From positions 15,979 to 79,978 of the forward strand of contig DATEBA010000012.1 of the NCBI GenBank assembly GCA_035288045.1: a stretch of DNA of 64,000 nt, read 5' to 3'. Source of the DNA: Actinomycetota bacterium. GTDB lineage: Bacteria > Actinomycetota > UBA4738 > HRBIN12. Below the pieces are notes generated by a model, which saw nothing but the letters and a program-made list of their open reading frames with translations, did no database searches and had not been told where the DNA came from. Both the position numbers and the translations under genes were made by a program. Positions 1-64,000 of this stretch are shown piece by piece. The number at the start of each line of letters is the position of its first letter. Within the stretch, counting starts at the first letter, position 1.

Positions 1-1
1 C

Positions 2-622
2 AACGACGGGCTCGGCACGATCCCGCTCGTCTCCCCGGCGGCCTCGTCCACCGCGGAGCTCGTCTACGGGCTGATCCGGAGGATGGGCGGCGAGATCCCG
101 GGGGGCGCCGCCGCCTGCCTGTACGCGGGGCTGGTCACCGACACGGGGCGGTTCCAGTACGAGGCCGTGAGGCCGGAAGTATTGCGACTCGCGGCCGAGC
201 TCCGGGAGTTCCCCTTCGATCACGCGAAGCTCGCGCGGGGCCTCTACGAGGACAACGGGATCGCCTACCTGCGCCTCCTCGGGTCGGCGCTTGGGCGCAT
301 GAAGCACGAGCCCGCCGTCGATATGGTCTGGACCTACCTGACCCGCGCCGATCTGGCCGATGCGGGGGTGCACCCGGCGGAGACCGACGACCTGATCGAC
401 GTGGTTCGCACGGCGCGAGAGGCCGACGTCACCGTGGTGCTCAAGCAGCAGCGCGACGGCAGGTTCAAGGTGAGCATGCGCTCGCGGGGCGGTCACGACC
501 TCGCGACGATCGCCTCGGCAAACGGCGGCGGCGGGCACCGGCTCGCGGCGGGGTACACGTCCGACCTCGGGCCGGCCGACACCATCGAGGCGCTGAAGCG
601 ATCTCTCCGGGGAGGGGCGTGA
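2..622 (+). CDS. nrnA: DHH/DHHA1 phosphoesterase NrnA (oligoribonuclease / pAp phosphatase); C-terminal part, 5' end outside window
   Basis: The reading frame is open from the window edge into ORF 83..622. It shows a DHHA1-like Gly-rich C-terminus (SANGGGGH) and lies upstream of truB as in the rbfA-nrnA-truB cluster. Confidence 0.7.
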   Translation, partial: NDGLGTIPLVSPAASSTAELVYGLIRRMGGEIPGGAAACLYAGLVTDTGRFQYEAVRPEVLRLAAELREFPFDHAKLARGLYEDNGIAYLRLLGSALGRMKHEPAVDMVWTYLTRADLADAGVHPAETDDLIDVVRTAREADVTVVLKQQRDGRFKVSMRSRGGHDLATIASANGGGGHRLAAGYTSDLGPADTIEALKRSLRGGA

Positions 623-1470
623 ACGCGGGTCCCGAGGGCCTTCTCCTCGTCAACAAGCCCGAGGGCGTGACCTCCCACGATGTCGTCGACTCGGTGCGCC
701 GGGCCCTGGGCACGCGAAAGGTCGGGCACGCGGGGACGCTCGACCCCATGGCGACGGGGCTCCTTCTGCTCGGCGTCGGACGTGCGACCCGGCTCCTCCG
801 CTTCCTGTCGGAGCTCGACAAGACCTACGAGGGCACGGCGCGGCTCGGCGAGGAGACGGACACGCTGGATGCCGAGGGCGCGCTCGTTAGGACGGCGCCG
901 GTCGCCGCCGAAAGGTGCGACGTCGAGCGCGCGGCCCGGGCGCTGGTGGGGGAGTCCATGCAGCGACCACCCGCGTATTCGGCCGTGAAGGTGGGAGGCA
1001 AGAAGCTCTACGAGGCGGCGAGGCGAGGCGAGGCCGTCGAAGCCGAGGCCCGGCCGATCCGTATCGAGGCGTTCAACGTGTTCGGCTTCGACGGCCGGGA
1101 CGTCGAGTTCCGGGTGACGTGCAGCAGCGGCACCTACGTGCGCGCGCTTGTGGCCGACCTCGGCAGCACGCTTGGGTGCGGTGCGTACCTCGTCAGGTTG
1201 GTTCGAACGAGCATCGGTGAGTTCGCGCTCGCCGGGGCCGGTCGGCCCGAGGCGCCCGGGGACCCGCTTCCTCTCGAGGCGGCCGTCGCGCACCTCCCCC
1301 GGCTGGACATCGATCAGGAGGAGGCGGTAGCCGCCTCGCACGGAAGGATCCTGGGTCCCGCTGGGATCGCCGGCCCCTACGGGGTCTTCGGTCCCGGCGA
1401 CCGACTGATAGGCGTCTACCGGGATAGGGGCGCCCACGCGCGCCCGCTCGTGATCTTGGGCCCGGCCTGA
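619..1470 (+). CDS. truB: tRNA pseudouridine(55) synthase TruB
   Basis: N-terminus LLLVNKPEGVTSHDVV...GHAGTLDPMATGLL matches the TruB catalytic motif. The start overlaps the nrnA stop by 4 bp. Confidence 0.9.
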   Translation: MNAGPEGLLLVNKPEGVTSHDVVDSVRRALGTRKVGHAGTLDPMATGLLLLGVGRATRLLRFLSELDKTYEGTARLGEETDTLDAEGALVRTAPVAAERCDVERAARALVGESMQRPPAYSAVKVGGKKLYEAARRGEAVEAEARPIRIEAFNVFGFDGRDVEFRVTCSSGTYVRALVADLGSTLGCGAYLVRLVRTSIGEFALAGAGRPEAPGDPLPLEAAVAHLPRLDIDQEEAVAASHGRILGPAGIAGPYGVFGPGDRLIGVYRDRGAHARPLVILGPA

Positions 1471-1561
1471 GAAGTCGGCCCGGTCTTTGCCGAGCCTTAG
1501 TCGAAGCTTTTCCGTCCCGGGATGCGCCGGGTGGTGACTCTCGTCGATTTCACCTTATGAG

Positions 1562-2958
1562 ATGCGATCCGCGATCAGATCCCGTGGCGCACGTGGATGG
1601 GCGGTCGCCCCCGTGCTCGCTGCCGGGGTATTGCTTGCTCCGGTCCGCGGTGCCGCCACGTCCGCGGAGCCGCCCAGCGTGGTCATCATCTACACGGACG
1701 ACCAGCGTGCCGACACCCTCTGGGCGATGCCGAACGTCCAGACGCTGCTCGCGGACCGCGGCGTCACCTTCACCAACGCGTTCGTCGTGAACCCGGTGTG
1801 TTGCCCTAGCCGCTCGAGCCTGCTGACCGGCAAGTATTCCCACTCGACCGGCGTGTGGCGCAACGTCATGCCCTACGGTGGATTCCCGGCACTGGACGAC
1901 TCCTCGACGTTGGCGACGTGGCTTCGGGGGGCGGGGTACTCGACAGGCTTGTTAGGCAAGTACCTGAACGGCTATTGGGACGCGCCCACGTACGTGCCGC
2001 CGGGGTGGGACAGGTGGCGCGTTCCCGCGTTCTGGATACTACGACTACCAGCTGAACGTCGACGGGACCCTCGTGTCACACTGGGCGAGGCCCGCCGACT
2101 ACTCAGCGGACGTGCTCGCCGGGTACGCCAAGTCGTTCCATCGACTCCACGACCGGCCCGCTGTTCATGTACTTCACGCCCTACGCGCCGCACGAGCCCG
2201 CGATCCCCGCGCCGCGTCACGAGACGGCCTTCTCTGACCTGGCCGCCTGGCGGCCGGCCAGCTACAACGAGGCCGACGTCTCCGACAAGCCTGCGTGGGG
2301 TCGGACGGGCCGGCTCTGGGGGGAGACGAAGCAGGCGAAGGTCGACGCGTTCCGCCTGAGCCAGCTCCGTTCGCTGCCGGCCGTCGACGAGGCGGTGGCC
2401 CGGATCGTGGCTGCTCTCGAACGGACCGGCCGGCTGTCGAACACGATGATCGCCTACATGGGAGACAATGGTTTCGCGTGGGGCGAGCACCGCCTGAGAG
2501 GGGAGTTGATGGCGTACGAGGAAAGTATCCGCGTGCCCTTCGTGCTCAGGTACGACCCCCTCGTGAGCCTGGGCCGTGCGGACGAGCACTTCGTCCTCAA
2601 CATCGACGTCGCACCGACGGCCGCCGAGATCGCCGGTGTGACGACGCCGGCCGTGGACGGCCAGAGCCCCGTGCCGCTGTTGACGAACGCGCGGACCGCA
2701 TGGCGGACCGACTTCCTGGTCGAACGGTTGAAGAAGCCGGGGTCTCGGGTACCGAGCTATTGCGCGGTACGCGGGAAGCACGCGATGCTGATCGAATACG
2801 AGACCGGCGAACTGGAGCTGTACGACCTCACGCAGGATCCCTTCGAACTCACCAACCTCGCGTCGGAGCCAAAGCACGCCCCGATGCTCGGGCGGTTGAC
2901 GGACCGCCTTCGGGATCTGTGTAGCTCGCCGCCACCGGGCACGCCGCTGCCGCTCTGA
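1562..2958 (+). pseudogene. Arylsulfatase-family paralog disrupted by two +1 frameshifts
   Basis: Signal peptide and the CCPSRSS (C-x-P-x-R formylglycine) signature are present. Colinear alignment to the intact downstream paralog (3066..4490) requires a frame change near 2018-2022 and again near 2138-2140. The track splits it into ORFs 1562..2359 and 2167..2958. Confidence 0.7.
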
Positions 2959-3065
2959 CCCCGCTCGTTGGTACCAGGGGCTACCGGCCGCGAGATCCCG
3001 CCGAGGGGCCCCAGGCGTCCCCCCGGGATCCATACCGAGAAGTGTCCGGCCTCGGCCTTTAGTCC

Positions 3066-4490
3066 GTGGCGTCCCCTGCCGACAACGCTCTCATGCGAGC
3101 GGTGGCGATCCGGCGAGTCGTGGTCCGGGTCCTGGTCCTCGGAACGGTTCTCCTCGGCCTCGTCCCGGCGCGCTCGGCGCAGGCCGCGCCGCCGGCCGAT
3201 CCTCCGAGCGTCGTTGTCATCTACTCGGACGATCAGCGGTTCGACACCCTGTGGGCGATGCCGACCGTGCAGGACAAGCTCGCCGCAAGAGGGATCACGT
3301 TCTCGAACGCCTTCGTCCCGAACCCGTTGTGCTGCCCGAGCCGCGCGAGCCTACTCACCGGCAGGTACTCGCACAGCAACGGGGTCTGGAACAACGTTCC
3401 GCCCTACGGGGGATTCGATGCTTTCGACGACTCCGAGACGCTCGCCACCTGGCTGCAGGGCGCGGGCTACACCACTGGACTCTTCGGGAAGTACCTGAAC
3501 CGCTACTGGTCCCACGCGGATTACGTTCCGCCGGGGTGGGACCGCTGGGTGGCGTTCCCGCTGTCCGGCTACTTCGACTATCGTCTGAGCTTCGACGGAA
3601 ACGTCGTCTCGTACCGGAGCGATCCGTCCGATTACTCCACCGACGTGCTCGCCTCGGAGGTCGTGTCGTTCATCGAGAGCACGAACGGCCCGCTCTTCGC
3701 CTACTACGCGCCGTACGCGCCCCACGCGCCGTCGACCCCGGCGCCGCGGCACGAGGGTGCCTTCAAAGGAGTCGGGAAATGGAGGCCGGAGAGCTACGAC
3801 GAGGCCGACGTTCTCGACAAGCCGAACTGGGTCCGTGCGCTCAAGCCCTGGGACCACGACAAGAGCTCAACCGTGGACTCACATCGCCGTGACCAGCTGG
3901 CGACGCTTCTAGCTCTCGACGAGGCAGTGGGGCATATCGTGGACGCGCTGAGGCGCACCGGGCGGCTGTCGAACACGATGGTCGTGTTCATGGGTGACAA
4001 CGGCTACTCGCTCGGGGAGCACCGCTGGAAGGGGAAGCACGCTCCGTACGAGGAGTCGATCCGGGTCCCGGCGGTCGTGCGCTACGACCCACTGATCGCG
4101 TCCGCCCGGACCGACGATCAACTGGTGCTCAACATCGACGTGGCTCCAACCGCGCTCGAGCTCGCAGGCGTGGACGTTCCGGACCTCGACGGGAGGAGCC
4201 TCGTCCCGTTGTTCTCCGACCCGAGAGAGTCCTGGCGCTCCGACTTCTTGCTCGAGCGCCTGGCCAAGCCGACGAACCGTGTTCCGAGCTTCTGCGGGGT
4301 GCGAGGGGAGGAGCTCAAGTTCGTCGTCTACGAGACCGGCGAGCAGGAGCTTTACGATCTGGTCGCGGACCCGGGGGAGCTCCGTAACGTCGTCGACGAG
4401 TCCGCGTACGCGGACACGGCGGCGGCCATGCAAACGCGGACGTCCGAACTCTGCACGTCGCCCCCACCGGGGATGACCCTCCCGTTCTGA
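3066..4490 (+). CDS. Secreted sulfatase (formylglycine-dependent sulfatase family)
   Basis: Twin-arginine-like signal peptide, the CCPSRAS sulfatase signature and full-length colinearity with the sulfatase fold. A GTG at 3066 or the ATG at 3093 (MRAVAIRR...) could be the start. Confidence 0.8.
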   Translation: MASPADNALMRAVAIRRVVVRVLVLGTVLLGLVPARSAQAAPPADPPSVVVIYSDDQRFDTLWAMPTVQDKLAARGITFSNAFVPNPLCCPSRASLLTGRYSHSNGVWNNVPPYGGFDAFDDSETLATWLQGAGYTTGLFGKYLNRYWSHADYVPPGWDRWVAFPLSGYFDYRLSFDGNVVSYRSDPSDYSTDVLASEVVSFIESTNGPLFAYYAPYAPHAPSTPAPRHEGAFKGVGKWRPESYDEADVLDKPNWVRALKPWDHDKSSTVDSHRRDQLATLLALDEAVGHIVDALRRTGRLSNTMVVFMGDNGYSLGEHRWKGKHAPYEESIRVPAVVRYDPLIASARTDDQLVLNIDVAPTALELAGVDVPDLDGRSLVPLFSDPRESWRSDFLLERLAKPTNRVPSFCGVRGEELKFVVYETGEQELYDLVADPGELRNVVDESAYADTAAAMQTRTSELCTSPPPGMTLPF

Positions 4491-4528
4491 CCCTCTGAGC
4501 GGCTCCTGACTCCGGTACCCTGCCCGCC

Positions 4529-5467
4529 ATGGACGTGGTGCGAGGCATCGAAGCGCTGCCGCTCGCGGCGGGCCAGGCGGTCGTCACGATCGGGTTCTTC
4601 GACGGGGTCCATCTCGGGCACCGTGCGGTCCTCGTCCGGACGGTCGACGCAGCCCGCGAGCGTGGCGTCCGCGCCGTCGCGGTCACCTTCGACCGTCACC
4701 CGAGGGAGATCCTCACGCCCGACAACGTGCCGCGCCTCATCACGACCGTAGAGCGCAGGGCGTCGCTCATAGAGGCAGTGGGCATCGATACGCTGATCGT
4801 GCTGGAGTTCACCGAGGAACTGTCCCGCTGGCCCGCTGAGGAGTTCATGCGCCGCGTCCTCGCGGAGGGCCTAGCCGCCGTCCACGTCGTGGTCGGGGCC
4901 AACTTCACGTTCGGTCACCGCGCCCTCGGAACGGTCGAGACTCTGTCGAAGGAAGGCCCGACCCACGGGTTCACGGCCGAGGGCGTTGGTCTCCTCGACG
5001 TCGACGGGCGACGGATCTCGTCCTCCTCGGTGCGAGATGCGCTGGCGGAGGGAGACCTCGCCTGGCCGCAGACGGCGCTCGGCCGGCGGTTCGTGCTCGA
5101 CGGCGAGGTCGTGCCCGGCCACGGCCGCGGAAAGGAACTCGGCTTCCCTACGGCGAACCTCCGCACCTGGCCGCGCCTCCTTCTTCCGGGGGGAGGCATC
5201 TACGCCGGACGCGTCGAGCTGCACGGGAGCCCCTACGTGGCCGCCATCAGCGTCGGCACCAACCCGACGTTCGGGGTCGAGCCCCTTCACGTCGAGGCCT
5301 ACCTGCTCGAGTACGACGGGCATGACCTGCGGGGCCAGCCGCTGTCGGTGGAGTTCTGGGCCAGGCTCCGCGACGAGGAGCGCTTCGTGTCCCCCGAGGC
5401 GCTCGTGCGGGCGATCTCGGACGACGTCGAGCGGACGCGGGAGATCGTGTCGGGGCCGGATCGGTGA
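4529..5467 (+). CDS. ribF: Bifunctional riboflavin kinase / FMN adenylyltransferase
   Basis: GFFDGVHLGHRAV nucleotidyltransferase motif plus a C-terminal riboflavin kinase domain; conserved position in the truB cluster. Confidence 0.9.
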   Translation: MDVVRGIEALPLAAGQAVVTIGFFDGVHLGHRAVLVRTVDAARERGVRAVAVTFDRHPREILTPDNVPRLITTVERRASLIEAVGIDTLIVLEFTEELSRWPAEEFMRRVLAEGLAAVHVVVGANFTFGHRALGTVETLSKEGPTHGFTAEGVGLLDVDGRRISSSSVRDALAEGDLAWPQTALGRRFVLDGEVVPGHGRGKELGFPTANLRTWPRLLLPGGGIYAGRVELHGSPYVAAISVGTNPTFGVEPLHVEAYLLEYDGHDLRGQPLSVEFWARLRDEERFVSPEALVRAISDDVERTREIVSGPDR

Positions 5468-6540
5468 CGGGACGCCACGCCCGCAGGAGCAAGGTCCCCT
5501 TAGGGATCGTGGTGGCGGTCCTCCTCCTGTCGGTCGCCGTGGGAATCATGTCGCGGAGCCCGGCGACCGGGCCCGCCGACGCTGTTGCGCCCCGAGCGGG
5601 GACCGCGTCGGCCGCTCCGGGGAGCGAAGCGCTCACTCCAGTTCGTCCCGAGGGCGCGCAGGAAGCGGCTCCTCCCGAGGAGTCCGGCGGACGCCTCGTG
5701 ATCCACGGCGCAGGTGACGTGAACGTCGACCCGACCTACATCCCCAACTTCCGGGCTCACGGGTACGGGTACGCCTGGTCCGGCCTCGGCGGGCTCTTCA
5801 GGCGCGACGACCTAACGGTGATCAACCTCGAGTGCGCCGTGTCCGACCTGGGAGGCGCCGTGCCCAAGGAGTTCAACTTCCGCGGGGATCCCGCTGCCCT
5901 GCCGTCGATGCGCGAGGCCGGCGTCGAGGTGGCGAACCTAGGGAACAACCACGCTTACGACTACGGTCCCGATGCGCTGGTCGACACGATCCGGAACCTG
6001 CGCCGCAACGACATCGCTCCGGTGGGGGCCGGCGCCGACGAGGACGAGGCTCTGTCGCCGGCTCTGCTCGAGGTGAACGGGTGGACGGTTGCGGTCGTGG
6101 GCTTCGACCAGGTCGTGGACCCATACCCCGACGCGATCGCGACGGAGGCGAAGCCAGGGACGGCAGCCGGGCACGACGCCGGCCTGATGGTGCGGGCCAT
6201 CCGCGCTGCCGACCGCGGAGCCGACATCGTGATCGTCACGATCCACTGGGGTGTCGAGCTGGACACGCAGCCGCGGGCAGAGCAGGTCGCCCTCGGCCAT
6301 AGATTCGTCGACGCCGGGGCCGACGTCATATTCGGGCACCACTCCCACCGGCTCCAGCCGATGAGCACCTACAGGCGCCGCCCGATCTTCTGGGGACTCG
6401 GCAACTTCGTGTGGCCCTCGCTGTCGGTCGCCGGCTCCACGACCGCCGTCGCCGAGGTGGTGGTCTCGAAGCACGGCGTCTACCGCGGCGAGCTACTGCC
6501 CGCCTACATCCAGTCGAGCGGGCACCCCGTCCTTCGCTGA
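5464..6540 (+). CDS. CapA/PGA_cap-family metallophosphatase-like protein (poly-gamma-glutamate capsule synthesis-like), membrane anchored
   Basis: N-terminal TM segment followed by a CapA-type domain (NLGNNHAYDYG, IVTIHWGVE, FGHHSHRLQP motifs). GTG start overlaps the ribF stop. Confidence 0.7.
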   Translation: MTGRHARRSKVPLGIVVAVLLLSVAVGIMSRSPATGPADAVAPRAGTASAAPGSEALTPVRPEGAQEAAPPEESGGRLVIHGAGDVNVDPTYIPNFRAHGYGYAWSGLGGLFRRDDLTVINLECAVSDLGGAVPKEFNFRGDPAALPSMREAGVEVANLGNNHAYDYGPDALVDTIRNLRRNDIAPVGAGADEDEALSPALLEVNGWTVAVVGFDQVVDPYPDAIATEAKPGTAAGHDAGLMVRAIRAADRGADIVIVTIHWGVELDTQPRAEQVALGHRFVDAGADVIFGHHSHRLQPMSTYRRRPIFWGLGNFVWPSLSVAGSTTAVAEVVVSKHGVYRGELLPAYIQSSGHPVLR

Positions 6541-7268
6541 TGCCGAACCTGTCCGCCGGCCCGCTCGCGCTGGTGCTGCTCTCCGTCGCCATCGGGGGGA
6601 CGATCCAGGGCGCGATCGGGTTCGGCTTTGCGCTGATTTGCGTCCCGGTGCTTGCGCTGGTGCTGCCCGAGGCCGTCCCGTTCACGGTGCTCTTCCTGGC
6701 ATTGCCCTTGACGGTGTGGATGGCGCTGCGGGAGCGCGCCCACATCGACGTTCGGGGGTTCCTCTCGATCCTGGCCGGTAGGGTGCTCGGGACCGCGGCG
6801 GGCGTCTGGATCCTGGTCGCGGTTTCCTCGGGGGCCGTGTCGGTGCTGCTCGGGTCCCTGATCGTGGTCGCCGTGCTCGTGAGCGCCCTGGGGCTCGACG
6901 TCGAACCGACCCGCGGGATGACCTTCGGGGCGGGGATCGTGTCCGGGGTCATGGGAACCGCCTCGGCGATCGGCGGACCCGCGCTCGTCGTGGTCTACCA
7001 GCGCCGGCCGGGACCGGAGCTCCGTTCGACGCTCGCGCTCTCGTTCACGGTCGGGCTTCTCATGTCGATCGGCGCGCTTCTCGCGGCGGGGGAGATCCGC
7101 GCATGGCACGCCGTGCTGGCCCTCGAGCTGCTGCCCGCACTCGGTCTCGGCCTGTGGCTTTCTCGATCGATCGCCCGGTTCCTCGACGCCCGCTGGCTCC
7201 GGCCGGCAGTGCTCGCGTTCGCCCTCCTCGCGGGCGTCGTCATCGCGGTCCGCGGGGTCCTCGGGTGA
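6540..7268 (+). CDS. TauE/SafE-family (DUF81) sulfite/anion exporter membrane protein
   Basis: Polytopic membrane protein with the two Gly-rich internal repeats typical of TauE. The ATG overlaps the capA-like stop (ATGA). Confidence 0.7.
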   Translation: MPNLSAGPLALVLLSVAIGGTIQGAIGFGFALICVPVLALVLPEAVPFTVLFLALPLTVWMALRERAHIDVRGFLSILAGRVLGTAAGVWILVAVSSGAVSVLLGSLIVVAVLVSALGLDVEPTRGMTFGAGIVSGVMGTASAIGGPALVVVYQRRPGPELRSTLALSFTVGLLMSIGALLAAGEIRAWHAVLALELLPALGLGLWLSRSIARFLDARWLRPAVLAFALLAGVVIAVRGVLG

Positions 7269-7302
7269 GCCCGAGGGCCTGTGGTAGCCTCATCCGGAAC
7301 CC

Positions 7303-7572
7303 ATGGCGCTTCCCACCGAACGCAAATCCCAGATCGTCGCCGAATACAGGCGCTCCGAAACCGACACCGGTTCGACCGAGGTCCAGGTCGCGGTGCTCAC
7401 CAAGCGGATCGAGGAGCTCACCGAGCACCTCAAGGCCCACAAGAAGGACCACGCTTCCCGGCGGGGCCTGCTCCAGCTGGTCGGCCGGCGCCGGCGTCTG
7501 CTCGAGTACCTGAAGCGCGAGGACATCGCCCGCTACCGTGAGCTGATCTCCCGACTGGGGCTCCGGCGATAG
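7303..7572 (+). CDS. rpsO: 30S ribosomal protein S15
   Basis: 89-aa protein with a canonical S15 sequence ([10 protein letters not shown]...LLEYLKRED). Confidence 0.95.
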
Positions 7573-7745
7573 GAGGGATGCGAACGACCGACTAGTCCGA
7601 CAGGGCGAGGGGCTGCCCGGGTCGGTTATCAGTTGCGAGCTCCCGAGCCGCGCTCGGGCGCCCACCACTGAGAACCGGCCGACTCCTCGCCCCGAGCACC
7701 CGGAGCGCGCGCCCGGCGCGCCCCCACGGCAAGGAGGAACGGCAG

Positions 7746-10016
7746 ATGGCCACCAAGCTCACGAAGACCTTCGGGTCGCAAGACATCACGTTCGAATCCG
7801 GCAAGCTCGCCATGCAGGCGGGCGGGTCCGTGGTCTGCACGCTCGGCGAGACTCAGGTGCTCGCCACCACGACGTCCGCTGCCCCCCGGGAGGGCATCGA
7901 CTTCTTTCCGCTCACGGTCGACGTCGAGGAGCGGATGTACGCGGCAGGAAAGATCCCCGGCGGATTCTTCCGTCGCGAGGGACGGCCGTCCGAGACGGCG
8001 ATCCTGACCGCCCGACTCATCGACCGTCCGCTCCGGCCGACGTTCAGGGACGGCTACAACGACGACGTCCAGGTGGTGATCACCGTCCTCTCGGTCGACA
8101 TGGGCAACCCCTACGACATCCCTGGGATCAACGCCGCAAGCCTGTCCACGATGATCGCAGGGCTGCCGTTCGACGGTCCCGTCGGCGCGGTTCGCATGGG
8201 ACTGATCGGCGGCGAGTGGCGCATCAACCCGACCTTCCAGGAGACCGAGGAGGCGACGTTCGACGTCGTGGTTGCCGGCCGCCGCAGCGACAAGGAAACG
8301 ATCGACATCCTGATGATCGAGGGCGAGGCGCCCGACGATGCCTGGGCGCTTCTGCAGGCCGGCGAGCCCAGCATCCTCCCGACCGAGGAGGTCGTCGCGG
8401 AGGGCCTCGAGGCCGCAAAGAGCGCGATAGACAAGATGGTCGACTTCCAGCTCGATTTCCTGGCCGCGCTCGACGTGCAGCCGAAGCCCTTCGAGCCGAA
8501 GTTCGCCTTCTCCGACGAGACCTTGGGTGCCGTCGAGGCGTTCGCAGGCCCCCGGATCACCGCAGCGCTCGTGCCGGCCGAGCAGGAGCGCGACGAGGCG
8601 CTGTCCGAGATCAAGGACGAGCTGAAGGCCCACCTGCTCCAGACCTGGGGCGAGGAGGGTTTCGCGGAGCGCGCCGCCGAGGTCTCGCCGGCGTTCAAGA
8701 GGCTGCAGAAGAAGGTGATGCGCAAGCGGATCCTCGGCGACGGCGTCCGCCTGGACGGACGGGGCCCGACCGACATCCGCCAGCTGTCCTGCGAGGTCGG
8801 GCTCGTTCCGCGCGCGCACGGCTCGTCGCTGTTCCAAAGGGGCGAGACCCAGGTCCTGAACGTCACCACACTCGGCATGCTTCGGATGACCCAGATGATC
8901 GATACGCTCGACCCCGATGAGTCGAAGCGCTACATCCACCATTACAACTTCCCGCCGTTCTCAACCGGGGAGACCGGTCGGATCGGCTCGCCTCGCCGAC
9001 GGGAGATTGGCCATGGCGCGCTCGCCGAGCGGGCGCTCGTTCCGGTGGTCCCGAGCGAGGAGGAGTTCCCCTACGCCCTCCGGCTCGTCTCGGACGTGCT
9101 GTCCTCGAACGGCTCCACGTCGATGGCGAGCGTGTGCGCTTCGACCCTGTCGCTCATGGATGCCGGCGTGCCGATCAAGGCTCCGGTGGCCGGGATCGCG
9201 ATGGGTCTGATCGCCGAGGGTGAGCGCTACGTGACCCTGACCGACATCCTCGGCGCAGAGGACGCGCTCGGCGACATGGACTTCAAGGTTGCCGGCACGA
9301 GGGACTGGGTGACAGCGATCCAGCTCGACATGAAGGTGACGGGCCTCCCGGCCGAGGCGCTCTCGCAAGCGCTGAAGCAGGCGCGCGAGGCCAGGCTCTT
9401 CATCCTCGACACGATGCTCGCGGCGATCGCCGAGCCGCGTGAGGAGGTGAACGCCAAGGCCCCGAGGATCCTCACCGTCAAGATCCCCGTCGACAAGATC
9501 GGCGAGGTGATCGGCCCCAAGGGCAAGAAGATCAACGAGATAGTCGCCCTCACCGGCGCCGACATCGACATCCAGGACGACGGGACGGTGTTCATCGGGG
9601 CCCGCGAGGGGGCGGGTGCTGAGGAAGCGGCGCGGATCATCGACGAGATCGCCAACCCAAGGCCGGTCCTCGTCGGCGAGCGCTACCAGGGGACGGTCGT
9701 CAAGACGACGACCTTCGGCGCCTTCGTGAACCTGGTACCCGGGCGCGACGGGCTCGTTCACATCTCCAAGCTGGGCCGCGGCAAGCGGCTCTCACGCGTC
9801 GAGGAGGCGGTGAAGGAGGGCGACAGCCTCGAGGTCGAGGTCCAGGAGATCGACGCGATGGGCAAGGTCAGCCTGAAGCCGGTCGGGCCCGAGTGGGAGG
9901 TGCCCGAGGGGACGGTCGTCGAGGAGCAGCCTAGGCGCGAGAGACCATACGCCGACCGTCGGCCGCGCGACCGGGACCGGCGGCCCCGCCGCGATCGCGA
10001 GCCCCGGCGCGACTGA
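7746..10016 (+). CDS. pnp: Polyribonucleotide nucleotidyltransferase (PNPase)
   Basis: Two RNase PH domains, a KH domain and an S1 domain, with an Arg/Asp-rich C-terminal tail. AAGGAGGAAC RBS upstream; conserved rpsO-pnp synteny. Confidence 0.95.
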
Positions 10017-10026
10017 GGGTCGCGCG

Positions 10027-11334
10027 GTGCCGATCCGCCGTACCGAGTTCGGCTCCGGCCTCAGGGTCGTAACCGAACGGATGCCAGGCGTGCGCTCGGT
10101 GGCACTCGGCTTCTGGGTGCTGGCCGGCTCGCGCGACGAGCAGCCTCGCATCAGCGGCTCGTCGCACTTCCTAGAGCACCTGCTGTTCAAGGGAACGCGG
10201 ACCCGGTCGGCGCGCGACATCGCCGAGGCCTTCGACGCCGTTGGCGGCGATGTGAACGCGTTCACCGCCAAGGAGTACACCTGCTTCTACGCGCGGGTAC
10301 TCGACCGAGATCTCCCGATGGCCGTCGCTCACCTCTGCGACATGCTTCAGCACTCGGTGATCCGCGCCCGGGACGTCGACGCGGAGCGCCAAGTCATCCT
10401 CGAGGAGATCAACATGCACGATGACGATCCGGGCGACCTCGTGCACGACCTGTTCACCGAGACCCTCTGGCCGGGCCACCGGCTCGGCCGCCCGATCCTC
10501 GGCACTCGCGAGACCGTCGAGGCGGCCTCCCGCGAGCAGATCCGGCGGTTCTACAAGGGCCATTACACACCCGGGAACCTCGTCATCTCTGCTGCGGGGA
10601 GCGTCGATCACGATGGGTTGCTCCAGGCGATCCGGAGCGGCATGGAGACCGGGCGCGTGAAGGCCGACGGCGACGCCTCCGGGTGGAGGCTCCGCGCGAG
10701 CGGGGAGGAGCCTCGGCCGTCCGGCAAGACTTTGGTGCGGCGACGCGCAACCGAGCAGGGGCACATCTGCATCGGCACGAACGGGCTCCCCCGCGGCGAC
10801 CGCGACCGGTTCGCTTTCGGCATCACGAACGCGGCTCTTGGGGGCGGGATGTCCTCCAGACTGTTCCAGGAGATCCGCGAGAAGCGCGGGCTCGTGTACT
10901 CCGTGTACAGCTACCACACGATGTACACGGAGGCCGGGGTGTTCGCCACGTATGTGGGGACGACGCCGGCACGCGCCGGGCAGGTGATCGATCTCGTGCG
11001 GGCCGAGCTCGAGGACATGGCGTCGGGCGGTCTCGCCGAGGAGGAGTTCGAGCGTGGGAAGGGCCATATGATGGGCTCGCTCGTGCTCTCGCTGGAGGAT
11101 CCCGGAGGACGGATGTCGCGGTTGGGCAAGTCGGAGATCTCCCACGGCGAGATCCTCACCGTCGATCAGATCCTGCGGCGGATCTCTCGAGTGTCGCTCG
11201 ACCAGGCGCAGGCCGCCGCGGCACGCGTGCTCTCTCGCCCCCTCACCCTTGCCGTGCTCGGGCCGTTCGACGAGGAGGAGTTCGGCGCGACCGACGCGGA
11301 GACGCTTGCGGCGCACCACGTGGGGGTGCCGTGA
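10027..11334 (+). CDS. M16-family zinc peptidase (pitrilysin/insulinase-like, PepR-type)
   Basis: HFLEHLLFKGT inverted zincin motif (HxxEH); position downstream of pnp as in actinobacteria. Confidence 0.85.
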   Translation: MPIRRTEFGSGLRVVTERMPGVRSVALGFWVLAGSRDEQPRISGSSHFLEHLLFKGTRTRSARDIAEAFDAVGGDVNAFTAKEYTCFYARVLDRDLPMAVAHLCDMLQHSVIRARDVDAERQVILEEINMHDDDPGDLVHDLFTETLWPGHRLGRPILGTRETVEAASREQIRRFYKGHYTPGNLVISAAGSVDHDGLLQAIRSGMETGRVKADGDASGWRLRASGEEPRPSGKTLVRRRATEQGHICIGTNGLPRGDRDRFAFGITNAALGGGMSSRLFQEIREKRGLVYSVYSYHTMYTEAGVFATYVGTTPARAGQVIDLVRAELEDMASGGLAEEEFERGKGHMMGSLVLSLEDPGGRMSRLGKSEISHGEILTVDQILRRISRVSLDQAQAAAARVLSRPLTLAVLGPFDEEEFGATDAETLAAHHVGVP

Positions 11335-12140
11335 TCCGCGTCGGGGTTGTCGGCGCCTGCGGTCGGATGGGCCAGATCGTGTGCAGGACCGTCGTCGAGG
11401 ACCCGGACCTCGCCCTGGTCGCCGCGATCGACCGCTCACGAGTGGGAGAGCGGATCGGGCCGCTCGTCGGGCACCCGGAGATCAACGGAGTCAACGTCTC
11501 CGACGAGCTCGACTCGCTCACCGACGCCGAGTGCGAGGTGGCCGTCGACTTCACGCACCCCGACGTGGTGCGCGAAAACGTCCGCTGGTGCGTCGCTCAC
11601 GCGGTGAACCTAGTCGTGGGAACGACCGGTCTCACCGAGCCCGACCTGAACGGCTTCCGTGAGCTACTGGAGCACGAGGGTGGCGAGTCCAACGTGATCG
11701 TCGCACCAAACTTCGCGCTCGGTGCGGTGCTCATGCAGCACTTCTCCGCGATCGCCGCGCGGTTCCTCCCGGCTGCCGAGGTGATCGAGCTGCACCACGA
11801 GGGTAAGGCCGATGCCCCATCGGGGACGGCTCTGGCGACGGTTCGGAGGATCCTCGGCGAGCGCCAAGCCGAGTATCGGGGCCCCGACGCCGAGTCGCTC
11901 GAGGGCGCGCGCGGCGGCGAGCTGCAGGGCGTTCGCGTGCACTCGGTTCGCCTGCCGGGGCTGGTGGCGCACCAAGAGGTCATCTTCGGCGGGCAGGGCC
12001 AGACGCTCACGATCCGGCACGACTCGATGGATCGTAGCTCCTTCATGCCCGGGGTCGTGATGGCAGTAAAGGCGATCGCGTCGCGTCGCGGGCTTACCGT
12101 CGGGCTGGAGCAGCTCCTCGACCTGCCGCCGACGCGGTGA
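11331..12140 (+). CDS. dapB: 4-hydroxy-tetrahydrodipicolinate reductase
   Basis: N-terminal IRVGVVGACGRMG Rossmann motif with a DapB C-terminal domain. GTG start overlaps the M16 stop. The longer ORF 10683..12140 is an in-frame upstream artefact. Confidence 0.85.
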   Translation: MIRVGVVGACGRMGQIVCRTVVEDPDLALVAAIDRSRVGERIGPLVGHPEINGVNVSDELDSLTDAECEVAVDFTHPDVVRENVRWCVAHAVNLVVGTTGLTEPDLNGFRELLEHEGGESNVIVAPNFALGAVLMQHFSAIAARFLPAAEVIELHHEGKADAPSGTALATVRRILGERQAEYRGPDAESLEGARGGELQGVRVHSVRLPGLVAHQEVIFGGQGQTLTIRHDSMDRSSFMPGVVMAVKAIASRRGLTVGLEQLLDLPPTR

Positions 12141-12934
12141 CCCGGAGCCTCGCGGCCGTCTTCGCACATCCCGACGACGACGCGTACGGGGTCTCGGGTT
12201 CCGTCGCTCTCCTTGCCGGCGGTCTCGAGCTGACCGTCGTTCTCGCGACGAGCGGGGAGGCGGGTCGGCTAGCCGACTCGAGCCTCGCGACTCCGGAAAC
12301 TCTCGGGCGGGTGCGCGAGGAGGAGGACCGCGCCTCGTGGCGCGCGATCGGGATCACCCCACAGCGTCTGGAGTTCCTGCGCTATCCCGACGGAGGTCTA
12401 GCCGGTGTCTCTAGCGACGAGCTCGTCGAGCGGGTCGCGTCGGTGCTCGCGGAGACGCGGCCCGAGGTGGTCATCTCCTTCGGTCCGGACGGGGTAACCG
12501 GGCACGGTGACCACGTCGCGATCGCCACCGCCACCGAGGAGGCCTTCCTCCGATCGCGTGAGGCCTCGGAACATGACGACGCGTTCCGTCGCCTGCTCCG
12601 TGTGGCGATCCCGGAGAGCCGGCTCGAGCGGCTCGGCGAGCGTCTGCGCGAGCACGGACTCGAGCCGCTCGAGCCGACGCAGCCGTTCCAGCCTCGCGGG
12701 GTGCCCGATGACCGGATCGCGGTGTCCGTCGACGTGTCGAGCGTATACGCGAAGAAGCTCGAGGCAGTCCGTGCGCACCGCAGCCAGGACGAGATGGTCG
12801 ACCTCCCGTCCGATCTCTGGCCGATGCTCCTCGGCGAGGAGCACTTCGTCCTGGGATGGCCCGAGCGCTCCGCCGGAGCGCCCCTGCTGCGAAGCGTTTT
12901 CGAGGGACTGCCGACGCCCGGACGCTCGCGGTGA
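12137..12934 (+). CDS. PIG-L/LmbE-family deacetylase (MshB/Mca-like)
   Basis: AHPDDD zinc-binding motif near the N-terminus and a GHGDH motif. Confidence 0.8.
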   Translation: MTRSLAAVFAHPDDDAYGVSGSVALLAGGLELTVVLATSGEAGRLADSSLATPETLGRVREEEDRASWRAIGITPQRLEFLRYPDGGLAGVSSDELVERVASVLAETRPEVVISFGPDGVTGHGDHVAIATATEEAFLRSREASEHDDAFRRLLRVAIPESRLERLGERLREHGLEPLEPTQPFQPRGVPDDRIAVSVDVSSVYAKKLEAVRAHRSQDEMVDLPSDLWPMLLGEEHFVLGWPERSAGAPLLRSVFEGLPTPGRSR

Positions 12935-13024
12935 ACCGCGCCCTCTCGCGCTCGACCGATTCGCGCTGCGGCACTGCCGGAGATAGGCTCGTGCCGGGCC
13001 CACTGCCCATGGGCCCCCAGGGGG

Positions 13025-14098
13025 TTGGCGATGCGGGCAGAGGTCGCGAAGGAAGCAGTCACCCGCGTCGTCTTGGGTGCTCTTGTAGCCGCGTCGCTAC
13101 TCACAGGCACCCAGGCGTCGGCGGGCCTGCGCTGCGCGGGCAAGGCGGCCACGATCGTCGGGACGCGCCATTCGGACTCGATCGCGGGAACACCCGGGCC
13201 CGACGTCATCGTGGGACGCGCCGGGCACGACGTGATCATCGGCCTCGGGAGCCGCGACCGGATCTGCGGTGGACGAGGGGGCGACAGGATCCGGGCCGGA
13301 AGGGGTCCCGATCGCGTCTTCGGAGAACGGGGGAACGACCGGATCCGCGGCGCCGAGGGAGAGGACCTGGTCGAGGGCGCGGCGGGTCGCGACCGCGTGG
13401 TCGGAGGCTCCGACGCCGACACGATCTCGGGCGCCGAGGGCGCCGACCGGCTGCTCGGCGGCTCGGACGCGGACCGCCTCTTCGGCGGCCGGGGGGAGGA
13501 TCTTCTCGTCGGTGGTCCCGGGAAGGACTCCTTGAGCGGCGGCGGGAACGCCGACCGGTTCGGGGGCGGACCGGGCTCGGATCTCCTCGGGGACGAGCGG
13601 AGCGAGCAGGGCGACGATGTCGGCTTCGGCGGCAAGGGCCGGGACGTCATCGCACTCGGTGAGGGCGACGATGTGCTGAAAGGAGGGCTCGGCCGGGATC
13701 AGGCGTCGTACTACGTCGCTGCGGCCGGGATCCGAGCGAACCTCGACCGCGAGGTTGCGCGCGGCGAGGGTTCGGACCGGCTCGTCGGGATCGAGGACGT
13801 CATCGCGTCCCGCTTCGGGCACGACGACGTGCTCATCGGCGACGAGGGACCGAACGCCCTATCGGGCGGAGACCTGGCCGCTGCCGGCGCCGACGTGATC
13901 GGCGGTAGAGAGGGACGAGACGACCTTGCCGGGGGGTTCGGGGGCGACACGATCCGCGGGGGCGCGAACGGCGACCGGCTCTTCGGGGGAGGAGGCGACG
14001 ACCTCCTGAACGGCGGTCAGGGCGCCGATCGGCTCAGGGGAGGCCTGGGTGTCGACGAGTGCGTGCGGGGCGAGCTCATCATCGGGTGCGAGGTCTAG
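13025..14098 (+). CDS. Secreted protein with hemolysin-type (RTX-like) calcium-binding nonapeptide repeats; paralog family member 1
   Basis: Signal peptide, then many G-x-D-x-[IL]-x-G-G repeats and a C-terminal Cys pair (ECVRGELIIGCEV). Paralogous to 44743..45780 and 58012..58587. Confidence 0.7.
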   Translation: MAMRAEVAKEAVTRVVLGALVAASLLTGTQASAGLRCAGKAATIVGTRHSDSIAGTPGPDVIVGRAGHDVIIGLGSRDRICGGRGGDRIRAGRGPDRVFGERGNDRIRGAEGEDLVEGAAGRDRVVGGSDADTISGAEGADRLLGGSDADRLFGGRGEDLLVGGPGKDSLSGGGNADRFGGGPGSDLLGDERSEQGDDVGFGGKGRDVIALGEGDDVLKGGLGRDQASYYVAAAGIRANLDREVARGEGSDRLVGIEDVIASRFGHDDVLIGDEGPNALSGGDLAAAGADVIGGREGRDDLAGGFGGDTIRGGANGDRLFGGGGDDLLNGGQGADRLRGGLGVDECVRGELIIGCEV

Positions 14099-14550
14099 CC
14101 GAGCCTGATCTGCTCCACCTCTATCGTCCCGCTATCGTCTTGGGTTAGGAGGACGCCCTCGCACTCTCCGAGCGGCTCGATCTCTCGGTCGGTCAGGCCG
14201 AGCACCGCCTTCTCGATCAGCGGGGTGTGACCGACGGCGAGACCGCGGCCTCCTTCGGGGACACGGGAGAGGAGCTCGCGGAGGACGGCCGCCAGCCGGG
14301 AAGGAGTGCGGTCTCCGTCGCTCTCGCCGACCAGACCCGGGACCACGTCGTGGGACGGTAGCGGTAGGCCGCGCCCTCGGAGCAACCACGCGACCGTCTC
14401 CGCTGCCCGCCGGGCGGGGGAGGTGAAGACTGCGGAGTAGCCACCGGCAAGGGTCCGGCCGACGTCCTCGGCCTGCGCACGGCCCTCGGGCGAGAGCCGG
14501 TCCTCTTCTGGGTCCCGCGCGGCATGCCGCCGCACCTCTAGGGAGCGCAT
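14095..14550 (-). CDS. Histidine phosphatase superfamily protein (SixA/phosphoglycerate-mutase-like)
   Basis: The RHAA motif (RHG variant) at the N-terminus and the overall size fit a SixA-like protein. Confidence 0.6.
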   Translation of the reverse strand: MRSLEVRRHAARDPEEDRLSPEGRAQAEDVGRTLAGGYSAVFTSPARRAAETVAWLLRGRGLPLPSHDVVPGLVGESDGDRTPSRLAAVLRELLSRVPEGGRGLAVGHTPLIEKAVLGLTDREIEPLGECEGVLLTQDDSGTIEVEQIRLG

Positions 14551-14579
14551 CGGGTCACCACCTCCCGGGTTCGCGTATC

Positions 14580-15035
14580 ATGCCGCAATCCATGAGGACC
14601 AAGCTCGCTTCCACCCTGCTCGTCGCCCTGCTAGCTCTGGGCACGGCCGCCTGCGACAAGGCCAAGAGCCAGCCAGACAGCGACGGCACGATCACCACGC
14701 CCCCGGAGGAATCGGTCGGCCCGATCGGGACGACGAAGGACGAGTTCCGCTACCAGAACGCCGGCCTAGTAGCGGTCCTCAAGTTCCGGGGGAAGGGCGG
14801 GACGCTCCAGGTCGAGAACGACTCCGGGTTCGACCTCCCGACGCCCGGCTTCTACGTCCTTGACGCGCGTGACGGCCACGAGATCGAGGGGACGGTAGAG
14901 GGATCCGAGCCCGTTCCCGACGGGGAGAAGAAGACCTTCCAGATCTCGGTCGGCGAGGGCTTCGAGCTCGAGAACGTCGGTCTCGTGATCTTGCTCATGG
15001 GCGAGGACAACTACGGCGCCTTCGTGAACGTCTAG
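14580..15035 (+). CDS. Putative secreted lipoprotein, function unknown
   Basis: Signal peptide ending LALGTAAC (lipobox-like Cys). Confidence 0.5.
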   Translation: MPQSMRTKLASTLLVALLALGTAACDKAKSQPDSDGTITTPPEESVGPIGTTKDEFRYQNAGLVAVLKFRGKGGTLQVENDSGFDLPTPGFYVLDARDGHEIEGTVEGSEPVPDGEKKTFQISVGEGFELENVGLVILLMGEDNYGAFVNV

Positions 15036-15102
15036 CGGGGAGTTGCGCCGGGGGTTGCGCCCTGAATAGACTCCCCTCGTCTGTTCCTGAGAGGGGCCTG
15101 GG

Positions 15103-16284
15103 ATGGTGCCTCGACCAGCGCTACGGAGCGCCCTCGCGGTTGTGCTGGCCACGTCTCTCGCCCTCACGACCGCACCCGGGGCGGCCGCCCACGACAACCG
15201 CTTCCGCGACGGGAACGACACGCCCGGAGCGCTGGATCTCGCCCAGGCTGCGGTCGGGCACGACCGTGGAGTCGTCCACACCTTCACGACGCACGAGAGA
15301 TGGCCCGCGAAGCTCCTGAAGGAGGACGGTTTCTTCGTGCTCGGCATAGACCTGAACGGCGACAGGGACTATGAGCTGAACGCGTTCGTCTTCTACTTCC
15401 GAGGGGGCATCAGGGGGATCCTGGTCAGGGGGCGTCGGCTCGTGGCGAAGCTTCCCGCATCCAAGACAAGCTCCAGATCCGCGAAGGTCGAGATCCCGGA
15501 GCGCTACCTGCTCCCCGGCTACTGGTGGGCCGCGTTCAGCATCTACGCGCCCGATGAAGGGAAATGCGAGAAAGGATGCATCGACGCGCTACCGAACAGA
15601 TTCCCGCTGATCGCCCACGACCTCGAAGCGCCGACGATCAAACTCGAGTCGTTCCCCCGGATCTCGACGACGGCCTCGAACACCACGAGCTTCCCGGTGT
15701 CCTTCAGGGTCAACGACGACGGGCCCGGCAAGCTCATGTGGAGCCTCGACCGGCGCGCCTACGGAACGCAGTCCTGGTCCTCGATCGAGACCGGTAGGTC
15801 CGAGGGCGACAAGATCATCAGGGTGGACGGGCGTGAGGGCGCCACTTACGAGTTCCGGGTGCGAGCGACGGACGGCCAAAACTCGAGGGTGAGCCCAACG
15901 CGCGTGGTCATCGTTCCCTACGACGATCGGAACAAGCTCCTCACATACGACGGCCCCGGAGGAGAGTCGGACTGGTCCTCCGACGCGGTCAGCGGCTACT
16001 TCCAGGGAACGCGGCACGAGTCCTCGATCGCAGGCGCGACGATTGAGTTCACGTTCACCGGTAGGTACCTCGCCATCTACGGGGGGCCGACCGCCGGTGG
16101 AACCGGACGGATCCTGGTCGACGGGGAACAGGTCGACACTTTCTCCGAGGACTCCTCGACGAACAAGGGTCAGAAGATCGCCGAGCGGGGTTGGGGGGCG
16201 GCCCGTGAGCGCACCATCACCATCGAGGTGACCTCCGGGACGATACTCATAGACGCGATCGTAGCGACTCCCGCTTCGCTTTGA
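15103..16284 (+). CDS. Secreted hypothetical protein (possible Ig/fn3-like middle domain)
   Basis: Clear signal peptide (ATSLALTTAPGAAAH). No catalytic motif recognised. Confidence 0.5.
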   Translation: MVPRPALRSALAVVLATSLALTTAPGAAAHDNRFRDGNDTPGALDLAQAAVGHDRGVVHTFTTHERWPAKLLKEDGFFVLGIDLNGDRDYELNAFVFYFRGGIRGILVRGRRLVAKLPASKTSSRSAKVEIPERYLLPGYWWAAFSIYAPDEGKCEKGCIDALPNRFPLIAHDLEAPTIKLESFPRISTTASNTTSFPVSFRVNDDGPGKLMWSLDRRAYGTQSWSSIETGRSEGDKIIRVDGREGATYEFRVRATDGQNSRVSPTRVVIVPYDDRNKLLTYDGPGGESDWSSDAVSGYFQGTRHESSIAGATIEFTFTGRYLAIYGGPTAGGTGRILVDGEQVDTFSEDSSTNKGQKIAERGWGAARERTITIEVTSGTILIDAIVATPASL

Positions 16285-16321
16285 CCGCGGGCCGCAGCGC
16301 GCCGGCGGGGTCGCCGGGCGG

Positions 16322-16864
16322 CTAGCGTGTGCCGGGCTCGGTCTCGCCGGCCTCGCGGCGGGCGATCACGAATAGCAGGTCGGAGAGCCGGTTCAGGTAG
16401 CGAACGACGTCTTCGTTCACAACCCCTCCGGCGTTCCGCATGTCGACGACGCGCCGTTCGGCCCGCCGCACTATGGTCCTCGCCACGTCGAGCGTCGCCG
16501 ACACGGGGTTCGCGCCGGGTACCACGAACTCGCGGGGGAGGGGACTATCCGCGACGATCGCGTCGATCCGCCGCTCGAGCCCCTCGATCATCTCCGCCGT
16601 CACGAGCGACACCCCCCGCTCCAGCTTCTCGCGCCGCTCGGGGTTGGTCGCGAGGTCCGCTCCCAACACGAAGAGCTCCCGCTGCAGGGTGAGGATCTCC
16701 TCCTTTACCGCGGGATCGCCGGATAGGGCCCTGGCCAGCCCGAGAACGGCGACGGCCTCGTCGACGGTTCCGTAGGCAAGCGTCACCCAGTCCGCCTTCG
16801 ACACCCGGCCGCCGTGGAACAGCCCCGTCGTTCCATCATCGCCCGTCCGTGTGTAGATGCGCAC
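16322..16864 (-). CDS. ATP:cob(I)alamin adenosyltransferase, PduO-type
   Basis: VRIYTRTGDDGTTGL N-terminal signature. The GTG start at 16864 is preferred over the longer 16948 extension. Confidence 0.8.
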   Translation of the reverse strand: MRIYTRTGDDGTTGLFHGGRVSKADWVTLAYGTVDEAVAVLGLARALSGDPAVKEEILTLQRELFVLGADLATNPERREKLERGVSLVTAEMIEGLERRIDAIVADSPLPREFVVPGANPVSATLDVARTIVRRAERRVVDMRNAGGVVNEDVVRYLNRLSDLLFVIARREAGETEPGTR

Positions 16865-17124
16865 CGGACGGCTAGGATAGCGAGGACAACTGCACCAACG
16901 CACGAGATGCACGAGCAACGCACACGACGTGTTCAACATGTGACTCATGTGGCTCTTATTCCACTTGTGCGGTTGGTTGAACGGTGGTATCGTGCCCTCC
17001 TCTCGTTGGGGGGCGGCCGTGGCAAGGCAGGGCGCCTGACCGGGGCCCGGCCGCCCGCCCGGCGACCAGGTCGGCTACCAGTTCGGCCACCCGTCCGCCG
17101 CCGCACCCGGGGCAAGGAGGAACG

Positions 17125-18009
17125 ATGACCGGTAGGTTCGGGGCGGTCGTCACCGCCATGGTCACCCCGTTCCGGGACGACCACTCGCTCGATCTCGACA
17201 CGGCGCAGGAGCTGGCCGGCTATCTGCTGGAGCACGGCTCGGACGCCGTGGTGGTGACCGGCTCGACGGGCGAGGCGCCGACGCTCACCCATCAGGAGAA
17301 GGCCGAGCTCTATCGGGCCGTCACCGAGGCGGCACGCGGCAAGGGCAAGGTGATCTGCGGAACCGGCACGTACTCGACCGCAGAGACCCTTCAACTGACC
17401 GAGGCGGCCGAGGAGGCCGGCGCCGACGGCCTGCTCGTCGTCACGCCGTACTACAACAAACCCCCTCAGCGCGGCCTGATCGCGCACTTCCAGCGCGTCG
17501 CCGACGCGACCGCTCTGCCGATCATCGCGTACAACATCCCCGGCCGGACGGCGACGAGGATCGAGCACGAGACGCTTCTGCAGCTCGCGGCCGTTGCGAA
17601 CATCGTTGCGGTGAAGGACTCCACCGGCGACTTCCAGGGGATCTCCCGGCTCGTGGGCGAGGCGCCACCCGACTTCGAGGTGTACTCGGGCGACGACTGG
17701 GCGACCTTCGGGTACGTCTGCCTCGGTGCGGTCGGGGTCGTATCGGTCGCCTCGCACCTCGTCGGGAACAGGATCAGACAAATGATCGACCTGATCGAGG
17801 GCGGCGACCACGCTGCCGCGCGCAAGATCCACCGCGAGCTCGAGCCTCTGTTCAATGCCCTCTTCATCACGAGCAACCCGATCCCTGTGAAGGCTGCGCT
17901 CGAGATGGTCGGCCGCGCGGCCGGCCCGCCCCGGCTCCCGCTGGTGCCGGCCACGCCGGACGAGCGCAAGCGCATCCAGAAAGCCCTGGAGGATGCCGGC
18001 CTCCTCTAG
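17125..18009 (+). CDS. dapA: 4-hydroxy-tetrahydrodipicolinate synthase
   Basis: TAMVTPF...GSTGE motifs with AAGGAGGAAC RBS. The upstream in-frame extension from 16984 is rejected. Confidence 0.9.
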   Translation: MTGRFGAVVTAMVTPFRDDHSLDLDTAQELAGYLLEHGSDAVVVTGSTGEAPTLTHQEKAELYRAVTEAARGKGKVICGTGTYSTAETLQLTEAAEEAGADGLLVVTPYYNKPPQRGLIAHFQRVADATALPIIAYNIPGRTATRIEHETLLQLAAVANIVAVKDSTGDFQGISRLVGEAPPDFEVYSGDDWATFGYVCLGAVGVVSVASHLVGNRIRQMIDLIEGGDHAAARKIHRELEPLFNALFITSNPIPVKAALEMVGRAAGPPRLPLVPATPDERKRIQKALEDAGLL

Positions 18010-19672
18010 CCAGGACGGACCCGCGCGCGTCGTCTTCCTCGGCGGGGTCGGCGAGGTGGGCCGGAACATGGCCTGCGTCGAGCTGTCCGATCGCATCCTG
18101 ATAGTCGACGTCGGATTGTCGTTCCCCACCGCGGAGATGCCCGGGGTCGACCTGGTCCTTCCCGACTTCGAGTACCTCCGGGACAACGCCGGACGGATCG
18201 AGGCGGTCGTGCTCACTCACGGCCACGAGGACCATATCGGCGGGCTTCCGTACCTCCTCCGCGAGTTCGAGGGACGGCTGCCGGTCCTCGGCACACCGTT
18301 CACGCTCGCCCTGCTCGAGGGCAAACTGGAGGAGCACGGCATGCGCGAGCGCGCCGACCTCCGCGAGGCGGTCGTGGGCGAAGGCTCGATCGTAGGGCCG
18401 TTCTCGATGCGGTTCATACGGGTCACCCACTCGATCCCCGACGGGATGGCGGTGGCGATAGACACGCCGTACGGGACGATCCTGCACACCGGCGACTTCA
18501 AGATCGACCAGACGCCCCTGGACGGGCGACCGACCGACCTGCATGCCCTTGCCGAGGAGGCCAATCGCGGGGTTCACCTGCTGCTCTCCGACTCGACGAA
18601 CGCCGAGGAGGCGGGTCACACGGCCAGCGAGCGGACGGTCGGGCCGGTCCTACACGACATCATCGCCGGCGCGTCGCAGCTGGTGGTGGTCGCGTGCTTC
18701 TCGAGCCACATCCACCGGATACAGCAGGTGGTGAACGCCGCGCGATCCAACGAGCGGGTCGTGGCGTTCCTCGGGCGCTCGATGCACCAGAGCGTCGCCG
18801 CGGCCCGGCGCCTGGGCATCCTGCGGGTCCCCGAAGAGGACGTCGTCCCGATCGAGGAGGTGGACGACCTCGATCCCGGTCGCGTCGTCGTGGTTTCGAC
18901 CGGCTCTCAGGGCGAGCCCTATTCGGCGCTCTCTCTGATGGCGGCCCGCGAGCACAAATGGGTGAAGCTCCGCGAGGGGGACAGCGTCGTGCTTTCATCG
19001 TCGCTGATCCCGGGCAACGAGCCGGCGATCCACCGTGTCGTCGACGGCCTCTACCGCACCGGCGCGAACGTCTTCCACGTTCCGGCGGCACCCGTACACG
19101 CGTCTGGGCATGCCGCCGTCGAGGAGCTGCGCCTGATGCTCTCGATGGTCCGGCCGCGGTGGTTCATCCCGATCCACGGGGAACGCCGCCACCTCAACCA
19201 CCACGCCCAGATCGCGCGCGAGGTCGGCGTTACCGCAGAGCACGTCCTGATCTGCGAGGACGGCGATCTGATCGAGGTTACCGAGGACGTGAAGATCGCC
19301 GGGCGGGTTCCGGCCGGGATGACCTTCGTCGACGGTCTCGGGATCGGCGACGTCGGGGGCCAGGTCCTCCGAGACCGCCGGAAGCTGTCCGGCGACGGGG
19401 TCGTCGTTGTCGTGGTGGCCGTCGACGCCCACCACGGCCAGATCGTGGGCGGCCCGGACATCATCAACCGGGGCTTCGTCTACGAGGAGACCTCGGCCGA
19501 CATCCTTGAACAGGCGGCGGACCGCGTCATGCTTTCGCTGAAGGAGAGCGCCGAGGCCGAGGTCACCGACCGGAGCGTGCTCCAACAGAACATCCGGCGG
19601 GTGCTGGGCAGGTACTTCTGGGAGGTCACCCAGCGCAAGCCGGTCATATTGCCCGTGATCATGGAGGTCTAG
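17993..19672 (+). CDS. rnj: Ribonuclease J (metallo-beta-lactamase / beta-CASP)
   Basis: THGHEDHIGG motif, beta-CASP architecture and the 559-aa size. Confidence 0.9.
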   Translation: MPASSSQDGPARVVFLGGVGEVGRNMACVELSDRILIVDVGLSFPTAEMPGVDLVLPDFEYLRDNAGRIEAVVLTHGHEDHIGGLPYLLREFEGRLPVLGTPFTLALLEGKLEEHGMRERADLREAVVGEGSIVGPFSMRFIRVTHSIPDGMAVAIDTPYGTILHTGDFKIDQTPLDGRPTDLHALAEEANRGVHLLLSDSTNAEEAGHTASERTVGPVLHDIIAGASQLVVVACFSSHIHRIQQVVNAARSNERVVAFLGRSMHQSVAAARRLGILRVPEEDVVPIEEVDDLDPGRVVVVSTGSQGEPYSALSLMAAREHKWVKLREGDSVVLSSSLIPGNEPAIHRVVDGLYRTGANVFHVPAAPVHASGHAAVEELRLMLSMVRPRWFIPIHGERRHLNHHAQIAREVGVTAEHVLICEDGDLIEVTEDVKIAGRVPAGMTFVDGLGIGDVGGQVLRDRRKLSGDGVVVVVVAVDAHHGQIVGGPDIINRGFVYEETSADILEQAADRVMLSLKESAEAEVTDRSVLQQNIRRVLGRYFWEVTQRKPVILPVIMEV

Positions 19673-19673
19673 G

Positions 19674-21893
19674 GTGGCGACGACGAAGCGCCGCGGGTCG
19701 TCCAAGAGCTCGTTGAAGAAGAAGAGGACCCCGGTGCGCCAGCACCTGGCACCCTGGGCGCGCGACGCCCTGGGAGTCGGCCTCGTGGTCGCAGCCCTTC
19801 TCGCGGTTCTCGCGCTGTGGTTCGATGCGGCCGGTCCGGCGGGAGGCGTGATCGAGTACGTGCTCCACGGGACGATCGGAAGCGCCGCCGTGATCTTCCC
19901 GTTCCTCGGCTTCTATTGGGGCGTGCTCTTGCTCCGCGGGACGGCCGAGGACGACCGGGTGCGCATGTTCATCGGCTTCGCGATCGCGGTCGTGGGGATC
20001 CTTGGGCTCCACTCGATCGTGAACGGCAACCCGAGCCCGGCCTCAGGCTACTCGGGGATCCGGGACGCCGCCGGGATGCTCGGCGCGATCGCGGCCTGGC
20101 CGCTCTCCAACGTCGTGTCGGCGATCGGCGCCGGCATCGTCTGCGCCGGCCTGGCGTTCCTCGGCATTCTGATCTTCTCGGGAACCCCGCTCGCCACGGT
20201 GTGGGAGAGGTTGGGCGAGCTCCGCGAGGAGCTGGCCGAGCGACAGGACGCCCGGATAGCCCGCGAGGAGGAGCGGGAGAAGGAGGCGATGCGCCGACGG
20301 GCGGTCCGTGACGAGGAAGAGGAGGGTCCGACCGTCGTTCTCCCCGAGCTCTTCGACGAGGAGGAGCCGGAGGAAGAGGAGGAGCTCGAGATCCCGCCGC
20401 GCCTGGTCCGAGCGGCCGAGGCCGAGCAGCCGGAGGAGTACGAGCTGCCGCCGCTCTCGTTGCTGCGCAAGGCGCCTTCTTCTTCGGCAGACGGGCGGGA
20501 CGAGGAGCACACCATGGAGGCCCTCGAGCGCACGTTCGTCAACTTCGGCGTGCCGGCGCGGGTGCCGACCGCGCACCGCGGGCCGACGGTGACCCTCTAC
20601 GAGGTCGAGGTCGAGGCCGGAACCAAGGTGCACAAAGTGCTCTCGCTGGCCGACGACATCGCCTACGCGCTCGCGACGCCGGACGTCCGCATCATCGCTC
20701 CTATCCCGGGGCGGTCGGCCATCGGCGTCGAGGTCCCGAACAAGGTGCGCGACTTCGTGACCCTTGGCGACGTGCTTCGCTCCAGGTCCGCAAAGGAGGC
20801 GGCAGACCCCCTGTCGGTCGGGCTGGGCAAGGACGTCCACGGGCGGACGGTGATGGTGAACCTCTCGGACATGCCTCACCTGCTCATCGCCGGCGCGACC
20901 GGGGCGGGCAAGTCGTCGCTGATCAACGCGTTCGTGACGTCGATCCTCATGCGAACGACTCCCGAGGAGGTGAAGCTAGTCCTGGTCGACCCCAAGCGCG
21001 TCGAGCTGTCGCACTTCGCCGACCTGCCGCACCTGCTGTCGCCGGTGATCGTGCATCCGAAGCGCGCCGCGGAGGCGCTCGAGTGGGTCGTCCGGGAGAT
21101 GGAGCTGCGCTACGAGATCCTGGCCACCGTCGGGGTTCGAGACCTGGACGGCTACCACGAGGGACTCGAGGAGGGAACCCTTCGCATCCCTCCCGGGCGA
21201 GAGGATGACTTCGAGCCGCTGCCGTTCCTGCTGGTAGTGATCGACGAGCTGGCCGACCTGATGATGGTCGCTCCGCGCGCCGTCGAGGACGCGATATGCC
21301 GGATCGCGCAGATGGCCCGCGCGGTCGGGATCCACCTGGTCGTGGCCACGCAGAGGCCATCGGTCGACGTGGTCACGGGGCTCATCAAGGCGAACATCCC
21401 CTCGCGGATCGCGCTGATGACGTCGTCCCAGGCAGACTCGCGCGTGATCCTGGACATGAACGGTGCCGAGCGCCTGGTCGGCCACGGCGATATGCTTTTC
21501 GCCCCGTCGAGCCTCTCCAAGCCGCTGCGCCTCCAGGGCGCGTTCGTGACGGAGGCCGAGATCCAGGCGGTAACCGAGTTCATCCGCTCGCAGCGCGAGC
21601 CGGAGTACGCGACGCACGTCGAGGGGCTCGGGAAGCCCCCCGCCGAGGACGAGGACCTGGGCGGCGACGACGAGCTCCTGGAGCAGGCTGCCGAGTTGGT
21701 CATCAGCTCGCAGTTCGGGTCGACGTCGATGCTCCAGCGCAAGCTCAAGGTCGGCTTTTCGCGCGCGGGGCGCTTGATGGATCTGCTGGAGCAACGCGGG
21801 ATCGTCGGGCCGTCGGTGGGATCCAAGCCGCGCGACGTGCTGATCACGTGGGAGGAATGGGAGGAGTCCCGCGCCGCCCACACGGGGTCCTGA
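19674..21893 (+). CDS. ftsK: DNA translocase FtsK/SpoIIIE
   Basis: N-terminal TM helices, an acidic linker, Walker A (GATGAGKSS) and a C-terminal gamma wHTH domain. Confidence 0.9.
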   Translation: MATTKRRGSSKSSLKKKRTPVRQHLAPWARDALGVGLVVAALLAVLALWFDAAGPAGGVIEYVLHGTIGSAAVIFPFLGFYWGVLLLRGTAEDDRVRMFIGFAIAVVGILGLHSIVNGNPSPASGYSGIRDAAGMLGAIAAWPLSNVVSAIGAGIVCAGLAFLGILIFSGTPLATVWERLGELREELAERQDARIAREEEREKEAMRRRAVRDEEEEGPTVVLPELFDEEEPEEEEELEIPPRLVRAAEAEQPEEYELPPLSLLRKAPSSSADGRDEEHTMEALERTFVNFGVPARVPTAHRGPTVTLYEVEVEAGTKVHKVLSLADDIAYALATPDVRIIAPIPGRSAIGVEVPNKVRDFVTLGDVLRSRSAKEAADPLSVGLGKDVHGRTVMVNLSDMPHLLIAGATGAGKSSLINAFVTSILMRTTPEEVKLVLVDPKRVELSHFADLPHLLSPVIVHPKRAAEALEWVVREMELRYEILATVGVRDLDGYHEGLEEGTLRIPPGREDDFEPLPFLLVVIDELADLMMVAPRAVEDAICRIAQMARAVGIHLVVATQRPSVDVVTGLIKANIPSRIALMTSSQADSRVILDMNGAERLVGHGDMLFAPSSLSKPLRLQGAFVTEAEIQAVTEFIRSQREPEYATHVEGLGKPPAEDEDLGGDDELLEQAAELVISSQFGSTSMLQRKLKVGFSRAGRLMDLLEQRGIVGPSVGSKPRDVLITWEEWEESRAAHTGS

Positions 21894-22080
21894 CGGTCGA
21901 ACCGGCGTCCACAGCCGCCATCACCGCCAGGTGCTGGACCTTGCGCGCGGCGTGGCTGTCAAGGACGACGAGGTCGTGCCAAATACGAACGCCGTCTGGC
22001 CGAGAGAGGGATTGCCCGACACGCTAAGTTGGCGGGACAATTCTGCGACCCAGAGGGATTTGGTCGAAACGACGCCACAG

Positions 22081-22467
22081 ATGAGCAAGAGGACCCGACA
22101 CCGCCGTTGGCCGGTAGTCGTGCCGTCACTGCTCGTTCTGGGGATCCTGCTTTGGGCCTCGTCTTCATACTTCTTGGGCATGTTCATGGGCGCCCGCAGC
22201 ATCCCTAGCTTGCAGATCGTGAACAAGACGGACCAGACGATCTCAATCTTCTACCTCCTTCCGGACGGAACGGAGGCAATGTCGATCGAGATTTCTCCTC
22301 ATACTGTGGCGGACGCACCCATCACCTGCGGGAAGAATGAGATCGTCGCGCGGACGCGAAGTGGCGCCGAAGTGGCACGTCGCGGTCCCTTCCCTGATTG
22401 CAACTTGGAAAGGTGGTCATCGCCGCGCCGCGCTCGGGATGAATCCGTTTCCAGACCGGTCAAGTAA
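22081..22467 (+). CDS. Small membrane-anchored hypothetical protein in a low-GC patch
   Basis: ATG at 22081 (MSKRTRHRRWPVVVPSLLVLGILLWA...), one TM helix. Local GC is visibly lower than flanking DNA. Confidence 0.4.
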   Translation: MSKRTRHRRWPVVVPSLLVLGILLWASSSYFLGMFMGARSIPSLQIVNKTDQTISIFYLLPDGTEAMSIEISPHTVADAPITCGKNEIVARTRSGAEVARRGPFPDCNLERWSSPRRARDESVSRPVK

Positions 22468-22523
22468 CTGAACCGCTTCGGGCCCGCTGGTTTGTCACAT
22501 GCGGGGGCGCCCGGCATGCTTGG

Positions 22524-24314
22524 GTGAGGCTTGGCCAGCCCCCGTCGGTAGCCCTAGGGGATCTGTTGAGCGAGCAAAGAAGCGTTTTCGTCCGCGGCAT
22601 GCGGATCATCTGGTCCTACGTGAGGACCCACCCGGTGCCATTCGCCGTAGCGGTGAGCGGGGCGGCTGTCTACGCCGGCGCAACGGTCGCGAGCACTGTT
22701 GTCCTGGGCAAGGTCACCGACGGGGTCATCACCCCGGCATTCCGCGGGCGGGTGAGCACCGGGACGATCCTGTGGGGCGCGGCCGCGGTGATCGCCGTCG
22801 GGCTCGTCCGCGCGGCCGGGATCGTCGCCAGGCGCTACTTCGCCGGCATGACCGGCGCGCGCATGCAGCGCACCCTCCGCGAGCAGGTCGTGGAGCGCTA
22901 CCGGGCGCTTCCCCTCGCCTACCATCGCGCCCGCCCTACCGGTGAGCTCCTCGCGCACACCCAGGCCGACGTCGAGGCAGCGACCGAGGTCCTGCATCCG
23001 CTCCCGTTCTCCACCGCGGTCGTTCTGCTCGTCGTGTTCGCGGTGGTCTCTCTCCTCGTCACCGACCTGTTCCTAGCCGCGATCGGCCTCGCGGTCCTGC
23101 CCTTCCTTGCCGAGCTGAACCGCGTCTACTCCAGGAAGGTGGAGGCTCCCCTCGGGCGCGCGCAGGAGCGGATCGGCGAGCTCGCCTCCGTGGTCCACGA
23201 GAGCGTGGACGGCGCACTGGTGGTGAAGACGCTCGGCCGGGAGCCGACCGAGGTGGCCCGCCTCGCGGCAAAGGCAGACTCCGTGCGAACGGAACGCGTC
23301 GCGGCAGGACGCCTGCGGGCCGCGTTCGAGCCTCTGTTCGAGACGTTGCCGAACCTGGCCGTCGTCGTGCTCCTGGTTGTCGGCGCGTGGCGGGTATCGA
23401 CCGACGCGATCACCGTCGGCGACCTCGTCAGGTTCGTGAGCCTGTTCCTCCTGCTCGCGTTCCCCGTCCGCGTGATCGGGTTCGCTCTATCGGACGTTCC
23501 CCGCGCCGTCGTTGGGCGAGAGCGCCTCCAGGAGGTCTTCGACGAGCCCGTGACCCTGCCCCCGGCTGTCGAGGCGCTGCCGCTGCCCGGGGGCTCACTC
23601 GACGTGTCCGTCCGGTCGGTGAGCTTCTCCTACGGCGACTACCGGGTCCTGGACGACGTCTCGTTCGATCTGGCTCGGGAAGAGTCCGTGGCCGTTGTCG
23701 GGCCGACCGGTGCCGGCAAGACGACTCTTGCGGAGCTGCTCGTGCGCCTGGCGGACCCCGACTTCGGGTCTGTCCGGCTCGGAGGTGTGGACCTCCGCCA
23801 CCTCGATCCCGCGGAGCTTCGTGCCGCCGCGGCCATCGTGTTCCAGGAGAGCTTCCTGTTCGCCTCGACGGTGGGCGAGAACATCGCGCTCGGGCGGCCG
23901 ATGGGTGACGAAGAGGTCGTGCACGCCGCGCGGCTCGCGCAGGCCGACGGGTTCATCGGGGGCCTGCCCGACGGTTATGAGACGGTCGTCGGCGAGCGAG
24001 GCGTGACCCTGTCGGGCGGCCAGCGCCAGCGGGTAACGCTGGCCCGAGCGCTCGCCGGCCGCCCGCGGCTGGTGATCCTCGACGACGCGATGTCGTCGGT
24101 AGATCCGACCGTCGAGGCGGCGATCCTCGCCGGGCTCCGCGGCGCGCTCGGCGGGACGACCGTCGTCGTGATCGCCCACCGGCCCGCGACGATCGCTCTC
24201 GCGGACCGGGTGCTGTTCCTCGGGCGGGGAAGGATCCTGGCGGAGGGGACCCACGAGGAGCTGCTGGCTCGCCCGGAGTACGCGGCCATCGTGCTCGCGA
24301 AGGAGCCGGTGTGA
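22524..24314 (+). CDS. ABC exporter, fused permease/ATPase subunit 1 of a heterodimeric pair
   Basis: Six-TM domain plus an NBD with Walker A (GPTGAGKTT), LSGGQRQR signature and Walker B (LVILDDAMS). The internal ATG at 22599 is an alternative start. Confidence 0.85.
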   Translation: MRLGQPPSVALGDLLSEQRSVFVRGMRIIWSYVRTHPVPFAVAVSGAAVYAGATVASTVVLGKVTDGVITPAFRGRVSTGTILWGAAAVIAVGLVRAAGIVARRYFAGMTGARMQRTLREQVVERYRALPLAYHRARPTGELLAHTQADVEAATEVLHPLPFSTAVVLLVVFAVVSLLVTDLFLAAIGLAVLPFLAELNRVYSRKVEAPLGRAQERIGELASVVHESVDGALVVKTLGREPTEVARLAAKADSVRTERVAAGRLRAAFEPLFETLPNLAVVVLLVVGAWRVSTDAITVGDLVRFVSLFLLLAFPVRVIGFALSDVPRAVVGRERLQEVFDEPVTLPPAVEALPLPGGSLDVSVRSVSFSYGDYRVLDDVSFDLAREESVAVVGPTGAGKTTLAELLVRLADPDFGSVRLGGVDLRHLDPAELRAAAAIVFQESFLFASTVGENIALGRPMGDEEVVHAARLAQADGFIGGLPDGYETVVGERGVTLSGGQRQRVTLARALAGRPRLVILDDAMSSVDPTVEAAILAGLRGALGGTTVVVIAHRPATIALADRVLFLGRGRILAEGTHEELLARPEYAAIVLAKEPV

Positions 24315-26092
24315 GCGAGCCGACTCCTCCGACCGAGGGCGCGCTTCGGGTTCTGCGTCGCGGACTCCGCGACTCGCCGGCTCTCCGCCGCGGCTTTCGA
24401 TTCACGGTCCTGCTCGCTCTGGTGGTGACCGCGGGGCGGCTCACGATCCCCGTGCTCATCAACCTGGTGATCGATCGGGGCCTGTCGGGGCCGGACGGGT
24501 ACCGGCCGGGGTTGGTGCTCGTCCTGGGGGCCGCCGGCGCGGCCGTCTCGCTCCTCGTCTATCTCGCGGGGCGAGTCGCCTACACCCGGCTAGTGAAGGC
24601 CAGCGAAGCGGCGCTCCGCGACCTGCGTGTGCGGGCGTTCGAGCACATCCACGAGCTCTCGATCGCCGACCAGAACGAGCAGCGCCGCGGAGCCTTCGTG
24701 GCCAGGGTCACCTCCGACATCGACGTCCTCGCCATGTTCATGGAGTGGGGCGCGATCTCGTGGGTGGTGTCGCTCTCGATCATGACGGGCGCGCTCGCGC
24801 TGATGTTGTTCTTCTCGTGGTGGCTGACGCTCGTGGTGATCGCGGTGGTGATCCCGCTCGTGTTCGTGATGCGGGCGATGCAGCGGGGGATGGCGACCGC
24901 GTATAACCGCGTGCGCGACCGGGTGGGCGAGGCCCTCTCGGAGGTCTCCGAGTCGGTCATGGGAGCCGCGGTCGTCCGCGCCTACCGTCTGGAGGACCGG
25001 ACCGAGGCGAAGGTCAAGGAGGCGATCGGACACCAGTACCGGGCCCAGATGAACGCGAACCGTTACATGGCCATGATCTTCCCGACGGGCGACCTGTTCG
25101 GCTCTGTGGCCGTCGCCGCATCGGTCGCCCTCGGCGCATGGTTGGGGCCCGGCCACGGGCTCACGGTGGGTTCCCTGGTCGCCTTCCTGTTCCTGGTGGG
25201 CGTCCTGATCGAGCCACTCTCGGAGCTGTCGGAAACCTTCGACACGACCCAGAGCGCGATCGCCGGGTGGAGGAAGGTGCTGGGGCTGCTCGACCTGCCG
25301 GCCGACGTCACAGAGCCGTCTCCGGGCCAGCCCCTAGCGTCGGGGGCGTTATCCGTTGCGGCGCAGGGCGTGGAATTCTCTTACCGCGACGGTGTGCCGG
25401 TGCTTCGCGGGATCGACCTCGAGCTTCCCGCCGGGACTCACGCCGCGATCGTCGGCGAGACCGGATGCGGCAAGACGACGTTCGCGAAGCTCCTGTGCCG
25501 TCTTGCGGATCCGACGTCCGGGCGCATCCTCCTGGGCGACGTGGATCTCCGTGAGGTCGTGCGGCGGTCCCGACGCGACTCGGTCCGTATGGTGGCCCAG
25601 GACGGTTTCCTCTTCGACACCACGATCCGGGAGAACGTCCGCTACGGGCGCGAGGACGCGACCGACGAGGACGTCGAGCGTGCCTTCAATGATCTCGGTC
25701 TTGACTGGTGGGTTCGCCGTCTCCCCGAGGGGCTGAACACGCCGGTCGGCGAGAGGGGCGAGGGCCTGTCGGCGGGGGAGCGTCAGCTGGTGGCGCTCGC
25801 GCGCGCGCTGCTCGCGGAGCCGGGGCTCCTGATCCTTGACGAGGCGACGAGCGCGGTCGACCCCGAGACCGAGCGCACGCTGGCGGTGGCCATGGAGCGG
25901 GCGTCTGCGGGGAGGACGACCGTAGCCATCGCGCACCGGCTCTCGACCGCGGAGGGCGCCGACATCGTGCTCGTCTTCGATAGAGGCAGGATCGTCGAGC
26001 GCGGGCGGCACGATGAGCTCGTCGCCGCGGGCGGCATCTACGCGTCCCTCTACGAGAGCTGGCTCGGGAACGCGCATGCCCGACGCCTATAA
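24311..26092 (+). CDS. ABC exporter, fused permease/ATPase subunit 2
   Basis: Same architecture (GETGCGKTT, LSAGERQLVALARAL). Start overlaps the stop of subunit 1. Confidence 0.85.
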   Translation: MSEPTPPTEGALRVLRRGLRDSPALRRGFRFTVLLALVVTAGRLTIPVLINLVIDRGLSGPDGYRPGLVLVLGAAGAAVSLLVYLAGRVAYTRLVKASEAALRDLRVRAFEHIHELSIADQNEQRRGAFVARVTSDIDVLAMFMEWGAISWVVSLSIMTGALALMLFFSWWLTLVVIAVVIPLVFVMRAMQRGMATAYNRVRDRVGEALSEVSESVMGAAVVRAYRLEDRTEAKVKEAIGHQYRAQMNANRYMAMIFPTGDLFGSVAVAASVALGAWLGPGHGLTVGSLVAFLFLVGVLIEPLSELSETFDTTQSAIAGWRKVLGLLDLPADVTEPSPGQPLASGALSVAAQGVEFSYRDGVPVLRGIDLELPAGTHAAIVGETGCGKTTFAKLLCRLADPTSGRILLGDVDLREVVRRSRRDSVRMVAQDGFLFDTTIRENVRYGREDATDEDVERAFNDLGLDWWVRRLPEGLNTPVGERGEGLSAGERQLVALARALLAEPGLLILDEATSAVDPETERTLAVAMERASAGRTTVAIAHRLSTAEGADIVLVFDRGRIVERGRHDELVAAGGIYASLYESWLGNAHARRL

Positions 26093-26127
26093 TCGCTGCT
26101 GGTCCGACCCAACCCGAGGAGTTCCGC

Positions 26128-26823
26128 TTGCAGGATGCGAAGACCGGGGTCGGCTCGACGCTCAGGAAGGCGCGGCTCGTGCGAGGCGTGAGCCTCGATG
26201 AGGCGAGCCGCGACACGAGGATCCGCCCCGACGCGCTGACCGCGCTGGAGGATGAGGACTTCGGCGCGCTCCTCGGCGACGTCTACGTGCGCGGCGCCAT
26301 CCGTTCCTACGCCACGTACCTGGGTCTGGACGGCGCGGACCTGGTAACCACCTACGCGCTCGGCGCCGGCGAGCCGCCGACCGCGCAGCCGCCGCCGTTG
26401 CACACGCGTCGTGCCGTTGGTGAGAGGCGGCCCGGCAACCACCGGCTGGCGTTCATGGTCGCGGGAGTGCTGCTCGCGGCCGCGGCCGCGTTCGGGGTCA
26501 TCTCGACGCGCGAGGCCGCGCCACCGCCTTCGTCTCTCGAGACGGCACCGCCGGTCGCCGAGGTGGCCACCGAACCGGTGATCGACCTCGCCATGGTGGC
26601 GCACGGCAAGGTGCGGGCCATCGTCGTCGTCGACGACGGAGTTCGCGAGGTGCTGACGCTCGAGCCCGAAGAGCAGCTCGCCTTCGAGGCGGTGGAGTCG
26701 ATCAGGGTGCGCTTGGCGCGCGGCAGCCTCGTGGAGGTCACCGTGAACGGCGAGGCCCTGGGCGCTCCCGGCGTCCCGGGGAAATCCTGGGAGCAAACCT
26801 TTTTCGCGCCGGCGACGCCATGA
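26128..26823 (+). CDS. RodZ-like protein (XRE HTH + TM + DUF4115)
   Basis: N-terminal HTH (LRKARLVRGVSLDEAS...), a single TM helix and a C-terminal DUF4115-like beta domain. Translationally coupled to cinA. Confidence 0.65.
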   Translation: MQDAKTGVGSTLRKARLVRGVSLDEASRDTRIRPDALTALEDEDFGALLGDVYVRGAIRSYATYLGLDGADLVTTYALGAGEPPTAQPPPLHTRRAVGERRPGNHRLAFMVAGVLLAAAAAFGVISTREAAPPPSSLETAPPVAEVATEPVIDLAMVAHGKVRAIVVVDDGVREVLTLEPEEQLAFEAVESIRVRLARGSLVEVTVNGEALGAPGVPGKSWEQTFFAPATP

Positions 26824-28082
26824 GGGCGGAGATCCTCGGGATCGGGACCGAGATCCTGCTCGGCCAGATCGCGAACACGAACGCCCGATGGATGTCCGAA
26901 CGGCTGGCCGAGATAGGCGTGGACGTGCTCCACCATCAGGTCGTCGGCGACAACGTCGAGCGCATCGCAGAGGCGTTCGGGCTGGCGCTGTCGCGCTCCG
27001 ACGTCGTGATCGCGACCGGCGGCCTGGGTCCCACGCAGGACGACGTCACCCGCGACGGCCTGGCGACGGCGCTCGGGGTGGGGTTCGAGCGGCATCCCGA
27101 GATCGAGGAACTACTTCGGCAGAAGTTCGCGCTCCTGGGCCGCGAGATGCCCGAGTCGAACCTGCTTCAGGCCGACGTGCCCGCGGGAGGGCGCTACATA
27201 GCGCCGAAGCGCGGGACGGCGCCGGGTCTGGTCTGCGAACTCGACGGCAAGCGCGTGTACGCCGTGCCGGGGGTGCCGGCCGAGATGCGGGAGATGATGG
27301 AGGAGACGATCCTGCCGGAGCTCCGACTCCTCGCCGGCGACGCGGCCATCGTCTCGCGGGTCCTCCGGTGCACCGGCATCGGCGAGTCGCGGGTCTCGAT
27401 GCTTCTGGACGACCTGTTCCACCTCTCCTCCAACCCGACGGTCGCCTATCTCGCGTCGTCTGGAGAGGTAAAGGTCAGGCTCACCGCCAAGGCCGACACC
27501 GCCGCCGAGGCCGAGACGCTGATCGAGCCGATCCTCGACGAGGTCCTCATCAGGCTCGGCGACTTCGTCTTCACGGCGCGCGACGAGTCGCTGGAGGAGG
27601 CGGTGCTGCGGTTGCTTCGCGAGCACGGAAGGACGCTCGCGTGCGGGGAGTCGCTCACCGGCGGTGAGGTCTCGGAGCGGCTAACCTCGGTTCCAGGCGC
27701 GTCGGATTCCTTCCTCGGGTCGGCGGTCGCCTACGTCTCCGAGGCCAAGCGCTCGGTCCTGGGCGTCTCGCGGGAAATCCTCAACGTGGACGGACCCGTC
27801 AGCGAGGCCTGCGTGAGGGAGATGGCGGCCGGCGCTCGCAAGGTCTTCGGCGCGGATGTTGGCCTGGGGATCACCGGGGTTGCCGGCCCCGATGCGCACG
27901 GCGGCCACGAGCCGGGATCGGTCTGGGTAGCGATCGACGCGGACGACGTGCATCACGCCAGGTTCTTCCTCGCGCCGGGGGACCGCGACCAGATACGGCG
28001 GTGGGCCTCGCAGGCTGCCCTCGACCTCGTGCGCCGGTACCTGGAGGGAAGGCCGCTTCCCGACGCCGATCGGATCATCTGA
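26820..28082 (+). CDS. cinA: Competence/damage-inducible protein CinA (MocF-like + CinA C-terminal domain)
   Basis: MRAEILGIGTEILLGQIANTNA N-terminus and a C-terminal CinA deamidase domain (ACGESLTGG). Confidence 0.85.
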   Translation: MRAEILGIGTEILLGQIANTNARWMSERLAEIGVDVLHHQVVGDNVERIAEAFGLALSRSDVVIATGGLGPTQDDVTRDGLATALGVGFERHPEIEELLRQKFALLGREMPESNLLQADVPAGGRYIAPKRGTAPGLVCELDGKRVYAVPGVPAEMREMMEETILPELRLLAGDAAIVSRVLRCTGIGESRVSMLLDDLFHLSSNPTVAYLASSGEVKVRLTAKADTAAEAETLIEPILDEVLIRLGDFVFTARDESLEEAVLRLLREHGRTLACGESLTGGEVSERLTSVPGASDSFLGSAVAYVSEAKRSVLGVSREILNVDGPVSEACVREMAAGARKVFGADVGLGITGVAGPDAHGGHEPGSVWVAIDADDVHHARFFLAPGDRDQIRRWASQAALDLVRRYLEGRPLPDADRII

Positions 28083-28666
28083 TGGCCCGGGACCGCGCAT
28101 CCCGGCCGGAGGCCCGGCCGCTGCGTCTGTTCGTCGCGATCACGATCCCGGAGCGGGTCAGCGTCGCCCTGGCGGACGCGATCGCGCCGTGGCGCGAGCG
28201 TTTCCCGAGGGCACGGTGGGTTCCTCGGGAGAACGTGCACGTGACCCTCAAGTTCCTGGGGAGCACCTGGCCGCGGCTGCTGGAGTGGGTCGTCGAGGAG
28301 GTCGGCTCGGCGGCGTCGGCTCGCGTCCGGTTCGAGTCGAGGCTGGAGGGCCTAGGCGCCTTCCCCTCTGAGCGCCGCGCCCGGGTCCTTTGGGCGGGGC
28401 TGCACGATCCCGACGGAAGGATGGCCGCGATGGCCACCTCTCTCGACGAGGCCCTCGCGCGCGAATTCGCGCCGGAGAAGCGGGGCTTCACGCCGCACCT
28501 GACCGTCGCCCGTTCGCGGCCTCCTCTAGAGCTCCCCCGGGGGTTCGCGGAGACCTCGGTCGAGAGCGAGCCGTTCGTCGTCGAGCGGCTGGTTCTCTTC
28601 CGGAGCCACCTGCGACGGCCGACTCCCCTCTACGAGCCGCTCGACGAGTTCGCCCTCGGCGGATGA
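28082..28666 (+). CDS. thpR: RNA 2',3'-cyclic phosphodiesterase (2H family, ThpR/LigT)
   Basis: Two H-x-T-x motifs (HVTLKFLG and HLTVAR). ATG overlaps the cinA stop. Confidence 0.8.
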   Translation: MARDRASRPEARPLRLFVAITIPERVSVALADAIAPWRERFPRARWVPRENVHVTLKFLGSTWPRLLEWVVEEVGSAASARVRFESRLEGLGAFPSERRARVLWAGLHDPDGRMAAMATSLDEALAREFAPEKRGFTPHLTVARSRPPLELPRGFAETSVESEPFVVERLVLFRSHLRRPTPLYEPLDEFALGG

Positions 28667-28690
28667 AGCCGCGTGTTCGCCTCCTTGACC

Positions 28691-28706
28691 TCGAACATAC
28701 GTTCGA
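28691..28706. promoter_or_regulatory. LexA operator (Cheo/SOS box) upstream of recA
   Basis: Perfect TCGAAC-ATAC-GTTCGA palindrome (GAAC-N4-GTTC) immediately after a TTGACC -35-like hexamer, 130 bp upstream of the recA ATG. Confidence 0.8.
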
Positions 28707-28835
28707 CTAGTCTCACCCTGGTTGCGGCTTCGTAATGACAGTGGTGTGATTCGTGTCAGACCCCCGGGCTAGGGTCCGGCCGAAGGGTTCGCCCGGATTG
28801 CGGCCTCGCGGGCGAGGGGAAAGAAAGGGGCTTCG

Positions 28836-29939
28836 ATGGACCGCGACAAGATGCTGGACGTGACGCTCTCCCAGATCGAGAAGCAATTCGGGAAGGGCGC
28901 CGTGATGAAGCTCGGTGAGCACCCGGCGGGGCAAGGCATAACTGTGACCCCGACGGGGGCGCTAGCGCTGGACATCGCGCTCGGTGTCGGTGGCATACCC
29001 AGGGGGCGGGTGGTCGAGGTCTTCGGCCCCGAGGGCTCGGGAAAGACCACCGTCTGCCTCCACATCATCGCCGAGGCACAGCGGCACGGCGGCATCGCGG
29101 CCTTCATCGATGCCGAGCACGCGCTTGACCCGACCTACGCGCGGACCCTCGGCGTGAACATAGACGAGCTCCTGGTCTCCCAGCCCGACTCCGGCGAGCA
29201 GGCCCTCGAGATCGCCGACATGCTCGTGCGCTCGGCGGCTCTGGACGTCGTCGTCATCGACTCGGTGGCGGCGCTCGTGCCGCGCGCCGAGATCGAGGGG
29301 GAGATGGGCGACTCGCACGTCGGGCTGCAGGCGCGCCTCATGTCCCAGGCGATGCGGAAGCTCTCCGGGTCCCTGTCGCGGTTCGAGACCACGGCCATCT
29401 TCATAAACCAGCTTCGCGAGAAGATCGGCGTGATGTTCGGCAACCCCGAGACCACACCCGGCGGGCGCGCGCTCAAGTTCTACTCATCGGTTCGCCTCGA
29501 CGTCCGCAAGATCGAGAACCTGAAGGATGGGACCGAGGTGGTGGGGTCGCGTACGCGCGTGAAGGTCGTGAAGAACAAGGTGGCGCCGCCGTTCCGGCAG
29601 TGCGAGTTCGACATCATATACGGCAAGGGCATCTCGAAGGAAGGCTCGCTCCTGGACGTCGGCGTCGATCTGGAGATCATCAAGAAGTCCGGCGCCTGGT
29701 TCACCTACGAGGGCGAGCAGCTCGGCCAGGGTAAGGAGAACGCTCGTCAGTTCCTGGCGGAGCACCAGGACATGGCCGACGAGATCGACAGGCGGATCCG
29801 GGAAGGTGTGGGTCTCACGGCCTTCGAGGGCGCCGACGAGCCGATCCAGGTCGACCCGGAGGTCGTCGTGCCCGAGGCGTCTCCGGAGCAGGCTGCTAAG
29901 TCAAAGCTAAAGGAGCCCGAGCCGCAGGCGGCGAGCTGA
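28836..29939 (+). CDS. recA: Recombinase RecA
   Basis: Canonical RecA sequence (GPEGSGKTT Walker A, L1/L2 loops), 367 aa, no intein. Confidence 0.97.
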
Positions 29940-29945
29940 GGCGCG

Positions 29946-30449
29946 ATGAGCGTGCGAGCCGGGCGTCGCGGCGGTACCCCGCGAAGCCTGCACGACCGCG
30001 CGCTTGGGCTGCTCGCGGTGCGGCCTCGGTCGCGCCGGGAGCTCCGCGATCGCCTGCTTCGCGCGGGGTTCGAAGCCGCCGAGGTTGACGAGGAGCTCGT
30101 TGGGCTCGAGGAGGTCGGACTGGTCGACGACGTCCGGTTCGCGAGGGCCGTAGCCGAGCACGAGTCCGGCGTTCGCCGCTCGGGATCCCGAGCTCTGGCG
30201 AACGCCCTGCGGGCCAAGGGGGTCGGGCCCGATACGGTCTCCGAGGTGGTGTCCGAGCACGGAGAGGGGGACGAGGCGCGCGCGCTGGCGCTTGCCCGCT
30301 CACGAGCGGCCCGGATGGCCCGCGTGGACCCCGCCAAGGCGTTCGGGCGCCTCGTGGGGCTCCTCGCGAGAAGGGGCTACGACCCGGCCCTCTGTCGCAC
30401 GGCCGCCCGCGCTGCCCTCGAGCTGGAGGTGGCCGAGACCGAGCCCTGA
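29946..30449 (+). CDS. recX: RecA regulator RecX
   Basis: Immediately downstream of recA; three-helix repeat protein of typical size (167 aa). Confidence 0.8.
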   Translation: MSVRAGRRGGTPRSLHDRALGLLAVRPRSRRELRDRLLRAGFEAAEVDEELVGLEEVGLVDDVRFARAVAEHESGVRRSGSRALANALRAKGVGPDTVSEVVSEHGEGDEARALALARSRAARMARVDPAKAFGRLVGLLARRGYDPALCRTAARAALELEVAETEP

Positions 30450-30700
30450 CCGTTGCCACTCTAGCCACCCTTGCCTCCGGAGCCGAGCCGCCGTAAATTG
30501 TCGGTCAGAGAGGCTTCTTCGGATACCCAAACTGTTCGTCTACCTGAATGAATCGGACCAAGAGCGAAGAGATCCTTCAAGAGGGGCGCGAAGGACCCCC
30601 CGGGGACCGCGCACCCTAGGTCCATCTCAGCCTGGCCGAGCAGCGGGCCCCCGACGGGCCTCTGTTCGGCTTTGCTCTAGGCGAGAGAAGGGATCGAACG

Positions 30701-32233
30701 ATGGAGCAGGCGATCGCACTGATCGCGGCCCTGCTCGGCGGCGCGGGGGTCGGCTACCTCGTACGCCAGATGATCGCAACGTCTAGGGCGCAGACCGCCG
30801 AGTCGCGGGCCCAGAAGATCCTCCTCGACGCGCAGCGCGAGGCGCGGCAGGTGGTAGAGAGCGCCCTCAAGGAGGTCAAGCAGGAGATCGCCGCGATGCG
30901 CCGCGACGCGGAGCAGGACGTCCGCGGACGGCGCGAAGAGCTGAAGCGCCAGGAACAGCGCCTGTCGCAGAAGGAGGAGCACCTCGAGGCCAAGCTAGAT
31001 GATGTCATTCGCCGCGCGGCGGACCTCGATGACCGCGAGGACAGCCTGATCAGGGTCCGCGAGCAGCTCGAGAAGCAGTTCGAGGTGCACCGCAGGAAGC
31101 TCGAGGCTGTCGCGGGGATGACCGCGCTCGAGGCGAGAGAAGCACTGACGGCCGAGATCGTGAACGAGGCCAAGCGCTCGGCGATGTCGACCGTCCGCGA
31201 GATCGAACAGCAGGCCCGCGAGGAGGGCGAGGAGCGCGCACGCAAGATCGTGACCGTTGCGATCCAGCGCGTGGCCTCCGAGCAGACGAGCGAGTCGAGC
31301 GTGTCGGTCTTCGCGCTGCCCTCCGACGACATGAAGGGCCGCATCATCGGGCGGGAAGGTCGCAACATCAGGGCCTTCGAGGCCCTCACGGGCGTGAACA
31401 TCATCATCGACGACACGCCCGAGGCGGTGGTCCTCTCGTGCTTCGACCCGGTTCGCCGGGAGACGGCCCGTCTGACCCTGGAGAAGCTCGTGCAAGACGG
31501 CCGGATCCACCCCGCGCGGATCGAGGAGATGCACGAGCGATCGGGGAAGGAGATCGAGGAGCGGATCAAGCGCGCCGGGGAGGAGGCCGTCATGGAGGTC
31601 GGGATCACCGACATGAGCCCCGAGCTCGTCAAGCTGCTCGGCCGTCTCCAGTACCGGACCTCCTACGGGCAGAACGTGCTGCGCCACCTGGTGGAGTCCG
31701 CGCACATCGCCGGCGCCATAGCGTCCGAGCTGGGCGTCGAGCCGGCGGTCCCGGCCCGGGGCGCGCTCCTGCACGACATCGGCAAGGCCGTGACCCACGA
31801 GGTCGAGGGCTCCCACGCCATCATCGGTGCCGAGATCGCGCGGCGCCTCAAGGAGTCGCCGGGGGTGGTGCACTGCATCGAGTCGCACCACGGGGAGGTG
31901 GAGCAACGCACGATCGAGGCCGTGATCGCCCAGATCGCGGACCACATCTCCGGCGGACGACCCGGCGCTCGCCGCGAGAGCCTCGAGACGTACGTGAAAC
32001 GCCTCGAGAGGCTGGAGGAGATATGCAACGGCTTCCCGGGGGTAGAGAAGACCTATGCGATGCAGGCCGGACGGGAGGTCCGCGTCCTCGTGAAGCCGGA
32101 CGAGGTGGACGACCTCCAGGCCCAGGTGATGGCGCGCGACATCGCGAAGCAGGTAGAGGAGGAACTGCAGTACCCCGGCCAGATAAGGATCACGGTGATC
32201 CGGGAGAGCCGATCTGTGGAGTTTGCTAGGTGA
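30701..32233 (+). CDS. rny: Ribonuclease Y (TM + KH + HD)
   Basis: N-terminal TM, coiled-coil, a KH domain (IIGREGRNIRAFE) and an HD domain (HDIGKA). Confidence 0.9.
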   Translation: MEQAIALIAALLGGAGVGYLVRQMIATSRAQTAESRAQKILLDAQREARQVVESALKEVKQEIAAMRRDAEQDVRGRREELKRQEQRLSQKEEHLEAKLDDVIRRAADLDDREDSLIRVREQLEKQFEVHRRKLEAVAGMTALEAREALTAEIVNEAKRSAMSTVREIEQQAREEGEERARKIVTVAIQRVASEQTSESSVSVFALPSDDMKGRIIGREGRNIRAFEALTGVNIIIDDTPEAVVLSCFDPVRRETARLTLEKLVQDGRIHPARIEEMHERSGKEIEERIKRAGEEAVMEVGITDMSPELVKLLGRLQYRTSYGQNVLRHLVESAHIAGAIASELGVEPAVPARGALLHDIGKAVTHEVEGSHAIIGAEIARRLKESPGVVHCIESHHGEVEQRTIEAVIAQIADHISGGRPGARRESLETYVKRLERLEEICNGFPGVEKTYAMQAGREVRVLVKPDEVDDLQAQVMARDIAKQVEEELQYPGQIRITVIRESRSVEFAR

Positions 32234-33588
32234 GTCGGAGCGACAAGTACCTGATCCGCACGTTCGGGTGCCAGATGAACGAGCACGACTCCGAGCGGAT
32301 CGCGGGTCTGCTGGAGACCGACGGGCTCGTCCCCACCGAGGAGGCGGCGGACGCACGGATCGTCGTGTTCAACACGTGCGCGATCCGCGAGAATGCCGAC
32401 AACCGTCTCTACGGGAACCTCGGGCACCTTCGAGCCCTGAAGGAACGGAACCCCGGCCTCCGGATCGTGGTAGCGGGGTGTCTGGCGCAGAAGGACGGCC
32501 CGGTCATCCAGGAGAGGGCGCCGTGGGTCGACGTCGTGGTCGGGACTCACGCGCTTCCCGGCCTGCTGGAGCTCCTTCGCCGGGCGGAGGAGGAGGGGCC
32601 GCAGACAGACGTCCGGGAGTACACCGAGGTCTTCCCGAGCGCGCTCCCGGCCCGCCGGGAGGTCGCCCATCACGCGTGGGTCTCCATCGCAGTCGGGTGC
32701 GACAACACGTGCTCCTTCTGCATCGTTCCCTTCGTCCGCGGGCCGCAGCGGTCGCGGACGAAGGGTGACGTCCTCTGCGAGGTGCAGGGTCTCGCTCGCG
32801 GGGGGGTGGTGGAGGTCACGCTCCTGGGTCAGAACGTGAACACGTTCGGACGCGACCTGACCGTCCCGGGCTCGAGCCGGCAGCCAATGTTCGCCGACCT
32901 CCTGCGAGCGATCTCGTCGGTCGAGGGCATCCGGAGGATCCGGTTCACGAGCCCGCATCCACACGACTTCACCCCCGACGTCATCGACGCGATCGCCGAG
33001 TGCGAGCCCGTCTGCGAGCACATACACTTCCCGCTCCAGTCCGGCTCGGACGGCGTCCTGCGCGCGATGCGGCGCTCCTACCGGAGCCAGAGGTACCTCG
33101 AGTGGCTGGAGAGGATCCGAGCGTCGGTGCCCGGCATCGCGGTGAGCACCGACATCATCGTGGGATTCCCCGGGGAGAGCGAGGAGGACTTCGAGGCGAC
33201 CCTGGACGTCGTTCGGGCGGCCCGATTCGACTCGGCCTACACCTTCCAGTACTCGCCGCGTCCGGGTACGAGGGCGGTGTCGATGCCCGGCCGGGTCCCG
33301 AAGGATGTCGTCCAGGAGCGGTTCGATCGGCTCGTCGCCCTGCAGGAGGGGATCTCGCTGGAGAAGAACCTAGCGCTGGTGGGTTCGATCGCCGAGATCC
33401 TCGTGGAGGGCTCCGGCCGCAAGGGGCGCGTCCAGGGACGGACCCGCACTAACAAGGTCGCTCACGTGGACGTCGATTACCCACCGGGCGCGTTCCTGTC
33501 CACCCGCATCGCGTCGGCCGCCCCCCACCATCTCGTCGGCGAAGTCGTGGCGGTCGAAGGAGCGCGGGAGCCCGTCGTCGTCGCCTGA
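32230..33588 (+). CDS. miaB: tRNA-2-methylthio-N6-dimethylallyladenosine synthase (radical SAM methylthiotransferase)
   Basis: FGCQMNEHDSE N-terminus, CxxxCxxC radical-SAM cluster (CDNTCSFC) and a TRAM domain. Confidence 0.9.
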   Translation: MSRSDKYLIRTFGCQMNEHDSERIAGLLETDGLVPTEEAADARIVVFNTCAIRENADNRLYGNLGHLRALKERNPGLRIVVAGCLAQKDGPVIQERAPWVDVVVGTHALPGLLELLRRAEEEGPQTDVREYTEVFPSALPARREVAHHAWVSIAVGCDNTCSFCIVPFVRGPQRSRTKGDVLCEVQGLARGGVVEVTLLGQNVNTFGRDLTVPGSSRQPMFADLLRAISSVEGIRRIRFTSPHPHDFTPDVIDAIAECEPVCEHIHFPLQSGSDGVLRAMRRSYRSQRYLEWLERIRASVPGIAVSTDIIVGFPGESEEDFEATLDVVRAARFDSAYTFQYSPRPGTRAVSMPGRVPKDVVQERFDRLVALQEGISLEKNLALVGSIAEILVEGSGRKGRVQGRTRTNKVAHVDVDYPPGAFLSTRIASAAPHHLVGEVVAVEGAREPVVVA

Positions 33589-34508
33589 TGGCTGCGGGGC
33601 CGCTCCTGGCGCTGGTCGGACCGACCGCGGCGGGCAAGTCCGAGGCGGCGCTTGAGATCGCGCAAGGTATCGGAGCCGAGATCGTGTCGGTGGACTCCAT
33701 GCTCGTGTACCGCGGGATGGACGTCGGGACGGCCAAGCCCTCCCCGGGCGACCGCGCTCGGGTTCCCCACCACCTCCTTGACGTTGCCGATCCGTCCGAG
33801 CCCTTCTCGGTCTCGCGCTTCCAATCGCTCGCTCGGAAAGCGCTCGAGGGGATCGCGGAGCGGGGTCGCCGGCCGTTGCTCGTGGGCGGGTCCGGCCTCT
33901 ACTTCCGCGCCGTCGTCGACGATCTCGAGTTCCCCGGCACCGATCAGGCGACCCGTCTCGCGCTCGAGGCGGAGGCGGCCAAGAGTGGCGCCGAGCGTAT
34001 ACACGCGCGCCTGGCGGCGCTCGACCCCGTAGCAGCGGGCAAGATCCAGGTGGGGAACGTCCGCCGCATCGTGCGGGCGCTCGAGGTTGCGTCGCTCACC
34101 GGGCGTCGGTTCTCGTCATTCGCAGTGGCCTGGGACCGGTATCCGCCCGAGCGGGTCCGCGCCGCCGGTGTGGAGGTTGCGCGGGAGGCGCTTCGAGGAA
34201 GGATCGAGCGCCGGGTGCACCGCATGATCCAGGGTGGCTTTGCCGAGGAGGTCGGCAGCCTTCTCGCGGGAGGCTTCGGCGGATGGCTCACCTCCACGAA
34301 GGCCATCGGGTACGCTGAGGTGGCTCGTCACCTGCGGGGGGACTGCTCCCTGGAGGGGGCGATAGCGGACACCGTGAAAAGGACGGTCTCCCTGGCGAGG
34401 CGCCAGATGGCCTGGTTCCGCCGCGACCCCCGGATCCGATGGTTCGTCGCGGGGGAGAAGGGCGCCGCGGGCATCGCGGCGGAGCTGCTGGAGTACCTGC
34501 GTGGATGA
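33588..34508 (+). CDS. miaA: tRNA dimethylallyltransferase
   Basis: P-loop LALVGPTAAGKS; downstream of miaB with start/stop overlap. Confidence 0.9.
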   Translation: MAAGPLLALVGPTAAGKSEAALEIAQGIGAEIVSVDSMLVYRGMDVGTAKPSPGDRARVPHHLLDVADPSEPFSVSRFQSLARKALEGIAERGRRPLLVGGSGLYFRAVVDDLEFPGTDQATRLALEAEAAKSGAERIHARLAALDPVAAGKIQVGNVRRIVRALEVASLTGRRFSSFAVAWDRYPPERVRAAGVEVAREALRGRIERRVHRMIQGGFAEEVGSLLAGGFGGWLTSTKAIGYAEVARHLRGDCSLEGAIADTVKRTVSLARRQMAWFRRDPRIRWFVAGEKGAAGIAAELLEYLRG

Positions 34509-35361
34509 GCTGCGGTTCTGGAAGTACCACGGGACGGGGAACGACTTCGTCATGGTCGAGGACCTCGACGACGACATGCTCCTTGCGCCCGAGCTCGTCT
34601 CGCGTCTGTGCGACCGGCGGTTCGGCGTCGGTGGCGACGGGCTGATCCGCGTCGCGCCCGCTGAGGGCGCCGACTTCTTCATGGACTACCTGAATGCGGA
34701 CGGCAGCGTCGCCGAGATGTGCGGCAACGGGATCCGCTGCCTCGGGAAGCTCGTGTACGAGCGAGGGCTTACCACCAAGACCGAGCTCGACGTGGACACG
34801 CTCACCGGCGTCAGGCATCTGTCCCTCCGCGTCGAGGGGGGCGCCGTCGTCTCGGTCACGGTCGGCATGGGCCCTCCCGCCTTCTCGCGCAAGGAGATCC
34901 CGATGTCGGGGCCGCCCGACGAGCCGTTCCTGCGTCGGCCGTTCGCCGTAGACGGACGGACGTTCGAAGCGTCGGCGGTGTCGATGGGGAACCCGCACCT
35001 CGTCCTGTTGGTGGGCGAAGAGCCGGACCCCGCGGACGTCCGTCGGATCGGGCCCCTGGTCGAGCGCCACGAGCTGTTCCCCGAGAAGACGAACGTCGAG
35101 TTCGTCGCGCCCGACGGCGACGGGATAGCCGTCCGGGTCTGGGAGCGCGGCGTGGGCGAGACGATGGCCTGCGGCACGGGGGCTTGCGCGGCCGTGGTCG
35201 CCGCCAACGAGGCCGGGCTGGTGGGCCGAGTCGCGCAGGCCCGATTCCCCGGCGGCGTGCTCCAGGTCGAGCGTCGGGACGACGACGTCCTGCTGACGGG
35301 CCCGGCGGAACGCGTGTTCGAGGGGATCGCCGATCCCGCGTGGCTGGAGGCAACCGGTTGA
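34501..35361 (+). CDS. dapF: Diaminopimelate epimerase
   Basis: KYHGTGNDF N-terminal motif and catalytic Cys motifs (CGNGIRC, ACGTGACA). Confidence 0.9.
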   Translation: MDELRFWKYHGTGNDFVMVEDLDDDMLLAPELVSRLCDRRFGVGGDGLIRVAPAEGADFFMDYLNADGSVAEMCGNGIRCLGKLVYERGLTTKTELDVDTLTGVRHLSLRVEGGAVVSVTVGMGPPAFSRKEIPMSGPPDEPFLRRPFAVDGRTFEASAVSMGNPHLVLLVGEEPDPADVRRIGPLVERHELFPEKTNVEFVAPDGDGIAVRVWERGVGETMACGTGACAAVVAANEAGLVGRVAQARFPGGVLQVERRDDDVLLTGPAERVFEGIADPAWLEATG

Positions 35362-36515
35362 GGGTCGCGAGCCGGATAGAGTCGCTGCCGCCATACCTGT
35401 TCGCCGAGCTCGACAAGAAGCTCGCGGCCAAGCGCGCCGAGGGGGTCGACGTGATCTCGCTCGGTGTCGGCGACCCGGATCAACCGACGCCCGACCACGT
35501 CGTCCGCGCCATGCAGAGCGCCGTGGCCGAGAGCACGAATCACCGGTATCCCTCGTACTACGGGAGCCGGGAGTTCCGCCAGGCCGTCGTCGACTGGTAC
35601 ATGCGTCGCTTCGGCGTCGCGCTCGACCCCGAGACCGAGGTGCTCGCGCTGATCGGCTCGAAGGAGGGGCTCGGGCACCTGTCGTTCGCGTTCGTGGACC
35701 CCGGCGACGAGGCGCTCGTCCCGGATCCCGGCTACCCCGTCTACGCCATCAGCACGCTCCTGGCGGGCGGCATCCCGATGTCGCTGCCGATGCCGGCCGA
35801 GCGCGGCTTCCTTCCGGACTTCGAGGACACCGCGGTCACCGCGCGAACGAAGCTGCTCTGGTTGAACTTCCCGAGCAACCCGACGGCCGCCGTCGCCGAT
35901 CGCTCGACCTTCGAGGAGGCCGTCGCGTTCGCGGTGGAGCACGGGCTCCTGCTCGCGCACGACGCGGCCTACTCGGAGATCACGTTCGACGGCTACGTGG
36001 CACCCTCGGTCCTCCAGGTGCCCGGCGCGAAGGACGTGGCCCTCGAGTTCGGTTCGCTCTCGAAGTCGTCGAATATGACGGGTTGGCGGATCGGGTACTG
36101 CGTCGGGAGCGCGCACGCGATCAGGGCCCTGTCGATCGTGAAGACGAACCTGGACTCCGGCCAGTTCACCGCCGTACAGCAGGCGGCGATCGCTGCGCTC
36201 TCGGGGCCCGACCGGGTCCTGGATGAGCTCCGAGCGACGTATCAGCGTCGGCGGGATCTCGTGATCGGGACCCTGAACGGCCTCGGCTGGGAGCTCACGC
36301 CGCCGCTCGGTTCGATCTACGTGTGGCTACCGGCGCTCGAGGGGCAGAGCTCAGCCGGGTTCGCCGATCTCCTGCTGGACGAGGCGGGCGTGTTCGTCGC
36401 GCCCGGGACGGGATACGGCCCTGCCGGCGAGGGGTACGTGCGGATATCGCTCACGGTGCCGGAGGACCGGCTCGCCGAAGCGATGGACCGGGTCGCGCGG
36501 GTCGTGGGGGGCTGA
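35358..36515 (+). CDS. dapL: LL-diaminopimelate aminotransferase-type class I aminotransferase
   Basis: PLP-lysine motif SLSKSSNMTGWRIG, a DapL-like N-terminus (LPPYLFAELDKK) and a position after dapF. A TTG start at 35358 overlapping the dapF stop is assumed. The long in-frame ORF from 34719 is rejected. Confidence 0.7.
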   Translation: MRVASRIESLPPYLFAELDKKLAAKRAEGVDVISLGVGDPDQPTPDHVVRAMQSAVAESTNHRYPSYYGSREFRQAVVDWYMRRFGVALDPETEVLALIGSKEGLGHLSFAFVDPGDEALVPDPGYPVYAISTLLAGGIPMSLPMPAERGFLPDFEDTAVTARTKLLWLNFPSNPTAAVADRSTFEEAVAFAVEHGLLLAHDAAYSEITFDGYVAPSVLQVPGAKDVALEFGSLSKSSNMTGWRIGYCVGSAHAIRALSIVKTNLDSGQFTAVQQAAIAALSGPDRVLDELRATYQRRRDLVIGTLNGLGWELTPPLGSIYVWLPALEGQSSAGFADLLLDEAGVFVAPGTGYGPAGEGYVRISLTVPEDRLAEAMDRVARVVGG

Positions 36516-37852
36516 TGGCCGAGCGACCCAGGCGTCGCCCCGCCGACCCGGGCGCCCTCGAGTCACCCCTGTCGGCGACCTGGCGCCCCCGAGTGCGAGA
36601 GAAGGCCGTCCTGGTGGGGGTGGGCAGGGGGCTCGATTCCTCGTCGCTCGACGAGTTGGCTGCTCTCGCCGATACCGCTGGAGCGGAGCCGGTGGCGCGG
36701 ATCCTTCAGGCGCGGACGGATCCTGACCCGGCGACCTTCGTCGGCAAGGGCAAGCTCGAGGAGATCCACCGCGCGCTGCACGGCTCGGGCGCCGATGCTG
36801 TGATCCTGGACGACGAGCTCTCGCCCGGGCAGCTCCGCAACCTGGAGGAGCGGCTGGGGGTCAAGGTGGTCGATCGGACGGCCCTGATCCTCGACATCTT
36901 CGCTCTCCACGCACGGTCGCGCGAAGGCAAGGCGCAGGTGGAGCTCGCGCAGCTTAACTACCTCCTGCCGCGGTTGCGCGGATGGGGCGAGGCCATGTCC
37001 AGGCTGGGCGGCGGGATCGGCACCCGGGGGCCCGGTGAGACGAAGCTTGAGGTCGATCGGCAGCACATCAAGCGGCGGATCTCGAAGCTGGGCCGCGACC
37101 TGCGCGACCTCTCGCGCACGCGCGCCGTCAAGCGTTCGCGCCGCCAGAGGTCTGGAGTGCCGCAGGTCGCGATCGCCGGGTACACGAACGCCGGGAAGTC
37201 GACCCTCATGAACGCACTGACGAGAGCAGACGTGGTCGTGGCCGATCAGCTGTTCGCGACCCTGGACCCGACGGCCCGGCGCCTGGGTTTGCCCGGGGGT
37301 CGCACGGTCGTGGTCTCGGACACCGTCGGGTTCGTACGCAAACTGCCCCATGATCTCGTCGAGGCGTTCCGCTCGACGCTCGAGGAGGTGGGCTTTGCGA
37401 GCCTCGTGCTGCACGTGGCCGACGGGTCGTCTCCGGAAGTGGAGGAGCAAGTGAACGCGGTGCGCGAGGTGTTGGCCGAGATCGGGGCCGGCGCGATCCC
37501 CGAGGTCCTCTGCATGAACAAGATCGACCGCATGAGCGAGGTGGAGCTTGCCCGCGCGGCGCGCAGATTCCCCGAAGCCGTTTTCGTGTCCGGGCTCCAA
37601 GGTGAGGGGCTGGTCGAGCTCGTCGACCGGATCGCCGAGGCGCTCCCACGACCACCGGTCGAGGTCACGGTACTCGTCCCCTACGGCCGAGAGGAACTGA
37701 CGGCTCGGCTGCATCGCGAGGCCGAGGTGCTGTCCTCCGACGCCACGACCGATGGAACGTTGGTGCACGCCCGGGTGGGGGAGCGCCTGCTCGCGGCGAT
37801 CAGCGACCTGGTGGTGGCCCCCGACGGTGCCGCGAGGTTCGGGGATCCCTAG
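36515..37852 (+). CDS. hflX: GTPase HflX
   Basis: HflX N-domain, G1 motif GYTNAGKST and G3 motif DTVGF. ATG overlaps the dapL stop. Confidence 0.85.
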   Translation: MAERPRRRPADPGALESPLSATWRPRVREKAVLVGVGRGLDSSSLDELAALADTAGAEPVARILQARTDPDPATFVGKGKLEEIHRALHGSGADAVILDDELSPGQLRNLEERLGVKVVDRTALILDIFALHARSREGKAQVELAQLNYLLPRLRGWGEAMSRLGGGIGTRGPGETKLEVDRQHIKRRISKLGRDLRDLSRTRAVKRSRRQRSGVPQVAIAGYTNAGKSTLMNALTRADVVVADQLFATLDPTARRLGLPGGRTVVVSDTVGFVRKLPHDLVEAFRSTLEEVGFASLVLHVADGSSPEVEEQVNAVREVLAEIGAGAIPEVLCMNKIDRMSEVELARAARRFPEAVFVSGLQGEGLVELVDRIAEALPRPPVEVTVLVPYGREELTARLHREAEVLSSDATTDGTLVHARVGERLLAAISDLVVAPDGAARFGDP

Positions 37853-38841
37853 GGGCTCCCGATGCTCCAGAGGGCGGGGTCGCCCCAGGCCCCGGTTATC
37901 ACGCGGTCCGGGTTCTCGCCCTTGTCCTCCGCGAAGCGGAGCGCGAGGAGCTGGAGGCGCGCGGTCAGGGGGATCTGCGCTAGGAGCGGGGGAAGATCGG
38001 CGGGCTCCACGACCGTGGTGACGCCGATGCCCTCGGCTTCGGCCGCGCGCGCGACGGCTGAGACGAACCCATCGGGGTCCGGTGGGGAGAGTGCGACCAT
38101 GTGATCCTCGGCCGTGAGAGGCACGGCAGACCCGTGCAACAGGTACTCGGCGTCGTAGCCCTCGCAGAGCGTCCGCGAGGCCTCGCGCAACTTGAGCGCA
38201 CCTTCCCGAGCGGTCACCGACGCCGGGCCCGCGCCGTAGAGGAGGAGTAGGCGGCGGGGTCGAGGGACCCGCTGGATGCCCGGGTCGGCGATCGCCGCGC
38301 GGACCGCCCCGGGCACCTTGGCGAGCGTGTCCGCCGCCGCCGTGTCGGAGCCCAGCGCCGCAGCGATACGGGCGAGGATGATCAACGCGCCGGAGTAGCT
38401 CACCGTGTAGGTTTCGGACTCCTCCTTGGGAACGGTCTCGATGGAGTCGGGCAGCTCGCCGTTCTGGCGGGTGATCGCCACCACCCTTATCCCGGCGTTC
38501 ACGGCTTGACGGAACCCCGCCGCCACGTACGCGGTCTCGGCGCCGGCGTTGTGGCTGATCAGTATCACTCCGTCCTGCGGGGTGACGAACGGAGGCCAGG
38601 TGACGAAATGCATGGAGGGGACGGCGACCGCGCCGCGTCCGGCCTCCTGAAGCATGGCGGCGCCGAGCTCCGCTGCGTGTTGGCTCGTGCCGGTTCCGAC
38701 GAGCCACAGCCGGCGGCATCGATGCAGCCGCTCGGCGGCCTCGTGGAGGCGGGGTTCGTCGTGGGTCAGGAGCCGTTCGAGCTGTTCGGGTTGGGAGTTG
38801 ATCGCCCGCTCAAGGGCGGTCGTCGCCCGCTGTTCCTGCAA
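37849..38841 (-). CDS. SIS-domain sugar-phosphate isomerase-like protein (double SIS)
   Basis: LWLVGTGTSQHAA SIS motif and a second SIS half. The start is taken as a TTG (plus-strand 38839-38841), 35 bp downstream of the lexA stop. The 567-aa track ORF running through lexA in another frame is an artefact. Confidence 0.6.
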   Translation of the reverse strand: MQEQRATTALERAINSQPEQLERLLTHDEPRLHEAAERLHRCRRLWLVGTGTSQHAAELGAAMLQEAGRGAVAVPSMHFVTWPPFVTPQDGVILISHNAGAETAYVAAGFRQAVNAGIRVVAITRQNGELPDSIETVPKEESETYTVSYSGALIILARIAAALGSDTAAADTLAKVPGAVRAAIADPGIQRVPRPRRLLLLYGAGPASVTAREGALKLREASRTLCEGYDAEYLLHGSAVPLTAEDHMVALSPPDPDGFVSAVARAAEAEGIGVTTVVEPADLPPLLAQIPLTARLQLLALRFAEDKGENPDRVITGAWGDPALWSIGSP

Positions 38842-38876
38842 GCCCCACCTCCCGGCGGATCCGGTTGCGACGGAGC

Positions 38877-39482
38877 TTAGAGCTTCCTCAGGACCGCCAC
38901 CACCTTGCCGACGATCCGCCCGTCGGGCATCTCGAGCGGCTCGAGCGACGGGTTCTCGGGGAGGAGAAGGACGCGCCCGTCCTCCCGGTGGAAACGCTTG
39001 ACGGTGGCCTCGTCCTCCGCCGGCCCGGGGAGGAGCGCGGCGACGATATCGCCTTCGCCTGCCGTGTCCTGGCGGCGCACCAGCACGAGGTCTCCGTCGA
39101 GGATCCCGGCGCCGACCATGGAATCGCCGACGACCCGGAGCGCGAAGTGGTCGGCGCCTTCTGCGAAGTCGGCCGGCACCGTCAGGTACTCCTCGATGTT
39201 CTCCTCGGCGAGGACAGGGGCGCCGGCGGCGATCCGGCCCACGAGCGGAACGACCGCGCCCTTGGCTCGGCGCCCGGCCAGCTCGATCGCGCGCGGCTTG
39301 GTGGGATCGCGGCGGAGGAGCCCCCTGCGCTCGAGGTTCGCGAGTTGGCTGTGAACGCTCGACGACGAGGTCAACCCGACGGCGTGACCGATCTCCCGGA
39401 CCGTCGGTGGATAACCCCGGTGCCGCACCGTCTTGGAGATGAACTCGAGGATGCGACGCTGCCTGGCTGTGAGATCGTCCAT
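38877..39482 (-). CDS. lexA: SOS repressor LexA
   Basis: wHTH N-domain and S24 peptidase C-domain with cleavage-site AAG and Ser/Lys dyad (GDSM...KRF). AGGAGG RBS before the ATG at 39482. Confidence 0.9.
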   Translation of the reverse strand: MDDLTARQRRILEFISKTVRHRGYPPTVREIGHAVGLTSSSSVHSQLANLERRGLLRRDPTKPRAIELAGRRAKGAVVPLVGRIAAGAPVLAEENIEEYLTVPADFAEGADHFALRVVGDSMVGAGILDGDLVLVRRQDTAGEGDIVAALLPGPAEDEATVKRFHREDGRVLLLPENPSLEPLEMPDGRIVGKVVAVLRKL

Positions 39483-39527
39483 GTGACCCCTCCTGGTGCC
39501 GGACCCTAGCACGGGCAGCGCCTGGAA

Positions 39528-39543
39528 TCAAACATACGTTCGG
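39528..39543. promoter_or_regulatory. LexA box 1 (one mismatch) in the lexA / LysM divergent region
   Basis: TCAAAC-ATAC-GTTCGG; an AAAC-N4-GTTC near-palindrome. Confidence 0.55.
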
Positions 39544-39551
39544 TCTTGACA

Positions 39552-39567
39552 TCGAACACCCGTTCGC
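39552..39567. promoter_or_regulatory. LexA box 2 in the lexA / LysM divergent region
   Basis: TCGAAC-ACCC-GTTCGC, a GAAC-N4-GTTC Cheo box, 9 bp from box 1. Confidence 0.75.
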
Positions 39568-39580
39568 TCACGATTGCAGC

Positions 39581-39862
39581 GTGGCTCGAACACGTGTGCG
39601 GTGGCGGCGCCTCTGCTCGGCTGTTCTGGGGATTGGGCTGCTGCTCTGGCTGGCGGGAGCCGTGACTGCCGATGACCGTTCCCAGGACCCGGACACGGTG
39701 TACACGGTTCGGGGCGGCGACACGGTGTGGGAGATCGCCTCGCGGGAGGTTGGCTCCGCAGGGGACCCTCGCCCCGTGGTCGATGCCATCGTCGGCTCGA
39801 ACGCGATCGATCCGGGCGCCCTTGCTCCGGGGAGCGAGCTGTGGATCTCAGCCGGCGGTTGA
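39581..39862 (+). CDS. Small secreted/membrane LysM-domain protein (Rv2719c-like position next to lexA)
   Basis: TM helix followed by a LysM signature (YTVRGGDTVWEIA). Confidence 0.65.
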   Translation: MARTRVRWRRLCSAVLGIGLLLWLAGAVTADDRSQDPDTVYTVRGGDTVWEIASREVGSAGDPRPVVDAIVGSNAIDPGALAPGSELWISAGG

Positions 39863-39896
39863 CGGCCCAGATGTTGCCCGGTACCGTCCAGCCGAA

Positions 39897-39911
39897 CCCC
39901 ATATCTTGTGG
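39897..39911. promoter_or_regulatory. NrdR-box-like near-palindrome upstream of nrdR
   Basis: CCCCATATCTTGTGG (CCA...TGG arms) shares the CCACA/ATCTTG words with the two sites upstream of nrdJ. Confidence 0.35.
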
Positions 39912-40399
39912 CGAGGTGCGCAGTGCGGTGCCCTTGGTGTCATCACGAAGAGGATCGAGTTGTCGATTCCCGGCCTGCGGAGAACGGGTCGGCCATCCGC
40001 CGGAGGCGAGAGTGCGTCTCCTGCGCTCGCCGGTACACAACCTTCGAGCGGATCGAGCAGGTGCTCCTCACGATCGTGAAGCGCGACGACTCCCGCGAGC
40101 CATACGAGCGGGAGAAGGTGCTGGCCGGCGTCCGCAAGGCTCTCAAGAACCGGCCGGTGAGCGAGGAGGACGTGGTGTCGCTCGCCGAGAGGGTTGAGGG
40201 GCGGCTCCGGCGGAAGGGCCCCGAGGTGGCGTCGCAGGACGTGGGGCTGGAGGTGCTGGCTCAGCTAGGGAAGCTGGACCAGGTCGCGTACATGCGGTTC
40301 GCTAGCGTCTACAAGGACTTCCAGGAGATAACCGACTTCGAGCGAGAGCTCGGGCTCCTGCTGCAGAAGCGGGAGCCGGCCAAGCGCCGGAGCCGCTGA
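39908..40399 (+). CDS. nrdR: Transcriptional repressor NrdR (zinc ribbon + ATP-cone)
   Basis: RCPWCHHEEDRVVDSR...RRRRECVSCARRYTTFE zinc ribbon. The GTG at 39923 gives the canonical MRCPWC N-terminus and is probably the true start. Confidence 0.85.
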   Translation: MARCAVRCPWCHHEEDRVVDSRPAENGSAIRRRRECVSCARRYTTFERIEQVLLTIVKRDDSREPYEREKVLAGVRKALKNRPVSEEDVVSLAERVEGRLRRKGPEVASQDVGLEVLAQLGKLDQVAYMRFASVYKDFQEITDFERELGLLLQKREPAKRRSR

Positions 40400-40430
40400 C
40401 CGGCCTCGGTCCACGGGCCGGTGAGATACT

Positions 40431-40468
40431 AGATGTTGTGGTCGACAAAGATTCTCGCCACATCATCT
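40431..40468. promoter_or_regulatory. 11-bp inverted repeat (AGATGTTGTGG-N16-CCACATCATCT): candidate NrdR operator pair upstream of nrdJ
   Basis: The two half-sites lie 27 bp centre to centre, about 95 bp upstream of the nrdJ ATG. Confidence 0.45.
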
Positions 40469-40561
40469 TGACGAACGGCCCCGGTGGAGGCAGAATCACG
40501 GGCGCGTGATTACAGGCCTGTAAGAGCCTTCCCCAAGGGCGCGATACAAGGGGGACCGAGA

Positions 40562-43270
40562 ATGAACCAGGGGGACGTCCAGGTCATCCGCGAGGGTCTG
40601 ACCTTCAAGCGGTACTTCACGAACGAGGGCGTCCATCCCTTCGACGAGGTCGAATGGGAAAGGCGGGACGCGGTCATCCCGAACTACAAGGAGGGCGGGA
40701 ACGCCTTCGAGCAGCCCGACGTGGAGTTCCCGGCCAGCTGGTCGCAGAACGCCACCAACATAGTCGCGCAGAAGTACTTCAGGGGCACCCTCGGAACACC
40801 GGAGCGCGAGTCGAGCGTCCGCCAGCTGATCTCACGGGTGGTCGACACGATCCGCGGATGGGGCGTGAAGGACGCCTACTTCGAGACCGAGCACGACGCG
40901 CAGGTCTTCGGCGACGAGCTCACGCATCTGCTCGTCACCCAGAAGGCGTCGTTCAACTCCCCTGTGTGGTTCAACCTCGGGGTCCCCAACGTGCCGGTGC
41001 AGGCTTCCGCGTGCTTCATCCTGGCCGTCGACGACACGATGAGCTCGATCCTGAACTGGTACGTCGAGGAGGGAACGATCTTCAAGGGCGGCTCCGGGTC
41101 GGGGATCAACCTTTCGGGGCTCCGCTCGAGCAAGGAGCCCCTGGGTGGTGGCGGAACCGCTTCGGGTCCCGTGTCTTTCATGCGCGGCGCCGACGCGAGC
41201 GCCGGGACGATCAAGTCGGGGGGAAAGACCCGCCGCGCCGCGAAGATGGTCGTGCTGAACGCCGATCATCCGGACGTTCGCGACTTCATATGGTGCAAGG
41301 CCGTCGAGGAGCGAAAGGCGAGGGCCCTGCAGGCCGCCGGGTTCGACATGGATCTCGACGGGAAGGACTCACATTCGGTCCAGTACCAGAACGCGAACAA
41401 CTCCGTCCGCGTGACCGACGAGTTCATGCAGGCCTACCTCGAGGACCGCGACTGGAAGTTGAAGGCCGTCACGACGGGCGAGACGATCGAGCCGATCCGC
41501 GCGCGAGACCTCATGCGGGACATCACGCTCGCGGCGTGGGAATGCGCCGATCCGGGGATGCAGTACGACACCACAACAAACGAATGGCACACGTGCCCGG
41601 CGTCGGGTCGCATCAACGCCAGTAACCCCTGTTCGGAGTACGTTCACCTGGACAACTCAGCATGCAACCTGGCCTCGCTCAACCTGCTCAAGTTCCTGGA
41701 CGAGGAGAGCGCCTTCGACGTCGCGAGCTTCAGGCACGCCGTCGAGGTCGTGTTCACGGCCCAGGAGATCATCGTCGGCAACTCGGATTACCCCACTGAC
41801 AAGATCGCGCGGAACGCCAAGGCTTTCCGGCAGCTCGGTCTGGGCTACGCGAACCTGGGTGCGCTTCTCATGGCTCGAGGACTGCCGTACGACTCCGACG
41901 GCGGGCGTGCCTGGGCGGGTGCGATCACGTCGCTCATGACCGGCCAGGCGTACCGCGCGAGCGCGCGCATAGCCGAGGTCACGGGGCCCTTCGCCGGGTT
42001 CCCGCCGAACCGCGACGCGATGCTTCGCGTCATGCGCAAGCACCGAGCGGCGGCCGACGACATCGACCCCGACCACGTGCCCGAAGGCCTCCTCTCCGCG
42101 GCGAGGAGCGCCTGGGACGAGGCGATCTCGCTCGGCGAGCTGCACGGCTACCGCAACGCGCAGGTGAGCGTGCTCGCTCCCACCGGCACGATCGGCCTGA
42201 TGATGGACTGCGACACCACCGGCATCGAGCCGGACCTGGCCCTGGTCAAGAACAAGAAGCTCGTCGGCGGCGGCACGATGCGAATCGTGAACCAGACGGT
42301 GGCGCGCGCACTCCGGCGCCTCGGGTACTCCGAAGAGCAGGCAGATGACATCGTCGCCTACATCGCGGAGCACAACTCGGTCGTGGGGGCGCCCCACCTG
42401 CGCGAGGAGCACTATCCCGTGTTCGACACCTCGATGGGCGAGCGGGCCATCCACTACATGGGACACGTCCGAATGATGGCGGCCGTCCAGCCGAGCATCA
42501 GCGGGGCAATCAGCAAGACCGTGAACATGCCCGAGCAGGCGACGGTCGAGGAGGTGGAGCAGCTGTTCGTGGAGTCGTGGCGGCTGGGACTGAAGGCCGT
42601 CGCCATCTACCGCGACAACTGCAAGGTCGCTCAACCGCTCTCCGCCGACAAGAAGGCCAGGGCCGAGGAGCCGGCTCCGGTCGCCCAACCGGTTCGCAGG
42701 CGCCTGCCTCAGTCCCGGCCTTCGCGGACGATCTCGTTCGCGGTCGGGGAGGCTGAGGGTTACATCACGGCGGGCGAGTACCCCGACGACGGGATCGGGG
42801 AGATCTTCCTCAAGGTCTCCAAGCAGGGGTCCACGCTTTCCGGCGTGATGGACGCGTTCGCGATCGCGGTGTCCCTCGGGCTCCAGTACGGGGTGCCCCT
42901 GGAGGCGTTCGCGTCGAAGTTCATCAACATGAAGTTCGAGCCGTCGGGGATCACGAACGACCCCGATGTACGACTAGCGAGCTCGCTGGTGGACTACGTG
43001 TTCCGGCGGCTGGCGATTGACTACCTGGCGCCGGAGAAGAGGGAGTCGCTCGGGGTCCGAAGCATCGAGGAGCGCAAGGCGCTGATCGCGAACGGCAACG
43101 GTGGGGAGGTCGCTGCAGCGGTCGCAGAACCGGAGACGGCCGAAGCGCCCGAGAAGCAGAGCGCGCAGGCAGCCGATGCCCCGCTCTGCTACTCGTGTGG
43201 CTCCAAGATGCAGCCGGCGGGCTCGTGCTACGTCTGCCCGTCCTGCGGCTCGACGAGCGGCTGTTCGTGA
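40562..43270 (+). CDS. nrdJ: Adenosylcobalamin-dependent (class II) ribonucleoside-diphosphate reductase
   Basis: Class II RNR motifs (active-site NPCSEY, C-terminal CxxC...CxxC zinc ribbon) and about 900 aa. The ATG at 40562 follows an AAGGGGGA RBS; the upstream 40484 extension is rejected. Confidence 0.9.
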   Translation: MNQGDVQVIREGLTFKRYFTNEGVHPFDEVEWERRDAVIPNYKEGGNAFEQPDVEFPASWSQNATNIVAQKYFRGTLGTPERESSVRQLISRVVDTIRGWGVKDAYFETEHDAQVFGDELTHLLVTQKASFNSPVWFNLGVPNVPVQASACFILAVDDTMSSILNWYVEEGTIFKGGSGSGINLSGLRSSKEPLGGGGTASGPVSFMRGADASAGTIKSGGKTRRAAKMVVLNADHPDVRDFIWCKAVEERKARALQAAGFDMDLDGKDSHSVQYQNANNSVRVTDEFMQAYLEDRDWKLKAVTTGETIEPIRARDLMRDITLAAWECADPGMQYDTTTNEWHTCPASGRINASNPCSEYVHLDNSACNLASLNLLKFLDEESAFDVASFRHAVEVVFTAQEIIVGNSDYPTDKIARNAKAFRQLGLGYANLGALLMARGLPYDSDGGRAWAGAITSLMTGQAYRASARIAEVTGPFAGFPPNRDAMLRVMRKHRAAADDIDPDHVPEGLLSAARSAWDEAISLGELHGYRNAQVSVLAPTGTIGLMMDCDTTGIEPDLALVKNKKLVGGGTMRIVNQTVARALRRLGYSEEQADDIVAYIAEHNSVVGAPHLREEHYPVFDTSMGERAIHYMGHVRMMAAVQPSISGAISKTVNMPEQATVEEVEQLFVESWRLGLKAVAIYRDNCKVAQPLSADKKARAEEPAPVAQPVRRRLPQSRPSRTISFAVGEAEGYITAGEYPDDGIGEIFLKVSKQGSTLSGVMDAFAIAVSLGLQYGVPLEAFASKFINMKFEPSGITNDPDVRLASSLVDYVFRRLAIDYLAPEKRESLGVRSIEERKALIANGNGGEVAAAVAEPETAEAPEKQSAQAADAPLCYSCGSKMQPAGSCYVCPSCGSTSGCS

Positions 43271-43280
43271 TCCCTGATCT

Positions 43281-43309
43281 AGGAGGGCGGGGCTCGAACC
43301 CGCCCTCCT
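43281..43309 (+). terminator. Intrinsic-terminator-like hairpin after nrdJ
   Basis: Perfect 11-bp stem AGGAGGGCGGG / CCCGCCCTCCT with a 7-nt loop, 10 bp after the stop. No T-tract, which is common at high GC. Confidence 0.6.
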
Positions 43310-43322
43310 CGGAAGGCCCGCC

Positions 43323-43664
43323 GTGGCGCTTGACTACTGGCTGATCGAGCGCGAGAGCGCGACGGTGGGCATCCCCGTGGGAGGAGAGGAGCGGGCGACG
43401 CGGTTCTACGGGGAGGTTCTCGGGATGGAGCCGCTCCCAGGAGAGGGATTCCGCTCACAGGGGCTACAGCTGCGACTCGATATCGAGGTACCGTTCCGCC
43501 CCGTGGAGCAGCTCGCCGCGATGGTGGTATCCGACTTAGAGGCGTTGCTGGCTCGGCTCGCCGAGCACGGCGTCAGGGCCGATGGGGAGCAGCTCGAGTT
43601 CTTCCAGCGCGTGGTGGTTCACGACCCGTTCGGCAACGGGCTCGAGCTGATCGCTGAGCGGTGA
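43323..43664 (+). CDS. VOC/glyoxalase-bleomycin-resistance family protein
   Basis: Size (113 aa) and beta-alpha-beta-beta-beta signature with C-terminal [10 protein letters not shown]. Confidence 0.55.
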
Positions 43665-44095
43665 CCGAGCTCCCGTTCCGGCGGATCGATCCCGGTGTCC
43701 CGCTTCCGTCGCGGGCGCATCCTGGGGACGCCGGGCTCGACCTGCACTCGGCCGTCGACCTCGAGCTCGGTCCTGGGGACCGCACGCTTGTGCCGACGGG
43801 ACTCGCGGTCGCGATCCCGGAGGGGTTCGCGGGGCTCGTGCTTCCCCGCTCGGGGCTGGCCTCGAGACAGGGGATCACGATGGCCAACTCGCCGGGTCTG
43901 ATCGATGCCGGCTACCGGGGCGAGGTGATCTGTGCGGTCGTTAACCTGGATCGCGAGCAACCCGTGCGGATCCGGCGCGGGGACCGCATCGCGCAGCTCG
44001 TGATCGTGCCGGCGCCGACGCTCGAGCCGGTGACCGTAGATGAGCTGCCCGCCTCGTCCCGTGGGGAGGATGGGTTCGGCTCGACGGGTCCCTAG
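43661..44095 (+). CDS. dut: dUTP diphosphatase
   Basis: The five dUTPase motifs are present, including AGxDL, RSG and GxIDxGYRG. Confidence 0.9.
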
Positions 44096-44155
44096 CCTCG
44101 GTTGAAGGAGCTTCGGGGACAACCTAGACTCGATGAGGCGCCTTCCGGCGCGCAG

Positions 44156-44228
44156 GCGGACGTGGCTCAGCTGGTAGAGCACCACCTTGCCAAGGTGGGG
44201 GTCGCGGGTTCGAATCCCGTCGTCCGCT
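44156..44228 (+). tRNA. tRNA-Gly (anticodon GCC)
   Basis: Cloverleaf traced by hand: acceptor GCGGACG/CGTCCGC and anticodon loop TTGCCAA. CCA is not encoded. Confidence 0.85.
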
Positions 44229-44276
44229 CGGATCCGGCCCGTGGAAGGGATGCAAACCCGGGCCGCGTGTTCGCTC

Positions 44277-44347
44277 GGCGGGGTGGCCGAGTGGTTAGGC
44301 AGGGGTCTGCAAAACCCCGTACACCGGTTCAATTCCGGTCCCCGCCT
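44277..44347 (+). tRNA. tRNA-Cys (anticodon GCA)
   Basis: Acceptor GGCGGGG/CCCCGCC and anticodon loop CTGCAAA. Confidence 0.8.
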
Positions 44348-44369
44348 CTCGTGTAGCATTGCCCCACCC

Positions 44370-44441
44370 GGGCGGTTAGCTCAGGGGGAGAGCGCTTCCT
44401 TGACGCGGAAGAGGCCAGAGGTTCAAATCCTCTACCGCCCA
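44370..44441 (+). tRNA. tRNA-Val (anticodon GAC)
   Basis: Acceptor GGGCGGT/ACCGCCC and anticodon stem-loop CTTCC-TTGACGC-GGAAG. The Gly-Cys-Val order is typical of actinobacteria. Confidence 0.85.
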
Positions 44442-46194
44442 CGATCTGAAACCCCTGGTAGAGGCTAGGTTGCCGAGGTCATCAAGAGACGTCCTCCTGG
44501 ATCAAGAGGACGCACTAGCGGAGGCGGGGTTCAGGTACGTGGGTCTCCAGCCAGTTCTTGGCGTAAGGGTGGTCTCTCTTGTGAAGCCTCTCCGCGTGGA
44601 AGAAGATCCGGATGCCTTCTGGTCACGACGTCCTCAAGCTTGCGACTACTGCGCCCCTGCGGTACGTGAAGGCGTAGAGCAGCGGCACATGCAACTCAAT
44701 CGAGCAGGATGCCCTCGGCAATCCAAGGGTAGGATCCTCGGCATGCGGATCCGAAGAGCGCTAGCTGTGAGCTCCACAGCATCGATCCTCTTGTTGATGC
44801 TTGCTCCTGTTTCCAGCGTGAGTGGAACGGTTGCTCAGTGTTTCGGGGAACCGGCGACAATCGTCGGCACCCCTGAAGCTGACCGCATCCGAGGGACCGA
44901 TCACGCAGACGTGATCGTCGGTCTTGGGGGTCGGGACGTGATCGTCGGGCGGAAGGGGCTTGACCTCATCTGTGGGAACGATGGACCGGACCGATTGGAT
45001 GCCGGGCGGGCCGGCGACAAGCTCTCGGGAGGCCTCGGCAGCGACGACATCTACGACGGGCGAGGCGACGACATTTCACTCGCGGGCCCAGGGCGGGATC
45101 AGCTGACGAGCATCGTGCAGGCGAGCCCCTGCGACGTGTTTTGCCGCACCTACGACCGATGGAACGACCGGGTGGCCGGTGGCCCGGGGACGGACCGCCT
45201 CTTCATAGATGGGGGCTACGCCAACCTCTCGACGGGTGTCTATGTCACAGATGCCTCCAACGATCGCATCGCGGGCATTGAAGACGTCAGTGGTGGGTTT
45301 CTGAACGAGACGATCATCGGAAACGCTCGTGACAACATGCTGGACGCATACCTTGGCGAGGAAGACATCGTTCGGGGACGAGCGGGTGATGACATCATCG
45401 GCATCTCGGGCAGCGATTTCGAGCAGTCCGAGAACGGCCGCATGTACGGTGGCCCGGGAGACGACTGGCTCGACTTTGAGCATGACGCTCAGGTTGATCT
45501 ACGTGAAGGAACCGCGAGTTCCTCCGGGGGAGAACTTGTGCTTGCGGGTTTTGAGAACGTGCGAGCCAGCGCCAACTCCCTCCTCGCTGGCGACTCGGGA
45601 CCGAACACGCTCATTGGCGAGTTCGGTGTGGACACGCTGATCGGGCGAGCTGGGCGAGATGTCTTGATCAGTCACCTCCGGGATGACTCTCTTGATGGTG
45701 GAAGAGGAACCGATCGCCTTAATGGAGGCAAAGGGACGGATTCGTGTCACCACGGCGAAGTGGTCTCAAATTGTGAGTGAGAGGCCAGGAGGCAGGCCGG
45801 GCTAGCAGCTCTGGAGGCAGCTCGACACCCTGAAGGACGAGATGGAGGAGGGCGACCAGTTCGGGTCGTCCCTCGCCTAGCGCCTCGGGAGCAGGAGGGG
45901 CCGCCAGGCTCCGTTCGCGCCTGGACTTCGTCGCGAGGTCACGGGATCCGGGGAGGGTGCACCGAGCTGGTTTCGCCGTCCGAGCGCTGGGCGCTTTCCG
46001 GCCCCGATTCTTCCCTCCGGTAAGGGGCGGGCAGACGGCCGGTGCCGTACGCCTCGGACACCTGGGAACAGACAGAGCGGTCAACTCCTGGTCAAGGAGC
46101 CGACCGAATCTGACGGTACTCGACGTCACTGGTGTGACGATCGAGACGGGCGTTGAGCAGCAGCGGTGCTGGTCAAGGCATTGCCCTTGACTCT
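44442..46194 (+). mobile_element. Putative degraded integrated islet C at tRNA-Val(GAC), bounded by the first tRNA 3'-half repeat
   Basis: It lies between the intact tRNA 3' end and direct repeat 46195..46237, has a lower-GC leader (44442..44742) and carries a single secreted RTX-like cargo gene. No integrase is present. Confidence 0.45.
44743..45780 (+). CDS. Secreted RTX-like calcium-binding repeat protein; paralog family member 2
   Basis: ATG 44743 with RBS. Signal peptide, CFGEPATIVGT block, G-x-D-x-[IL]-x-G repeats and a C-terminal Cys pair. Colinear with 13025..14098. Confidence 0.7.
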   Translation: MRIRRALAVSSTASILLLMLAPVSSVSGTVAQCFGEPATIVGTPEADRIRGTDHADVIVGLGGRDVIVGRKGLDLICGNDGPDRLDAGRAGDKLSGGLGSDDIYDGRGDDISLAGPGRDQLTSIVQASPCDVFCRTYDRWNDRVAGGPGTDRLFIDGGYANLSTGVYVTDASNDRIAGIEDVSGGFLNETIIGNARDNMLDAYLGEEDIVRGRAGDDIIGISGSDFEQSENGRMYGGPGDDWLDFEHDAQVDLREGTASSSGGELVLAGFENVRASANSLLAGDSGPNTLIGEFGVDTLIGRAGRDVLISHLRDDSLDGGRGTDRLNGGKGTDSCHHGEVVSNCE

Positions 46195-46237
46195 TTGACG
46201 CGGAAGAGGCCAGAGGTTCAAATCCTTTACCGCCCAC
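46087..46237 (+). repeat. att-like repeat 1 of tRNA-Val(GAC): ~105-bp element arm plus 43-bp copy of the tRNA 3' half (46195..46237)
   Basis: TTGACGCGGAAGAGGCCAGAGGTTCAAATCCTTTACCGCCCAC matches the tRNA from the anticodon loop to the 3' end with 1 mismatch. The preceding arm is about 75% identical to the 47821..47930 arm. Confidence 0.8.
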
Positions 46238-47930
46238 CAAGGCCGACGGCGCAATCCCGGATCGCTCAGGACGCCAGATACCGGGCCAGGGCGAACCTCC
46301 GGCCACTACCCTCTTCGCGCGATCCTGCCGCGACGATCCTGCCGTCGGCCTGGATGGCGAGAGCGAAAGCCGTGGCGAACCCACCTCCGAACCTGGTGGT
46401 TACCTTCCCGTCCGACCCAAACGTGTCATCGAGGATCCCGTCAGTCGCGTACCGAGCTAGGGCGAACCGGCCCTCCGTATCGTTCGAAACTTCACCCGAC
46501 GCCACGATCCTGCCGTCGGTCTGGATGGACACCGCGTGAAGGCCGGCATCGCCTGTGGCAAAACGGGTCAGGACTTCGCCGTCCCCTCCAAATGTCTCGT
46601 CGAGGCTGCCATTCCTCCTGTGGCGGAAGAGGGCGAAACCCGCTCCTCCACTCGACCCCCCCACAACGACCTTGCCGTTGGGCTGGATTGCGAGTGCGGA
46701 AGCGCCGCCGTCGGGGTTCAGGACCTTCCCGTCACCCCCGAAGGTGGCATCCAGCGTCCCATCGACGTTGTACCGAGCAAGGGCAAGAGCCGAGCCCGGA
46801 AAGGTGAAGAGGCCCCCCGCCACGACGATCCTGCCGTCAGACTGGACAGCCAAGGCGTCCGCTAGGGCCTCCCCGCGAAATCTCGTCCTCACCTTCCCGT
46901 CGCCCCCGAACGTAGCGTCCCGCGTGCCATCGGTGTTGTACCGGGCGAGGGCGAATCCGGCTCCCTCGAGGGCGAAGGAGACTCCGGCGGCCACGATCCT
47001 GCCGTCGGATTGGATGGATACCGCCGAGGCGGAGGCACCGCCGGCGGCGAGTCTGGTCCGAACTCGTCCGTCACCGCCGAACGTGGCGTCGAGGGTACCG
47101 TTGGTCTTGTACCGGGCGAGGGCGAAGCCGCCCGAGAATTCACCCGCTGCAACGATCTTGCCGTCGGTCTGGATGGCGACTGCGGAAGCGGTGCCGCCGG
47201 GGGTCAGGACCTTCCCGTCGCCCCCGAAGGTGGCATCCAGCGTGCCGTCGGTGTTGTACCGGGCCAGAGCGAATGCCTCGCCTACACGCGATCCCTCGGC
47301 TCGACCCGCCGCAACGATCTTGCCGTCGGCTTGGATGGCGACCCCTGAGGCTAGTGCGGAGACTGTCCGCCGAGGCCAGGTCAAGACCTTCCCATTGCCT
47401 CCGAAGCTCGTATCGAGGTCGCCCGCCGCTGCTGCCGCCGAGGGAGCATTGATCGACAACATGAAGATGAGCGTCGCACTTGCCGCGAGGATCCGAGCCT
47501 GCATCGTGTCAATCTCTCTCTCGAAGTTGCGTCATTAGACCTTCGCCTTCGACACCGGGTCAAGGGTCGGTCCGAGCTGGAGCTCGCGGGAAACTTTGCG
47601 GGAGTGGGAGTAGGAGCCCGCTTCGCCTCTCGCGAACTGGTGGCCGAGTGAATCCGGTGGCTACCGTGGCGAGCTCCACATCAGCCAAGCGATCTACCGT
47701 CGTCCGGTGCCACGGCTGCCTCTGCGAGCCGCTGTCTTCTTCGGCCGCCCCTGCGGTTGATCATTGCGGACCGGCCTGGCCTTGAGGGTGGCCAGTTTCC
47801 TGCTCTTGATTCTGGTCAACCTCTGGTCAAGGAGCCGACGGAATCAGACGGTACTCATCAGTACTCGTGTGGCGAGCGAGAATGCCCGCGAGCAGCAGAA
47901 GTCCTGGTCATGACGCTGTGCGGCACCTCC
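46238..47930 (+). mobile_element. Putative degraded integrated islet D (second tandem unit at tRNA-Val(GAC))
   Basis: Bounded by repeats 1 and 2; single cargo gene (delta-60 repeat protein). Confidence 0.45.
46266..47504 (-). CDS. Secreted delta-60-repeat protein (GxLDxxFGGDGKV...QxDGKIV repeats)
   Basis: Signal peptide followed by about eight ~50-aa repeats with the consensus G-T-L-D-A-T-F-G-G-D-G-K-V ... A-x-Q-x-D-G-K/R-I-V-A-A-G ... ALARY. Confidence 0.7.
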   Translation of the reverse strand: MQARILAASATLIFMLSINAPSAAAAAGDLDTSFGGNGKVLTWPRRTVSALASGVAIQADGKIVAAGRAEGSRVGEAFALARYNTDGTLDATFGGDGKVLTPGGTASAVAIQTDGKIVAAGEFSGGFALARYKTNGTLDATFGGDGRVRTRLAAGGASASAVSIQSDGRIVAAGVSFALEGAGFALARYNTDGTRDATFGGDGKVRTRFRGEALADALAVQSDGRIVVAGGLFTFPGSALALARYNVDGTLDATFGGDGKVLNPDGGASALAIQPNGKVVVGGSSGGAGFALFRHRRNGSLDETFGGDGEVLTRFATGDAGLHAVSIQTDGRIVASGEVSNDTEGRFALARYATDGILDDTFGSDGKVTTRFGGGFATAFALAIQADGRIVAAGSREEGSGRRFALARYLAS

Positions 47931-47973
47931 TTGACGCGGAAGAGGTCGAAGGTTCAAATCCTTCACCGCCCAC
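47821..47973 (+). repeat. att-like repeat 2 of tRNA-Val(GAC): arm plus diverged copy of the tRNA 3' half (47931..47973)
   Basis: TTGACGCGGAAGAGGTCGAAGGTTCAAATCCTTCACCGCCCAC has 5 mismatches to the tRNA. The arm TCTGGTCAAGGAGCCGACGGAATCAGACGGTACTC... parallels 46087... Confidence 0.7.
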
Positions 47974-48460
47974 CAGCGAAGTCCCGCCGGTGTGAGTTGA
48001 CGACTCATCGACGCCGTCACCGGATGGACGCTCTTCGAGCAGCGGGAGACTGACTCCGTAGAACCAAGTGTCGCACTTCCTCCTGTCAGTGAGGGAGACA
48101 GTTGCCCAACATGGCGGGCCGATTTCGGACCGCGAATTTGATCCCCGCAGCCCTCGCTCCGGCCCTTCGGCCTCAAACTCACCCACGGCACCGCCCGCTC
48201 ACCCCCACCCGTAGGGAGTCGGTCGGAGTCCTCGCCCCGAGCGCCGTCCTGGGGTTACCTCCCAAGAGAAGTGTTTGCCCAGGTAGATGGCGTCTGGGGC
48301 AACCCCGACCAATGCTCCCCAGACCCTGCCGCCGGACCTAACCCCCCGGAGAGGAAATCCGTCATTAGGCGGATGCATCGTTAGTCCGTTTGCACTAGGA
48401 TTCAGGCACCACCCGGCGTAGCCGGGGTGGAGGAGCGTGACCTGCCTGAGGAGGGGGTCG

Positions 48461-48985
48461 ATGAGGAGAGCCACGGTGTCGCTGGCGGCCATAGTCGTGG
48501 TGGCGATGTTCGCGACGCCCGCGTTCGCCAACGCGGGGGAGCAGTGCCCGGACGGTACGGACAAGTTCGAGGTGAACGGCGACGCAACCGGTGGGTCGTG
48601 GGAGTGGGGCGGCGACGGCATCTCCGTCGACGTGAGCGGCGCCTCTGCGACGATCACCTTGGACGCCGGTGTCGTCATCGACAGCGTCTGCTGGAAGTCC
48701 GGGATCAACGAGGGCCCGCTGGGGTACGCGACGGGTCCATGGGTCGGTCCCACGACGTTCACGATCCAGACGAACAGCGGTCAGTATCTTTCGAACATCC
48801 ACTTCTACCGCGGCGAGTACCCGCCCGATGGGTACGGCCCCAACGCTGCCACCAGCACGAGCGCGCCGAAGGATCAGAGCGCGGTTCGGCTGACGTGGGG
48901 GATCGTCCTGGCGGTTGTGGCTACGTGGGCGCTCACGCGGACTCTGGTTCGCCGGAGACTCGAGACGCGCAAGGTCGAGGAGTGA
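48461..48985 (+). CDS. Surface protein with signal peptide and C-terminal sorting-signal-like tail (R-L-T-W-G + TM + RRRL)
   Basis: ATG 48461 with GAGGAGGGGG RBS. Signal peptide ...ATPAFANAG, a Ser/Thr/Pro-rich linker, SAVRLTWG, a ~17-residue hydrophobic segment and a basic RRRLETRK tail. Confidence 0.6.
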   Translation: MRRATVSLAAIVVVAMFATPAFANAGEQCPDGTDKFEVNGDATGGSWEWGGDGISVDVSGASATITLDAGVVIDSVCWKSGINEGPLGYATGPWVGPTTFTIQTNSGQYLSNIHFYRGEYPPDGYGPNAATSTSAPKDQSAVRLTWGIVLAVVATWALTRTLVRRRLETRKVEE

Positions 48986-49077
48986 TCGGATAGCTATTCG
49001 TTCTTGAGCTGCGCATCCCCCCCCGAGTTCCTGACTGGCTCCGGGTGGGGAGCCGGCTCCTGGGAGAGGGGGGATCG

Positions 49078-49689
49078 ATGAGGCGACTGTCGGTAGCGCT
49101 GTTGGCGGTGCTTGTCGTTGGGCTGGTGGCCGGGCCGGCCGCCGCCGGGAACAAGGGGACGGTGAAGATAGAGGAGGTTCCTATCGACCTCCTGCCGGAT
49201 AACTCGCCGCATCCGGGATGCGATTTCCTGATCGAGTTCTTCCATTATCCGGAGGGCTCCGAGGTTAGTTGGGTGTTCACCGTGCACCCGCCGACCTCGG
49301 ACACCAACGGACCGGGCTCGGTCGTCGGAAGCGACAGCGCGACCCTGGATCCGGAGGACGCCAACAACCACCACCTCAACCTCTCCAGGGTCCAGAACAT
49401 CGAGGCTGGGTTGATCGCGTCCGGCGTTGAGGCGCACCCGCAGCAGGGGTTCCACGTGAAGCTCTCCGTGACCGGGCCCGAGGGCCCGAAGTACAAGGTG
49501 TTCTGGGTCGAGTGCGCAGGCTACCCGCCGCGTGCGGCCCCCGACACGAGCGGCACGAGCGCCGTCACTCCGACGGATGACTCGGCCGCGCGCATCACGT
49601 GGGGCATGCTGGGGGCGTTCCTCGCCGCTGGCGTCGTGCTCCGTTCGATCCTCCGGCGCCGCCTCGCGCTCCGGCGGACCGGCGGCTGA
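49078..49689 (+). CDS. Paralogous surface protein with the same C-terminal tail (A-R-I-T-W-G + TM + RRRL)
   Basis: ATG 49078 with RBS. Signal peptide, a PDTSGTSAVTPTDD linker, SAARITWG, a hydrophobic segment and RRRLALRR. Confidence 0.6.
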   Translation: MRRLSVALLAVLVVGLVAGPAAAGNKGTVKIEEVPIDLLPDNSPHPGCDFLIEFFHYPEGSEVSWVFTVHPPTSDTNGPGSVVGSDSATLDPEDANNHHLNLSRVQNIEAGLIASGVEAHPQQGFHVKLSVTGPEGPKYKVFWVECAGYPPRAAPDTSGTSAVTPTDDSAARITWGMLGAFLAAGVVLRSILRRRLALRRTGG

Positions 49690-49909
49690 TCCTACGAGGG
49701 CAGTTAGCACCTGGGATCCCGGGCCTCGTGCCCGGGATCCTGGCCTTGTGGGCGGCCCTCGATTAGGCCGGGAATCCCCCTTGCGCGTCGGATTCCCCGG
49801 TGCAAGACTGAGAGGTCCGAGCTGCGAGGCTCGGCGACCGACGGCGGCGCGACGCGGGCACGCGCCGCCGTCTCCTATGGGTGACGAGGGGTGATATCTT
49901 GCCGCCCAC

Positions 49910-49984
49910 GGGCGCGTAGCTCAGCGGGAGAGCGCTTGCTTCACACGCAAGAGGTCGCAGGTTCAAAACCTGCCGCGCCCACCA
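49910..49984 (+). tRNA. tRNA-Val (anticodon CAC), CCA encoded
   Basis: Acceptor GGGCGCG/CGCGCCC, anticodon arm CTTGC-TTCACAC-GCAAG and T-arm GCAGG-TTCAAAA-CCTGC. Confidence 0.85.
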
Positions 49985-49994
49985 GACAGGATCG

Positions 49995-50280
49995 GAGGCT
50001 CACAAGGGATTGGCGAAGAGCTCCCGGCCGTGGGTCCCATCGTTGGCGGCGAAGAAGAGGGTCCCAGCGACGTTCGCAAGGGACTTCGGGTGCGAGCCCC
50101 CAGATTCCGGGTAGATGTCGTTGACCTGGACTGTGCCGGCCTCGGTTCCGTCGCTCTTCCAAAGCTCGTAGCCGTCCGTGCCGTCGTCGGCAGCGAAGAA
50201 CAGGGTCCTCCCGACGTTGGTGAGGAACCTTGGGTACGACCTCGCCGATCCGGTTTCTGTCCCGTGTATTCCGGCGATTC
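49995..50280 (-). pseudogene. Remnant of an ELWxxDG-repeat protein gene (no start, truncated)
   Basis: The DNA is alignable, at roughly 75% identity, to the repeat-coding part of 51852..53045 (compare 50150..50230 with 52650..52740). No complete ORF. Confidence 0.5.
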
Positions 50281-50490
50281 ATGGAGCGTGCGCCCGAGTA
50301 CAGCTTCGAGCCCCACGCATACCTCGCGGACGACGAGCATGGAGTGGAGCTCCAGAAATCCCACTACAGGCGGGGCGACCAGACGCTGGACACAAACGAC
50401 ACGTTCGTCTGCCACTTCCGAGACGGCAAGGTCACAGAGACGTGGCTGTCGACAGACGATCCGTACGGCGTGGACGAATTCCTCGGCTAG
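50281..50490 (+). pseudogene. C-terminal fragment of a SnoaL/NTF2-like protein
   Basis: ...TFVCHFRDGKVTETWLSTDDPYGV resembles the C-terminal strands of SnoaL-like polyketide cyclase/NTF2 folds. Only about 70 codons, with no N-terminal half. Confidence 0.35.
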
Positions 50491-50511
50491 CCGCGGGACC
50501 ATCGAGTTGCT

Positions 50512-51843
50512 CTACTCTCCGCGGGCGCTGTGCTCGACGATCGACGCGAGATCGACCCTGGCCAGGTAGGAGTCGAAGCTACCGGCGTTCGACTCGCCCG
50601 CGAAGGTGCCCGAGGTGTCGCCGATCACGAACAGATCGCCGGCCGCGCCCCATCCCCAGCCCACCGTTTCCTCTTCGTCGGTTCCGAATTCGAGTGTCCA
50701 TTGAGCGTCGCCCGTCGTCGGCTCGAACGCCCGGGCGAAGACGTCGTCACCGCCGAGGTTCGTTTGGCCATGGAAGGCGCCACCTGTGGTCCCCACGGTC
50801 ACCACGTCGCCCCGCACCAGCGTCGCGCCCGCGGACGCATCGACGGCCCTCGTGCCGAACTGCCTGGTCCAAAGCCCGACGCCTGCCGGCGAGAATCCGC
50901 GGATGAAGGCGTCGGACCTACCCCTTCTCTCGAACCCGCGGAAGGATCCCCAGGTCTGGCCCGACACGTACACGCCGCTCGCATCGGCCGCCAGCCCCGA
51001 CCCGATGTCGGCCCTGTTGGTACCGAACTGGCGCAGCCACAATCTCCTCCCGTCTCGAGAGAACAGGGCGAGGAACGCGTCCAAGTCGCCGTGAGAGCGC
51101 GCCCCGGGAAGGTGACCGTCGGTGAAGCCGTTCACGTAGATGCCCTGTGGGGCGATCATCGCCGCCCACGCTTCCTCATACCCCCGCCCGCCGAACTGCC
51201 GCAGCCACTCCATCGCTCCCCGCTTGTCGAAGCGGGCGAGGAACAAGTCGGCGCTGCCATGGTTCACACGGTTCGCGAACGCGCCGAAGGTGTACCCGAA
51301 CACGAAGACGCCCGACCGGTCCACCACGATGCCCGCCGCGTAGTCGTCCTCGTCCGTTCCGAACTGCGCCATCCACCGCTCGTTCCCCTCGAGGTCGTAC
51401 CTCGCGACGAACGCATCGGCTCCCCCCGCGCTGGTCTGACCGGGTAACGAACCCGTCGTGGCACCGTCCACGTAGAGGCCAGACGCGTCCGCGCGCGCGG
51501 CGCCGACCTCCTCCCACCTCCTCGTGCCGAACTGCACGGTCCAGACCTCCGAGCCCCGCGCGTCGGTGCGCCTGATCCATCCGTCCGCGTCCCCCTCGCT
51601 GGCCTGCCCCGGGAGGGCGCCGTAGGTCAGACCCCCCGTGAAGACGTCCCCCCCGAAGGAGTCGACCGCGTAGGTGCCGAGCTCCGGAGCCGGAGAGCCG
51701 AACTGATCGACCCAGGCCACGGACCAGGTGATCGCCGCGCTCGGGGGCCCGAGGAGACCAACGAGAACCGCTAGCAACGCAGCGAGCGGGAACGCCGGGC
51801 CGCCCCAGCGACCGGGCGCTCCCGCGGCTCGAGACAGCGTCAT
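50512..51843 (-). CDS. Secreted beta-propeller repeat protein (SBBP-like repeats: W..QFGT...D.A.GV..D.SGVYV.G.T.G...G)
   Basis: Start at 51843 (MTLSRAAG... signal/TM), then about eight ~48-aa repeats. Confidence 0.65.
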   Translation of the reverse strand: MTLSRAAGAPGRWGGPAFPLAALLAVLVGLLGPPSAAITWSVAWVDQFGSPAPELGTYAVDSFGGDVFTGGLTYGALPGQASEGDADGWIRRTDARGSEVWTVQFGTRRWEEVGAARADASGLYVDGATTGSLPGQTSAGGADAFVARYDLEGNERWMAQFGTDEDDYAAGIVVDRSGVFVFGYTFGAFANRVNHGSADLFLARFDKRGAMEWLRQFGGRGYEEAWAAMIAPQGIYVNGFTDGHLPGARSHGDLDAFLALFSRDGRRLWLRQFGTNRADIGSGLAADASGVYVSGQTWGSFRGFERRGRSDAFIRGFSPAGVGLWTRQFGTRAVDASAGATLVRGDVVTVGTTGGAFHGQTNLGGDDVFARAFEPTTGDAQWTLEFGTDEEETVGWGWGAAGDLFVIGDTSGTFAGESNAGSFDSYLARVDLASIVEHSARGE

Positions 51844-51851
51844 CGACCTGG

Positions 51852-53045
51852 TCACGGAATGGTCACGAAGTCGTCCAGGAACGACCGCGCGATCGCGATG
51901 TCGTTCCTCCACGCCCAGGATATGCCGTGGCACTGTCCGGTCTCACCGTCGCCTACGGCGACCGCGACGTTGGAGTTCCCGAGGAAGTAGGGCGCGCCCG
52001 CATCTCCGCTGCAGACGCCCCCCTGTCCGGTCGCGGTCGAGTTGATCTGCAGCTCGATGGTGCCCGGGTCGATCGCCGCGATCTGGGCCGTCGCCCACCG
52101 CCGCGCTCCGTCGAACCAGTAATCGCACGGCCCAGAGCCCGAGCAGTCGGCCTCGACGCCGTAGCCGACCACCGTGAGCGACTGGCTCTTCTTCACCGAC
52201 TCCAGCTGGTCGAGCGTAGGCAGCCGGGCCGGAGTGATGCCTCGAACGGGCCTGGCGAGGATCGCAACCCCGTAGAGGTTGAAGCCGTTGGTGAAGTTCA
52301 CCTCCGGGTGCAAGTACCCGGCCTCGACGGTTCGGAGGGTCGACGTCTCTGGATCGAGCACCGGGTCGAACGAGACCACCGCCCGACCGCCGATCGACTG
52401 GGCGTATTCCACGCCGCCCGGGCACTCCGGAACCGTGAGGAACGCGGTCGAGGAGATCAACACACCCGAACAGAAGGCGAAGACCTCACCGTCCGGATCC
52501 TCCAGCACCATCACCCCGACGTTCGGGTCGCTCTTCCACAACTCGCGGCCAGTGATGCCGTCGTCTGTGGCGCGGAAGAACAGGGTCCCTCCAACGTTGA
52601 TGAGCGTGCCCGGGTACGAGCCCCCCAATCCTGGGACGATGTCCTTCACTTGCACTGTCCCGGCCTCGGTCCCGTCGCTCTTCCACAGCTCGGGGCCGCT
52701 GATGCCGTCGTTGGCGCGCAAGAACAGGGTTCCCCCGACGCTGGTGAGGAGCCTTGGGCGGAACCACGGACCCGACATGGCCGATCGGGGGTTGATGTCC
52801 TTCACCAGGGCCGTACCGGTTTCTGTCCCGTCGCTCTTCCACAGCTCGGGGCCGCTGACGCCGTCGTTGGCGCGCAAGAACAGGGTCCCTCCGACGTTGG
52901 TGAGGCTGCCGAGGTGCGAGGTCGTCGATCCGGGGTTGATGTCGCGGACCAGGTAAGGACTCCCGGCGGCGCTTGCAGAGGGCGCGGCAGGAAGCGATGC
53001 CACGAGACAGACGAGGATCAGCGCCGCCTTTCGTACGGTTCGCAT
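51852..53045 (-). CDS. Secreted protein: three ELWKSDGT-type repeats + trypsin-like (S1) domain with all three catalytic residues substituted
   Basis: Start at 53045 (MRTVRKAALILVCLVASLPAAPSASA) with AGGAG RBS. Repeats GTLFLRANDG(V/I)SGPELWKSDGTE x3. The S1 fold landmarks CSGVLIS...LTVPEC (His->Glu), GVAILARP (Asp->Gly) and CSGDAGAP (Ser->Ala) are all altered. Confidence 0.6.
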   Translation of the reverse strand: MRTVRKAALILVCLVASLPAAPSASAAGSPYLVRDINPGSTTSHLGSLTNVGGTLFLRANDGVSGPELWKSDGTETGTALVKDINPRSAMSGPWFRPRLLTSVGGTLFLRANDGISGPELWKSDGTEAGTVQVKDIVPGLGGSYPGTLINVGGTLFFRATDDGITGRELWKSDPNVGVMVLEDPDGEVFAFCSGVLISSTAFLTVPECPGGVEYAQSIGGRAVVSFDPVLDPETSTLRTVEAGYLHPEVNFTNGFNLYGVAILARPVRGITPARLPTLDQLESVKKSQSLTVVGYGVEADCSGSGPCDYWFDGARRWATAQIAAIDPGTIELQINSTATGQGGVCSGDAGAPYFLGNSNVAVAVGDGETGQCHGISWAWRNDIAIARSFLDDFVTIP

Positions 53046-53184
53046 CGCTCGGCTCCTCGTTGGCCACCGGCAGGGGGAAGATTTCGACAAGCGAGACTCT
53101 ACTGATGTCGGAGGAAGCAGCGCAAGGCTCTGGCTGATTCGCCGATAGATACCTTGGGTTCGCGTCCTCTGTCCCCCCTGACGC

Positions 53185-53238
53185 GATAACCTTCTCGATT
53201 CGCTCGCCTCTGACGTGCATAATGTCCAAGGCGCACAG
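53185..53238 (+). repeat. Left part of the att arm of the tRNA-Val(CAC) islets, interrupted by IS30
   Basis: GATAACCTTCTCGATTCGCTCGCCTCTGACGTGCATAATGTCCAAGGCGCACAG parallels 58794..58846; the last 24 bp are identical. Confidence 0.75.
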
Positions 53239-54693
53239 ACCAGGTTCAACGGGTCCTCGCAACACCGGCTGGCTGGACTGAGAGTAGGTGATCGTTCAAA
53301 GCTTCGGCGGGCGTGCGCCAGTCGAGAGTCTTGCGCGGCCGAGTGTTCAGCGCCAGGGCGACGGCTTCGAGATCATCGGCGTTGTGTTTGCTCAGGTCGG
53401 TTCCTTTGGGGAAGTACTGGCGCAGCAGTCCGTTGGTGTTCTCGTTCGTGCCGCGCTGCCAGGGGCTGTGCGGGTCACAGAAATAAACCGCGAGACCGGA
53501 GCCGATCCGCAGTTCGGCGTGTTTGGCCATCTCCTTGCCTCGGTCCCAGGTGAGGGAGCGCCGAAGCTGTGCGGGGAGTGTCGTGATCGTGGACGCGATA
53601 GCGTCGCGGACGGCCTCGGCCCCGTACCCGGCGAGCGCCGGCCCGTTCTTGACTCGTGGCTCGGTGCCGTAGCCCTCCAGGCGGGGTAGGTGCAGCAACA
53701 TTGTGAACCGGGTGGTTCGCTCGACCAGCGTCCCGATCGCGGATCGGTTCAGCCCGATGATCAGGTCCCCTTCCCAGTGCCCGGGCACCGCACGATCCGC
53801 GACCTCGGCTGGGCGGGCGCTGATCATGACTTCGGGTGTGATGAAGCCGTCGCGGCGCTGTCGGGAACGAGCTCGAGGCACGCGCAGTGCTCGACCGGTG
53901 CGCAGACACGAGACCAGCTCCCGGCGCAGCGCCCCGCGGCCCTGCACGTAGAGCGCCTGGTAGATCGCCTCGTGTGAGATCCGCATGGACCCATCATGAG
54001 GGTGCTCGACACGCAGCCGGTTCGAGATCTGCTCCGGGCTCCAGGACTTGGCCCAGCGCCGGTCTTGGCGGCGACCGTGCCGACGACCGATCCAGCGCAC
54101 CTCGGGTCCGGGCACGAGCTCACCGTCGGGTCGGGTTATCGAACCGGCGAGGCGGTCCTGCACGTACTCGCGCAGCTGCTCGTTCGCGGCGAGCTTGGAG
54201 ACCTTCGGGCGGCTGGCTCGCCGCTCTGCGTGCCACTGCGCCGTCGACGCCCGGTACTCCAAGCGGTACGTGCGAGTCGAGGCGTTGCGGCGGAGCTCCC
54301 GCGAGATCGTTGACGGCGACCGACCCAACCGTCGGGCGATCGCGCGCACCCCGACGAGCTGGGCGTGCAGGAGCGCGATCTCCTCGCGTTCAGCAAAGGA
54401 CAGGTAGCGACCAGACAAGTGGACTCAGCGAGATGGGTGGCATCCCGCCAGCGTGACGGAACCACCTCGCCCCGACCGCCAGCGACACGCCGGCCTCGCC
54501 GGCGGCGTCCTCACTGGATGCGCCACGCGCTATCGCCTCCCAGAACGGCACTCGGTCTTCGCGCCGAGCCGTCGAAGGCCGCCCCGGGGACCACATCTGA
54601 CCGCGCATCGCACGGATCGCCTGCTGACGCTCGCGAACACCCATCGCGCACCACCTCCGTCTCGAGGTGTTGCGACGACCACTTGATTCCGCC
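53239..54693 (-). mobile_element. IS30-family insertion sequence, apparently intact (1455 bp)
   Basis: 28-bp imperfect terminal inverted repeats (ACCAGGTTCAACGGGTCCTCGCAACACC vs reverse complement of the right end; 19/28 matches, the inner 10 identical). Flanked by a 3-bp CAG direct repeat (53236-38 and 54694-96). The uninterrupted target sequence is visible at 58823..58860. Confidence 0.75.
53246..54418 (-). CDS. IS30-family DDE transposase
   Basis: N-terminal HTH (LSFAEREEIALLHAQLVGVRAIARRLGRSPSTISRELRRN) and a DDE domain (HWEGDLI, DRGKE, NENTNGLLRQYFPKGTDL), 390 aa. Confidence 0.9.
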   Translation of the reverse strand: MSGRYLSFAEREEIALLHAQLVGVRAIARRLGRSPSTISRELRRNASTRTYRLEYRASTAQWHAERRASRPKVSKLAANEQLREYVQDRLAGSITRPDGELVPGPEVRWIGRRHGRRQDRRWAKSWSPEQISNRLRVEHPHDGSMRISHEAIYQALYVQGRGALRRELVSCLRTGRALRVPRARSRQRRDGFITPEVMISARPAEVADRAVPGHWEGDLIIGLNRSAIGTLVERTTRFTMLLHLPRLEGYGTEPRVKNGPALAGYGAEAVRDAIASTITTLPAQLRRSLTWDRGKEMAKHAELRIGSGLAVYFCDPHSPWQRGTNENTNGLLRQYFPKGTDLSKHNADDLEAVALALNTRPRKTLDWRTPAEALNDHLLSVQPAGVARTR

Positions 54694-54757
54694 CAGCGCA
54701 TAGACCCGGGTGCTTCACACGCAAGAGGTCGCAGGTTCAAAACCTGCCGCGCCCACA
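54694..54757 (+). repeat. Right part of att arm plus direct repeat 1 of the tRNA-Val(CAC) 3' half (54712..54757)
   Basis: CGCATAGACCCGGGT + GCTTCACACGCAAGAGGTCGCAGGTTCAAAACCTGCCGCGCCCACA is identical to tRNA positions 49938..49981. Confidence 0.85.
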
Positions 54758-54773
54758 AGGGTCGCGAACGAGC

Positions 54774-55363
54774 ATGTCAGAGGGTGTGTGTAGCCTCTTC
54801 GGGTCGGCGCGGTGCGCGAGCACAGCGTCGGTTGAGCGGCTGATCGAGTTCCTGGAGTCGGGCGGGATGCCCACGGCGATCGAGAACGTCAAACGCGAGC
54901 ACCTCGAGAGCTCATCGAGCACTTGGTCGAGACGAGGGCGCCGGCGACGGCCTCGAACAGGTTCCGAGCCGTGAAGGGGTTCTTCGCGTGGGCCACGCGC
55001 GACGAGGAGGTGATCGCCGAGTTGCCGATGCGGAACATGGCTTCCCCGCGGGTCCCCGAGTCGCCGCCGGACCTGGTCAGCGAGGACGAGGTGCGCGCGC
55101 TGCTCGCGACCTGCCGCGGCAACGCGTTCGACTCTCGGCGCGACGAGGCGATCATCCGGCTCCTCTACGACACCGGCGCCCGGCGAAGCGAGGTCGCGAA
55201 CCTGCGCCTCGACGACGTCGACGCAGCCCTCCCGCAAGGCGCGAGGGCCAAACGGAGGCTCGCCGGATGGCTCGGACCGAGAAGCTCTCGCCGGAGCAGC
55301 GATCCCTACGCGCGCGTCTCGCTGCGCACGCGCTTCACTCCTCGCGGGACTCTCGCGAGCTAA
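54774..55363 (+). pseudogene. Tyrosine recombinase (phage-integrase family) pseudogene
   Basis: The N-terminal SAM-like/core-binding region and catalytic box I (RDEAIIRLLYDTGARRSEVANLRLDDVD) are present. A 20-bp tandem duplication (54897..54936, GAGCACCTCGAGAGCTCATC|GAGCAC...) shifts the frame. The downstream box II/Tyr region is absent. Confidence 0.65.
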
Positions 55364-55826
55364 CAGCCAAGGCTCGCGAGAAGTTCCTCGACCGCTTCGC
55401 GCGAGCCGTCGATCCCGACGGCGTCCTCGATCCGGCAGAGCGCGAGAGGCGCGCCGAACACGCGCGGAAACGGTACTTCCTCGAGCTCGCGTACAAGAGC
55501 GCGAAGGCTCGACGGCGAAGGCGGCGCGGTGAGCGAGTCCGCGCGCGCTCGGTGGCTGCGCCGGCTGCGGACCGGCGAGGGCCTCGACGGCGGCTGGTCC
55601 GGGGTCATGTCCGTGGCGAACGGTCTCGCGGCCGCTGGCCTCCCGGAGTCGTTCACCCGCGACGCGCTGCTCGAGCCCTCGAACGTCGGCGCTCGCTACG
55701 TGAACTTCAGCTCGACCGGGAAGGCGAGGCCGACCTCTACGCGCGAGCGTTTGGTCCGCGAGGCGCTTCGGAAGGTGCGAGCGCGGCAGGCTCGAGCTCG
55801 GCCGGTTCGCGACCGAGGCGAGGTGA

Positions 55827-56468
55827 TTGGAGGCGCTGGCCGCGATCCGCTCGGCGATCGACGCCGTTCCCGAGCGATGGCGGTGGACCGCCGGCGCGAC
55901 CGATCGCGCCGTCCTGCTCGCCCTGGTAAGGATCGCGGAGCGGTTCGGACGCCTCGAAGTGGGCGCGTCCGTCCGCCAGGTCGCCGACGAGGCAGGGGTG
56001 GGCGCCGGCAGTGCGTCGAGGGCCCTCGGCCGGCTGCACGACTTCGTGCGGGTCGTCGAGCGCGGCGTCGGCACGCGGGCGTCCACGGTTCGTCTCGAGC
56101 GGGTCGAAGTGTCACGGCGCCGTGACGCACCCGAGCGGCAAGAAGTGGAACCCTCAGGTTCTGTCCCTTCGTGGACAGTAGAGGGTTCCAGTCTTTGCCG
56201 CGACGTGTTCTGGTGGGGCGCGCTGGGCAAGCGGGCCGGACACGCGTTCGAGTTGCTAGGGGTCGAGATGATCCCGACCGAGCGGGTCGCCGGCGTCGCC
56301 GGCCGCGGCGATGAGCAGCGGCGCCGTCATGGGAAGCGGGCGCGCGGGCGCCGGGAGTACCTCGAGCGGCGAAGGGTGGAACGCAAGGACGAAGGCCGAC
56401 GCATCGTGGCGGCCGTGCTGTCAGAGGCGGACGCGATGCTTGCGCCAGGCGCGAGGCGAGGTCGCTGA
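55827..56468 (+). CDS. Winged-helix/HTH protein (candidate element regulator or replication-initiator-like), TTG start
   Basis: AVLLALVRIAERFGRLEVGASVRQVADEAGVGAGSASRALGRLHDFVRV reads as a MarR/Rep-like wHTH. Frame choice is uncertain because of overlapping GC-rich ORFs. Confidence 0.35.
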   Translation: MEALAAIRSAIDAVPERWRWTAGATDRAVLLALVRIAERFGRLEVGASVRQVADEAGVGAGSASRALGRLHDFVRVVERGVGTRASTVRLERVEVSRRRDAPERQEVEPSGSVPSWTVEGSSLCRDVFWWGALGKRAGHAFELLGVEMIPTERVAGVAGRGDEQRRRHGKRARGRREYLERRRVERKDEGRRIVAAVLSEADAMLAPGARRGR

Positions 56469-56745
56469 TGGAGGAGCTGTCGAGCGAACGGGACCGGGCG
56501 GTGATCGAGCGCGCGGTCGAGCAGTTCGTCCTGGCGGTGGTCGAGGGCCGGTTCGTGAACGCCGACGAGGCTGCCGCCGTCGCCTTCGGGGTCGCTCGCC
56601 TTGCCGAGGCCGAGGACCCGAGCACGAGGTCGCGGTGGTGAGGGCGATAGCAGCCCTTGAGCCCCAAGCATCGGCTCTACGGGTGCGGGCGACCGTGCCT
56701 GGACGGCGCCTCGGGACGGTCCTGGGGACGCGAAGTTAATCGGGT

Positions 56746-57036
56746 GTGAGGGGGGAGATCATGCAGAGGACGACGAGCGAGCTGGCCGACCTATCGGACG
56801 AGGAGCTCGAGACCCTGCGGGACGGGCTCGCCCACGACGTCAGAACCGGCGACGCCGACGTCCGGGCTCGCCTCGAGAACGCCGAGGACGAGATCGCGCG
56901 CCGCCAGCGGGAGAGCGAACGAGAGGCGGCCGCCTCGCAGGAAGGCGAGCGCCGGCTCGAGGACGCCAAGAAGATCGAGACGGCGACGGCTTCGTGGACC
57001 GGGGCGCGTTCCTCGACTTCGATAGGTGGGTGTTGA
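56746..57036 (+). CDS. Small acidic coiled-coil hypothetical protein
   Basis: Probable start at 56761 (MQRTTSELADLSDEELETLRDG...). No recognisable domain. Confidence 0.3.
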   Translation: MRGEIMQRTTSELADLSDEELETLRDGLAHDVRTGDADVRARLENAEDEIARRQRESEREAAASQEGERRLEDAKKIETATASWTGARSSTSIGGC

Positions 57037-57315
57037 GCGAGATCGAGTGCGTGCTTCGGCTCCGCAGCTCCGACGTCGTTCGGGTCGAGGTCACCGAAGG
57101 CACCGGACAGGCGTTCATAGCCTCGTAGGCGGCCGCAGGGCTCGGGCGTGGTACCGCGCGACTCAGGTGGGGGTTTCGACGGTTTCGCCGGGAACGAGAA
57201 AAAGCGGGGCCTGGTGGGCCCAGCTAAGAGTGTCGCGGCGCCGCGACACTTCAAAGGCGGCAGCGACGGTCCCGCACCTCGGCCGAGTGGTAGGCGGTGT
57301 TGAAGCGCGGGCGCT

Positions 57316-57331
57316 GGTTACCTAGGTAACC
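57316..57331. repeat. Perfect 16-bp palindrome GGTTACCTAGGTAACC
   Basis: Exact dyad in the non-coding stretch of islet B, upstream of the secreted-protein gene pair. Confidence 0.8.
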
Positions 57332-57544
57332 ACCCCACACCCGCCAGGCCCGGGCGAGCAGGCGGGCCTCGACGAGGCGACGGTCATTGACTCCGATGTC
57401 GACGAGCTTCGTCGAGCCCATTGTCCGGACCTCGGGCAATGGACCGGTCGCCTCCAGCCTTCGCGATCTCAACCGTTCCGCTGACCCTCGTCGACGACCC
57501 TCGGCGAGCCTGCCACCGGGGGGGTTGACAGGGCCTTTGTCGTT

Positions 57545-58015
57545 GTGCTAGGGACCGAGATGGACGTGGTTAAGCGTGCAGGAATCGCTCTTGTGCTCTC
57601 GGGCTCCATCGCGTTCGTCGGTACCCTCGTCGGTGCAGCGGCTCCGGGAGGCGTCTCGCCCGGCGCCTATCCGAAAGTCGCTGTCGATCAGGAGACCGGC
57701 CTGGTCACTCCGGCCGAAGTTGGGGAGGTAGAGCCTTGCCCAGAGAACGGCCTCGTGCCGGCCGGTAGCACCTGCCAGCTTCTCGCGATTGGTAACGGGG
57801 AATACAGCTGGCACGTCCTTGAAGCGGCCGAGGCGGCCCCTCCATGCGAACGAGCTACGGCCCCATCGGGGACAGATCCGTCAAGCTGCACAGTCCTCAG
57901 AGTCGAGCCGAGCAGCGTGGGTGATTCGGCGCTGCTGGCTTTCACAGCTTCGAACGGTGATGTGGTGCGGGTTTGGGTCTTCCCGGGGGGAAGACAAATC
58001 GTGTTTGACTCATGA
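57545..58015 (+). CDS. Secreted hypothetical protein (Cys-containing, 156 aa)
   Basis: Signal peptide (AGIALVLSGSIAFVGTLVGAAAP) preceded by a TTGACA -35-like hexamer. Stop overlaps the start of the next gene. Confidence 0.5.
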   Translation: MLGTEMDVVKRAGIALVLSGSIAFVGTLVGAAAPGGVSPGAYPKVAVDQETGLVTPAEVGEVEPCPENGLVPAGSTCQLLAIGNGEYSWHVLEAAEAAPPCERATAPSGTDPSSCTVLRVEPSSVGDSALLAFTASNGDVVRVWVFPGGRQIVFDS

Positions 58016-58587
58016 GGCCGATTCGAATACTGGTCGTCGGTCTGGCGTTGCTGATCGCCACGCCCGTCGCGCTGGCGACGCACACAGTCTCAAACTCATG
58101 CTTCGGCGAAAGCGTTGAGATTCAGGGAACAGACGGCAACGACTCGAACGTACGGGGAGATGGTTCAGCAAACGTGATAGCCATCGGGGCCGGGAGCGAC
58201 AACATCTACTCGCACGGTTCTGGGGATCGTGTCTGCGCCGACGACGACAACGATTACACCGAGGGCGGAAATGGTGCTGATCGTTTGGCAGGAAATGGCG
58301 GAAATGACGGGGTTCTGGGCGAAGACGTCGGCGACACGGAGGTTCAGGGGAATACGGGCACAGATGCTGTAGAGGGGAACGCGGGAAATGACGAGGCCCT
58401 TAGAGGCGGGGGCGGATCAGATAACGTCAATGGCGGGAACGGCGACGACACTCTCTACGATGGCTCAGGTGATGATCTGGTCGACGGCGGACCCGATATC
58501 GACACCTGGAAGCCCTGTCCCGACGGCATAAATGACACGGATGTCAACATCGAGAACTATTTCGTCGCCCAAGACGAGTTCTGTTGA
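58012..58587 (+). CDS. Secreted RTX-like calcium-binding repeat protein; paralog family member 3 (short form)
   Basis: Signal peptide, SCFGESVEIQGTDGND block, G-N/S-G-x-D repeats and C-terminal Cys residues. Confidence 0.65.
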   Translation: MRPIRILVVGLALLIATPVALATHTVSNSCFGESVEIQGTDGNDSNVRGDGSANVIAIGAGSDNIYSHGSGDRVCADDDNDYTEGGNGADRLAGNGGNDGVLGEDVGDTEVQGNTGTDAVEGNAGNDEALRGGGGSDNVNGGNGDDTLYDGSGDDLVDGGPDIDTWKPCPDGINDTDVNIENYFVAQDEFC

Positions 58588-58793
58588 TCCGAACTTCGGA
58601 CTTCGGGAGAGGTGGGGTTCTATTAGACCACCCTCGATTGTCGCTCCGCGTCGCGACGACGGACCAAGGCATTCCCGGCACCGACGGCTAGCCAGGGCGC
58701 CATTCGCCGTCTCGTCGGCGAGACTCAGCGCCTCCTCTCGGCGCCACGCTACGATGGCTCGCCGGTCGCCGCCAGCGCGAGTCCGACCGAGGC

Positions 58794-58907
58794 GATACTT
58801 CCTCGCTTCGCTCGCGCCCGAGGTGCATAATGTCCAAGGCGCACAGCGCATAGACCCGGATGCTTCACACGCAAGAGGTCGCAGGTTCAAGACCTGCCGC
58901 GCCCACA
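58794..58907 (+). repeat. att arm plus direct repeat 2 of the tRNA-Val(CAC) 3' half (58862..58907), uninterrupted version
   Basis: GTGCATAATGTCCAAGGCGCACAG|CGCATAGACCCGGATGCTTCACACGCAAGAGGTCGCAGGTTCAAGACCTGCCGCGCCCACA. It equals 53215..53238 joined to 54697..54757, with 2 mismatches. Confidence 0.85.
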
Positions 58908-59000
58908 AGGTGAGCCGGCCCCCCTGAAAACCTCGCAGAGATGCTTGGAACGCTAGGGCACGCGTGGCACGCTATGCGCCCCGATGCACGGAACCCCCCG

Positions 59001-59141
59001 ATGACGTTCGTGACCGCAACCGTCGGCCTCGCGTTCCTGGTGGGCGTGTTTGCCTGGGGAGCCGGGATCCACGTGGAGCTAAAGGAGCGCGTGGAGGCTC
59101 TTCGTCCCCGGAGTCCGTCGCGCGGCCTGAGCACGAGGTAG
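59001..59141 (+). CDS. Small single-TM protein (46 aa), tandem paralog 1
   Basis: MTFVTATVGLAFLVGVFAWGAGIHVELKERVEAL...; shares the LVxVFAWGxGI core with the next ORF. Confidence 0.35.
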   Translation: MTFVTATVGLAFLVGVFAWGAGIHVELKERVEALRPRSPSRGLSTR

Positions 59142-59238
59142 TCCTCCCGGGGGATCGGCGCGTCGGCCCGACGGGGCATCGGTGAAATGGCCCGTCGGCG
59201 TGATGGGAACTGCCCCGGCCGCGTGGCACCGTGTTGGC

Positions 59239-59367
59239 ATGCTTCCCGTGCTGCTTCTGATCGCCCTTGCCCTCCTCGTAGCGGTTTTCGCCTGGGGAGA
59301 GGGCATCGACGAGCAGGTCCGGGACCGGGCGCGAGCGCACCGCCGTGCGGCTCGTCGCGTCGCCTGA
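59239..59367 (+). CDS. Small single-TM protein (42 aa), tandem paralog 2
   Basis: MLPVLLLIALALLVAVFAWGEGIDEQVRDRARAHRRAARRVA. Confidence 0.35.
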   Translation: MLPVLLLIALALLVAVFAWGEGIDEQVRDRARAHRRAARRVA

Positions 59368-59415
59368 CGCCATCTCCTTGCCGGCCCAGCGGGCGTGCCC
59401 GGATATCATGCCGGC

Positions 59416-61335
59416 ATGCCGGAACTCACGTTCCCCGATGGTCGCCGGGTGACGCTCCCCGAAGGCGAGCCCACCGGCGCCGCGCTGGAACCCGGGGCGG
59501 TCGCCGCCCGTGTGGACGGACGCCTCGTGGACCTGTCGTTCGTGCCGGAGGCCGACGCGAAGGTGGAGCCGGTCGCGGCGGCGGAGCCCGACGGCCTGCA
59601 CGTCCTTCGCCACTCGGCGGCGCACGTGATGGCGCAGGCCGTCTGCGACGTGGTCCCCGGTGCACGCTACGCGATCGGGCCGCCGATCGAAGACGGGTTC
59701 TATTACGACTTTGACGTGCCGCGGGCGCTTGGCCCCGAGGACCTGCCCCGGATCGAGGCCCGCATGGCCGAGATCGTCGCGGCCGACCAGCCGTTCGTTC
59801 GCGAGGAGCTCTCCCGCGACGAGGCGCTCGCCCGCTTCGCGGACCAGCCGTACAAGCGAGAGATCATCGAGGGTCTGGACGAAGCCGAGGGCGCCGGCGC
59901 CGAGCGCATGTCGGTGTACCGCAACGGCGGATGGGCCGACCTCTGCGAGGGGCCGCACGTCCCGTCGACCGGCCGCGTCGGCGCCTTCAAGCTCCTGTCG
60001 CTCGCCGGCGCGTACTGGCGGGGCGACGAGGCGCGCCCGATGCTCCAGCGGATCTACGGCACGGCCTGGGCGTCGGAGGAGGACCTGGAGGCATACCTGC
60101 ACCGGGTGGAGGAGGCGGAGCGGCGCGACCACCGGAAGCTCGGGCGCCAGCTCGATCTGTTCTCGTTCCCCGAGGAGCTCGGGCCCGGCCTCGCGGTGTG
60201 GCACCCGCGCGGCGGGATCTTCCGCAAGCAGCTGGAGGACTTCGTGCGCGAGATCCACCTCGAGCGCGGGTACGAGATCGTGGCGACGCCCCACCTCGCG
60301 CGGCGCGTCCTGTGGGACACCTCCGGGCACACGGAGAAGTACATCGAGAACATGTACCCGGAGATGACGCGGGACGACGCATCGTACTTCGTGAAGCCGA
60401 TGAACTGCCCCTTCCACGTCCTCATCTACCGGGCGCAGACGCGCTCGTACCGGGACCTGCCGATGCGCCTGTCGGAGCTCGGGACCGTCTACCGCTACGA
60501 GAGGGCGGGAGTGCTCCACGGCCTGCTCAGGCTCCGGGGGCTCACCCAGGACGACTCGCACATCATCTGCCGCGAGGACCAGCTAGTGGACGAGATCCTG
60601 GGGGTGTTCGATCTCGCGCTCGCGATCCACCGCACGTTCGGATTCGAGGACCCGGTCGTCACGCTGTCGACGCGACCCGGGCAGGCGATCGGCGACGAGC
60701 GGATGTGGTCCAGGGCCATAGAGGCGCTGCGGATGGCTCTCGACCGCAGTGGCCTGGGCTACACGGTGGCTGAAGGGGAGGGCGCGTTCTACGGCCCTAA
60801 GGTCGACTTCCACTTCCACGACGCGATCGGGCGCCTGTGGCAGCTCGGGACGGTCCAGTGCGACTTCGCGCTGCCCGAGCGGTTCGAGATGGAGTACATG
60901 GGGGAGGACAACCGCCGGCACCGTCCGGTGATGGTCCACCGCGCGATCCTCGGGTCGATCGAGCGCTTCAGCGGCGTTCTGATCGAGCACTATGCCGGCG
61001 CGTTCCCGCTGTGGCTCGCGCCGGAGCAGGTCCGCGTTGCGCCGGTGGCCGACCGGCACGTCAAGCACGCGCGCATGCTCGGCGACCGGCTTCGTGCCGC
61101 GGGGCTCCGTCCGTTGGTTGACGACTCGAAGGAGACCGTGGGCAAGAAGGTGCGGGCGGCTCAGCTGCTCAAGGTTCCCTACACCCTGGTCGTCGGCGAC
61201 AGGGAGATCGAGTCGGGCGCGCTCACCGTCCGCGACCGCGAGGGGAACGAGACGAAGGGCATCGGGTTCGACGCGTTCGTTCGTTCGCTGGCCGACGAGG
61301 CCACCTCCCGCTCCCTGGAACCTTCGCGGTTCTGA
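59416..61335 (+). CDS. thrS: Threonine--tRNA ligase
   Basis: TGS domain N-terminus (MPELTFPDGRRVTLPEG), class II aaRS motifs and a C-terminal anticodon-binding domain. The ATG at 59416 is preferred over the track's 59395. Confidence 0.9.
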   Translation: MPELTFPDGRRVTLPEGEPTGAALEPGAVAARVDGRLVDLSFVPEADAKVEPVAAAEPDGLHVLRHSAAHVMAQAVCDVVPGARYAIGPPIEDGFYYDFDVPRALGPEDLPRIEARMAEIVAADQPFVREELSRDEALARFADQPYKREIIEGLDEAEGAGAERMSVYRNGGWADLCEGPHVPSTGRVGAFKLLSLAGAYWRGDEARPMLQRIYGTAWASEEDLEAYLHRVEEAERRDHRKLGRQLDLFSFPEELGPGLAVWHPRGGIFRKQLEDFVREIHLERGYEIVATPHLARRVLWDTSGHTEKYIENMYPEMTRDDASYFVKPMNCPFHVLIYRAQTRSYRDLPMRLSELGTVYRYERAGVLHGLLRLRGLTQDDSHIICREDQLVDEILGVFDLALAIHRTFGFEDPVVTLSTRPGQAIGDERMWSRAIEALRMALDRSGLGYTVAEGEGAFYGPKVDFHFHDAIGRLWQLGTVQCDFALPERFEMEYMGEDNRRHRPVMVHRAILGSIERFSGVLIEHYAGAFPLWLAPEQVRVAPVADRHVKHARMLGDRLRAAGLRPLVDDSKETVGKKVRAAQLLKVPYTLVVGDREIESGALTVRDREGNETKGIGFDAFVRSLADEATSRSLEPSRF

Positions 61336-61820
61336 TGGAACGGCTCTGGACTCCCTGGCGGATGGAGTACATCCGGACGGCCGGGGAGCAGGAGGGATGC
61401 ATCTTCTGCGAGCTGCCGGCCGAGGGCGACGACGACAGGACCCACGTCCTGACGAGGAGCCAGAGGGGGTTCGTTATCCTCAACGCGTTCCCCTACAACC
61501 CCGGGCATCTCATGGTCGCGCCGTTCCGCCACACGGGTGATCCCGAGGGGCTCGACGCCGCCGAGCTGGTCGACCTGGGCAGGCTGATCCAGGCCGCCGT
61601 CCGGGCTCTGCGCGAGGAGATGGCCCCTCACGGCTTCAACGTGGGCATGAACCTCGGGCAGGTCGCCGGCGCCGGCATCCCGGATCATCTGCATTGGCAC
61701 GTCGTTCCGCGGTGGAACGGCGACAGCAACTTCATGCCCGTCGTGGGGCAGACCAAGGTGCTGCCGGAGCTGCTCGACGAGACCTACCGGCGCCTGGCGC
61801 CTCGTTTCCGGGAGTCTTGA
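61335..61820 (+). CDS. HIT-family protein (Ap4A phosphorylase / GalT-like branch)
   Basis: HLHWHVVPR histidine triad. The thrS-adjacent position mirrors the mycobacterial Ap4A phosphorylase. Confidence 0.7.
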   Translation: MERLWTPWRMEYIRTAGEQEGCIFCELPAEGDDDRTHVLTRSQRGFVILNAFPYNPGHLMVAPFRHTGDPEGLDAAELVDLGRLIQAAVRALREEMAPHGFNVGMNLGQVAGAGIPDHLHWHVVPRWNGDSNFMPVVGQTKVLPELLDETYRRLAPRFRES

Positions 61821-61825
61821 CCGGA

Positions 61826-63913
61826 CTACTTCTTGGCCTCTTCCTTGGCCTTCTGCGCCTCGGCGATGACCTTGTCGGCTACGTGCGACGGAACCTCCTC
61901 GTAGTGGGAGAACCTCATCGTGAAGGCTCCGCGCCCACCGGTCATCGATCGCAGGTCGATCGCGTAACGGGCCACCTCGGCCTGTGGCACGAGCGCCTTG
62001 ATCCGCTGCTTGCCGGGGCCGGCCGACTCCATGCCGCCGATCTTCGCCCGCTTGGAGTTCAGGTCGCCCATGATGTCGCCGGTGTAGTCGTCGGGGACCA
62101 GGACCTCGATCTCGACGATCGGCTCGAGGAGGACGACGCCCGCCGCCTGTGCGGCCTCCTTGAGCGCCATGGAACCCGCGATCTGGAACGACATGTCCGA
62201 GGAGTCCACGGTGTGCGCCTTGCCGTCGAACAGCCTCACGCGCACGTCGACCATCGGGTAGCCGGACAGAGCGCCCTCGGTCATCGCCCTCACGATCCCC
62301 TTCTCCACCGAGGGGATGAACTGATTGGGGATGATGCCGCCCACGATCTTGTCGACGAACTCGAAGCCGCCGCCGCGGGGGAGGGGCTCGATCTCTATCG
62401 AGCAGACGCCGTACTGGCCGTGTCCGCCGGTCTGCTTCACGTAGCGGCCGGTCGCCTGAGCCTTGGTCCGGACCGTTTCCTTATACGGGATCCGCGCCGG
62501 GCGGGTGTTCACCTCGACTCCGAACTTGTTCTTCATCCGCTCGACCGTTACCTCGAGATGGGACTCGCCCATGCCGTACATCACGGTCTCGTGCGTCTCC
62601 TCCGACCGCTCGATCCGGAGGGTCGGATCCTCCTCGCGTAGCCGGGCGAGCGCGGTCGATAGCTTGTCCTCATCGCCCTTGGTCTTCGGCTCGATCGCGA
62701 AGGCCAGCAGCGGCTGCGGCATCTCTACGGCAGGGAGGGTCACCGGGTCATCCTTGGCGGAGAAGGTGTCTCCTGTGGTCGTTTGAGAGAGCTTTGCGAT
62801 CGCGCCGATGTCGCCGGCGGGTACCTCGGCGACCGTTTCGTGTTCCTTGCCGCGCAAGGTGAACAGCTGCCCCACCCGCTCCTCGGTCGCCTTCGTGGCG
62901 TTGTAGACAGGCGAGTCGGGGCGGACCTTGCCCGAGAAGACCCGGAAGATCGTGATGTGGCCGACGTAGGGGTCGGAGACGGTCTTGAAGACGAGCGCGG
63001 TGGTCGGCAGGGAAGGGTCGCAGGCCCGCTCCTTCTCCTCGCCCGACTTGGCCGTCACCTTGACCGGGGCCCGGTCCGCCGGCGAGGGGAACTCCTGAGC
63101 GATGAACGAGAGGAGGCGGTCGACGCCGATCGGCCGGGCGGCGGCGCCCACTAGGACGGGGGCGATGCGGGCGTCGGCGAACCCGGACTTCACGCCGTGG
63201 ATCACGTCGTCCTCGGAGAGCTCGCCCTGCTCGAGGTACTTCTCGATCAGCGCGTCGTCGGCCTCGGCGACGGCCTCCATCAGCTTCTCCCGGAGCGGCT
63301 CCGCCTTGCCGGCTATGTCGTCGGGCCAGGGGGCCTCCTCGGCGCGGGGACCGCCACCGTAGATGTGGGCCTTCTTCGTCAGCAGGTCGGCCACGCCCCT
63401 GAAGTCGTGCTCCTCCCCGATCGGGAGCTCGAGGGGCGCGACCTGGGTGCCGAAGGCCGATACGAGCTCGTCGAGCGTGCGTTCGAACGACGCGCGCTCG
63501 CGATCCATCTTGTTCACGAGGATCGCCCGTGGGAGACCTGCCTCGGCGGCGAGCTCCCAAGCGACCTCGGTCTGTACCTCGACGCCGTCGACGGCAGAGA
63601 CCACGAGGATCACGGCGTCCACTGCCCGGATCGCCGACCGGACGTCGCCCACGAAGTCGGCGTAGCCGGGAGAATCAAGGACGTTCAGCTTCACGCCCTC
63701 CCACTCGATCGGGGCCATCGCCAGCGAGACGCTTATGCCCTTGCGGATCTCCTCCGGGTCGTGGTCCGAGACCGTGTTGCCGTCCTCGACCCTGCCCATC
63801 CGGGTGATGGCGCCCGCAGCGAACAGCATCGCCTCCAGGAGCGTGGTCTTGCCGGCGCCGCCGTGTCCCACGAGCAAGACGTTCCGGATGTCGCGTGCGT
63901 CGTAGGTCTTCAA
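61826..63913 (-). CDS. Elongation factor G-family translational GTPase (EF-G paralog)
   Basis: G1 motif VGHGGAGKTT, the five-domain EF-G length (695 aa) and a location away from the rpsL-rpsG-fusA-tuf operon. Confidence 0.8.
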   Translation of the reverse strand: MKTYDARDIRNVLLVGHGGAGKTTLLEAMLFAAGAITRMGRVEDGNTVSDHDPEEIRKGISVSLAMAPIEWEGVKLNVLDSPGYADFVGDVRSAIRAVDAVILVVSAVDGVEVQTEVAWELAAEAGLPRAILVNKMDRERASFERTLDELVSAFGTQVAPLELPIGEEHDFRGVADLLTKKAHIYGGGPRAEEAPWPDDIAGKAEPLREKLMEAVAEADDALIEKYLEQGELSEDDVIHGVKSGFADARIAPVLVGAAARPIGVDRLLSFIAQEFPSPADRAPVKVTAKSGEEKERACDPSLPTTALVFKTVSDPYVGHITIFRVFSGKVRPDSPVYNATKATEERVGQLFTLRGKEHETVAEVPAGDIGAIAKLSQTTTGDTFSAKDDPVTLPAVEMPQPLLAFAIEPKTKGDEDKLSTALARLREEDPTLRIERSEETHETVMYGMGESHLEVTVERMKNKFGVEVNTRPARIPYKETVRTKAQATGRYVKQTGGHGQYGVCSIEIEPLPRGGGFEFVDKIVGGIIPNQFIPSVEKGIVRAMTEGALSGYPMVDVRVRLFDGKAHTVDSSDMSFQIAGSMALKEAAQAAGVVLLEPIVEIEVLVPDDYTGDIMGDLNSKRAKIGGMESAGPGKQRIKALVPQAEVARYAIDLRSMTGGRGAFTMRFSHYEEVPSHVADKVIAEAQKAKEEAKK

Positions 63914-64000
63914 AGGGCCTCCTCGTCGGGAACTCGGGGGATTCTATCGCCGTGGTTGCCGAGTCCCGGAGCCTATAGGTGACGGTGATACCCTGCAGCC

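Follow-up and report, generated by a model that had tools for sequence, protein, structure and literature searches.

The window, i.e., the complete 64,000-nucleotide stretch of DNA that was analyzed, contains an intact tRNA-Val(CAC) gene (49910..49984, + strand; ARAGORN call, fold with a 7-bp acceptor stem), whose 3' end recurs twice further downstream. Within the gene, the repeated segment (copy 1, 49937-49982) covers the 3' 46 nt, beginning at the second base of the anticodon stem and ending one base past the discriminator. The tRNA shares at most 46 bp of uninterrupted exact sequence with copy 2 (49937-49982 = 54711-54756, + strand), and copy 3 (58861..58906, + strand) differs from both other copies by a single mismatch in the T loop (TTCAAGA vs. 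TTCAAAA). The initial annotation had recognized this twofold recurrence, albeit at coordinates shifted by +1. Both fragments represent the tRNA's 3' end, are in direct orientation, start in the anticodon stem and are located 3' of the tRNA. Past the tRNA body (CCCAC), copies 2 and 3 have the next 4 nt, AAGG, in common as well, whereas the intact gene continues with CAGA. Copy 3 is a displaced fragment that adjoins the chromosomal flank, and thrS starts about 490-510 bp 3' of it. The repeats bound two units, unit A (49983..54710; 4728 bp including the IS element described below, 3270 bp after its subtraction) and unit B (54757..58860; 4104 bp).

Each downstream copy is preceded by a homologous non-tRNA arm of ~75 nt (65 of 77 positions identical), and only 1 position differs in the 40 nt adjoining the tRNA segment. 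Repeats and arms are far beyond chance: a 30-nt repeat probe has 3 matches in the window and 0 in 100 dinucleotide shuffles, and a 24-nt arm probe (GTGCATAATGTCCAAGGCGCACAG), exact in both arms, has 2 matches in the window and 0 in shuffles. The arm of unit B (58786..58860, + strand) is uninterrupted. In unit A the reconstructed arm lies in two parts, as ~60 nt at 53176..53238 (+ strand; aligned to 58786-58846 of the unit B arm) are located 1.46 kb upstream of the proximal 14 nt (CGCATAGACCCGGG; 54697..54710, + strand) directly 5' of copy 2. The earlier statement that the same arm precedes both copies is correct with regard to homology, but only these 14 nt adjoin copy 2. We assume that these P arms are putative integrase-binding sites.

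The interruption is an IS30-family insertion sequence of ~1455 bp (53239..54693, - strand), which had been overlooked before and was found by matches of its transposase to NCBIfam NF033563 (258.8 bits at a cut-off of 80 bits), HTH_38 and rve. In line with this family, for which a target duplication of 2-3 bp is typical, the element has imperfect terminal inverted repeats and a 3-bp flanking repeat, CAG, at 53236-53238 and 54694-54696. It is present in a single copy in the window. The transposase ORF (53246-54418, - strand) has an N-terminal extension to ~54650 in another frame, and therefore the element may be inactive. The empty target can be read from the uninterrupted arm of unit B, where GCGCACAG is directly followed by CGCATAG. 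The insertion is found in every contig covering the site, and it is a secondary passenger and not the cause of the tRNA repeats.

Unit A is an islet without an integrase, as profile searches of the unit revealed no integrase homologue; the initial claim that it has none holds for integrases, although a DDE transposase gene is present. Its tRNA-proximal end carries a truncated ELWxxDGT-repeat gene fragment (50001..50275, - strand; NCBIfam TIGR04534, 106.8 bits), which forms a 77% DNA repeat with 52568-52758; here the window haplotype lacks ~26 nt at 50250-50253 that are found in most other contigs. It is followed by a SnoaL_2-like gene fragment (50281..50490, + strand), which covers only the C-terminal part of the domain (PF12680 positions 40-101 of 102) and scores 25.6 bits, below the cut-off of 27 bits. 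The two larger genes encode a 443-aa SBBP beta-propeller repeat protein (50512..51843, - strand; PF06739, partial match to NCBIfam NF047494) with a signal-like hydrophobic segment at the N-terminus, as judged by inspection, and a secreted 397-aa protein combining ELWxxDGT repeats with a trypsin-like serine protease (51852..53045, - strand; TIGR04534 170 bits, Pfam Trypsin 24.3 bits), which has the signal-like N-terminus MRTVRKAALILVCLVASLPAAPSASA. The GC3 of the unit A genes is host-like (0.86).

Unit B, in contrast to the integrase-less unit A, starts with a tyrosine-integrase remnant (54774..55222, + strand) located 18 nt from the core. The remnant is cut after ~150 aa and matches only positions 4-50 of 172 of PF00589, so that neither unit has a working integrase, as initially proposed. 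What remains is the SAM-like domain at the N-terminus and the beginning of the catalytic domain, up to and including the first Arg motif (TGARRSE); a deletion has removed both the HxxR motif and the region of the Tyr nucleophile. This truncation is common to all contigs covering the gene, and three-frame translation revealed an additional 1-nt frameshift at ~54912 in the window. Homologues of the remnant are 41-57% identical, the best non-self homologue among 5.8 billion proteins being a partial one at 57%, and the intact 326-aa integrase of contig L111 is 41% identical. Three backbone genes are collinear with the L111 element: an 89-aa gene (55264..55530, + strand; tblastn 66% over 70 aa to a 91-aa gene), a gene split over two frames (55529..56468, + strand, as 55529-55756 and 55827-56468), which matches the 354-aa protein P0018 in two different frames, with 67% identity over 76 aa and 44% over 180 aa, and a 57-aa gene (56468..56641, + strand; tblastn 54% over 46 aa to the 55-aa gene that comes after the 354-aa gene in L111). 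In a relative, P0019, an HTH_20-type domain (PF12840) is present. Together with these backbone genes, the remnant shows unit B to be a decayed representative of a family of integrase-bearing elements, and the unit is seen in every contig covering its location. Its cargo consists of a secreted 191-aa RTX-type calcium-binding repeat protein (58012..58587, + strand; PF00353, partial NCBIfam matches) with a low GC3 of 0.65 and possibly a 151-aa ORF (57560..58015, + strand) with a signal-like N-terminus, for which we found no family match and no gene call in public contigs. The array thus carries secreted repeat proteins (ELWxxDGT-trypsin, SBBP propeller, RTX), but the view that all cargo is secreted was too broad: about two-thirds of unit B is element backbone, unit A contains the two gene fragments, and one of the two supposedly secreted ORFs of unit B has no gene call in the public contigs listed.

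A second array (44370..47973, + strand) is located 5 kb upstream at tRNA-Val(GAC) (44370-44442, + strand; ARAGORN), to which the initial annotation had drawn no connection. Two copies of the 3' part of this tRNA (46192-46237 and 47928-47973) each have a homologous arm of ~115 nt on their 5' side (46079-46191 and 47814-47927). They delimit unit C (1749 bp), encoding an RTX protein (44743-45780, + strand), and unit D (1690 bp), encoding a delta-60/DUF5122 propeller protein (46266-47504, - strand), both without an integrase. The RTX cargo is atypical in GC3 (0.65-0.67). In both arrays the fragments start exactly in the anticodon stem, at two different tRNAs and with arms that are unrelated between the arrays, and the architecture is the same as at tRNA-Val(CAC). 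Furthermore, the outermost tRNA-Val(GAC) fragment shows two compensatory changes in the T stem, which indicates that the sources of the fragments were distinct functional tRNAs rather than a duplication on site.

The empty site, which had been suggested as a check, was seen in two distant relatives. In L064 and L003, whose ThrRS are 76 and 69% identical, respectively, tRNA-Val(CAC) is located only ~600-700 bp upstream of thrS, and the synteny with thrS, HIT and an EF-G-like gene is conserved. Judged by this arrangement, the interval in these relatives is the unoccupied form of the site. The flank past copy 3 is not significantly similar to the L064 tRNA trailer (58/500 shuffles).

Near-identical strains differ in the presence of unit A. 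In L084/L117, L122 and L123, position 49982 is joined directly to the 54711-type sequence at 99.8-99.9% identity to the window, and these contigs of 3.9-14.5 kb from three samples extend far beyond the repeat in either direction. A further contig (L100/L121) agrees with a tRNA-to-unit-B junction and stops 6 nt past the core (AAGGGT after the tRNA), so that contigs without unit A come from four JGI samples. The junction between tRNA and unit A is found in at least six other assemblies. Unit A is a precise presence/absence polymorphism with breakpoints exactly in the repeat, and the description of both units as fixed islets was wrong for unit A, as four independent assemblies of ~99.9% identity lack exactly this unit. 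In strains without unit A the working tRNA gene has the copy 2 segment as its 3' half, and ARAGORN still calls tRNA-Val. An in-frame +T allele at 54912, 155 nt from the junction, occurs only in L084 and L123, both without unit A, whereas the third contig without unit A and all contigs with unit A carry the frameshift allele. This pattern is consistent with unit A having been gained once and late, a direction that is read from three haplotypes without the unit only.

In contig L090, unit A (100% identical over 2.4 kb) is fused to a different tRNA-Val(CAC) 5' half, and two acceptor-stem pairs of this tRNA are broken, which is what the exchange of a non-cognate half for an element-borne one would be expected to cause; L090 has its own 4-nt deletion (ACAG) adjoining the tRNA. 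This single 3-kb contig could be chimeric, and a look-up aimed at longer copies found none. A third occupant with its own tRNA half is present in L099, which suggests repeated use of the tRNA-Val(CAC) site. Each occupant comes with a tRNA 3' half of its own: A, G or T is found at T-loop position 59, and the tRNA trailers likewise differ (CCAGACAGG, CAAGGGTCG, CAAGGTGAG, CCACCACCC). Neither an attP nor a circular junction was recovered, and one metagenome pattern scan gave chromosomal junctions only. The evidence from populations for recent gain or loss in the absence of a resident integrase is the modestly interesting part of this finding.

We consider it highly probable that the 9 kb between tRNA-Val(CAC) and thrS are a tandem array built by tyrosine-integrase recombination at a core centered on the anticodon stem-loop of the tRNA. 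Serial accretion of two att-related elements, as originally proposed, is supported by the homologous arms, the unrelated cargo of units A and B and the empty site in distant relatives. Integrase sublocation classes are reportedly treated in the 2002 work of Williams. We infer the order of events as unit B, its decay, unit A and IS30. Initially, an element with the backbone int / 91-aa / 354-aa / 55-aa gene, whose attP would consist of the arm and a 46-51-nt copy of the tRNA 3' end, would have integrated into tRNA-Val(CAC), the element-borne half completing the tRNA gene and the native 3' half being displaced downstream as copy 3. Unit B would then have decayed, with its integrase losing the catalytic C-terminus and the 354-aa gene becoming frameshifted. 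Subsequently, unit A, which lacks an integrase and carries a same-family arm together with a tRNA half that ends in CCA, would have integrated into the regenerated tRNA, so that the unit B-borne half was displaced as copy 2 and the present tRNA 3' half was brought by unit A. By that time both resident integrase genes were either dead or missing, so that in this scenario unit A must have been acted on in trans by an integrase from another locus; the window contains no such helper integrase. By analogy, unit A would behave like a cis-mobilizable element (CIME), as it needs an integrase in trans. Finally, IS30 would have inserted into the unit A arm with duplication of CAG, probably uncoupling the arm sites from the core.

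It is also conceivable, although unlikely, that units A and B arrived as a pre-formed tandem or that A came first, and that A was later lost by RecA-dependent recombination between the 46-bp repeats, so that no recent integrase activity would be needed and unit A would not be mobile. The 100% identity of copies 1 and 2 over 46 bp suffices for homologous recombination as a rare event, and such a deletion yields exactly the junction of L084, L122 and L123. Furthermore, neither a helper integrase nor an attP form was found in the window or in protein and metagenome searches, the IS30 in the unit A arm would probably hamper site-specific excision, and transfer of whole composites is known (PMC5704250). 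However, the 54912 haplotypes would then require two independent losses or recombination between lineages, a deletion cannot explain unit A at another tRNA-Val(CAC) in L090, and the third occupant in L099 argues for repeated use of the site.

Considerably less probable is that all strains have the order tRNA-A-B-thrS, with the unit A polymorphism and the contexts in L090, L099 and L089 being assembly artefacts caused by the 46-49-bp repeats and conserved tRNA sequence shared across organisms. Contig ends indeed often coincide with the repeats or lie close to them (L098, L100, L101 as well as numerous short contigs of unit A), L090 and L089 are each a single short contig, and in samples 3300025312 and 3300025159 unit A contigs co-occur with junctions without unit A. 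A 49-bp repeat should nevertheless break contigs at the usual final k-mer sizes and should not give a path through it unless reads span it. In addition, assembly of three samples independently yielded the junction without unit A, with the fourth contig ending 6 nt past it, two of the three spanning contigs carry the private +T at 54912 never seen in unit A contigs, and L090 has the private ACAG deletion beside the tRNA. Local segmental duplication, in which a module of ~120 bp of arm and fragment was copied by slippage or unequal crossing-over and the intervening DNA is ordinary chromosome, is disfavoured and hardly credible. The high similarity of arms and fragments, the host-like GC3 of unit A (0.86) and the missing working integrase in the array would fit such an event. 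It is opposed by the interval of only ~600 bp between tRNA and thrS in relatives, the integrase remnant 18 nt from the core and the conserved mobile-element backbone of unit B, the fragment start exactly in the anticodon stem at two tRNAs with unrelated arms, the separate functional origins shown by the compensatory T-stem changes in Val(GAC), and the atypical GC3 of the RTX cargo.

Tandem accretion and CIMEs are documented mechanisms (PMC5704250), and the array is of this known kind, i.e., site-specific tandem accretion of decayed or cis-mobilizable elements. Examples are the ICESt1/ICESt3-CIME arrays of Streptococcus thermophilus (Pavlovic 2004; Bellanger 2011; as reviewed in PMC5704250) and the accretion of pathogenicity islands in Streptomyces (Zhang & Loria 2017; as reviewed in PMC5704250). 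As in ICE/IME-CIME arrays, direct att repeats bound a stack of units at the 3' end of a single target gene, the att sites are related while the cargo differs, and the incoming element integrates into the att site of the resident one; like a CIME, one unit has lost its integration genes and keeps both att sites. In contrast to ICE-CIME arrays, neither unit A nor unit B has conjugation or mobilization genes, and unit B cannot now mobilize unit A in cis, as its integrase is dead. The units are also very small (1.7-4.1 kb) and hosted by an uncultured Actinomycetota lineage. The Islander signature of direct 3' tDNA fragments downstream of a tRNA includes an anticodon-centered attP class, to which the present fragments belong, and tandem arrays are known there, with 125 among 3919 islands (PMC4383910). 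Like Islander/TIGER islands, the array shows an intact tDNA with displaced direct 3' fragments, an identity block from the anticodon stem to the 3' end and an integrase, here a remnant, adjoining the regenerated tDNA. Islander, however, requires an integrase ORF for each array member and a length of ≥2 kb (PMC4383910), whereas an integrase is missing from units A, C and D, of which C and D are <2 kb, and unit B retains only a 5' remnant. Therefore, a pipeline of this type would probably overlook these units or fuse them.

The claim in the initial annotation that the 3' half of tRNA-Val(CAC) is repeated downstream and accompanied by a shared non-tRNA arm is borne out by ARAGORN, the repeat coordinates and shuffle controls. 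ARAGORN calls the full-length gene on the plus strand at 49910-49984. Its last 46 nucleotides, up to the base after the discriminator (copy 1, 49937-49982), recur on the same strand exactly at 54711-54756 (copy 2) and with one mismatch at 58861-58906 (copy 3). All copies were located with a repeat finder and an exact-match script, which agree on copies 2 and 3, and the repeat coordinates reported initially were one base too high. A 30-nucleotide repeat probe had three matches in the 64-kb window and none in 100 dinucleotide-preserving shuffles. The block of identity starts within the anticodon stem, with the second base of its 5' strand, and the stem-loop TGC-TTCACAC-GCA is kept in all copies. 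A full-length tDNA followed by 3' fragments in the same orientation on one replicon is the arrangement by which Islander recognizes islands.

The arm was said to precede both downstream copies. A homologous arm does belong to each of them, but only the one of unit B (54757-58860, between copies 2 and 3) is uninterrupted (58786-58860, upstream of copy 3). The arm of unit A (49983-54710, between copies 1 and 2) is split into 53176-53238 and 54697-54710, which leaves only 14 nucleotides directly 5' of copy 2. After rejoining, both arms are identical at 65 of 77 positions, with one difference within the 40 nucleotides adjoining the core, and a 24-mer from the arm had two exact matches in the window and none in the shuffles. 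There are no further arm copies in the window. When JGI metagenome contigs were scanned for the exact pattern of the arm/core junction, only three matched, all of the same locus, and a scan of viral contigs had no matches, so these pattern scans yielded neither other family members nor an attP form.

The interruption of arm A is evidently an IS30-family insertion of 1455 bp (53239-54693) flanked by a 3-bp duplication. Its transposase, encoded on the minus strand, was recognized by NCBIfam (NF033563 at 258.8 bits, cut-off 80) and Pfam (HTH_38 at 71.7 bits). In an alignment the element ends are imperfect terminal inverted repeats with CAG on each side, and the unbroken arm of unit B reads GCGCACAG followed by CGCATAG at the matching place (in shorter form CACAG followed by CGCATAG). 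A DDE transposase, terminal inverted repeats and a short target duplication (2-3 bp), as expected for the family, are thus all present. The 390-aa transposase ORF has the HTH_38 and DDE regions, and as an extra N-terminal segment (about 54390-54650) lies in another frame, the element may be inactive. The window contains no second copy for comparison. Contigs from other samples that span this position all carry the insertion.

Without the insertion sequence, the length of unit A is reduced from 4.7 kb to 3270 bp. This stretch contains a truncated ELWxxDGT-repeat fragment (50001-50275, minus strand), a SnoaL_2 fragment and two genes on the minus strand for an SBBP beta-propeller protein (50512-51843) and an ELWxxDGT-repeat protein with a trypsin-like protease (51852-53045). 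Family scans and tblastn revealed no integrase homologue in unit A, the only recombinase is the inserted IS30 transposase, and none of the ORFs scanned matched conjugation or relaxase families. Copies 1 and 2 (attL/attR) form the boundaries of unit A, which lacks integration and transfer genes and shares its arm, with 65 of 77 positions identical, with unit B, the bearer of an integrase remnant. By these features it would fit the definition of a CIME. The tRNA-proximal ELWxxDGT fragment (50044-50234) is 77% identical at the DNA level to a repeat unit within the ELWxxDGT-trypsin gene of the same unit (52568-52758 and 52724-52914), which suggests an internal rearrangement or a truncated paralogue. 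At 50250-50253 the window haplotype lacks about 26 nucleotides inside this fragment that are present in most other population contigs, and in their presence gene calling gives one ORF of 88 aa and one of 89 aa instead of the 69-aa SnoaL-like ORF.

Unit B, 4104 bp in length, is a decayed integrase-bearing element. A tyrosine-integrase remnant begins 18 nucleotides past the core and retains the N-terminal SAM-like domain as well as the start of the catalytic domain as far as the first Arg motif (positions 4-50 of 172 of PF00589); in the window it carries an additional 1-nucleotide frameshift. The three genes downstream of the remnant are collinear with the genes for 91, 354 and 55 aa of a related element on contig L111 (44-67% identity), and the homologue of the 354-aa protein is spread over two frames in the window. 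The L111 element encodes an intact integrase of 326 aa that shares 41% identity with the remnant. Toward its distal end, unit B has 1.2 kb of lower GC content (0.61) with the gene for an RTX calcium-binding protein (58012-58587) as well as a possible ORF of 151 aa that is left out of the listed public gene calls. Islander asks for a tyrosine integrase ORF in each island, and here unit A has none and unit B only the frameshifted remnant. Among the submitted ORFs of both units, Pfam and NCBIfam scans yielded the integrase remnant, the IS30 transposase and secreted repeat proteins only, and no conjugation, replication or virion genes of an ICE, AICE or prophage. A helper integrase was sought by tblastn of all integrase homologues against the window, which matched the remnant only, and by a protein database search, which gave only partial relatives with at most 57% identity.

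We also considered L111 as a guide to the att sites of the unit B family. The element adjoins the 5' end of a tRNA-Ala(GGC) and not the 3' end of a tRNA-Val. A 111-nucleotide direct repeat (7715-7825 and 10684-10794, 95% identity, 3 kb apart) is the only long direct repeat of the contig; it does not resemble a tRNA, and its first copy overlaps with a called gene of 65 aa. Because of the wrong tRNA position and the repeat that is not tRNA-like, L111 is uninformative on these sites. The short contig L113 (P0006), in which an integrase fragment is fused to a gene of the 91-aa type, carries no tRNA and is uninformative as well.

A second array (44370-47973) is located at the neighbouring tRNA-Val(GAC) (44370-44442), the 3' 46 nucleotides of which recur at 46192-46237 and 47928-47973; the 'tRNA-???' called by ARAGORN at 46148-46239 consists of the first fragment and part of its arm. 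The two units bounded in this way, C (1749 bp) and D (1690 bp), are integrase-less and encode one RTX protein and one delta-60/DUF5122 propeller protein, respectively, and both fall below the 2-kb length filter of Islander. Each fragment is preceded by an arm of about 115 nucleotides with repeated CTGGTCAAGG motifs, and the two arms are identical at 85 of 115 positions. Between the A/B and the C/D arms there is no likeness above words of 6-7 nucleotides, and a common GTC(C)AAGG motif is no more than an impression. Two compensatory changes in the T stem (AGAGG/CCTCT versus GAAGG/CCTTC) distinguish the outermost fragment from the gene, and together with the 5' half of tRNA-Val(GAC) this fragment folds as a perfect cloverleaf. 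Therefore, the fragments stem from distinct functional tRNA halves, which is predicted by the integration of elements carrying their own tRNA segment and not by local duplication. Every contig that spans their positions contains units C and D.

To place the locus among relatives, we used a ThrRS scan with one genome per species, which contained no genome of the same species; the nearest matches were Actinomycetota MAGs with 67-76% ThrRS identity. In two of them, L064 (76%) and L003 (69%), tRNA-Val(CAC) is located about 600-700 bp upstream of thrS and nothing resembling units A or B lies in between. In the window, copy 3 is followed by the core genes thrS and a HIT-family gene, and the downstream synteny of thrS, HIT and an EF-G-like gene is conserved with the relatives. 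The empty site is therefore the ancestral arrangement. Copy 3 and thrS are about 490-510 bp apart, a distance of similar magnitude to the spacing in L064 and L003; the likeness of the flank after copy 3 to the tRNA trailers of L064 (suggestive) and L003 is not significant. In two further relatives with longer gaps between tRNA-Val(CAC) and thrS, L002 (4.9 kb) and L007 (3.1 kb), no tRNA-fragment repeats were found. As Islander expects, the islands are missing at the same site in related genomes, namely L064 and L003 and, for unit A, also contigs that are about 99.9% identical, and with their lengths units A and B lie within its range of 2-200 kb.

These nearly identical contigs, about 40 in number, came from an exact-sequence look-up of the integrase remnant and four window proteins in JGI, ENA and Logan assemblies and are 99.4-100% (mostly at least 99.8%) identical to the window, which itself corresponds to ENA ERZ27254873 k141_3896489. 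At least six samples have the order of the window, that is tRNA, unit A with IS30, unit B and thrS. A second state, in which the tRNA is joined directly to unit B, occurs in L084/L117 (14.5 kb), L122 (5.7 kb) and L123 (3.9 kb), which align to the window up to 49982 and again from 54711 with an overlap confined to the core. Their tRNA ends in CCCACAAGGGTCG and is still called tRNA-Val(CAC) by ARAGORN. L100/L121 is consistent with this state, with only AAGGGT, 6 nucleotides past the core, before the contig end. Hence, in this uncultured Actinomycetota lineage, unit A, 3.3 kb in length with att sites and no integrase, is variable among strains of about 99.9% identity, and the breakpoints lie exactly in the att core.

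Three contigs deviate further. L099/L118 (1-167; ENA ERZ27254793 k141_2077091) resembles the window on the upstream side (99.9%) and has a tRNA with a third T-loop variant (AATACC; T loop TTCAATA) and the trailer CCACCACCC. After the tRNA follow 167 nucleotides unlike unit A, unit B and the thrS leader, in which an ORF starting with MSTTQPGPIAPP begins before the contig ends. This looks like a third occupant of the site and could be an element that supplies an integrase. In L090 (2728-3085; ENA ERZ27254735 k141_1234814) the left 2.4 kb of unit A is present with 100% identity to the window, but the tRNA-Val(CAC) to which it is fused has another 5' half (GGGCGGT...). This half cannot pair with the element-borne CGCGCCC, and the predicted fold loses two acceptor-stem pairs. 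The upstream flank of 283 nucleotides is unrelated and contains TTGACT-17-TACAAT, and a private 4-nucleotide deletion (ACAG) adjoins the tRNA after CCA. A search via the ORF of the ELWxxDGT fragment found no longer contigs with this context, so that L090 is a single 3-kb contig; it is either chimeric or derived from a second site of integration or a second host. In L089 (3058-3093; JGI 3300025312 Ga0209321_10033408) the left end of unit A, from GCCGCGCCCACCAGACAGG, is preceded at the contig end by 36 nucleotides (GCTTGGCCGAGGTGAAGGTGATGGGCCTGAGCCGGGT) that have no match in the tRNA or in the arm and may reflect an artefact at the end of the assembly. The alternative sequence of L099, the flank of L090 and the end of L089 had no BLAST match among all fetched loci.

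The population evidence indicates that unit A was recently gained or lost. The findings agree with a model in which tyrosine integrases recombine site-specifically with a crossover at the anticodon loop, each incoming element swaps the 3' half of the tRNA and the previous half is pushed downstream. The proposed crossover fits the 'anticodon-centred attP' class in Islander (PMC4383910), and the accretion scheme has been described for ICE/IME/CIME arrays (PMC5704250). Since the integrase is truncated in every contig covering it, gain or loss took place without a working integrase in either unit. The junction seen in the contigs without unit A would also result if the two identical 46-bp repeats recombined homologously with loss of the unit. 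Some evidence on the direction comes from an extra T at 54912, which restores the N-terminal frame of the integrase and occurs in just two contigs, both lacking unit A (L117 and L123); the third one, L122, has the frameshift allele like all contigs with unit A. We lean, on few haplotypes, toward the simplest history, in which a locus without unit A and with the remnant in frame acquired the frameshift and then gained unit A; the alternative to such a late gain requires that unit A was lost twice or that lineages recombined.

Tandem islands at tRNA genes (125 arrays among 3919 Islander islands; PMC4383910) and CIMEs are already known, and the mechanism is textbook. The same holds for the locus taken alone, with its tRNA gene, displaced fragments and tandem decayed islands, and it is the population data that add value. 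Less usual are the tiny size of the units, the occurrence at two adjacent tRNA-Val genes of four units whose integrase is missing or dead, the secreted repeat-protein cargo and the evidence at the population level for recent gain or loss of one unit. Compared with Islander islands, units A-D are without a working integrase, and in contrast to CIME tandems the units are very small and the integrase of the adjacent partner of unit A, unit B, is truncated in all haplotypes. As pipelines of the Islander type discard candidates without an integrase or below 2 kb (PMC4383910), they would miss units A, C and D. Considered along with the pair of 1.7-kb single-gene islets at the adjacent tRNA-Val(GAC), the polymorphism of unit A suggests that trans-acting integrases exchange tiny integrase-less units, the cargo of which is secreted repeat proteins of the surface or adhesion type. 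It seems rather unlikely to us that units A-D are integrase-less mini-islets (1.7-3.3 kb) that serve as cassettes for tRNA-targeting integrases supplied in trans and are now moving within and between populations. Each would then consist of one or two secreted repeat-protein genes, an arm of 75-115 nucleotides and a tRNA-Val 3' half; unit A may have been gained after the death of the resident integrase, and L090 may hold an identical copy at a different tRNA-Val(CAC). If this were true, such cassettes would systematically escape island finders with a required integrase and a minimum length of 2 kb, and the locus, once exchange in trans is confirmed, would be a simple natural system for trans-mobilization and the turnover of secreted-protein repertoires in environmental actinobacteria. 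If it is not confirmed, the locus is an ordinary decayed island array.

With regard to the cargo, the N-termini of all six intact proteins encoded by units A-D are hydrophobic and carry positive charge, as judged by inspection and a hydropathy scan. The RTX genes of units B and C have a GC3 of 0.65-0.67 versus about 0.87-0.92 in the core genes listed, and the GC content of the regions 57500-58700 and 44443-46078 is 0.61-0.63 versus 0.68 in core stretches. The genes of unit A are host-like with a GC3 of 0.86. Because of these differences between the RTX cargo and unit A, the units seem to derive from different sources. Between both tRNA-Val arrays, in a stretch that is not syntenic with the relatives examined, we observed two paralogous ORFs (48437-48985 and 49045-49689, 26% identity). 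They had no Pfam match, and one of them, also scanned against NCBIfam, had no match there; both combine a signal-like N-terminus with a hydrophobic anchor at the C-terminal end, after which comes RRRL.

Follow-up and report, generated by a model that had tools for sequence, protein, structure and literature searches.

The gene at 51852..53045 raises the question of what a trypsin-like domain is for when it has lost the residues needed for catalysis and has been joined to a beta-propeller repeat region. Such a protein could be a binding protein, an unusual enzyme or a by-product of genome decay, and we weigh these readings in turn. All positions refer to the window, which is the whole stretch of 64,000 nucleotides that was analysed. 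From its N-terminus, the encoded protein runs through a Sec signal peptide and three ELWxxDGT repeats to an S1/trypsin-fold domain at the C-terminal end, as follows.

51852..53045, minus strand: complete gene of the 397-aa chimeric secreted protein (NCBI HLB61458.1); ORF list and the exact protein in the public collection
52968..53045, minus strand: putative Sec-type signal peptide MRTVRKAALILVCLVASLPAAPSASA, residues 1-26; read from the sequence by eye
52812..52967, minus strand: ELWxxDGT repeat 1, residues 27-78, a predicted four-stranded propeller blade; TIGR04534 and AF2
52656..52811, minus strand: ELWxxDGT repeat 2, residues 79-130; TIGR04534 and AF2
52527..52655, minus strand: ELWxxDGT repeat 3, residues 131-173, truncated after ELWKSD, a predicted blade without its outer strand; TIGR04534 and AF2
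51855..52526, minus strand: predicted S1/trypsin-fold pseudo-protease domain, residues 174-397 (224 aa); Pfam PF00089, AF2, Foldseek and 155 homologs

The fusion gene is real and intact, and it codes for a Sec-secreted chimera. It starts with the ATG at 53045, which is preceded at a distance of 7 nt by the Shine-Dalgarno sequence GAGGAG, and on inspection the signal peptide shows a basic n-region, a core of hydrophobic residues and the cleavage motif ASA. The GC3 is 0.83, similar to that of other window genes, as computed on the longer ORF 51852..53249 that contains the fusion gene. A secreted protein with an S1 domain fused to ELWxxDGT repeats is what the first-pass annotation had described, and both the signal peptide and the repeat profile bear this out. 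The NCBI name of HLB61458.1 records only the repeats (ELWxxDGT repeat protein).

The two halves of the protein were modelled as separate AF2 structures. For the N-terminal half, the NCBIfam profile TIGR04534 (ELWxxDGT_rpt) reaches 170.1 bits (cut-off 65; E 7e-51) with 4 matched stretches, and the AF2 model (mdcba0712238b; pLDDT 88.8) contains three sheets, of which the third has three strands and the others four. The best structural matches are beta-propellers, and 0.24-0.31 of these five- to seven-bladed targets is covered; as modelled, the propeller is incomplete, three blades being too few to close a ring. The TIGR04534-type proteins that we recovered carry 2 to 6 ELW motifs each, many of them being fragments from short contigs. 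The repeats had been called near-identical, which they are not: units 1 and 2 share 73% nucleotide identity with a 34-nt exact stretch, units 1/3 and 2/3 share only 61-62%, and at the protein level only units 1 and 2 come close to sameness, in their C-terminal halves alone. Tandem Repeats Finder reported no repeat array over the ELW region because the units are too diverged (61-73% at the nucleotide level), which again argues against near-identity. A literature search for ELWxxDGT returned nothing.

For the C-terminal half, the profile search and structure prediction that had been proposed as checks both point to a serine protease fold, and the S1 landmarks listed by the first-pass annotation (CSGVLIS..LTVPEC, VAILARP, TVVGYG and CSGDAGAP) were all found. 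Pfam Trypsin PF00089 matches residues 189-365 with 24.8 bits (E 2.2e-5; gathering score 20.6), and the profile of the domain's own family matches S1 proteases in the PDB at E 6e-5. The AF2 model (pLDDT 81, pTM 0.85) is matched by Foldseek with probability 1.0 to trypsins, factor Xa and chymase (TM 0.65-0.73), including the trypsin of S. erythraea (E 5e-11, TM 0.68). Model confidence is poor at the loops of the former S1 pocket (pLDDT < 50 for domain residues 198-211). The 224 C-terminal residues are thus predicted to take the two-barrel fold of chymotrypsin and trypsin. Within it, Cys192/208 and Cys345/372 align with Cys42-Cys58 and Cys191-Cys220, are invariant in the family and presumably form disulfide bonds. 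The domain also retains Asp194.

To place the catalytic triad, bovine trypsin and 142 relatives were aligned with MAFFT, and the results were set beside pairwise and profile alignments.

52425..52427, minus strand: codon of Glu207, at the His57 position; phmmer against granzyme B, profile against PDB proteases, MAFFT
52275..52277, minus strand: codon of Leu257, at the Asp102 position; MAFFT with active relatives
51999..52001, minus strand: codon of Ala349, at the Ser195 position (GDAGAP against GDSGGP); phmmer against granzyme B, profile against PDB proteases, MAFFT

The MAFFT alignment sets FNLYGVAI of the window protein against FNDVGVAI of the active relatives. The triad had been read earlier as Glu, Gly and Ala; the Glu and the Ala stand, while the claimed Gly (in YGVAIL) lies two residues away from Leu257, which occupies the Asp102 position. 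An alternative alignment (phmmer against granzyme B) sets Asp102 on Gly254. Residues 253-259 contain no Asp at all, so the triad is wholly substituted whatever the alignment register, and alignment with active homologs revealed intact His, Asp and Ser in no register. With Glu, Leu and Ala at positions 57, 102 and 195, a serine-protease mechanism is impossible for this domain, and the earlier view of an S1-fold pseudo-protease without the canonical triad is confirmed.

It turned out that the dead domain belongs to a large clade, of at least 150 clusters, of stand-alone secreted pseudo-trypsins of about 244 aa from uncultured soil Actinomycetota (P0002-P0120). The window domain shares 54-80% identity with the clade, nearly all matches spanning 98-100% of the domain, and differs by about 23-25% from its closest known relatives; all 46 invariant columns of the clade are retained in it. 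The clade's majority triad in the MAFFT alignment is N/L/G. Of 120 homologs, 110 have N in the His57 column and 113 have G in the Ser195 column, and none departs from the Gly of the LYG motif. In the closest subclade, the His57 position reads E/G/G/S/T and the Ser195 position A/S/Q/E/G. Judging from these alignments, the triad loss is ancient and common to the whole stand-alone clade in other genomes.

More distant relatives have mostly kept the triad (H/D/S in 131 of 142 representatives of 50% identity clusters), for instance the Gaiellaceae loci L017 and L019, which read AGHC, ADLAVV and GDSGGP. Partly degenerate relatives also exist, such as P0123 with H/D/G, and P0002 and P0006, which have Ser195 but lack His57. 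The comparison indicates that the clade is nested in, and descends from, a large active S1 family still present in Gaiellaceae and Bathyarchaeia. The wider family numbers 4370 representatives. By its dN/dS values (0.17-0.42), the clade is under purifying selection. The window lineage itself carries one conservative change at 115 conserved sites versus 9 changes at 106 variable sites, part of which may predate the fusion. The first-pass annotation had suggested that the family was being duplicated and was decaying inside the islet; this does not agree with a triad loss that is clade-wide and ancient, or with 1 change at 115 conserved sites, which is no excess of decay.

The same columns bear on whether the domain might still be a hydrolase by means of other residues, for example Glu207 or a conserved His, Ser or Asp elsewhere. 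Asp194 in the GD motif, the GQGG loop and the HP motifs are conserved family-wide near the old active site, and about two thirds of the main clade have a Ser two positions past the old Ser195 (GDGGSP). However, Ala takes the place of that Ser in the window protein and in one third of the family, the residue in the His57 column is variable (N, E, G, S or T), and no alternative nucleophile/base pair is invariant. Moreover, position 192, beside the oxyanion hole, is deleted in most members of the main clade, which removes one residue from the oxyanion-hole region. We therefore consider residual hydrolase activity highly improbable.

Some stand-alone genes are linked to regulators. A 914-aa LAL-type regulator lies directly upstream of them in L001/2, L004/5, L006, L009 and L011, and an ECF sigma factor with a membrane protein in L010, L013 and L015. 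The linkage is not universal in the clade (exceptions are L008, L012 and L014), and no partner gene beside the stand-alone homologs is common to all loci. The window contains neither a LAL regulator nor a second pseudo-trypsin gene. Frameshifted copies of the family occur in other genomes (L014, L015).

How the domain became attached to the repeats can be seen at the junction, where the halves are joined in frame and directly, with no linker (ELWKSD|PNVGVM). The ELW signal peptide and three blades stand in place of the clade's own signal peptide and VNGxLDGNAH N-terminus, and the missing segment includes the DG..AH residues, which are invariant or present in at least 90% of family members. Stand-alone relatives have a predicted mature N-terminus of V/I-N/S-G after the signal peptide; in the fusion, the free N-terminal Ile/Val16 segment, which inserts beside Asp194, is absent, and ELW blades are found instead.

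The identical gene is carried by at least 11 contigs; the 8 displayed come from as many separate ENA or JGI samples, and the gene order on those contigs is always IS30, fusion, SBBP. The same junction on contigs from 8 different ENA/JGI samples rules out an assembly artefact. Across the eight contigs compared, there is zero nucleotide variation in the fusion gene. A variant of 345 aa (P0001) lacks 156 bp spanning repeat 1 into repeat 2 (residues 63-114), and in the L007 copy this deletion is the sole difference from the window gene. The combination of ELW and S1 is absent from the other S1-domain homologs and from the top 120 of 3213 ELW proteins; among the sequences compared, the ELW fusion was found only in one bacterial population, which is clonal.

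The surroundings of the gene consist of two islands next to a tRNA gene, with the following features.

49910..49984, plus strand: tRNA-Val(CAC), integration site of the islands; ARAGORN
49988..50263, minus strand: relic of an ELWxxDGT gene, about 1.7 repeats; translation and tblastn
50230..50490, plus strand: SnoaL-like fragment of 86 aa in island A, matching only the profile's C-terminal part; SnoaL_2, 25.6 bits, sub-threshold (cut-off 27)
50512..51843, minus strand: SBBP beta-propeller repeat gene, 443 aa, secreted, downstream of the fusion; Pfam SBBP, NCBIfam LipL53-like, gene calls in L024-L026
53246..54686, minus strand: IS30-family insertion sequence, 200 bp upstream of the fusion; NCBIfam transpos_IS30, 259 bits
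54712..54757, plus strand: direct repeat of the tRNA-Val 3' half, right end of island A (49985..54757); sequence, exact 30-mer match
54923..55363, plus strand: tyrosine recombinase truncated to 146 aa, at island B's left end; PF00589, 32 bits
58877..58906, plus strand: third copy of the tRNA-Val 3' end with 1 mismatch, right end of island B; sequence match

The island at tRNA-Val that holds the fusion gene is 4.8 kb long and degraded. Three copies of the tRNA 3'-end repeat occur at 49953, 54727 and 58877, where 0 are expected by chance. No functional integrase is present in island A, and island B holds only a remnant, which matches the Phage_integrase profile over no more than its first ~50 positions. 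The IS30 element consists of a 390-aa transposase gene (53246..54418) between 21-nt terminal inverted repeats (53246-53266 and 54666-54686). On the other side, the SBBP gene begins 9 nt past the fusion stop codon, and the two genes are probably co-transcribed. Between 38.9 and 63.9 kb, the genes identified are housekeeping, RTX, DUF5122, SBBP, IS30 and integrase-remnant genes.

A truncated second copy of the repeats beside the tRNA had also been reported. The copy is real, but it is a relic rather than a recent duplicate: it has no start codon, a stop codon precedes it, it ends 3 nt from the tRNA 3' end at the island edge, and it shares 57% amino acid identity (tblastn) and 76% nucleotide identity with the fusion repeats, without any S1 part.

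The fusion could also be a neutral or dying chimera, an accidental in-frame join in a decaying island which may be expressed but serves no selected function and is still free of disabling mutations. Several observations fit it, namely the single population without variation, the incomplete propeller and lost N-terminus of the pseudo-trypsin, the ELW relic, SnoaL fragment and IS30 element in the island with a truncated integrase in the neighbouring one, the frameshifted family copies elsewhere, and the 156-bp repeat-deletion variant. Against it, the frame of 397 codons is intact and has a Shine-Dalgarno sequence and a signal peptide, the GC3 (on the longer ORF) is like that of other window genes, and the 9-nt gap to the SBBP gene resembles an operon. 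Besides, despite a divergence of ~23-25%, only one conservative change has occurred at the 115 conserved sites, although part of this record may predate the fusion. Taking both sides together, we judge a functionless chimera to be rather unlikely, though it is the main rival.

The best reading is that the fusion is probably a non-catalytic extracellular binding protein, and the first-pass suggestion of a binding module in place of an enzyme is a sensible one. It follows the precedent of dead trypsins that bind and do not cleave, namely UmbA (PMC11062931) and MamO (PMC4794232). By analogy with other dead trypsins, a ligand, either a peptide or a protein, would sit in what is left of the substrate cleft, and the ELW blades would supply a second binding surface. 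The blades might pair with another copy or with another propeller fragment, a step we propose because three blades cannot close a ring. Without a free N-terminus to plug the Asp194 pocket, the domain may sit in a zymogen-like state, unlike its stand-alone relatives.

Some features of the protein count against a binding role: it has three blades, it lacks the N-terminal segment, it is a clonal singleton, and the loops of its former S1 pocket are modelled with low confidence. The same is true of its context, as there is no upstream regulator and the window copy is surrounded by gene fragments, with an IS30 element upstream.

Neither of the current database labels, "trypsin-like serine protease" for the clade (e.g. 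P0013, P0026, P0035) and "ELWxxDGT repeat protein" for the fusion, conveys that the domain cannot be a serine protease, so the clade inflates protease inventories from soil MAGs. Few characterised bacterial dead trypsins exist, UmbA and MamO being the examples found in the literature, and our search of the literature on bacterial S1 pseudo-proteases found no account of this clade. The clade is conserved, numerous and regulator-linked, and it has active and partly degenerate relatives, which makes it a practical system for finding the ligands of a bacterial pseudo-protease. The fusion, for its part, is a minor case of domain shuffling in a decaying tRNA island, with no new mechanism on present evidence.

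Among known systems, the closest in composition is UmbA of the Streptomyces umbrella toxin particles, in which the cleft of a dead trypsin binds UmbB by its extended N-terminus, the propeller being a lectin (Zhao et al. 2024, Nature; PMC11062931; PDB 8w20). Like the window protein, UmbA is an actinobacterial secreted protein that combines a trypsin fold lacking activity and a complete triad with beta-propeller repeats. The window protein might then be an UmbA-like subunit of a toxin particle or similar assembly, its dead trypsin gripping the extended N-terminus of a partner and its propeller lectin targeting cell-surface glycans. The actinomycete host, the appearance of Umb1 chains (8w20) among the Foldseek matches (E 2e-10, TM 0.65) and the variable His57 and Ser195 positions in the closest subclade, as for a diversifying binding cleft, would suit this idea. 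However, the domain order is reversed: UmbA has an N-terminal trypsin, a helical linker and a complete C-terminal lectin, whereas the window protein has three N-terminal blades and no linker. The window domain comes from another S1 subfamily without specific sequence similarity to UmbA; its Foldseek score to the Umb1 chains is no better than that to ordinary proteases, and no 8w20 chain is among the 60 PDB matches listed for the family profile (to E 0.21). Neither an umbB-like nor an umbC-like gene (ALF-repeat, coiled-coil toxin) is among the genes identified at 38.9-63.9 kb, which include both islands, and the stand-alone relatives have no common partner gene. An UmbA-like subunit is thus quite improbable.

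A broader proposal draws on the same analogy: the ~244-aa pseudo-trypsins might be a new class of secreted peptide-gripping adaptors switched on by dedicated LAL-type or ECF regulators, and the ELW fusion a "lectin plus adaptor" chimera on the UmbA principle. We hold this to be improbable as well. If true, it would imply that an assembly for extracellular targeting or toxin delivery, as yet undescribed, exists outside Streptomyces, and that the pairing of dead trypsin and propeller was reinvented independently in the opposite domain order.

The vertebrate serine-protease homologs are eukaryotic proteins that are not fused to a propeller, and usually only one or two residues of their triad are lost (Asp102 is retained in HBP). 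Azurocidin/heparin-binding protein (HBP; PDB 1ae5, 1a7s), haptoglobin and HGF nevertheless resemble the window protein in keeping the S1 fold with a replaced triad and a binding role, and HBP is among the top Foldseek matches of the window domain; the difference is that all three triad residues are replaced in the window protein. MamO is a magnetosome-membrane protein of the HtrA type (S1C) which binds metal through a di-histidine site, and no such motif or context is present in the window protein. This trypsin-fold pseudo-protease of magnetotactic bacteria, repurposed for a non-proteolytic role, is reported to act in magnetite biomineralization via direct transition-metal binding (Hershey et al. 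2016, PLoS Biol; PMC4794232).

For the N-terminal half, the likeness is to ELWxxDGT proteins (TIGR04534, 170 bits), none of which carries an S1 domain among the top 120; the window protein also stands apart in having three blades, the last incomplete. For the C-terminal half, the nearest catalytic relatives are the secreted S1 peptidases of Gaiellaceae, other Actinomycetota and Bathyarchaeia (L017, L019, L020, L022, L023; P0125-P0269), with 27-33% identity. They share with the clade of the window domain the domain length, the N-terminal motif I/V-x-G-G..DG..HP.VG and the Cys pairs, and the active Gaiellaceae loci share the C-terminal tail A[RK][ST]FL.[DT]FV.LP too. With His, Asp and Ser all in place, these relatives are presumably proteases, whereas the clade of the window domain has replaced all three.

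The gene examined here encodes a secreted-type protein in which ELWxxDGT repeats are joined to a trypsin-like domain, and its layout is as follows.

51852..53045, minus strand: fusion ORF of 397 residues, ATG start, preceded at 7 nt by a GAGGAG Shine-Dalgarno sequence
Residues 1-26: Sec-type signal peptide as read from the sequence (MRTVRK, hydrophobic core, then ASA), predicting secretion
Residues 27-173: three ELWxxDGT repeats (170 bits for NCBIfam TIGR04534, cut-off 65)
Residues 174-397: match to Pfam Trypsin with 24.8 bits (cut-off 20.6; E 2.2e-5)

These two profile matches confirm the fusion that the first-pass annotation had proposed. The exact protein is deposited as HLB61458.1 under the title "ELWxxDGT repeat protein [Actinomycetota bacterium]". 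Its GC3, computed on the longer enclosing ORF (51852..53249), is 0.83, akin to that of other genes in the window.

For the C-terminal domain, we built an AlphaFold2 model from 42 family sequences (pLDDT 81, pTM 0.85), and Foldseek matched it to hundreds of S1 proteases at probability 1.0. The top match is a trypsin of Saccharopolyspora erythraea (E 5e-11, TM 0.68), and heparin-binding protein and UmbA of Umb1 are also among the matches. Three independent alignments (phmmer against granzyme B, a comparison of the family profile with PDB proteases, and a MAFFT alignment that includes bovine trypsin and 142 relatives) place Glu207 at His57 and Ala349 at Ser195. The Asp102 site reads FNLYGVAI where active relatives have FNDVGVAI in the MAFFT alignment, so Asp102 corresponds to Leu257; the Gly assigned to it before lies two residues later. 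The phmmer alignment puts Gly254 there instead, and for this site the alignment with the closest active relatives is the most informative. The full substitution of the triad is robust to this choice, since no Asp occurs anywhere in that stretch. By alignment, the canonical disulfides 42-58 and 191-220 are Cys192/208 and Cys345/372, while Cys301/307 lie within an inserted loop specific to the subclade. Profile search, structure prediction and alignment with active homologs thus agree on a significant S1 match and a trypsin-like fold without the triad, as the first reading had held.

With the dead domain alone as query, we found 155 proteins from uncultured Actinomycetota (one labelled Thermoleophilaceae) with 54-80% identity to the window domain. 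Nearly all are about 244 aa long and consist of a signal peptide, the segment V/I-N-G-x-L-D-G-N-A-H-P-N-V-G-V-M and the domain. The His57 column is Asn in 110 of 120 homologs and the Ser195 column Gly in 113 of 120, N/L/G being the majority triad; position 192, beside the oxyanion hole, is absent from most of the 120. In the closest subclade (the stand-alone proteins P0002-P0006 and the window domain), position 57 is E/G/G/S/T and position 195 is A/S/Q/E/G. Both sites (window residues 207 and 349) are hypervariable there, and the surrounding motifs are invariant. Ser195 is retained without His57 in P0002 and P0006, and another homolog, P0123, keeps His and Asp with Gly at position 195; from their sequences, the three look like stages of a stepwise triad loss.

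Searching 1.84 billion cluster representatives with a profile gave 4370 relatives, and His/Asp/Ser are kept in 131 of the best 142 full-length ones. The triad is intact in Gaiellaceae loci (33% identity; AGHC, ADLAVV, GDSGGP) and in Bathyarchaeia loci (27% identity), which places the pseudo-protease clade within an active family, its triad lost long ago. The archaeal copies of this active S1 subfamily are in Bathyarchaeia MAGs (L020, L022, L023) and have a similar N-terminus (ITGN..P..VG), which points to a cross-domain distribution or gene transfer.

The family had been supposed to be duplicating and decaying. It turned out that the triad loss is old and clade-wide. Purifying selection maintains the dead domain throughout the clade, since dN/dS is 0.19-0.42 for pairs within it and 0.17 when the window is compared with the closest of its sequenced relatives. 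In a leave-one-out comparison, the window domain departs at 15 of the 116 positions that at least 90% of family members conserve; most of these departures are common to its stand-alone sisters, which themselves have 12-20. The window lineage has a single change of its own (Val to Ile) at 115 conserved sites, against 9 at 106 variable ones, a ratio lower than in each of three stand-alone sisters. Such low lineage-specific change argues against decay of the fused copy, although part of this lineage may predate the fusion. Elsewhere, stand-alone copies in two other MAGs carry frameshifts near the C-terminus or in mid-gene (L014, 5824-6663; L015, 5680-6641), so that decay does affect single paralogs in certain genomes; the MAG CAVVAK has two copies (L013, L014).

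The neighbours of the stand-alone genes were also compared, and no partner gene common to every locus was found. In five independent loci (L001/L002, L004/L005, L006, L009, L011), a 914-aa AAA_16+TPR+GerE (LAL-type) regulator is encoded immediately upstream of the gene, with a gap of 77 bp in L001-L006. In three others (L010, L013, L015), it is the last gene of an operon whose reading frames overlap, after those for an ECF sigma factor and a single-pass membrane protein, and an alpha/beta hydrolase adjoins it in two loci. The regulator linkage suggests dedicated regulation of these proteins or a role in extracytoplasmic signalling.

The combination of ELW repeats and pseudo-trypsin occurs only in the window protein and its 345-aa variant P0001, in a comparison that covered 155 domain homologs, the 150 representatives listed and the best 120 of 3213 ELW proteins. 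The junction is ELWKSD|PNVGVM; the repeat stops where GTEAGT would come next, and the fused domain lacks the family signal peptide and the conserved VNGxLDGNAH segment. In S1 proteins, a free N-terminus pairs with Asp194. Because the fusion removes this N-terminus, the domain may stay zymogen-like, unlike its stand-alone relatives.

The repeats had been described as near-identical, and the DNA identity between units is only 73%, 61% and 62%; Tandem Repeats Finder reported no array in the ELW region. Modelled with AlphaFold2, residues 27-176 (pLDDT 88.8) form three propeller blades of four strands, the third without its outer strand. Propellers with five to seven blades match the model best in structure; it covers between about a quarter and a third of them, so that the modelled propeller would be incomplete unless oligomerisation closes the ring. 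After the junction, the first trypsin strand PNVGVMVLEDPDG (52500-52535, minus strand; residues 171-183) resembles the ELW segment it replaced, GTEAGTVQVKDIVPG. Read by eye, GVMVLED of this strand resembles the missing outer strand GTVQVKD and might replace it in blade 3.

The identical gene was read on 11 contigs. No two of the 8 shown stem from one ENA or JGI sample, not a single nucleotide differs among them, and the order is IS30, fusion, SBBP wherever flanks are present. The fusion gene is therefore real, and it belongs to one near-clonal population. One short-read assembly of this population (L007, ERZ27254762) shows 99.5% identity over 11 kb and encodes P0001; a stretch of 156 bp that starts in repeat 1 and ends in repeat 2 (residues 63-114; L007 10141-10363 against window 52703-52858) is absent from it. 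This is a real recombinant or a collapsed repeat, and a 34-nt exact stretch common to repeats 1 and 2 could cause either.

The gene sits between a tRNA and the ThrRS gene, in a region with the following features.

44470-45780, plus strand: RTX calcium-binding repeat protein
46266-47504, minus strand: DUF5122 beta-propeller protein
49910..49984: tRNA-Val(CAC)
49985..54757: island A (in order, ELW relic, SnoaL-like fragment, SBBP gene, fusion gene, IS30)
50230-50490, plus strand: SnoaL-like fragment of 86 aa (match below the Pfam cut-off, confined to the last 60 positions of SnoaL_2)
53246 and 54666: 21-nt inverted repeats of an intact IS30 element
54712..54757: repeat of the tRNA-Val 3' half
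54923-55363: integrase remnant of 146 aa at the start of island B, the only integrase left in the islands
58877..58906: repeat of the tRNA-Val 3' end, one mismatch

The tRNA-Val 3' end thus occurs three times (49953-49982, 54727-54756, 58877-58906), where none is expected by chance, and therefore delimits two degraded islands in tandem, 4.8 and 4.1 kb long. Housekeeping genes flank the region: LexA, NrdR, class II ribonucleotide reductase and dUTPase on one side, ThrRS, HIT and EF-G on the other. The truncated second repeat copy noted beside the tRNA does exist as an ELW relic, which ends 3 nt from the tRNA 3' end and has neither start codon nor S1 part, but it shares only 57% aa and 76% nt identity with the repeats of the fusion. 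The SnoaL-like fragment separates it from the SBBP gene, whose 443-aa propeller frame begins 9 nt past the fusion stop codon. The RTX and DUF5122 genes lie between two tRNA sites, just past a tRNA Gly-Cys-Val cluster, in a stretch of lower GC (0.63-0.66), and with SBBP and ELW they turn 44-53 kb into a hotspot, at tRNA sites, for secreted proteins of the repeat and propeller types. In the RTX-DUF5122 gap, ARAGORN reports a 92-nt "tRNA-???" (46148-46239, plus strand) with a two-base anticodon (tt); at either end of the gap it runs into mechanical ORFs, and it is probably a false positive or pseudo-tRNA. Two adjacent paralogous small proteins (48437-48985 and 49045-49689, plus strand; 182 and 214 aa) each begin with a signal peptide and end in a hydrophobic segment and then a basic RRRL tail, a C-terminal arrangement that may be an uncharacterised anchoring signal; they show no visible LPXTG motif and no Pfam match above the gathering score.

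In conclusion, the protein is a catalytically dead S1 homolog, a known kind, bearing a one-off domain fusion, and the undescribed, regulator-linked clade of stand-alone pseudo-trypsins is more interesting than this chimera. Membership in the UmbA family was considered and rejected: the domain order is reversed, no umbB or umbC lies nearby, no specific sequence similarity is seen among the PDB matches listed for the family profile, and Foldseek scores ordinary proteases at least as well. The fusion protein would bind instead of cleaving. For such a role, the nearest functional precedents are MamO (PMC4794232) and UmbA, in which the cleft of the dead trypsin domain holds the N-terminus of UmbB and the propeller serves as a lectin (PMC11062931).
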